From an uncultured virus (IMG/VR IMGVR_UViG_3300042867_001762) (Duplodnaviria; Heunggongvirae; Uroviricota; Caudoviricetes), in the IMG/VR virus record IMGVR_UViG_3300042867_001762: 20,000 nucleotides of DNA, one strand, 5' to 3'. Below are positions 1 to 20,000 of the stretch, in pieces. The notes beneath the pieces were generated by a model, which saw only the letters and a program-made list of their open reading frames with translations, made no database searches and had not been told where the DNA came from. Every line of letters begins with the position of its first letter. Position 1 is the stretch's first letter. The position numbers and the translations under genes are program-made.

Positions 1-69
1 CTCTGTTAGTATAGATATAGCTTCTTCGCTGGATCTTGCATAAGACAGCGCGACTTTGTCAAGTTTCAT
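1..69 (-). CDS. N-terminus of a hypothetical protein, truncated by the left window edge (MKLDKVALSYARSSEEAISILTE...)
   Basis: ATG at 69-67 preceded by GGAG (minus strand ATGGAGTTGTC-ATG). The frame is open to position 1. Confidence 0.45.
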   Translation of the reverse strand, partial: MKLDKVALSYARSSEEAISILTE

Positions 70-325
70 GACAACTCCATACAGCGGCATACCCGGCTTT
101 AGAGCCGGCGCGGGTCAACTAGCAGCTGTCTAATACTTAGTACAGCTGTAATACCGGCATCAAGAGAGGTTTTAGCTCCCGGTGGGTGGTGGCGGTTCCC
201 TTGGTATCTTTTGCCCATTATTCTTCAGACGGGTAAACGCTGCAAAGCGGTTGTCTGCCGGCAATAGGCCAGCCGCTCTAGGCACAAGAAAAAGAGAGAA
301 GAAGCAAACAGCGGGGCAACCGGGA

Positions 326-692
326 CAGGATCAGGGCACACCGTCTTTAGGACTGGAGCGAGTCTAGAAAAAAGAAAATGCTAACAGGATCAGGCGAGTA
401 TGTTTTTAGGACCGCGTGAAGTTGACAAAAAGACAAAGGGCGACAGGATCAAAAGAATCTGTTTTTAGGACCGGCGCGTTTCACATAGAAACAAGTATAT
501 AGACACACACAGGTCAAACCGATACAGGATCACAGATCCCCGTCTTTAGGACGGAGCAAGGGCAGAGGATTGCAGGCAATCGGCAAACCCCTACAGGATC
601 AGCAACACCCGTCTTTAGGACCGGAACGCTGCAATCCTCTGCCTGACAGAGGGGCAACTGTATCAGGATCAGAAATCGCTGTTTTTAGGACC
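326..692. repeat. Gene-free tandem cluster of six motif copies
   Basis: Start-to-start distances are 59,59,81,69,70 bp. The intervening DNA is unique, A-rich, and has no RBS-supported ORF. Confidence 0.9.
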
Positions 693-801
693 GGAGCACA
701 CAACGCGCGCGCGAATAGATCGCCCGCCCCCGGTTGTCCCGTTGGCAGGTGTGTTGCAGGTTGTAGGTACCGGGGAGAGTCGCCCCTCCCCGGTAGTGGC
801 T

Positions 802-984
802 TCAATCAAGCCAAAACAAGCCTTTTTCTAACCAGCTACAGGCAGCATGCATGGCCCGTGCCCTGTCCGCTTCGAGCGGCGCAAAGCGGGCACATTGAAA
901 GGCCATCGCAATACACTCCGTCCACGTAGGCTCGACGTCAGGACGGCTAGGAGGAAGTTCCAAAAAGCGCAGCATTATTGCCAC
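802..984 (-). CDS. Possible small hypothetical protein (60 aa)
   Basis: Same strand as the array genes and downstream of paralogue 1. The RBS is weak and no motif is recognised. Confidence 0.25.
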   Translation of the reverse strand: MAIMLRFLELPPSRPDVEPTWTECIAMAFQCARFAPLEADRARAMHAACSWLEKGLFWLD

Positions 985-1053
985 CTGTGTAGGGGTAAGC
1001 TGTCATTCTAACAGGAAAGGGAGCCGGGTTATCCCGGCCCCCACCTGCCTGCC

Positions 1054-1482
1054 TCACTTCAGCTTGGCGACAGCTTCAGCGAGACGGTCAGCCAGCCGGA
1101 GAACCTCGGCACGGCTAGCCTCGGTACCAGCGGTCCCGGTACCATCCACCTTGACAGAGAGCTTATCAGCGTTCTCCCGGAGAAACGCCACTCCCTTGTC
1201 GGTCATGATGAGGTCCAGCGCAATCCCCACAAAGTGGGGAGCGTAGACCGTGACAGGAAAGCGAGCGGACACACCGTAGATGCTGATAGCACCCTTCTCG
1301 CTGGCCTTGGCGGTGTAACCACGCGCCTCGCCCTTAGTCTTGGTAGCAGCATCGGCACGGGCCTTCTCTGCTGCCAGCGCAGCCTCGGCAGCCTTGAGAC
1401 GCTCCATGAGAGCTGCCACATCCGGGCTGACAGAGGTGACGGTGTTGTTGGCGACGGGGGTTCCGACCTTGATGAGCGACAT
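1054..1482 (-). CDS. Uncharacterised protein, paralogue 1 of 3 (coiled-coil + KASEKGAISIYGVSARFPVTVY motif), 142 aa
   Basis: ATG at 1482 after GGGAGAG. The MSLIK start and body align with 2455-2898 and 5646-6158. Confidence 0.9.
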   Translation of the reverse strand: MSLIKVGTPVANNTVTSVSPDVAALMERLKAAEAALAAEKARADAATKTKGEARGYTAKASEKGAISIYGVSARFPVTVYAPHFVGIALDLIMTDKGVAFLRENADKLSVKVDGTGTAGTEASRAEVLRLADRLAEAVAKLK

Positions 1483-2063
1483 GATGCTCTCCCTGTATTT
1501 AGGCTCCACGAGATACCCGACCACCGGGTATAACGCTTCACCTTTGCGGCTATGTAGTGGGCCGCCGTTCTGCTCTACAGGATCGGCGGACCCCGACTTT
1601 AGGACCGCCGCCCCCTGTCAAGAAAAACTGCTTTCTAGCAGGTACTATCTAGCAACCTACCAAGCATCCCTATCAACGCGCGCGAGACAATAGCTATCCA
1701 GCAAGCCCGGGCGGCCTGCTAAAGATTATAAAGTTATCTCCCAGCTCTCTACCGTTAGGGAAAGCCAGAATCAGTAAAAGCACAACAGGATCACACAACA
1801 CCGTCTTTAGGACTGAAGCCGCAATCCTAATAACAGATAGAAAAGATCCTGCAAACATTGCATCAGCATTACAAAGCCACTAGGCACACCGCACCCGTCC
1901 CCGGTTGTCCCGTTGACGCAGGTTACAGGATCGGCGGACTCCGTCTTTAGGACCGCCGGCCCCTGTCAGCTATCATAAAACGCAAAAACAAAACGGATCT
2001 TTTGTCCACATAACTAATCCACCGGATACACCTCTCCCCGCCCCCGACTATAGCGTTGACGCG

Positions 2064-2166
2064 TAACAGGATCGGGAGAAGCTGTTTTTAGGACCGGCAC
2101 AATAAAAAGGGGCATAAACTTTGCAGGCAATCCCGGTCCTAAAAACGGGCTTTCCCGATCCTGTTA
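2064..2166. repeat. Back-to-back inverted pair of the motif
   Basis: TAACAGGATCGGGAGAAGCTGTTTTTAGGACCGG (2064-2097) and CCGGTCCTAAAAACGGGCTTTCCCGATCCTGTTA (2133-2166) are near reverse complements, 35 bp apart. Confidence 0.9.
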
Positions 2167-2454
2167 TTGTTCCCCGGTTTTTTCTTGCAATCGACGCACC
2201 TATCCCGCCCCCGGTTGTCCCGTTGACCCGTCTGTCAGGATCGTCGGCGTATGTTTTTAGGACCGACGACCGGACTGCCCCGCGCCGGGCAATAAAAAAA
2301 GGAATAGTTCGCCCGCCCCGGTTTGTCACCAGAGTACGTCCTACAGGATCAGGCGAGTATGTTTTTAGGGCCGGTGGCGAACCCGGCGGGTCCGGCCGGG
2401 CGCCGGTCGCCGGAAAAGGGGCAGGCGGGTCGCCCCGCCCACCCCCGGCCCGCC

Positions 2455-2898
2455 TCACTTCAGGCGGGCAACCGCACCGGCCAGCCGGTCTGCGAGGCGC
2501 AGCACTTCCGCCCGGCTCGCCTCCGTCCCGGCCTGCCCGGTGCCGTCCACCTTGACAGACAACTTATCCGCGTTTTCACGCAGGAAGTTGACCCCCTTAT
2601 CCGTCATGATAAGGTCAAGGCACACCCCGACAAAGTGCGGGGCATACAGCGTGACAGGGAAGCGGGCGCTAACCCCGTAGATGGAAACCGCGCCCTTTTC
2701 CGATGCCTTCGCAGAATAACCCCGCGACTCCGCCTTGACCTTTTCAGCGGCGTCGGCGCGGGCCTTTTCCGTCGCGACCGCAGCTTCCGCCGCTGCGAGG
2801 CGGGCCATGAGCGCGGCAATGTCAGGAGACAGAGACGGCGCCGTGACGGGCGTGGCAACGGTGGCGGCGACAGGGGCGGGGAGCTTGATAAGCGACAT
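2455..2898 (-). CDS. Uncharacterised protein, paralogue 2 of 3, 147 aa
   Basis: ORF track. Strongly similar to 1054-1482 (identical LRENADKLSVKVDGTG and EASRAEVLRLADRLA). Confidence 0.9.
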   Translation of the reverse strand: MSLIKLPAPVAATVATPVTAPSLSPDIAALMARLAAAEAAVATEKARADAAEKVKAESRGYSAKASEKGAVSIYGVSARFPVTLYAPHFVGVCLDLIMTDKGVNFLRENADKLSVKVDGTGQAGTEASRAEVLRLADRLAGAVARLK

Positions 2899-3204
2899 GG
2901 CTTGTATCCTGCGTTCTAGCCTATCCGCAACCCCCGACCATCGGGCGCTGCGTCATCGGCGCTGCGTCGCGGCGTCGTCGCCGGGACACCCTACAAGATC
3001 AGGGGAAGCTGTTTTTAGGACCGGTGGCGACCGCGCTTTTCGGACAATAGGACGCCCGCCCCCGGACTCGCCGTTGGCCCTTGCAGATAAGTTTTGCAAT
3101 CTTTTAGCCCCGCATGGCACACCTCCCACGTATGCGGGACAAGATCAGAGGAGTATGTTTTTAGGCCCGGTCCGGAGTCAGGTGCCCCCCCGGCACCCCG
3201 TCCC

Positions 3205-3405
3205 CTAGCGGACGTCCGCCAGCGCCCGCAGCATCTCGGCGCGGCGGGTCAGGTACTCCCGCCCCGTCATTTCCAGATTGCAGCGTTCCGCCGCCCATCC
3301 CCGCAGCGCCCACGGGGCGCGGGCGAGCGCCGCTTCCATCCCGCCCTCGCGGGCGTTCACCGTCGCGTTGCCGTTGCCGTCAATCGCAATCTCCGTCACC
3401 TGCAT
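3205..3405 (-). CDS. Hypothetical protein, 66 aa
   Basis: GGAGG RBS 5 nt before ATG, directly downstream of the motif copy at 3429. Confidence 0.75.
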   Translation of the reverse strand: MQVTEIAIDGNGNATVNAREGGMEAALARAPWALRGWAAERCNLEMTGREYLTRRAEMLRALADVR

Positions 3406-3500
3406 GCAGCCTCCGTTGTGGCACCTATCAGGATCAAAAGTTTATGTTTTTAGGACCGGCCGGACTCGGGACCGGAGCTAGGCCCCGGTCCGTTGTCCGC

Positions 3501-3794
3501 TCACTCGTATCGCGGGCGCTGCCGGCTCTGCCATTCGGCGAGTGCTTCCGGGTCCCGCGTGCGGCGGACTTCTACATCGGTCCCGCCGAGAACCGAGAAG
3601 CGGTCATGACGCGGCGCGTAATGCGCTTCCTCGCGTTCCAGCCGCCGGGCAAACCGGCGCGCCCGGCGCGGGTTGTCAAAAGACCACGCCTTTTCTACAT
3701 TCGACCAGTCGAACCACCAGCCGCCTTCCTCATGCCCGCCAAAGTGGCGGGAGGTTGAAACGACTGCCACGAAAACCTGCTCGCTGCTGCGCAT
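3501..3794 (-). CDS. Hypothetical phage-type protein with FGGHEEGGWWFD motif, 97 aa
   Basis: GGAGGCGACG-ATG at 3794, downstream of motif 3813. It resembles YGGPEEGGWWY-type phage hypotheticals from memory (not searched). Confidence 0.8.
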   Translation of the reverse strand: MRSSEQVFVAVVSTSRHFGGHEEGGWWFDWSNVEKAWSFDNPRRARRFARRLEREEAHYAPRHDRFSVLGGTDVEVRRTRDPEALAEWQSRQRPRYE

Positions 3795-3878
3795 CGTCGC
3801 CTCCGTGTCTAACAAGATCAAAAGAATCTGTTTTTAGGACCGGCTCAGCAAAGAACCCCGCGCGTGCGGGGCCGGACC

Positions 3879-4172
3879 TCAGTCCGCGAGAAGCTGCGCC
3901 TCAAACTGGTAGGCCAGTGAGCTGCTTTGATAAGCGTAGCTGCCGACATAGCGGCGACTGACTTCCGCCTGTACCTGCGCCGCCGTCAACGGCGGGAACA
4001 CCTTGACGCCTCCGGTGTTGGCGCCCATCTCCCCCGACTTTTCAGTCAAGGCACCTAGGATGCCCCGGTCCCGGTCAACGAACACAACTTCGCCGGAAGG
4101 GCACTGCATAGCCACGATGCGTTGACCATGGGGACCATAAAGACGACCGGTGTTGAAGTGAACCTTGGACAT
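3879..4172 (-). CDS. Hypothetical protein (FNTGRLYGPHGQRI), 97 aa
   Basis: AGGAGG RBS, downstream of motif 4215. Confidence 0.8.
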   Translation of the reverse strand: MSKVHFNTGRLYGPHGQRIVAMQCPSGEVVFVDRDRGILGALTEKSGEMGANTGGVKVFPPLTAAQVQAEVSRRYVGSYAYQSSSLAYQFEAQLLAD

Positions 4173-4278
4173 AGCTGCCTCCTGCTAGTTGGTTTCGTTC
4201 CGGCTTCTGCTATACAGGATCAGAGGAGTATGTTTTTAGGACCGGTCGCGAGCCAGGTGGGGCTGGCGCCCCAGCCGG

Positions 4279-4410
4279 TCACTCGTCGTCGCGGTCCCGG
4301 CGGACTCGCCCCCGGCACGCCCGGCGTTTCGATTCCGCCTTGCGGTCGCGCATGACCCCGCCTTTACGGGTTAGGATCATCTGCAACAAGATTGCGTTTC
4401 GCGGCTTCAT
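4279..4410 (-). CDS. Small basic protein MKPRNAILLQMILTRKGGVMRDRKAESKRRACRGRVRRDRDDE (43 aa; below the ORF-track cutoff)
   Basis: Translated by hand. GAGGG RBS, followed by a GC hairpin. Overlaps the end of 4364-4555. Confidence 0.55.
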   Translation of the reverse strand: MKPRNAILLQMILTRKGGVMRDRKAESKRRACRGRVRRDRDDE

Positions 4411-4555
4411 AGGCTACCCTCGCACGGCGGCGCGTGTCCGCCAGAAAATAGTTTTTCTCGTATGAATGCACCGCATGACCGGACACCGGCGCATAGCCGG
4501 GCGGATAATGCGGCGGGGCGAACAACGCCCGGAGCGTTTGTCGGAGCCGTTCCAT
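4364..4555 (-). CDS. Hypothetical protein, 63 aa
   Basis: GGGAGG RBS immediately downstream of motif 4572. Confidence 0.55.
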   Translation of the reverse strand: MERLRQTLRALFAPPHYPPGYAPVSGHAVHSYEKNYFLADTRRRARVAYEAAKRNLVADDPNP

Positions 4556-4634
4556 CGTGCCTCCCGGCTATCAAGATCGGCCCGGTATGCTTTTAGGACC
4601 GGGAAGGAAAGGGGCAGGTGTCCGCCCCGATCCC

Positions 4635-4817
4635 CTAGTTGTGAGCGTAGCCGTGGTGAGGTGCGATACCCGCCCACACCAGTTCGGCTAGATAGCGGTT
4701 GTTGAATACGAGCACCCCGCCGGGGAGTCCGCGCACTGCCCAGTGCCCGATCTCGCCGGGCAGGAACTCCCCGGCATCAACGTGTTCCTGATCAATGCAA
4801 AAGAAAAGCTCTTTCAT
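4635..4817 (-). CDS. Hypothetical protein, 60 aa
   Basis: AGGAGG RBS. Second gene of the unit headed by motif 5052. Confidence 0.7.
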   Translation of the reverse strand: MKELFFCIDQEHVDAGEFLPGEIGHWAVRGLPGGVLVFNNRYLAELVWAGIAPHHGYAHN

Positions 4818-4835
4818 GCGCAGTCCTCCTACCCG

Positions 4836-5030
4836 CTAATCGCGGTGGTCGCGGGTCTCGTCCGCTTCGAGCATCATCGCACGGTGCTCCCATGCACGTT
4901 GCAGGGCGGCAACATAGACGGCAGTCGACGGTGCATGCTCGCTTTCCCGGCGCATCCGGGCATAGTCCGGGGGTGCACAGTCACACGCAGGGCGTTGCTT
5001 ACAAGTAGGGCAAGAAAACTTGCTTTTCAT
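4836..5030 (-). CDS. Small Cys-rich protein (CPTC...CDC), possible zinc binding, 64 aa
   Basis: GGAGG RBS, downstream of motif 5052. Confidence 0.7.
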   Translation of the reverse strand: MKSKFSCPTCKQRPACDCAPPDYARMRRESEHAPSTAVYVAALQRAWEHRAMMLEADETRDHRD

Positions 5031-5131
5031 ACCGGCCTCCGTTGTGCTTATCAGGATCAGGTAAGTATGTCTTTAGGACCGGGGCCGGAAGGAAAGGCCG
5101 GGGGATTTCTCCCCCGACCCGCCCCGGACGG

Positions 5132-5524
5132 TCACACCTTGCGGATAGCATGACCAGTCAGGACCAGCCCGATGCCGTCGGGCACCTGCACCCCGGAGAA
5201 CAGGGCGGCAGCTTCCGTCCCCCGGATGGTAAGGCCGAACCGGGTGCCCCGGCGGTCGACAAGGCCACGGCACCGGAGACAGGACAGCGCCCGCTCCACG
5301 TTGGAGACCGGGATGCCTTGCGTTTCCGCAATCTCAGCGGCAGTAGCAGCCCGACGCCCGCGCCGGGTTGCCTTGCGGCGGGCAATATCTGCGAGGATGG
5401 CCGTTTGACGCGGCCCCGGCGTGGTGGTATTCCCATAGTTAAGGCTTGACAGCTTGCCGACAAGCACGTCAGCAGCGGCACGGGAAAGAGCAAGGGTGAG
5501 GGAACGAGCAGACTGCTTGCGCAT
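5132..5524 (-). CDS. Winged helix-turn-helix DNA-binding protein, 130 aa
   Basis: TAAEIAETQGIPVSNVERALSCLRCRGLVDRRGTRFGLT matches the wHTH pattern. GGAG RBS, downstream of motif 5571. Confidence 0.75.
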   Translation of the reverse strand: MRKQSARSLTLALSRAAADVLVGKLSSLNYGNTTTPGPRQTAILADIARRKATRRGRRAATAAEIAETQGIPVSNVERALSCLRCRGLVDRRGTRFGLTIRGTEAAALFSGVQVPDGIGLVLTGHAIRKV

Positions 5525-5645
5525 CGCGTCTCCATTCGCGGCGTTTGTTTCGTCGTCGCCGCTTGTCTAACAGGATCAAAAGAATCTGTTTTTAGGACCG
5601 GCGGGGAAGGAAAGGGCCGGGCGAACCCGGCCCCCTTCCTACCGT

Positions 5646-6158
5646 TCACGCCTTGCGGGTGACCCGATCAAGCTCATCGGCAAGGCTGCGCACTGCCGAT
5701 TCCGAAGCACCCGTGCCCGCCTGGCCCGTGCCGTCGACCTTGACCGAAAGCTTCGCCGCATTCTCCCGGAGGAACGCCGACGCCTTGCCGGTCATAACCA
5801 GATCACGGATGATTCCCACGAGGTGGGGAGCGTAGAGCGTCACCGGGAACTTGGTAGAGACGCCGTAGATCGAGATAGCGCCCTTCTCCGACGCCTTCAT
5901 GCTGTATCCACGGCTACCGCCACTCGCCGCACGGGCAGCCTCGGCCGCATCGGCCCGGGCCTTCTCTGTAGCGAGCCCCGCCTCGGCCGCCGCAAGCCTC
6001 GCCATAAGAGCCGCAATGTCCGGGCTCGTGCTCGTCGCAGCGACCGGCGCCGGGAGAGGCATCGGCGCCATAGGGGCGGGCGCCGTCACACGGGGAGCGG
6101 GGAGAGCAAGGGTGTTGCCAGAGTTGCCGGTGTTGGAACCAAACTTGATGAGCGACAT
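5646..6158 (-). CDS. Uncharacterised protein, paralogue 3 of 3, with Pro/Ala-rich N-terminal extension, 170 aa
   Basis: MSLIK start at 6158, and KASEKGAISIYGVSTKFPVTLYAPH. Confidence 0.9.
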   Translation of the reverse strand: MSLIKFGSNTGNSGNTLALPAPRVTAPAPMAPMPLPAPVAATSTSPDIAALMARLAAAEAGLATEKARADAAEAARAASGGSRGYSMKASEKGAISIYGVSTKFPVTLYAPHLVGIIRDLVMTGKASAFLRENAAKLSVKVDGTGQAGTGASESAVRSLADELDRVTRKA

Positions 6159-6340
6159 TGTGCTTTCCCTTTTGTTTCTAGGGCCTAGCGTACCGCCGAC
6201 CACCGGCGCTACGTTTAACCCGTTATGTGCGGCGCATCGTATCGTTTCGTCGCCGCCGTTCTGTCTAACAGGATCAAAAGAATCTGTTTTTAGGACCGGT
6301 AGGCTCGGGTCCGGGGCTACGCGCCCCGGCCCGTCACCCG

Positions 6341-6607
6341 CTAGTCTTCGAGCGCCCGGAGAATCGCCACCGCGTTAGCGGGACGGTTGGCGCGGACCAC
6401 CGCCGCAACCCAGTGGTTGCGACCCGTCTCGCGGCCGGCGAGGTGGCACACCTGCTTGAACCAACCCACCCGGCCCCGGTTCTCCACCGGGTAAGCGACC
6501 GAGCGGTCGCCCCGGGCGATGCCCGCCGCACTGGCGAGCACGTCCAACCCGTCGTGCTGCGCGGCGAGAACGCGAACGTTGCGAGCTTCCTTCTTTGTCA
6601 GCTTCAT
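6341..6607 (-). CDS. Hypothetical protein, 88 aa
   Basis: GGAGGCCACG-ATG at 6607, downstream of motif 6626. Confidence 0.75.
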   Translation of the reverse strand: MKLTKKEARNVRVLAAQHDGLDVLASAAGIARGDRSVAYPVENRGRVGWFKQVCHLAGRETGRNHWVAAVVRANRPANAVAILRALED

Positions 6608-6702
6608 CGTGGCCTCCATGTCTAACAGGATCAAAAGAATCTGTTTTTAGGACCGGGGAGGAGAGGGGCGGAGCCGGGTGAACCCGGCCCCCGCCCGGAC
6701 GG

Positions 6703-7011
6703 TCATGCCGTCTCGGTAAGGTCAAGCTCCGAGACGAGCGCTTCGGTATCCCCGTCGCCCATGACAATCCCGTACCGGGTGCCGGCGGGCAGGCGCGTCA
6801 CCCGCAGGAAGTCGGTTGACGGGACCTCATAGTCCGCCACTTCCGGGTGGAGGTCGATGAGACGAGCCGCAAAGGCGTCGTCGTCGGCCGCCTCCACGGC
6901 CGCGACCAGTACCGGGTCACGGCGCAGGCGGGCAAGAGCGCCGGCCTCCACCCCCTCGATTTCGAGGGTGCCGTAGTCGGTAGAGAGAATAATGCCGATG
7001 ACGTTGGTCAT
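6703..7011 (-). CDS. Acidic hypothetical protein, 102 aa
   Basis: GAGGT RBS before ATG 7011, downstream of motif 7067. Confidence 0.75.
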   Translation of the reverse strand: MTNVIGIILSTDYGTLEIEGVEAGALARLRRDPVLVAAVEAADDDAFAARLIDLHPEVADYEVPSTDFLRVTRLPAGTRYGIVMGDGDTEALVSELDLTETA

Positions 7012-7117
7012 GCTAACCTCGGGCAGGGCGGGCCGGCAGGAGCGCCGGGAACCGCTGGACACCTATCAGGATCAAAAAGTTATGTTTTTAGGACCGATGA
7101 CGCCCGCAAAAAAAGAC

Positions 7118-7145
7118 AAAAAAACCCCGGCTGATTAGGCCGGGG
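7118..7145 (-). terminator. Rho-independent terminator
   Basis: CCCCGGC/GCCGGGG stem followed on the minus strand by a T7 run, just after the stop of 7168-7578. Confidence 0.8.
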
Positions 7146-7167
7146 CCGGGCGAGGCCCGCTGTGAGG

Positions 7168-7578
7168 CTAGCTCTCACTGTGACAAACACATCCCCACCC
7201 TGCGCAGGAGTGAGTATCTTCGAGCACGTCGTCCGGCAGGAACGCCCCGCGCCCGTCAAGAGCTTCCTCGACTTCATGACGGAACAGCATGCAGGCGGCC
7301 ACGTCCTCCAACGTGTAGACGTATCCGACTTGCGGGTTGCGGCCCGGCTGAAAGCGCACGGTCCCCGTGCGGAAGGGGCGCACGCCTTCAGACTCCATCC
7401 CGCCGAAAGCGGCATGGATATTTGGGAGAGCGGCCCAGAGCCGCTCGAATCCCGCACGGTCCCCACGAAACAGGAGCTTGCCGTTAACGTAGAACTCCAA
7501 CGCCCGGCCCACGTCCGACGGGAAATCGATGCCAGCGAGACGAATGTCAAGGGCGAGAGAGCGCTTTTGCGAAGCCAT
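7168..7578 (-). CDS. Hypothetical protein, 136 aa, C-terminal HSCxxxxCxCH
   Basis: GGAGG RBS, downstream of motif 7623. Confidence 0.8.
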   Translation of the reverse strand: MASQKRSLALDIRLAGIDFPSDVGRALEFYVNGKLLFRGDRAGFERLWAALPNIHAAFGGMESEGVRPFRTGTVRFQPGRNPQVGYVYTLEDVAACMLFRHEVEEALDGRGAFLPDDVLEDTHSCAGWGCVCHSES

Positions 7579-7673
7579 GCTATCCTCCGTTGTGCGGCCC
7601 GTGCCGCCGTTCCGATGTCTAACAGGATCAGAAATATCTGTTTTTAGGACCGCTGCCAGGTTCGAGACCTGGC

Positions 7674-7701
7674 AAAAGAAAAGCCCCGGCGGGGCCGGGG
7701 C
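7674..7701 (-). terminator. Rho-independent terminator
   Basis: GCCCCGGC/GCCGGGGC stem plus TTTTCTTTT on the minus strand. Confidence 0.8.
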
Positions 7702-7722
7702 GGTGGAAGGGTGGGCGGCGAA

Positions 7723-7980
7723 CTAAAATAGTTCGTCGCCGATGATAGCGAAAGCTTCCGACGCGGAAAGACAACCGGCGTCCCACTGCTCGCGGGCCTC
7801 AGCGGGCAGGCGGGCGAAAAGGCCCGCCTCCGTCATGAGCTTGGCAAGGCCGGCATCGACGCCGCACCAAGCGGCGCGGTCAGTTCCGTAGCCCGCGCGG
7901 CGCGCGGCAGCCGCATCGCGGTCGGCGCGCCGGAGCGCGACGATGTTGGATCGGGCAGTGAGGCTGTCGTTGTTGTTCAT
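7723..7980 (-). CDS. Hypothetical protein, 85 aa, apparently leaderless
   Basis: The ATG lies 6 nt after the motif (GATCTTG-ATAAGC-ATG) with no RBS. A terminator follows the stop. Confidence 0.65.
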   Translation of the reverse strand: MNNNDSLTARSNIVALRRADRDAAAARRAGYGTDRAAWCGVDAGLAKLMTEAGLFARLPAEAREQWDAGCLSASEAFAIIGDELF

Positions 7981-8059
7981 GCTTATCAAGATCAAAAGAT
8001 AATGTTTTTAGGACCGGGCAGGTTCGGGACCGGGGATGCGACTCCCCGGGCCGGGACGG

Positions 8060-8224
8060 CTAATCCTCCGTCTCGATCTCCCGGCGCTCGGAACGCCGGA
8101 CGGCCCGCGCCGTCTTGCGCTTGACGGCCGCCTTGCCCCCGCCGCCACGGGGACAACACCCCGGGCACAGGCAAAGCGCGTGCCCGAAGTTTCCAGCGAT
8201 GCGAATCCGAACCGATTGAGCCAT
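8060..8224 (-). CDS. Small Cys-rich basic protein MAQSVRIRIAGNFGHALCLCPGCCPRGGGGKAAVKRKTARAVRRSERREIETED (54 aa; not in the ORF track)
   Basis: Translated by hand. GGAGGT RBS. Fills the unit between motifs 8241 and 7987. Confidence 0.7.
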   Translation of the reverse strand: MAQSVRIRIAGNFGHALCLCPGCCPRGGGGKAAVKRKTARAVRRSERREIETED

Positions 8225-8312
8225 GCTGACCTCCGCCTATTAGGATCAGAAAAGAATGTTTTTAGGACCGGTCCGGCTCGGCACCGGGGACAAGCCCCGG
8301 CCCGATTCCTTA

Positions 8313-8525
8313 TCAGTAGCCCGCTTGCCGGAGCGCCCGCAGCGCATCGGAGTGGCGCAGGAGCCTTTGAATACTTGTCATGTCCATCTCGGCTATCGCC
8401 GCCCGGGCGCGGTGGGCCTCCCATCCGACCGTGGCCAGCGTACCGGGGAGCCCCATCGGAGCCATGGCCGTCAGCTTGCTGCCGTCGGGAAAGGTCACCG
8501 TCATCTTGCCAGCCTTGTCTTTCAT
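8313..8525 (-). CDS. Hypothetical protein, 70 aa
   Basis: GGAGG RBS, downstream of motif 8544. Confidence 0.75.
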   Translation of the reverse strand: MKDKAGKMTVTFPDGSKLTAMAPMGLPGTLATVGWEAHRARAAIAEMDMTSIQRLLRHSDALRALRQAGY

Positions 8526-8601
8526 CGCTGCCTCCGTGACTAACAGGATCAGGAAAGAATGTTTTTAGGACCGGCGAGAAAGGGGGCACCGGCCCCGGAG
8601 A

Positions 8602-8700
8602 CTAACCCGCCATCCCGTAGAACAAGACGGGATAGACGAACACGAGAACAAACATACCGGCAAGGAAGAAAAACGCATCGGCAGCATCGCGGCGGGTCAT
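8602..8700 (-). CDS. Single-pass membrane peptide MTRRDAADAFFFLAGMFVLVFVYPVLFYGMAG (32 aa)
   Basis: GAGGTG RBS, downstream of motif 8718. One hydrophobic segment. Confidence 0.65.
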   Translation of the reverse strand: MTRRDAADAFFFLAGMFVLVFVYPVLFYGMAG

Positions 8701-8782
8701 ACTCACCTCTTGCCTATCAAGATCAAAAAAGAATGTTTTTAGGACCGGCGGAAGGCGGGCGGGGGATTGCTCCCCCGGTCCG

Positions 8783-8929
8783 CTAGTCGCGGCGCTTTTC
8801 CCTTCGGCGGGCATCCCACGAGCGGGGACGACCCTTTGTCGGGCGGGGCGACTCACCCGCCGGGCGGCCCCGGCCCATGCGGGCGGGGCGGTTATCGGTT
8901 TCGTCGTCAGGGATGTTCCACGGCTTCAC
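8783..8929 (-). CDS. Possible 48-aa basic peptide with two GRP (AT-hook-like) motifs
   Basis: GTG start overlaps the TGA of 8926-9240 (GTGA coupling). Hand translation MKPWNIPDDETDNRPARMGRGRPAGESPRPTKGRPRSWDARRREKRRD. Confidence 0.4.
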   Translation of the reverse strand: MKPWNIPDDETDNRPARMGRGRPAGESPRPTKGRPRSWDARRREKRRD

Positions 8930-9240
8930 AGCCCCACCCCCGGCTTGCGGACCGTGACCGTGGCATCGGCCACCGGCAGCCCGGCAGCTTCGCAGTCCCG
9001 GCGGATAACCGCCGGAATCTCGCGGCGGTTGAAGCCACGGCGTACCATCGCCGTTTCCAACTCTCCGGCGAGGTTGGCCAGTGCCTCCACCACCGGCCCG
9101 GCGTCGCCGCCGATGGCGAGCAAGGCAAAGGCGAGATCCGTGACCTGATCTGCACGGGCAGCCAGGCCCGCGTCCCCGGCCCGGCGGGCCATGGCATTTA
9201 CGATTCCAATGCGAACAGAGAGGGTCGTTTCGGTACGCAT
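8926..9240 (-). CDS. Hypothetical protein, 104 aa
   Basis: AGGAGG RBS, downstream of motif 9279. Confidence 0.8.
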   Translation of the reverse strand: MRTETTLSVRIGIVNAMARRAGDAGLAARADQVTDLAFALLAIGGDAGPVVEALANLAGELETAMVRRGFNRREIPAVIRRDCEAAGLPVADATVTVRKPGVGL

Positions 9241-9343
9241 GTTGCCTCCTGCGGCGTGTTGTTTGCCGCTCTGCCTATCAGGATCAAAACTTTCTGTTTT
9301 TAGGACCGGCCGGGGAAAGAGCCCGGCCGGCGCCGGGCATCTC

Positions 9344-9811
9344 TCACCCCTCCCACGGGGCGCGGGCGTTCAAGCACGCTTCCGGGGTGAGGTCCGGCTC
9401 CCACCGGGCCAGCATCCCCTCGATTGCGGCGAGGGGAACCCCGTGAGAGTTACGGGCGGCGCACTCCGCCGCGTCCCGCCCCCACGGCGTGCGCGGCTCG
9501 ACGAACTGCACCCTGTATCCGTGGAAGGTCGCGGCGCGGACATATTCCCGCGCCTCCCATCCTTGAGTCATAGTGTTGTCCACGATGACGTGGGTAACAC
9601 CGGCTTCCATCGCCTCCGCCGTGCGGCGGAGGTTGGCCGCGTGGTGGGCCCCGAGCTTCGACCCGTCGAAGCGGTACTCGCCATCGACCATGAAAAAATC
9701 ATCTGTGGAAAACACGGGAGCCGTCTCGACGCCCGGGACGTTGGCGAGCACCTTGGCAAGGGTGCTCTTGCCGCTACCGGGGACGCCACGCATAATCGTC
9801 AGGGTCTTCAT
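9344..9811 (-). CDS. P-loop kinase, AAA_33 / N4BP2-like (polynucleotide-kinase-type fold), 155 aa
   Basis: Walker A GVPGSGKS, STDDFF, VIVDNT and RNSHGVP motifs. GGAGG RBS. Confidence 0.85.
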   Translation of the reverse strand: MKTLTIMRGVPGSGKSTLAKVLANVPGVETAPVFSTDDFFMVDGEYRFDGSKLGAHHAANLRRTAEAMEAGVTHVIVDNTMTQGWEAREYVRAATFHGYRVQFVEPRTPWGRDAAECAARNSHGVPLAAIEGMLARWEPDLTPEACLNARAPWEG

Positions 9812-9925
9812 CGTATCCTCCGTGCCGGTTTGTTTCGTTCCGGCTTCTGTCTAACAGGATCAAAAGATAATGTTTTTAGGACGGGTGACGAGCCGGGCAG
9901 CCCGGTCGATTGACCGGGGAGCCGC

Positions 9926-10258
9926 TCACGCGGGACGGCTCAAGCCCCGGCAGCCAACCGGCTGACCATCGGGGCCGCGCACAAGCGCCCCGGGGGAAAG
10001 GACGTCGGTACGGCCCCGCACCGCCGGGTGTCCGGCGACGAGGCCGGAGACAACCCACGTCACGCCGGGGGCCGGCGCGGGGAGGCCGACGACCTCCCCG
10101 AAAGAGGTTTCGAAAATCTCCACGCCGTCGACGACGGCGGCCACGGCCGTCTTTGTCGCCACGCGGGCGACGGTCCCGTCGGCGGGCAGGACGAGCGCGG
10201 GCGCGCCCGCTTGGTCGACGACGGTGATGGTGTGGGGGGTCAAGTTCACAAACGCCAT
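9926..10258 (-). CDS. Hypothetical protein with N-terminal NLTPH motif, 110 aa
   Basis: GAGG RBS, downstream of motif 10296. The NLTPH...VAR...LPAP...VVS pattern is recalled from phage hypotheticals (not searched). Confidence 0.8.
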   Translation of the reverse strand: MAFVNLTPHTITVVDQAGAPALVLPADGTVARVATKTAVAAVVDGVEIFETSFGEVVGLPAPAPGVTWVVSGLVAGHPAVRGRTDVLSPGALVRGPDGQPVGCRGLSRPA

Positions 10259-10398
10259 GCGAGCCTCGGGTGTTGCGGGTTGTTCTGACGCCTAACAGGA
10301 TCAAGAGAGAATGTCTTTAGGACCGGCCGGGGCCGGGAAAGAAACGCAGAAAACGGCAAGGCCCCGCCTTGCTGGCGGGGCGGGGCGATGGGCGGGAG

Positions 10399-10608
10399 TT
10401 AGTTCCCGCCGCAGTGATAGCAATCGTGCCCTTGCCGGGAGCTGCACTCCCCGCTAAGCGGGCCATTGTCGGTCCCGCAGTAGTAGCAGATGTCCCGGCC
10501 CGGGGTGGGCCGCAGGCGCCACTCGGGAGTGGTGGCGGTGGGGGTCTCGGCCTTGTCGGCGGCCGAAGCCGCGCTCAGGCGCTCAAACATGCAGTCATAG
10601 CTAGACAT
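10399..10608 (-). CDS. Zinc-ribbon-like protein (CYYC...CYHC), 69 aa
   Basis: GGAGG RBS before ATG 10608. Two CxxC pairs. Confidence 0.75.
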   Translation of the reverse strand: MSSYDCMFERLSAASAADKAETPTATTPEWRLRPTPGRDICYYCGTDNGPLSGECSSRQGHDCYHCGGN

Positions 10609-10746
10609 ACTGCCTCCGGGTGTTGCGGGTTGTTCTGACATCTAACAGGATCAAAAAGAAATGTTTTTAGGACCGGCCGGGGCCGGGAAAGAAAAGCGGA
10701 AAAGCGGAAACCCCGCCGGGTTAGGGCGGGGTCGGGGGGGCGGGGG

Positions 10747-11109
10747 TCACCAGTAAACCGGGTGCCCCCAGACGGAGTAGGAAACTCCGTCTTCGTCTTG
10801 GAGGACCTCGTCCCCCAGGGGATAGTAAGCGGGGTCGTTGACCACCTCCTCCGCGCGGGCGGGGGTGATGCGCCCCCCCTCGACGAGGGGGGCGAGGATT
10901 GCCCCCTTTCGGGCGGCGGCGTCGCCGCTGGCCGCCCATGCGGCGGCGGCGGCTCCGTAGGCGGCTGCTTCGCCGCCGTCACCGTAGGCGGCGGCGGTGG
11001 TGGCGGCGAGGTCGGCGTCTTCAGCCGCTTGCGCGGCGAAGGAGAGGAGGGCGTGGGCGCGCCCGATGGCGGCGTTGACGGCGGCGGTGGTGGCGCGGGT
11101 GGTCTTCAT
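10747..11109 (-). CDS. Ala-rich hypothetical protein, 120 aa
   Basis: GAGG RBS before ATG 11109, downstream of the leader hairpin and motif 11165. Confidence 0.75.
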   Translation of the reverse strand: MKTTRATTAAVNAAIGRAHALLSFAAQAAEDADLAATTAAAYGDGGEAAAYGAAAAAWAASGDAAARKGAILAPLVEGGRITPARAEEVVNDPAYYPLGDEVLQDEDGVSYSVWGHPVYW

Positions 11110-11213
11110 GGTTGCCTCACAGACAGGGGGAAGGGGTTGACGGACTGGACCCTGTCTCGACATACAAGATCAAAAAGAAATGTTTTTAGGACGGGCCAGG
11201 CTCGAGACCGGGC

Positions 11214-11239
11214 AAAAGAAAACCCCGGCAGGGCCGGGG
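11214..11239 (-). terminator. Rho-independent terminator
   Basis: CCCCGGC/GCCGGGG stem plus TTTTCTTTT. Related hairpins at ~11620-11641, 12195-12223, 12293-12318 and 12686-12712. Confidence 0.8.
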
Positions 11240-11261
11240 CGAGAGAAGCGGCGGGCCGGGT

Positions 11262-11522
11262 TCACCGGAGCGGGCGGGCCGCGCCACCCATACGGGCGCG
11301 CATCGCCCGGATGCGCTCCGCTACCAACTCCGCTTCCGTCGGCGGGGGCGGAGGGGCGTCAAGCACCCCCACCACCACCGTACCGTCGTCGAGCTGCCCC
11401 CGATGAATGCGGGCCGCCTCAGCGTCACCGGCCTCGCTGTAGGCGGCCCGCAGACGGGCGGCGATGACCGCCGTGCGGACGGCGGTGGCATCAACGATGG
11501 TAGCAGTGCGGCGGATGGTCAC
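11262..11522 (-). CDS. Hypothetical protein, 86 aa (GTG start)
   Basis: GGAGGCCGCC-GTG, downstream of motif 11559. Confidence 0.7.
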   Translation of the reverse strand: MTIRRTATIVDATAVRTAVIAARLRAAYSEAGDAEAARIHRGQLDDGTVVVGVLDAPPPPPTEAELVAERIRAMRARMGGAARPLR

Positions 11523-11654
11523 GGCGGCCTCCAAACGGGACTGGATTGTCCCGCGCATCAGGATCAAAAGATAATGTCTTTAGGACCGGCCGGGGCCGGG
11601 AAAGAAACCCGGAAAAGCGAAAGCCCCGGCAGGGCCGGGGCGATTCACTACGGG

Positions 11655-12089
11655 TTAGTAGTTGTCGTCGTCGTCGTTATCATAGAACGATATCGACGCG
11701 GACTCTTTCGTCTGATAGAAAGAGACCTCGACTGAATAATACCCGTTGCTATTGCCTTGCCAGCGCAGGGTGACGTAGCCCTTCCCCGTGGCGAAGCGGT
11801 AGAACGTCCAACCGCTTGTTCCGAGCGAGTGGCCGTCCTCGTCGATGTCGTCGACAATCTCGCCCGCGCACTCCGCCATGACGAGCGGGGAGTTAACAAG
11901 GTCGCACAGGTCGCCGTCGACCTGCGTGAGGCCAACATACTCGCAGCAGCTGCGCGAGTGGTGCATCAACCACTCGCTGCCGTCCGCGAACGTGAATCGG
12001 ACGGCGTCCCCGCCGTCTTTGTCCTTACAGAGTCCAACGGACTTGGCAGTCATGCCGACGATGGGGAACGTGTCATTGAAAGCGGTCAT
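11655..12089 (-). CDS. Hypothetical phage-type protein with CCE, WTFY and SNGYYS motifs, 144 aa
   Basis: GAGG RBS before ATG 12089. The motif set is recalled from a widespread phage hypothetical family (not searched). Confidence 0.85.
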   Translation of the reverse strand: MTAFNDTFPIVGMTAKSVGLCKDKDGGDAVRFTFADGSEWLMHHSRSCCEYVGLTQVDGDLCDLVNSPLVMAECAGEIVDDIDEDGHSLGTSGWTFYRFATGKGYVTLRWQGNSNGYYSVEVSFYQTKESASISFYDNDDDDNY

Positions 12090-12345
12090 GACGGCCTCAC
12101 AGACAGGGGGAAGGGGTTGATGGACTGATCCCTGTCTCGACATACAGGATCAAAAGATAATGTCTTTAGGATTTCGCCTGGTTCGAGACCGGGCAAAAGA
12201 AAAGCCCCGGCCCGTGCCGGGGCTGGCGCCGGGGACGCCCCGCCCTAGACCTTGACCGTGACATAGGCGTGCGACGACGGCGGACAGAAAATAAAAAAAC
12301 CCCGGCGCGTGGCCGGGGTCGGAAGGGTGAGAGGGAAGGCCGGGG

Positions 12346-12579
12346 TCATTCCCCGGCGACGAGACTCTCGCAAAGCCCCGGGCGCCAGTCGATGGAATCC
12401 GCCCCGATGGCGGAGTCGAGCCCTTGGTTTGCGAGTTCCAGCGCGGCCTCCGTAACCGCCAACGCGGCGGCCGCCGCCGGGCAGGACGGTGACGCGGCGT
12501 GAGCGGCGCGGACGGCATCGAGGGCGGCGGCGAGGGCGTTGACGGCGAGGGCGGCGGTGGTGACGGCGGCGGTGGTCAT
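12346..12579 (-). CDS. Ala-rich hypothetical protein, 77 aa
   Basis: GAGGT RBS, downstream of the leader hairpin and motif 12636. Confidence 0.7.
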   Translation of the reverse strand: MTTAAVTTAALAVNALAAALDAVRAAHAASPSCPAAAAALAVTEAALELANQGLDSAIGADSIDWRPGLCESLVAGE

Positions 12580-12738
12580 GACTTACCTCACAGACAGGGG
12601 GAAGGGGTTGATGGACTGATCCCTGTCTCACGCGTCAGGATCAAAAGATAATGTTTTTAGGACCGGCCCGGCTCGAAACCCGGTGAAAGAAAAGCCCCGG
12701 GCTAGCCGGGGCAGACAGGGCAGGGTCGGCCCCGGCCA

Positions 12739-13149
12739 TCAGAACTCGACGTCATCGGGAATCGTCTGCCACATCTCAGTCCCATCAGGCATGACATTAA
12801 GGAACCATGGGCGGGCATCAACCCGGTCGGCGAAGGGGACGCCCTCGACGGCGTCAATGTCCCAACGGCGTGCGGCTCGTTCCGCCGCGTCGTATCCGCC
12901 GTCATAGGCGTTCACGAGAAGGGCGGCGGTCTCCGTCGCCGGGCGGCGGCTTTCAATGGCGGTGGCGGGCCGGACTGCCACGCGCCGCAAGGCGGCGACG
13001 GCCGCCGCGCCGGGGCGCCCGCCGTCATAGGCGGCAAACGCCTCCACTACCGCCTTGCGATATTCTTCTTGAGCCATGATGGCCAGCGCCAGCGCGGTCT
13101 TGGTTACGGTAGCAACGTAGGCGGCGCGGGCTGTGATGGTGGTGGTCAT
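12739..13149 (-). CDS. Ala-rich hypothetical protein, 136 aa; first gene of the array
   Basis: GAGGT RBS, downstream of the leader hairpin and motif 13206. Confidence 0.75.
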   Translation of the reverse strand: MTTTITARAAYVATVTKTALALAIMAQEEYRKAVVEAFAAYDGGRPGAAAVAALRRVAVRPATAIESRRPATETAALLVNAYDGGYDAAERAARRWDIDAVEGVPFADRVDARPWFLNVMPDGTEMWQTIPDDVEF

Positions 13150-13400
13150 GACTTACCTCACAGACAGGGGGAAGGGGTTGACGGACGGGTCCCTGTCTCA
13201 CGCGTCAGGATCAGGAAAGAATGTCTTTAGGACCGAAAGGAATGGAAAGTAATAGGCAAGATTTGTGCCGCTTTTATTACGGGCGGCTGCCTGGCCGTTT
13301 ACAGGAAAGCAACCCCTGGGCGGGGGTTGGCGGGTTATAGGGGCGGAGGGGTAGCGTGGCACGCGGATTGCACGCTAGGAAAATTTGCAAATTTCAGGGG

Positions 13401-13696
13401 GCCTGCACTACGTGCAGATATCTCCAGATATCTCCAGATATCTCCCGGTATTCTCCAGGTATCTACCGGGTATATCTTCTGGTATTTTCTACTGGACAAG
13501 GCCTGCACTACGTGCAAGCACCTCCCGGTATTCTCCCGGCAAATGCCGGGTATATCTTCTGGTATTTTCTACTGGGCAAGGCCTGCTCTACGCGCAAGTA
13601 CCTCCCGGTATTCTCCAAGCATCTCCCGGCATCTCCCGGGTATATCTTTTGGTATTTTCTACGGGACAGGGGCTGTACTACGTGCAGACATCTACC
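13401..13696. repeat. Non-coding tandem repeat block
   Basis: Units start at 13401, 13501, 13581 and 13671 (partial). Each begins with a TGCAC-TAC-GTGCA-like palindrome, and the three full units contain CCGGGTATATCTTYTGGTATTTTCTAC. Confidence 0.9.
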
Positions 13697-14225
13697 GATT
13701 ATCGATAGGTTATCTATTGAGGGGACGCCTCCTTGTGTGCCACGGACTCCTTCTGGTATATTCTCTAGTGTTTTCTCTATATAGCGGGGGCGCTTTGAGT
13801 GCAGAAGCGTGGGTGTATTCCTTGTGTTTTTCTTATAGGGCGGGGGCGGATTAGAACCTTGATGCTTTTATTATAGCGGGCGGGTGGATCCGGTTGCGGG
13901 TTGTTTTTGTTGGTACTGGGCGGGGGCGGCTTCCGGATGCGGTGGGGGTTATTTTAGGGGGTTTCTGTTGGTAACGCGGTGCGTTGCGGCAGGCGGTTTT
14001 TTGGCGGTGGGATGCGGCTTTGCGGTAGTTTACTGGGGCGGTGATTGTGGTTGGTGGTGTGGTGTAGTGAAAAGTAGGATTCGTGGTTTAGTAGAGTGGT
14101 CAAAGAAAACTGTGGATAAATGGGAGGGGGCCCGGGTGAGGAGGGGGCCTTTTGTGGGCGGGAGTTGCGTTTTATTCCTGTCGGTCTATTTTTATAGGAG
14201 GCTTTGCTGGAGACTTGGAGGATTT

Positions 14226-15260
14226 ATGTTTGCTTTATTTCGGATGGCCGGGGATGAGGACGAAGAGCTGCGTGCGCTACTGGGCGAGTACGGGGTAACC
14301 GGCGATGTGCCTGCTGGTGAGGGCGCATATGGCCGGGTTTACTTTGGTGTGGCGGAAGGTCGACCGGTGGCGATCAAGATCGAGGGGCGGGAGAGTGGTT
14401 CTGCCGAGTATGCTGTGCTTGATCGACTACGGACGATGCGTGCCGGTGCTCCGGGTGCTATAAAGCGTCATGTGCCGGTGGTGTATCGAGTAGGCTGCGG
14501 CGGGGCTTTCTGTTATTATGTTATGGAAATTCTACGTCCTTTGGATCGTGGGATCGCGCGGGACTTAGTAGGTACAGATTGGAGCGCTGACGTGGAGTCG
14601 GGGGTGAAAGGCTTGCGCTTCCGGCTGGACGCGGACGTGAGCGGCATAGCGGACGTGCAGCATGCGGTTCTTGTGGGCGGGAGCAGCGGGGAGAAGCTGC
14701 TGGACGCGGGGTTAGTGGCAGGAGCGTTTGCGGAGTGGTTTGGGCGTAACGGCAGGGCGGCTGCGGCTGTCTTCGGCGGTGATAGGGGCGGTTTAAATTC
14801 TTTTCGTACTGATCTAGAGAGGGCGATTACTGGCGTCCTGGTTTCGCTGGGCGGGGAATTTGGCCGTGGCGGGCGGGCGAGTGTTGGCGACATTGCATCT
14901 CTGCTGGGCGGGCGGGTACGGTCTGCACTGAGTGGCCGGGCACGAGTTGCAGCTCGTTTGCTAGAGGGCAAATACCCAGAGCTCGTTTTTGCGATAGTGC
15001 GAGCAGGCTGGCTGCCAAAGTTCCACCCTGGGCGGGCAGGGGATGATGTGGTAGGGCCGTACGAGACTCTGAGCCGGAGTACGGAGGCGCTGGATTCGGA
15101 CAGTGACCGTCGGTCGCTGCGTGAGACCCTGGACTGGATGCGAGAGGGCGGGGTGTTGAGCGGCGATATTCATGAAGATAATATCATGGAACGGCCCGGG
15201 ACTGGCGAGTGGGTACTGATTGACTATGGCCTATACCGATTTATGAATGAAGACGAGTGA
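14226..15260 (+). CDS. Protein kinase-like (Ser/Thr kinase fold) protein, 344 aa
   Basis: GGAGG RBS before ATG 14226. Gly loop GEGAYGRVY, VAIK lysine, YYVME hinge, catalytic GDIHEDN and LIDYG. Confidence 0.85.
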   Translation: MFALFRMAGDEDEELRALLGEYGVTGDVPAGEGAYGRVYFGVAEGRPVAIKIEGRESGSAEYAVLDRLRTMRAGAPGAIKRHVPVVYRVGCGGAFCYYVMEILRPLDRGIARDLVGTDWSADVESGVKGLRFRLDADVSGIADVQHAVLVGGSSGEKLLDAGLVAGAFAEWFGRNGRAAAAVFGGDRGGLNSFRTDLERAITGVLVSLGGEFGRGGRASVGDIASLLGGRVRSALSGRARVAARLLEGKYPELVFAIVRAGWLPKFHPGRAGDDVVGPYETLSRSTEALDSDSDRRSLRETLDWMREGGVLSGDIHEDNIMERPGTGEWVLIDYGLYRFMNEDE

Positions 15261-15263
15261 AAG

Positions 15264-15294
15264 AAAAACCGGATGTTGCGCATCCGGTTTTTTT
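15264..15294. terminator. Bidirectional terminator between convergent genes
   Basis: AAAAACCGGATG-TTGCG-CATCCGGTTTTTTT. Confidence 0.9.
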
Positions 15295-15313
15295 ATTCTT
15301 GCTTGTTCGTGAA

Positions 15314-18300
15314 CTATCCGCAGTGGTACGTACAGCCTACAAACGCCCTGCGGTACGTCTGCCCATTAAAGGTAAATTCCTCGCAGATATAAATCGGACT
15401 GTTTAGGTCGAAATCGCAATCGCAGGTAATTTTCGCTACGGTATAGTTATGCAGCAGGTCATCGTCCTGGCGCATACCATATCCGGGAATTTCGCAGGTT
15501 GTTATATAGTCGCCGTTTTGCAGGTTGCCGTTTACGTTGGTTACCCAGATGGCGCCTTCGCCTAGGGAGTTGATGACTAGGCGAGTGTCGTCCGGTGCTT
15601 TTTCGTGTACACTGACAAAGTGCCCAAATGTATATTCTCTGACTGTAGAGTTTGTATCTTCCCGGTCAGAGACCACGCCAAACACGGCTTTTTGGTTTCT
15701 TGTTGAGCTTAGAGCCACCTTGGGTAGGGACTCGTTAATGGTTATACTATTCCCGTCGGTCGACAGGTACTCTCCGACAGAGACGACGATTAGCCCGGTT
15801 TTATCCGAGAAGTCTGTAGCTGGGTCAGCCTGACGAGATCGGTGTTGTCCGGTGAAATTTATTTGATTTGTGCCGGTTGCGACCGCTTCATTAAGATACG
15901 CTTTTTGTCCGCCATCGTAAGACCAAACAAATGAGTTTCCATCATTTACGAACATACGCCAGCGATTTGTGCTGCCGGCTGGTTCCAGCACAATTCCGGC
16001 GTTTGTATTTGCATTTCCTGAGGCATCTGTTGCTTGATTGTTTAGTGCTGGCTGCTTAATGATTATATCGCCATCGGCGGTGGAAAATGTGCCCGCGCCG
16101 GCTACTTGCAGCGGCACAGTGTTTAATCTGGGCCCGATAGTTAGTATATCCACTCCGCGATTAAATGTGGCAGAACCGTATACCTGTAGTTGATTTGTGA
16201 TATCTCCAGGATCGCCGACCTGCAGTTTTTTTATCGAGGAGGTGGATGTAGAATTAACATCTAGCGTGCCAGCAATCGTTGTATTCCCGGTAATGTTCAC
16301 GGCTCCGGCGAAACTCGAAGTATTTGTCCCGCTCAGTGTTATAGCTCTGCCAGTTATCATGCCGAGGCCGGTTACCTCAAACTCTCTGCCTGCAAAAGAT
16401 GGGCCGGCATATAGGGCTACGCCGGACCCAGTCTCTACGCCAACAGAGCCCGCTACCGCCGTACTTCCAATTACGAAAAGTCTTTCGGGGCGGGCGAAGA
16501 TATCTGAGTAATCCGAGGTAGAAATAACTATTGATTCGCCGTTCACCACTTGAGCTGGATTAAAGGCCCACCACCTGGCAGTGGCCACGGTCAGTCTGCT
16601 GTTCGTTGCGCCCGCTATGTGTATAAATGGCACGGCATATCTGGCATCTGTTGGAACAGATATGTTGCTTATGTCGCTATAGAGAGCACCGTTGATGGGC
16701 GTCAGATTGTCAGACTTGGTTCCTTGCCCGGCAGGCGAGTAACTCACGGCAGCCGTGGCACTTGGAGAAAAGTTGAATGTAACTGTTCGCAGGCTCGTTG
16801 TTATTAGCGATTGATCATTTGCATAGACTGCTCGGACATGCAGGGTGTTGCCATCGCTAGCCACAAGTTTTTGTAAATTTGAGCCAAGAAAGAAAGCACC
16901 GATAGTTACTGTGCCATAGCCTGTTGCGGATTCCCTGGCCAGTTGAAATCTTAACTTGGATCTGTAATCGGTATCTATTGGTATTGGTCTGCTATAGCAA
17001 AATGCGCTTGTGCTGACCGATAGGCCGTTTTGCGGCAGGAAGACATATCCGCCTTTTGTTGAAAGCGTACTGCCCTGTACAGAGCTCACTAGGTCTGGGT
17101 CATACACCAGCGCCTCTTCGATAGGTGCGCTGGTGCCGCTATTCAGCACGGTTTGCACGGTAGAGCTAATACTACTGGTTCTGCCCCAACCCCATGGGTA
17201 TTTGACTCCGTCTTTTATGTATATCGAGGAGAAGAAGCCGATGTCTTCGGGATTTCCACCCTCGGGCCCATCAGGCCCCTGTATGCCTTGCGCACCGGTG
17301 GCGCCTGTTGCGCCGACAGCACCTGTAGCGCCTGTTGCGCCTGTAGCGCCGGCAGCACCTGTAGCACCTGTAGCGCCCTGCCGGCTCTTTGAGTATGACA
17401 GCGTACGAACAACGGATTCAGTGGCTGAGCCTCCTGATCTGATAAACTCGACAGTAAGCGTGGCCGTGCCAGAGTCGCCCGAGAAAGCAGTGGCATCCGC
17501 AAGCAGCAGCGTTTTTCCAGTAGCATCTGCACCCGAAACACTCATCGGAGATGCTGCGAATGTAATCCCGGTTGCGCCAGAAATAGAAGCCTTGAACCTG
17601 CCCGCTGACAGCGTACCGGTCGTAGCAAGCAAGCCCTGGCTTCCGACTATGAGCTGTATAGCGGAGCCTGATCCAGTGAGAGCTATTGGTGCGCCATTGC
17701 TGTCAGTGGTAACGGTGTGATTATCATTAGGAACAATCAGTGTTACGCCATCGCTGCCGTCCCTTGTGCCATATATCGATACAGAGTCGGTTGCCTTGAC
17801 TGCAAGACTTCCGCTCGTGGCGCCCTCAAGGAGCTCAACGGAATAACCAACTAGTGCATTTGCTGCTGGCAAGTCAGTAAGCGGACCCAGTGTACCGGAA
17901 TCCTGAGGCTGTACGGGGCTTGTGAGTACCACTCCATTCTTGTAGAATTTGTACTTTACTACTGCATCAGTGGTTCCTCTGGCCGTTGCCGTCAGAGTAA
18001 AGTTTGCCGGAGAAGACTGATTGCTGCTGTTATAGTTAAACTGGTAAGCATTGGATACCAGCTCTATTGAGCGAGCCCCAACGCCATTGCTACCGCCCTT
18101 GGCCTTGGTATAGGTCCCTACTCTTGTAAATGTTTCATCTACAGAGGAGCCCTGGCGCCGCAGTGTTATCGTGTACGTTACCGTGGCCACATCCACAGAG
18201 CTGGAGAAAGCGGAAAGCGCTCCTATTGTCGCGGTCGGTGTGCCTGTTCCAGTTGGAGCTGGAACAGTTATGCCGCCAACCGGGCTTACTGACGAGGTCA

Positions 18301-20000
18301 CTGTAAATTGTCCTGCGGCAGTAATACTGCTAACATATGCCAGAGGAGTTCCGCCGACTAGCGCCTGTATGGTTGTTCCAGAATCAAGATAATTGTCCGG
18401 AGCAGAGGTCGATATCACACCGCCAGAGTCCGCCGGGAACGTGTGATTAGTATTGGGAATCTCTATCGTGACAGCATCCTCGCCATCTGCACCCTGCTTG
18501 CTCTTGGAGTATGATAGATTTCGTATTATTGTTTCGGTCTCCGATCCGCCGGGTCGTATAAAAGAAACCTCCAGTACTGCTGTGGCAGAGTCTGCGGCAA
18601 AGACAGAAGCATCATTTAGCTTTAGGGTGGTTGAGTCTAGTAGCGTTGTGAAAATAGGCGGAGACCCGGTCGAATGAAACGTGATTCCGGTAGGAGTAAG
18701 TCCAGAGACCCTGAATTGTCCGGCAGCAATGCTTGAGCCGACAACTGCATCAAGGGCTTGGCTGCCAATCAGCAACTTTATTGCAGAGCCCGAACCAACA
18801 AGCGTCAGTGGCGCGCCAGCGCTATCAGTGGTCACAGTATGGCTATCGTTAGGAACAACAAGGGTTATGGCATCACTGCCGTCTTTTGTCCCATAGACGG
18901 ATATAGAATCCGTAGCCTTTACCACATCATCTTCCAGCAGCTCTACGGAGTATCCGACCGTTGCATTCACTGTAGGAAGCGCGGAGATCGGACCCAGAGT
19001 GTCAGATATCTGGGGCTGAGGCGGACTTGTTACGGCAACCCCATCTTTGTAAAACTTATACTTTACGTTTGAACTTGTCGTGCCTCGTGCGGTAGCAGAA
19101 AGGCTAAAGTTGGACGGACTTGCCTGGTTAGCAGCATTGTAGTTAAACTGATAAGAATTAGATACCAGCTCTACTGAGCGAGCACCTACGCCGGTGCTTC
19201 CGGTAAGGCCCTGGATGCCGCGCTTGCTCTTGGAATAGGACAGGCTTCTTGTAATTGTTTCTTTTACTGTATTGCCAGGGCGCACAAACTCTACAGTCAG
19301 AACAGCTGATGCAGAATCTGAACCGAATGCAGTTGCATCTGCTAGCTGCAGTGTTGTTGAATTTGAAAGAGTTATGGCTGTGCCTGGGAAAGATATACCA
19401 GTGGGCACTATAGATGCTCTGAACTCACCAGCCTGTGACTCTAAAGCAGTTGTTGCTGTTAAAGCCAAGCTCCCGACCAAAAGACGAATTATGCTTCCAG
19501 AAGATGCAAGCGTACTCGGAACGCCATCGCTATCAGTGGTCACCGTATGGTTGTCATTTGGAACAACAAGGGTAACTCCATCGCTGCCGTCCTTGGTACC
19601 ATATATCGATATAGAGTCGGTAGCCTTTACTACTCCGTCTTCGAGCATCTCTACCGAATACCCGGTACCAGAGTCAGATGCGGGCACTTCGGTAATTGGG
19701 CCTAGTGTGTTCGATGTTTGCGGCTGCGTAGGGCTTGTTATGAGAGCGCCGTCTTTGTAAAATTTGTATTTTATGTCGCTGCTGCTTGTCCCTCGCGGGG
19801 TCGCAGTAAGCAAAAACTCTGCAGGGAATACTTCGTCGCTACTATTGTAGTTGAACTGGTAGTAGTTAGACACTAGTTCTACGGAGCGCGCGCCGACGCC
19901 ATTGCTGCCTGCCAGGCCTTGCGCGCCCTGCTTGCTCTTGGAGTACGACAGGTTGCGCGTTATCGTCTCGGATACAGAAGCATTCGGCCGCATGAATTCG
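15314..20000 (-). CDS. Very large repetitive tail-fibre/adhesin-like virion protein (>1,560 aa), 5' end outside the window
   Basis: The frame is open to the edge (EFMRPN matches the internal EFVRPG repeats). It has Ser/Thr-rich repeated modules, a collagen-like G-x-y run, and a C-terminal NFTGQH...DDDLLHNYTVAK...GCTYHCG domain. Confidence 0.8.
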   Translation of the reverse strand, partial: EFMRPNASVSETITRNLSYSKSKQGAQGLAGSNGVGARSVELVSNYYQFNYNSSDEVFPAEFLLTATPRGTSSSDIKYKFYKDGALITSPTQPQTSNTLGPITEVPASDSGTGYSVEMLEDGVVKATDSISIYGTKDGSDGVTLVVPNDNHTVTTDSDGVPSTLASSGSIIRLLVGSLALTATTALESQAGEFRASIVPTGISFPGTAITLSNSTTLQLADATAFGSDSASAVLTVEFVRPGNTVKETITRSLSYSKSKRGIQGLTGSTGVGARSVELVSNSYQFNYNAANQASPSNFSLSATARGTTSSNVKYKFYKDGVAVTSPPQPQISDTLGPISALPTVNATVGYSVELLEDDVVKATDSISVYGTKDGSDAITLVVPNDSHTVTTDSAGAPLTLVGSGSAIKLLIGSQALDAVVGSSIAAGQFRVSGLTPTGITFHSTGSPPIFTTLLDSTTLKLNDASVFAADSATAVLEVSFIRPGGSETETIIRNLSYSKSKQGADGEDAVTIEIPNTNHTFPADSGGVISTSAPDNYLDSGTTIQALVGGTPLAYVSSITAAGQFTVTSSVSPVGGITVPAPTGTGTPTATIGALSAFSSSVDVATVTYTITLRRQGSSVDETFTRVGTYTKAKGGSNGVGARSIELVSNAYQFNYNSSNQSSPANFTLTATARGTTDAVVKYKFYKNGVVLTSPVQPQDSGTLGPLTDLPAANALVGYSVELLEGATSGSLAVKATDSVSIYGTRDGSDGVTLIVPNDNHTVTTDSNGAPIALTGSGSAIQLIVGSQGLLATTGTLSAGRFKASISGATGITFAASPMSVSGADATGKTLLLADATAFSGDSGTATLTVEFIRSGGSATESVVRTLSYSKSRQGATGATGAAGATGATGATGAVGATGATGAQGIQGPDGPEGGNPEDIGFFSSIYIKDGVKYPWGWGRTSSISSTVQTVLNSGTSAPIEEALVYDPDLVSSVQGSTLSTKGGYVFLPQNGLSVSTSAFCYSRPIPIDTDYRSKLRFQLARESATGYGTVTIGAFFLGSNLQKLVASDGNTLHVRAVYANDQSLITTSLRTVTFNFSPSATAAVSYSPAGQGTKSDNLTPINGALYSDISNISVPTDARYAVPFIHIAGATNSRLTVATARWWAFNPAQVVNGESIVISTSDYSDIFARPERLFVIGSTAVAGSVGVETGSGVALYAGPSFAGREFEVTGLGMITGRAITLSGTNTSSFAGAVNITGNTTIAGTLDVNSTSTSSIKKLQVGDPGDITNQLQVYGSATFNRGVDILTIGPRLNTVPLQVAGAGTFSTADGDIIIKQPALNNQATDASGNANTNAGIVLEPAGSTNRWRMFVNDGNSFVWSYDGGQKAYLNEAVATGTNQINFTGQHRSRQADPATDFSDKTGLIVVSVGEYLSTDGNSITINESLPKVALSSTRNQKAVFGVVSDREDTNSTVREYTFGHFVSVHEKAPDDTRLVINSLGEGAIWVTNVNGNLQNGDYITTCEIPGYGMRQDDDLLHNYTVAKITCDCDFDLNSPIYICEEFTFNGQTYRRAFVGCTYHCG
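17262..17377 (-). repeat. Collagen-like (GAT)n coding repeat
   Basis: GATGATGAAGATGATGATGAVGATGATGAQGIQGPDGPE, a 9-bp periodicity in the DNA. Confidence 0.9.

Follow-up and report, generated by a model that had tools for sequence, protein, structure and literature searches.

Six perfect copies of a 28-nt two-box motif stand close together, with no gene among them, at positions 326-692 of the window, the whole 20,000-nt stretch of an uncultured virus genome that was analysed. Judging from sequence, we propose that this cluster is a functional stack of tandem promoters from which a 237-nt leader and then a 164-aa ORFan gene would be transcribed, a reading to which we give a probability of about 0.5. 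We are clearly more confident about the motif as such, which would very probably be a transcription-start signal (promoter) of early genes. The features discussed below are located in Table 1.

Table 1. Location of the motif copies and of the stretches around them (window coordinates; the strand is that on which the feature is read)
Feature	Position	Strand	Remarks
164-aa ORFan gene, 5' end	1..69	-	runs past the window (L020 12267-12761); relatively AT-rich
Non-coding leader, copy A to next start codon	70..325	-	237-nt leader; fold z-score -1.66, unremarkable
Copy A	326..353	-	last in transcription direction; 0 mismatches
Copy B	385..412	-	0 mismatches; core is that of 2344
Copy C	444..471	-	28-mer identical to gene-associated copies 5571, 6269, 6626
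Copy D	525..552	-	0 mismatches
Copy E	594..621	-	0 mismatches; bracketed by perfect 15-bp inverted repeat 561-575 / 629-643
Copy F	664..691	-	0 mismatches; first in transcription direction
Structured non-coding stretch	693..1053	-	361 nt; z-score -4.38; between preceding gene's terminator (1019-1042) and cluster
Promoter-dense stretch	1578..2371	-	same-strand copies 1578, 1786, 1926, 2067, 2236, 2344; five gene-less
25 further copies	2994..13233	-	64% GC island; 23 precede an ORF of at least 50 aa

The six-copy cluster and its surroundings

The cluster was recovered by a pattern search on the + strand with CAGGATCA-N9-GTYTTTAGGAC. No copy shows a mismatch: each agrees with the pattern at 19/19 specified box positions, that is 114/114 over the six. 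On the + strand the copies start at 326, 385, 444, 525, 594 and 664, which confirms the intervals of 59, 59, 81, 69 and 70 bp given in the first-pass annotation. The functional strand is the minus strand of the window, on which the motif reads GTCCTAAARAC-N9-TGATCCTG; the core of copy A, for instance, is GGGCACACC on the + strand and GTCCTAAAGACGGTGTGCCCTGATCCTG in the minus-strand reading. The first-pass annotation had also described variable internal segments of 10 nt. Their sequences do differ between copies but their length is 9 nt, a pattern with N10 giving no match at all. The recurrence that it had reported for the core of 385 was found again at 2344, in a copy with one box mismatch; for the copy at 444, the full 28-mer is exact at three of the four positions that had been named (Table 1), while the fourth, 3813, carries one mismatch. 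Within the stack, copies F, C and B have AT-rich spacers and copies E, D and A GC-rich ones. Copy E with 24 nt of flank folds at -19.8 kcal/mol. A weak downstream flank of GGTTKSCC type (family D3) is common to 4/6 copies and suggests an old local duplication after which the boxes would have been retained.

The segments between the copies measure 31, 31, 53, 41 and 42 nt. They had been called unique, gene-free and A-rich; the first two attributes held, while A-richness is clear in only three of the five (+ strand). Comparison of these segments with other sequences, as had been proposed, gave no match in the phage collection, and in the phage's own genome no other match than the 15-bp inverted repeat that links two adjacent spacers. 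No credible gene was detected within the cluster and no ORF of at least 50 aa follows any of the six copies. The ORFs that overlap it mechanically (182-367 and 570-929 on the + strand, 599-805 on the minus strand) all fail the GC3 filter. The terminator scan found no gene-strand terminator-like site between the copies. Six starts within 338 bp were obtained in 6.2% of 20,000 uniform scatterings of 37 points over the same span (P = 0.06). The density of the cluster is thus only modestly unusual, and its notable features are the absent genes and the six perfect copies.

An assembly artefact had been put forward as one way in which the cluster could be dismissed. Independent contigs reproduce parts of it with no difference: a contig from a river run spans 445-832, and contigs from a lake run of another study span 505-656 and 640-853. 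Positions 338-444 are covered, among the listed pieces, only by a run that is possibly the source sample. Contig joints at 444-476 fall on copy C, which is identical to four others, and are repeat-induced. As far as contigs can tell, the cluster is no assembly artefact.

Downstream of the stack, in the direction of transcription, the leader holds a degenerate copy reduced to box A about 30 nt before the ATG, and gave no Rfam or tRNA match. This box-A-like remnant is all that the 164-aa gene has of its own, with no good motif copy; its product had no match in Pfam, PHROGs or the Atlas. Two class-2 copies (see below), 87 nt apart, lie just downstream of this gene. On the upstream side, the 693-1053 stretch is much more stably folded than its shuffles (z-score in Table 1). 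It contains terminator-like sites at 1042-1019 and 984-969, with a perfect 12-bp hairpin included, and no Rfam family matched it; a structured RNA not yet described, or a series of stacked terminators, may account for it. Further upstream, four of the five gene-less copies of 1786-2371 have one box mismatch, and two inverted copies (1824-1851 and 2136-2163), which carry 1 and 3 mismatches, are each paired back to back with a normal one (1786-1851, 2067-2163). The cluster thus belongs to a junction of 3 kb, dense in promoters and poor in genes, that joins the island described below to the class-2 region.

Two side observations concern this junction. The inverted copies, if active, would fire antisense toward the paralogue gene 2455-2898. 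A river strain in run X7 is identical over 71-2186 and shows 45 differences over 2228-4000; this pattern suggests a putative boundary of a recombination mosaic near 2200.

Gene units, genome and relatives

Over the whole window, 39 matches to the motif were found at no more than 3 mismatches (37 on one strand, 2 inverted), compared to 0.01 expected from 200 shuffles. The gene-strand consensus is (C)GGTCCTAAARAC-N9-YGATCCTG, in which the boxes GGTCCTAAA and GATCCTG form a direct repeat of GRTCCT, 22 bp apart. GC3 periodicity and RBS/ATG analysis, with genes called by simple purpose-made scripts, assign the genes between 1 and 13.3 kb of the window to its minus strand. A start codon opening an ORF of at least 50 aa with high GC3 lies 6-110 nt past 24 of the 37 same-strand copies. 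Their leaders carry a Shine-Dalgarno sequence (GGAGG, then ATG) in 23/24 cases, the exception being copy 7987, where the ATG comes 6 nt past the motif. Copy 1578, in the promoter-dense stretch (Table 1), is the 24th of these and would drive gene 1054-1482. Behind two more copies the ORFs, 32 and 35 aa long, are doubtful, and the remaining 11/37, all within 326-2371, have no gene.

T-tailed terminator-like hairpins are also frequent in window 2400-13400 (20, against 10.6 ± 3.7 in shuffles), 17/20 of them being on the gene strand. These reduce to 12 distinct sites; a motif copy follows 10-11 of the sites at no more than about 130 nt, and 9 of them at no more than about 50 nt. A consensus scan for TTGACA/TATAAT sigma-70 sites before the genes found none. 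Since terminators, motif and RBS recur with each gene, every small ORFan gene appears as an autonomous terminator-motif-RBS-ORF unit. These units make up an island at 2400-13300 (genome 350.8-361.6 kb) with 64% GC against 51% for the genome, where about 25 small ORFan genes each have a motif copy and most have their own terminator. Among the options listed in the first-pass annotation, stacked promoters fit this arrangement best: read on the strand opposite to the one presented, the motif precedes RBS and ATG at 24/37 copies and follows terminator hairpins. The products of the window are almost all ORFans, except for an AAA_33/polynucleotide-kinase-like protein, a DUF7448 protein and a weak wHTH protein.

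Three paralogues (1054-1482, 2455-2898 and 5646-6158) start with MSLIK and match no family. Their leaders are unusually long (95-110 nt) and have the words agaacggcggc and ccggtggtcgg in common; a fourth homologue is carried by the metagenome fragment L157, to which we return below.

The window is the reverse strand of 344,026-364,025 in a virus record of 371,675 bp, whose 127-bp end overlap indicates a circular assembly. The genome encodes a gpA-type terminase, portal, baseplate and tail proteins, DnaE, gyrase, RecA, Lon, a chaperonin and RIIA, and crude ORF calls place 397 of 476 ORFs on one strand. The source is an uncultured giant (jumbo) phage of freshwater. Its terminase reaches 25.7% identity with the best match in the GenBank phage collection, and near-identical DNA was found in lake and river metagenomes of 15 studies; of the runs listed for window 1-4000, none is an RNA run.

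At the scale of this genome, strict patterns retrieve 67-68 gene-strand copies and a relaxed box B 74, with 2 on the other strand. All of them lie on one 144-kb arc, from 350.8 kb across the circular junction to 123 kb, and none was found in 123-350 kb, where the structural and many replication genes are. The 36 copies of class 1, all in the island, have an AT-rich spacer. The 38 copies of class 2 read GSCCTAAAGCCGG...CCCGATCCTG; their flank upstream is rich in G and their spacer in C, and wAGG-N-CGAACC is conserved downstream. In most of them GGAG and ATG follow within roughly 15-70 nt, as judged by eye. Just before the first motif copy of this early arc lies a region (13884-15260, + strand) with a 458-aa ORF of no family match, on the strand opposite to nearly all genes, where GC skew rises to 0.45 and AT skew is negative.

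No clear late-promoter motif emerged from k-mer enrichment. By eye, CTATTAAT/CTATAAAAT-like words were seen in the gaps before several genes of 124-350 kb, for example before 175910, 205986, 207770, 208595, 235908 and 238615; they may represent a second promoter class.

The motif was also sought elsewhere. Bacteria and archaea, searched through a single genome for each of 185,579 species, gave no more than 32 singleton matches, and scans of viral and metagenome contigs returned 91 and 28 stretches, respectively. Outside related fragments these matches are chance singletons, and by these scans the full motif is phage-specific. Two viral fragments proved related, both from the class-2 region, and the metagenome scan gave one related fragment (1.26 kb). 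One relative is represented by a viral fragment of 36 kb (RIIA 86% identical), which has class-2 copies at four orthologous intergenic positions; over these four copies, 54/56 box positions are identical to those of our phage, against 134/240 of the other positions. The boxes thus appear to be under selection while their surroundings drift. Relatives found through the terminase, at 86-91% identity, are all short fragments. Viral contigs contained no relative of the two proteins flanking the cluster, and none covering the six copies came out of the flanking-protein, motif and metagenome searches.

One fragment documents the movement of gene units. L157 is a 1264-bp metagenome fragment, about 77% identical, in which the order is: 3' end of the 6341-6607 homologue, motif, kinase gene, motif, novel small ORF, motif, homologue of 5646-6158. 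In the phage itself, 6341-6607 and 5646-6158 adjoin with one motif copy between them, the kinase cassette being 3 kb away. The insertion in L157 falls exactly at a motif copy, which argues, from this one case, that cassettes move at the motif.

Reading of the motif and proposed role of the cluster

The spacing of the two boxes is invariant in all copies, and two registers fit a promoter. In the first (P2), GGTCCT would be the -35 and GATCCT the -10 element, 16 bp apart, with a start 6-7 nt past box B. GGTCCT-N16-GATCCT has the spacing of the sigma-70 family, and past box B the C at +6 and the purine at +7 are conserved, as would suit a pyrimidine(-1)/purine(+1) start; this C-purine pair and the rigid distance between the boxes speak for P2. 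In the second (P1), box A (CCTAAAGC) would be the -10 element, with the start within the spacer and box B in every leader. It is favoured by the copy at genome 62540, where GGAG comes 2 nt after box B. Box A also resembles the -10 element of Caulobacter RpoD (GCtANAWC; PMC8144410), and class-2 copies show T..CAG upstream of box A. The boxes match no known sigma consensus, and either of them may be the -10 element.

The reader of the motif may be host RNA polymerase carrying a sigma factor of the host, or a factor supplied by the phage, sigma-like or of another kind. The phage encodes a divergent sigma-70-family protein of 262 aa (genome 177957-178745; L169 957-1742), which matches TIGR02937 with E = 3e-6, below the family cut-off, and has a zinc ribbon (CxxC...CxxC) inserted between its regions 2 and 4. 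Two proteins with sigma region 4 only are encoded as well. The search for a phage RNA polymerase with PF00940 was blank, but so were the control genomes, which makes it a weak test. The D-x-DGD motif is absent from all called ORFs, and PHROGs gave no RNA polymerase match among 31 large proteins. The gene of the 262-aa protein stands directly upstream of a 2698-aa ORF with no assigned function.

In the proposed stack, RNA polymerase would load at any of the six copies, and transcripts would cross the later copies and the leader into the 164-aa gene, starting at window 69, and onward. All six copies would fire, but at a spacing of 59 bp RNA polymerase footprints would overlap, so that six simultaneous open complexes are unlikely. 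Elsewhere in the window, the terminators directly upstream of motif copies create a need for re-initiation. A six-copy stack is probably an ordinary way of driving one unit hard.

We consider it unlikely, though worth weighing, that the cluster is instead debris of cassette turnover, a set of promoter signals left gene-less by deletions in a hyperplastic region, functionless and kept alike by gene conversion. Empty sites after cassette loss had been among the options of the first-pass annotation, and what stands of that proposal is that genes behave as motif-bounded cassettes, as seen from the kinase cassette and the novel ORF of L157. The adjacent 1786-2371 stretch, with its five gene-less copies, its two inverted copies and other repeat fragments, points the same way and the zone could be decaying; degraded PeSL elements have, moreover, been described near indels (PMC4122927). 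Recombination between two direct copies leaves one copy, however, not six. The intact boxes of all six copies also speak against decay, although gene conversion among copies could keep boxes perfect with no selection on the cluster. The inter-copy spacers resemble neither the leaders nor the terminators of any other cassette, and the differing cores exclude a recent duplication.

More doubtful than simple debris is a combined scheme in which the two-box element would be read by a phage-specific factor and would at the same time be the recombination joint of a promoter-borne cassette system in giant freshwater phages. The six-copy array would then be maintained as a dock for cassette circles, or as a zone where polymerase or factor is loaded for the switch from early to later expression.

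The cluster might also be an array that loads or titrates a protein binding the GRTCCT boxes (sigma-like, the wHTH protein of 5132-5524 or a host factor) and serves timing, sequestration or the marking of replication or packaging. This we regard as improbable. In its favour, the repeat distance of the boxes, about two helical turns, is of the kind typical for proteins that bind in tandem, the cluster lies in the lowest-GC 500 bp of its part of the window (48.6%), and the full motif is phage-specific. Against it, the 59-81 bp spacings are not multiples of the helical repeat; the only near-match to a DnaA box in 1-2500, TTGTCCACA at 2002, is outside the cluster; no Rep- or ParB-type gene is adjacent; and GC skew carries no origin signal, being monotonic because nearly all genes are on one strand. 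Single sites before about 60 genes fit an expression signal better. The iteron- or parS-like loading array of the first-pass annotation accordingly found no support, its spacing being out of helical phase and the motif not being confined to the cluster.

Least probable of all, in our estimate, is that the motif acts in RNA, as a leader element common to the transcripts or a signal for processing, with short RNAs or a highly processed leader as the products of the cluster. If box A were the -10 element, box B (GAUCCUG) would be found at about +7 to +13 of every early mRNA, and its UGAUCC is complementary to the GGAUCA that we take to lie just 5' of the anti-Shine-Dalgarno sequence in 16S rRNA. 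Class-2 copies can form G-rich/C-rich hairpins with CCTAAAG in the loop, but there is no structure common to class-1 and class-2 copies. RNAalifold on 44 class-2 copies gave 0 consensus pairs, and swapped upstream flanks fold as well as native ones (-18.4 vs -17.5 kcal/mol, p = 0.46). On these two results, covariation of the class-2 hairpins was rejected: there is no copy-specific covariation, and the hairpins reflect generic G-rich/C-rich complementarity. Terminators directly upstream of the copies favour re-initiation over processing. A source of short RNAs, as had been suggested, is further disfavoured by the lack of terminators between the cluster copies and of any Rfam or tRNA match.

Giant uncultured phages are known almost solely from assemblies, and the timing of their genes is largely obscure. 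The motif offers a testable candidate for an early-gene signal, with 74 copies, two rigid boxes and conservation in a relative, which would delimit a 144-kb early arc. It also presents small ORFan genes as independent terminator-promoter-RBS cassettes able to move between relatives. If the factor that reads it is encoded by the phage, a new promoter-specificity system would be at hand; if it is a host sigma, the motif would be a clue to the host.

Comparison with known systems

Several repeat systems were considered and set aside. The six-copy stretch has a 28-nt unit and unique spacers of roughly 30-50 nt in common with a CRISPR array, and had been described as CRISPR-like in spacing, a label that turned out to be misleading. 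The 9-nt core differs among all six copies, which have only the boxes in common; the spacers vary from 31 to 53 nt; and the unit has 33 further copies in the window and 74 in the genome, most of those in the window being placed like promoters, singly before dozens of genes. No Cas family was found in Pfam and PHROGs scans of the window ORFs and, elsewhere, of proteins of at least 250 aa up to about 297 kb and 31 large proteins. An iteron origin was rejected: the distances between repeats (59-81 bp) do not fit a period of about 10.5, the neighbouring genes include no Rep gene, and no DnaA-box match falls in the cluster. An integron attC array was likewise rejected: the motif is no inverted repeat, it lies 5' of each gene, and no integrase family appeared in the scans.

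The stoperators of cluster A mycobacteriophages, temperate phages, are 13-bp repressor sites (L5 gp71) that block elongation. They resemble the motif as short asymmetric intergenic sites, present in dozens per genome and in one orientation relative to transcription. Here, in contrast, the motif follows terminators and precedes the RBS, by a distance that is short and fixed, as suits a site of initiation, and neither integrase nor repressor was found among the scanned proteins, which cover part of the genome.

Phage T7 has tandem strong early promoters for host sigma-70, A1, A2 and A3, at its leading end, and late promoters read by a phage single-subunit polymerase; phages of T7/SP6 type use a phage-specific conserved promoter word that recurs many times. 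As in those phages, several promoters of one orientation would here stand no more than a few hundred bp ahead of the first genes, in a genome of uniform orientation, and a phage-wide promoter word recurs; A1-A3 would be a functional analogue of the proposed stack. No single-subunit polymerase was found here, and the motif is bipartite with a free 9-nt core.

Closer are the PeSL (promoter-early stem-loop) elements of T4-like phages (Arbiol et al. 2010; Comeau et al. 2014, PMC4122927). In each, a composite unit runs from a stem-loop or terminator through a promoter to the Shine-Dalgarno sequence and the start codon; such units recur in the gaps between small ORFan genes, in an early region that is hyperplastic; and in both, copies mark the joints of insertions or replacements between relatives (here in one case, L157). 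PeSL promoters are near-consensus sigma-70 promoters (TTGACA-N17-TATAAT or close variants), unlike the pair GGTCCTAAA and GATCCTG seen here. The present phage is a jumbo phage unrelated to the T4-like ones, its terminase having at most 25.7% identity to the GenBank phages searched, and a gene-less stack of six copies is not described in the available part of PMC4122927. Three of the four PeSL features are found in our phage, the exception being the sigma-70-like promoter, and the composite terminator-promoter element of PeSL type is the closest described kind.

Follow-up and report, generated by a model that had tools for sequence, protein, structure and literature searches.

What is a 29-bp bipartite motif, GGTCCTAAARAC-N10-GATCYTG, doing at the head of one small gene unit after another in a phage genome? 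The window, that is, the whole stretch of 20,000 nucleotides analysed here, belongs to a complete jumbo phage genome of 371,675 bp recovered from lake and river metagenomes. A phage origin had been claimed for it in an earlier note, and genes for terminase, portal, major head protein, rIIA and baseplate are indeed present in the record; the host of the array is a 372-kb uncultured freshwater jumbo myovirus. We consider it likely that the motif is a phage-specific promoter and that this phage carries an array of insulated mini transcription units.

With up to three mismatches allowed, the window contains 39 matches to the motif against 0.01 expected, and none of 200 shuffled sequences reached 39. 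The range 2344-13234 holds 26 of the copies, of which 19 are exact, six have one mismatch and one has two; every one is on the minus strand, and they head co-oriented units as the earlier note had described. Its limit at 2344 did not stand, as 12 more copies (11 on the minus strand and one strong copy on the plus strand) are found at 326-2264, and outside the window the motif runs on, with a GC-rich spacer, for about 130 kb more of the genome. A PWM scan of the full contig, which the note had proposed, recovered 76 copies (75 on the gene strand, one opposite) at a threshold of at least 10 bits; this count is the same at all thresholds from 10 to 20 bits, a range in which the genome scan gave no weak matches. 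All copies are confined to one contiguous third of about 144 kb, running from genome position 350,792 through the end to 123,234. The spacer is exactly 10 in 75/75 regular-expression matches, and spacers of 6-9 or 11-15 were never found in the same kind of search of the genome.

Table 1. Units and motif copies of the array in window coordinates.
Feature	Position	Strand	Motif	ORF	Remarks
Cassette 0	12665..13234	-	13206-13234	12739-13149 (136 aa)	60-nt leader
Cassette 1	12174..12664	-	12636-12664	12346-12579 (77 aa)	cassette 0 leader family
Cassette 2	11588..12173	-	12145-12173	11655-12089 (144 aa)	two motif mismatches; DUF7448
Cassette 3	11194..11587	-	11559-11587	11262-11522 (86 aa)	
Cassette 4	10675..11193	-	11165-11193	10747-11109 (120 aa)	
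Cassette 5	10325..10674	-	10646-10674	10399-10608 (69 aa)	Cys-rich
Cassette 6	9884..10324	-	10296-10324	9926-10258 (110 aa)	phrog_30542
Cassette 7	9308..9883	-	9855-9883	9344-9811 (155 aa)	AAA_33 P-loop kinase
Cassette 8	8747..9307	-	9279-9307	8926-9240 (104 aa)	
Cassette 9	8573..8746	-	8718-8746	8602-8700 (32 aa)	hydrophobic
Cassette 10	8270..8572	-	8544-8572	8313-8525 (70 aa)	
Cassette 11	8016..8269	-	8241-8269	8060-8224 (54 aa)	SD 7 nt past motif
Cassette 12	7652..8015	-	7987-8015	7723-7980 (85 aa)	
Cassette 13	7096..7651	-	7623-7651	7168-7578 (136 aa)	
Cassette 14	6655..7095	-	7067-7095	6703-7011 (102 aa)	
Cassette 15	6298..6654	-	6626-6654	6341-6607 (88 aa)	
Cassette 16	5600..6297	-	6269-6297	5646-6158 (170 aa)	long leader; 'MSLIK' family
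Cassette 17	5081..5599	-	5571-5599	5132-5524 (130 aa)	
Cassette 18	4601..5080	-	5052-5080	4836-5030 (64 aa), 4635-4817 (60 aa)	
Cassette 19	4244..4600	-	4572-4600	4364-4555 (63 aa)	GC-rich spacer
Cassette 20	3842..4243	-	4215-4243	3879-4172 (97 aa)	
Cassette 21	3458..3841	-	3813-3841	3501-3794 (97 aa)	phrog_30656
Cassette 22	3169..3457	-	3429-3457	3205-3405 (66 aa)	
Unit 23	3023..3168	-	3140-3168		no ORF of at least 25 aa, just a 3-codon ORF behind an SD
Cassette 24	2373..3022	-	2994-3022	2455-2898 (147 aa)	leader of about 100 nt; 'MSLIK' family
Units 25-29	1607..2372	-	2344-2372, 2236-2264, 2067-2095, 1926-1954, 1786-1814		
Opposite-strand copy	2135..2163	+	2135-2163		sole strong plus-strand copy, 42 bits; convergent with 2236-2264
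Cassette 30	693..1606	-	1578-1606	1054-1482 (142 aa), 802-984 (60 aa)	'MSLIK' family (142-aa ORF)
Tandem motifs	326..692	-	six copies, 59-81 bp apart		no ORFs between

The units (Table 1) measure 108-698 bp, close to the 150-700 bp first estimated, and the layout of a leader, an RBS and one or two small ORFs holds for 24/26 of them, which have an ORF, an SD-like RBS and high GC3; those at 3023-3168 and 2265-2372 have none. Array genes are small and mostly ORFans, and their cargo is mostly unrelated, as had been claimed: all-versus-all BLASTP of 28 array ORFs yields one family, of three mutually matching members (in cassettes 16 and 24 and the 142-aa ORF of cassette 30). The DUF7448 ORF of cassette 2 and the kinase of cassette 7 have paralogues at genome 5569-5928 and 4161-4631, respectively, and the ORF of cassette 17 has weak winged-HTH matches that fall below Pfam cut-offs. 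In cassette 12 the ATG comes 7 nt past the motif with no SD, and the transcript is possibly leaderless. Units 25-29, with motifs 108-208 bp apart and no plausible ORF, are candidates for short non-coding transcripts, while the six tandem motifs point into the next genes, the first ORF of which starts at window position 69.

The copies divide into two classes. Class A (37 copies, found in the window only, 59-914 bp apart) has a T/A-rich spacer and is followed after 7-130 nt by a start codon, mostly behind GGAGG. Class B (38 copies, 87 bp to about 10 kb apart) has a GC-rich spacer and occupies tight intergenic gaps: the next SD-preceded start, found for 37/38 copies, lies 11-153 nt past the motif (median about 32), and in 17/29 scored cases the long ORF upstream stops 8-21 nt short of it. 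In a collinear relative with 76% identity (G001), 6/6 class-B copies are at orthologous sites, where CCTAAA is kept in all six and GATCC in five (the other having GATCT), with altered spacers. Repeated, strand-biased, rigidly spaced, intergenic, conserved in a relative and, as detailed below, absent elsewhere, the motif would be a phage-specific promoter with two spacer classes, at which transcription would start at or just past GATCYTG. The 11-kb stretch would then be a hyperplastic run of miniature transcription units insulated from one another, each comprising a hairpin terminator, the promoter, a short leader with a GGAGG-type RBS and a small ORFan gene or two. Over the further 130 kb or so, longer operons would also have this promoter at their head. 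To judge from the layout, motif-headed genes may be early or middle, and an early or host-takeover role would suit them.

The terminator half of this proposal is less uniform than the motif. The GC hairpin said to precede each motif is there for 25/26 copies of 2344-13234, ending 10-44 nt upstream; the region is GC-rich, and 68% of positions picked at random in it have such a hairpin too, so that its presence is weak evidence alone. A T run (four or more T among the following 8 bases) follows the hairpin at 11/37 scored window copies, all 11 inside 2344-13234, versus 5.5% of random positions, and a tool scan returned 27 terminator-like sites versus 13.3 +/- 3.6 in shuffles. Cassette 1 has two hairpins with T runs.

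The motif itself might be thought to act as RNA (in processing or antitermination), or to be a mobile repeat (REP/MITE) or an integron attC, given that the gaps which hold class B copies are very short and lie within apparent operons, and that many of these copies can be folded as a CCGG...CCGG hairpin whose loop contains CCTAAAG. We regard this as very improbable. Mean pairing in the hairpin register is 0.63 versus 0.60 in the register shifted by one, and those inner pairs that form well hardly vary, with no covariation seen; two blocks at an invariant distance around a free spacer form a protein-DNA pattern rather than an RNA fold, and class A copies come after terminators. Neither inverted ends nor duplicated targets were seen, the phage genome yielded neither an integrase nor a resolvase, in line with the earlier view that the motif is not an attC, and Rfam gave no match at gathering score. 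Among 185,579 prokaryote species genomes, 50 have a single scattered match and none has two, and IMG/VR contains just two fragments of related phages. This absence as a repeat from all that was searched supports the novelty that had been claimed and argues that the motif is not a host element.

Which protein would read such a promoter? The motif is not sigma-70-like, as previously held, and sigma-70 consensus sites are not enriched in the genome (35 on the plus strand and 28 on the minus strand versus 16-40 in shuffles); a single perfect TTGACA-17-TATAAT, about 75 nt upstream of a GroEL ORF, represents the host-type promoter. The search for a recombinase, sigma factor or RNA polymerase that the earlier note had suggested gave three sigma-like ORFs of 262, 191 and 130 aa, and neither an integrase nor an RNA polymerase. 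The two smaller ones are sigma-region-4 proteins of the small HTH type. In the 262-aa protein a TIGR02937 match spans both sigma domains, there are 10 homologue clusters (called sigma-24 by one source), and the best PDB matches of its predicted model are sigma factors, which confirms it, by predicted fold, as an ECF-like sigma. Its gene lies in the third of the genome that holds late and structural genes, an awkward place for a factor that would serve the earliest promoters. The arrangement GGTCCT-N16-GATCCT, whose second block has A at position 2 and T at position 6 and whose spacer never varies, would fit a sigma-70-family (ECF-like) holoenzyme; as the gap of 13 bp between CCTAAA, the best-conserved block, and GATCCT is shorter than in a normal -35/-10 pair, this needs GGTCCT as the -35 element. 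The reader that we favour, at about even odds, is host core RNA polymerase together with a phage-supplied specificity factor, for which the sigma-like proteins would be candidates.

Virion-delivered RNA polymerases are known from N4, phiKZ-like and crAss-like phages, and an unrecognised phage polymerase, perhaps brought in the same way and starting inside GATCCTG, would account for a specificity so rigid and private, and for a genome with no host-type promoter cluster to begin infection. The T/A-rich tract of class A upstream of GATCCTG would suit melting before a start at G, although in class B the same tract is GC-rich. At genome 62,537 the SD of a class-B copy begins 2 nt past the motif, which fits a T7-like start inside the motif better than one 6-8 nt downstream. 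Seven proteins of 1,444-2,698 aa could hide such an enzyme, having no informative match in Pfam or PHROGs (7/7), NCBIfam (7/7), PDB sequences (3) or Atlas (1), where matches are limited to short repeat or tail-fibre ones. However, beta and beta' subunits had no match in the phage genome with positive controls, a T7-like polymerase had none either (in a search whose control was silent, and in PHROGs runs), and large ORFs lack NADFDGD-like or T7 motif A/B/C patterns. Phage-encoded sigma-family proteins, moreover, imply use of the host core polymerase, and we hold a phage polymerase to be unlikely.

GGTCCT and GATCCT are also direct repeats 22 bp apart, or two helical turns, as would be expected of G[GA]TCCT half-sites in an operator that lies over weak, unrecognised promoters and is bound by a regulatory protein of the phage; the HTH-like protein of cassette 17 and the two small sigma-region-4 proteins would be at hand to bind it. 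Yet the consensus around the copies shows no other promoter-like conservation, the element keeps a fixed short distance from each unit's RBS, and CCTAAA, the best-conserved part, lies outside the repeat; we think an operator improbable.

If the motif is a promoter, its junction with the terminator could also be a regular crossover point for cassette gain, loss and reordering, as the earlier note had proposed; the two functions are compatible. The clearest case is a 1,264-bp metagenome fragment (L120; 66.5% GC, three motif copies) from a relative of about 77% identity. It reads from the 3' end and hairpin of gene 15 of the array, through a motif, the cassette 7 kinase (78% nucleotide identity), a motif, an ORF with no match in the 371,675-bp genome, a cassette-15-like hairpin and a motif, to gene 16 (77%). 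Two extra cassettes thus stand exactly at the 15|16 junction, adjoining the 3' end and hairpin of cassette 15, flanked on either side by a copy of the junction; in the 371,675-bp genome the counterpart of the inserted kinase lies 3.5 kb away. Assembly chimerism is unlikely, since exact repeats that link the L120 junctions do not exceed about 15 nt, but this is one short fragment. A contig from the river run jumps from 10291 to 10642 and so leaves out exactly one 350-bp unit (cassette 5), but the joint is short (37 letters on one side, 88% likeness), so that promoter conversion or strain divergence could also explain it. Another joint (X7) steps back by one unit (698 bp) and passes through an exact repeat of 38 nt, which exceeds the word length of the assembler; it probably arose as an artefact of the assembly graph. 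Along the array, the families of junctions and leaders form a mosaic. Against these stand the one gene-sized indel in 36 kb of G001, which has no motifs at its bounds, the nearest one being some 290 bp off, the collinearity of junction-bridging contigs from strains with 90-99% identity, and the lack of a site-specific recombinase in the phage. The insertion at a junction thus speaks for the proposal, and the indel, the collinear strains and the short homology between junctions (see below) against it. As a regular crossover point the junction is possible but somewhat doubtful; tentatively, junction-to-junction recombination probably favours cassette gain and loss.

A known counterpart is the PeSL of T4-type phages, in which terminator and promoter form a composite junction ahead of ORFans (PMC2839356; PMC4122927), with homology of about 100 bp according to PMC2839356. 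By comparison, at least 50 bp of ungapped homology is shared by 4/666 pairs of junctions here. The cassettes of this array are like those of PeSLs in having a terminator-promoter junction, and these composite junctions may act as PeSLs do; they are unlike them in that the promoter is not sigma-70-like. The start signal is not seen elsewhere in the searched genomes, while the architecture of the junction is not new, being the PeSL arrangement.

The cassette array described in the earlier note is real, and its repeated element is confined to one part of the phage genome. Between 2344 and 13234 the 29-bp motif occurs 26 times, always on the minus strand (19 exact copies, six with one mismatch and one with two), and the pattern originally proposed matches the window 39 times against 0.01 expected. 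For the scan of the full genome that the same note had called for, the copies were turned into a weight matrix, which gives 75 sites on the gene strand and one on the opposite strand; this count is identical at all thresholds from 10 to 20 bits, so that there is no tail of weak sites. All sites lie in a single contiguous part that runs from genome position 350,792 across the record end to 123,234, and the same scan finds no site in the remaining ~228 kb, where the replication and virion genes are located. The two conserved blocks are exactly 10 apart in 75 of 75 regular-expression matches, distances of 6-9 and 11-15 never being found. Two classes can be told apart: class A (37 copies, only in the window), with the consensus CCGGTCCTAAAAACA-(T/C-rich)-TGATCCTG-[T/A]TAG[A/G]C, and class B (38 copies), with the consensus CCGG[G/C]CCTAAAGCCGG-(GC-rich)-CGATCCTGAAGG.CGAAC. 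Their densities are very different, with 37 copies in the 13 kb of the array versus 38 in about 131 kb elsewhere. Class B copies occupy tight gaps (in 17 of the 29 scored, the long ORF upstream stops 8-21 nt short of the motif), and a start codon preceded by a Shine-Dalgarno sequence (SD) follows at a median of ~32 nt for 37 of 38.

The window is the reverse strand of positions 344,026-364,025 of a 371,675-bp IMG/VR virus record. The record, rated complete, shows a terminal overlap of 127 bp, has 51% GC and carries nearly all of its genes on one strand. The source is a jumbo tailed phage encoding a gpA-type terminase, a portal, a major head protein and a baseplate wedge, as well as rIIA; replication genes (PolIII-alpha, DnaB, primase, RecA, gyrase B/A-like subunits and RNR); and Lon, GroEL/ES, DnaJ, two trigger-factor-like proteins and five tRNAs. 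Public runs containing the stretch are lake and river metagenomes, and none of the 24 is an RNA run. Homologues of its GroEL and sigma proteins point to relatives of 155 kb and 242 kb, and close relatives of the GroEL on other contigs are 891 aa long, with a LAGLIDADG/intein-type domain. Cellular GroELs, mostly from Alpha- or Betaproteobacteria, are only ~40% identical to that of the phage, a likeness too weak for a host to be named. Two HNH endonuclease genes are found on the opposite strand at 15.6-16.8 kb of the genome, and the class-B region at genome 484-11,481 contains a multi-copy family of at least eight small ORFs sharing a short DUF6745-like segment.

Most of the array is organized as had been claimed. 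One or two ORFs of 32-170 aa are carried by 24 of the 26 units, the other two being empty, with GC3 values of 0.59-0.90 and RBSs usually of the GGAGG type. The cargo is mostly unrelated, as mutual matches among 28 ORFs are limited to the 'MSLIK' family proteins of cassettes 16, 24 and 30, and few of the products resemble known families: three of 27 array ORFs have a Pfam match (DUF7448, the AAA_33 kinase of cassette 7, and weak HTH matches) and five of 27 a PHROG match. The hairpins said to separate the units, often with a T run, are present upstream of 25 of the 26 copies (ending 10-44 nt away) and followed by a T run in 11, but simple GC hairpins are a frequent background in this 64%-GC stretch, being found at 68% of random positions. 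The informative contrasts are therefore the hairpins with a T run (11 of 37 copies versus 5.5% of random positions) and the terminator-like sites found in a tool scan (27 versus 13.3 +/- 3.6 in shuffles).

Coordinates of motif copies and other features in and around the array (window positions unless marked otherwise)
Feature	Position	Strand	Description
ORF-less motif copies	below 2344	minus	five copies spaced 108-208 bp
Opposite-strand motif copy	2135-2163	plus	only strong copy on that strand
Third 'MSLIK' cassette	below 2344	minus	array continues past the limit set in the earlier note
Tandem motif battery	326-692	minus	six copies in 367 bp, 59-81 bp apart, no ORFs between them
G-rich element CAACGGGACAACCGGGGGCGGG and variants	700-3100	minus	at least five copies, e.g. 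2200-2222, 1895-1917 and 725-747
Complex tandem repeats	13380-13700		80-bp unit x2.2 (89% matches), plus 10- and 21-bp repeats
262-aa sigma gene	L021:1351-2139 (piece of the phage genome) = genome 177,957-178,745		ECF-like sigma
CTATTAA sites (examples)	genome 170,782; 175,858; 235,822; 247,237; 247,287		intergenic

Several other features of the region deserve mention. The single plus-strand copy faces the minus-strand copy at 2236-2264 from 72 nt away, and the two would give fully complementary short transcripts. The tandem battery, the six copies of which point into the following genes, lies at the border between the GC-rich ORFan array and longer operons, and may act as a battery of promoters or give rise to very short transcripts. 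Most CAACGGGACAACCGGGGGCGGG copies sit 10-20 nt downstream of ORF-less motif copies and may represent small RNAs or a binding site for a protein; their predicted folds are no better than those of shuffles. The same is true of the shared leaders (z from -0.6 to 0), and the Rfam search returned only a sub-threshold PrrB/RsmZ match (22.8 versus 44 bits). The tandem repeats, which separate the first cassette from the last late-strand genes, form a candidate origin or regulatory region. In the motif-free part of the genome, CTATTAA is enriched intergenically (eight found versus 0.7 expected), often directly after terminator hairpins, and is a candidate late-promoter element.

The array also stands apart in composition, with 64% GC versus 51% for the genome. 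GC3 is 0.76-0.83 in array genes versus 0.58-0.59 in paralogues of the same genes elsewhere (genome 4161-4634, 5569-5931 and 12024-12440), the genome mean being about 0.50. A 1,264-bp metagenome fragment from a ~77%-identical relative, L120, is as GC-rich as the array. The raised GC3 may reflect host-like codons in the first-translated genes, biased gene conversion or a foreign origin.

The most likely reading of the motif is a private phage promoter set in cassettes of a kind described for T4-type phages. Six features together point to a protein-DNA recognition site at which transcription would start: the co-orientation with genes (75 to 1), the strictly intergenic position at a short distance from RBSs, the terminator-like hairpins preceding class A copies, the restriction of every copy to one contiguous part of the genome, the invariant distance between two conserved blocks around a free spacer, and the tandem copies heading the following operons. 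Conservation in a relative agrees with such a putative role. A 36-kb IMG/VR fragment (G001), collinear with 95.9-132.5 kb of the genome at 76% identity, has a motif copy at all six orthologous places, with CCTAAA intact in six, GATCC kept in five (GATCT in the other) and differing spacers. In one class-B unit only 2 nt separate the motif from the SD, and in one cassette an ATG follows the motif by 7 nt with no SD, so that its mRNA would be leaderless if transcription started 7-8 nt after GATCTT.

The putative promoter is not sigma-70-like, as had been maintained. The TTGACA and TATAAT hexamers of a strong sigma-70-like early promoter, which also has an AT-rich tract upstream, are absent from the motif consensus, and none of the eight sigma-70-like sites found by a scan of window 1-14000 falls on a motif copy. 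Across the genome, sigma-70 consensus sites show no enrichment (35 and 28 per strand versus 16-40 in shuffles), and the only perfect TTGACA-17-TATAAT, at 138,951, lies ~75 nt upstream of the GroEL ORF (4487-6232 of L008, a piece of the phage genome). This lone site suggests that the host uses ordinary promoters and that the 29-bp element needs something else. That the motif is a regulator's binding site laid over a cryptic promoter, rather than the promoter itself, we consider improbable.

A promoter or repeat family borrowed from the host, which was to have removed the novelty, can be set aside. Among 185,579 species genomes (one per species) there are 50 single scattered matches and no genome or contig with two, and a REP/MITE or host promoter family is rejected for want of multi-copy occurrence. 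A pattern scan of IMG/VR found the motif only in G001 and a near-identical fragment (G002), both class-B fragments; in the metagenome collection only L120 has more than one copy; and a literature search with three motif substrings gave only primers among the matches listed. A hairpin promoter of the phage N4 type was also considered, as class B copies could fold across the promoter-like motif, with a GC stem immediately before the conserved 3' block. In this potential stem the inner CCGG/CCGG positions are paired at 74-89% but hardly vary, the outer positions are paired at about 50%, mean pairing is 0.63 versus 0.60 in a shifted-register control, and class A has no stem. A covarying N4-type hairpin is not supported.

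As to the protein reading the motif, we give about an even chance to the host core polymerase working with a phage factor. The earlier note had asked for a recombinase, sigma factor or RNA polymerase, and the search produced three sigma-like proteins, of 262 aa (genome 177,957-178,745), 191 aa (22,499-23,071) and 130 aa (205,986-206,375); neither a site-specific recombinase nor a polymerase was found. The 262-aa protein, an ECF-like sigma, matches the sigma70-ECF superfamily model across both domains, below the cut-off, with a zinc-ribbon-like insertion carrying four invariant Cys between the two domains. It has 10 homologue clusters in related uncultured phages, down to 45% identity, several of which are named sigma-24 by one source. 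Sigma factors are the best PDB matches of its AlphaFold model (pLDDT 67.9), the modelled C-terminal domain fitting sigma-4 at 1.1-1.6 A. The arrangement GGTCCT-N16-GATCCT matches a sigma-70-family promoter in geometry, and its second block carries an A at position 2 and a T at position 6. Against a simple assignment to this sigma stand the position of its gene among late genes, the distance from CCTAAA to the second block, which is too short for a -35 element, and the class-B SD placed only 2 nt past the motif. At its 3' end the sigma gene overlaps the beginning of a 2,698-aa ORF without assigned function.

The motif could instead be read by a phage polymerase that has escaped recognition, which seems unlikely to us. 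Families of the beta and beta' subunits gave no match, with positive controls; the T7-family RNA polymerase PF00940 gave none either, its control set being silent too. No polymerase family was found by PHROGs among 59 proteins (ORFs of at least 300 aa without a Pfam match or outside the Pfam scan), no T7 motif A/B/C or other catalytic-motif pattern was seen, and a PDB sequence search with three giant ORFs and the sigma found nothing. The Atlas search for a giant-ORF lead gave no usable match, and NCBIfam on 27 proteins gave only sigma and collagen-like matches and no giant-ORF lead. The MotA and AsiA families had no match, a result made uninformative by control sets that were silent as well.

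The earlier note further proposed that the junctions serve as crossover points. We regard cassette gain and loss by recombination at junctions as a tentative reading, somewhat short of an even chance. It is favoured by L120, in which the cassette-7 kinase and an ORF absent from the phage's own genome are placed exactly between own cassettes 15 and 16, with three motif copies and a hairpin-promoter junction on both sides of the insert; a river-run contig may also lack exactly cassette 5 (weak evidence). On the other side, the only gene-sized indel in the 36 kb of G001 (an extra ~180-aa ORF at genome 99,885-100,440 versus only a long hairpin at G001 3,990-4,118) has its breakpoints away from any motif copy, strain-level contigs bridging junctions are collinear, and homology between junctions is short. 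The recombinase families PF00589 and PF00239 had no match, with positive controls; RecA, a Cas4-like nuclease and SbcCD-like proteins are present.

Circles and deletions were sought in contigs from four of 24 public runs, at a depth of 2-8. The sole circle- or duplication-like joint (6261->5564) passes through a 38-nt exact repeat and is likely a graph artefact, and joints at 11003-11102 and 12539-12572 lie in Ala-rich GCC repeats with a depth of up to ~2,170 from other organisms. Searches for relatives of the array added little. The kinase led to three unrelated phages only, one of them on a 435-kb AT-rich contig with repeats that are all coding; the 'MSLIK' protein and its four-sequence alignment found no array relative, a 458-aa neighbour had one weak match, and a fragment with the sigma (G004) ends short of the array. 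The C-terminal domain of a 2,397-aa neighbour is common to 25 unrelated contigs, their repeats being coding. Upstream of a gene sharing this domain in an unrelated IMG/VR phage (L198, a 107,786-bp contig) is a separate array, at 2400-4900, in which ATTATAGTTGTACAT repeats come in pairs, mostly at ~290-bp intervals.

These elements can be joined into one account, doubtful as a whole, in which ~40% of the genome would be under one private promoter of invariant geometry with a reader outside current family models, the two spacer classes (T/A-rich and GC-rich) would govern the timing or the strength of expression, cassettes would be exchanged through the same junctions, and GC3 would be the footprint. 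Candidate readers are the zinc-ribbon ECF-like sigma, carried in or synthesized immediately, or an unrecognized virion polymerase among the giant ORFs; a GC3 of ~0.8 would mark recombination or selection for host-like codons before the phage tRNAs are made. Present in 76 near-identical 29-bp copies that share a fixed spacer, and free of off-target matches, the motif offers a clean handle on its reader protein. It opens the transcription strategy of an apparently RNAP-less jumbo phage family to direct test, and could yield an orthogonal sigma-promoter pair. The junction-bounded insertion and the strongly raised GC3 make the array a place to study the gain of ORFans by phages.

Comparison with known systems shows partial likenesses. 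An integron cassette array is rejected, since PF00589 and PF00239 are absent and the motif has no attC-type imperfect palindrome, as had been stated. Early promoters of the SPO1 host-takeover module and the tandem T7 promoters A1-A3 have the host sigma-A/sigma-70 consensus; the phage studied here has a similarly dense run of small, presumably early genes with many putative promoters and terminators and a tandem cluster that points into the following genes, but its motif lacks that consensus. Early promoters of phage N4 are hairpins read by an injected virion RNA polymerase. Like N4, the phage has a putative private promoter at many presumably early units, with hairpin potential before the conserved 3' block in class B; unlike N4, class A has no such potential in that register, and the searches turned up no N4-like polymerase. 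ECF-type (group 4) sigmas have promoters of the GGAAC(TTT)-N16/17-CGT type, whose geometry of two short blocks at a rigid distance is also that of GGTCC(TAAA)-N17-GATCC, and the phage encodes an ECF-like sigma as a candidate reader; the sequence of both blocks differs, as does the sigma in its zinc-ribbon-like inter-domain insertion.

The closest described system is the PeSL (promoter-early stem-loop) of T4-type phages. The accounts of PeSL in two papers (Arbiol et al. 2010, PMC2839356; Comeau et al. 2014, PMC4122927) describe a sigma-70-like early promoter with a stem-loop, in ~50 copies located mostly in hyperplastic regions upstream of ORFans, with five subclasses by stem-loop position and with recombination that inserts, deletes and circularises cassettes. 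Two of its traits, a stem-loop joined to a promoter-like motif and placement directly upstream of ORFans in a plastic region, are found here. Going by those accounts, the resemblance extends to composite terminator/promoter motifs in tens of copies concentrated in a hyperplastic region and ending in an SD and start codon directly upstream of ORFans (PMC2839356), and to a variable stem-loop position (upstream in class A, possible across the promoter in class B). As to indels at the elements, one relative (L120) differs by cassettes inserted at a junction and another (G001) by an indel away from any motif copy; as to PeSL-like mini-circles, short contigs at a depth of 2-8 gave one joint, through a 38-nt exact repeat. 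As far as the two papers describe the element, the present one differs in its putative promoter, which is not sigma-70-like, in conserving a 29-bp tract, interrupted by a free 10-bp spacer, where PeSLs conserve ~100 bp, and in also heading conserved operons over 130 kb. Nor is the 372-kb genome with its gpA-type terminase, despite its rIIA, that of a documented T4-type phage. The repeat is real and striking, and the novelty claimed for it holds for the putative promoter, found as a repeat only in this phage and in fragments of its relatives among the collections searched, but not for the layout, which is the known PeSL arrangement. PeSL-type insulated cassettes, known from T4-type coliphages, are thereby extended to a jumbo phage that is unrelated to them, uncultured and of freshwater origin, and whose putative cassette promoter is not the host's.
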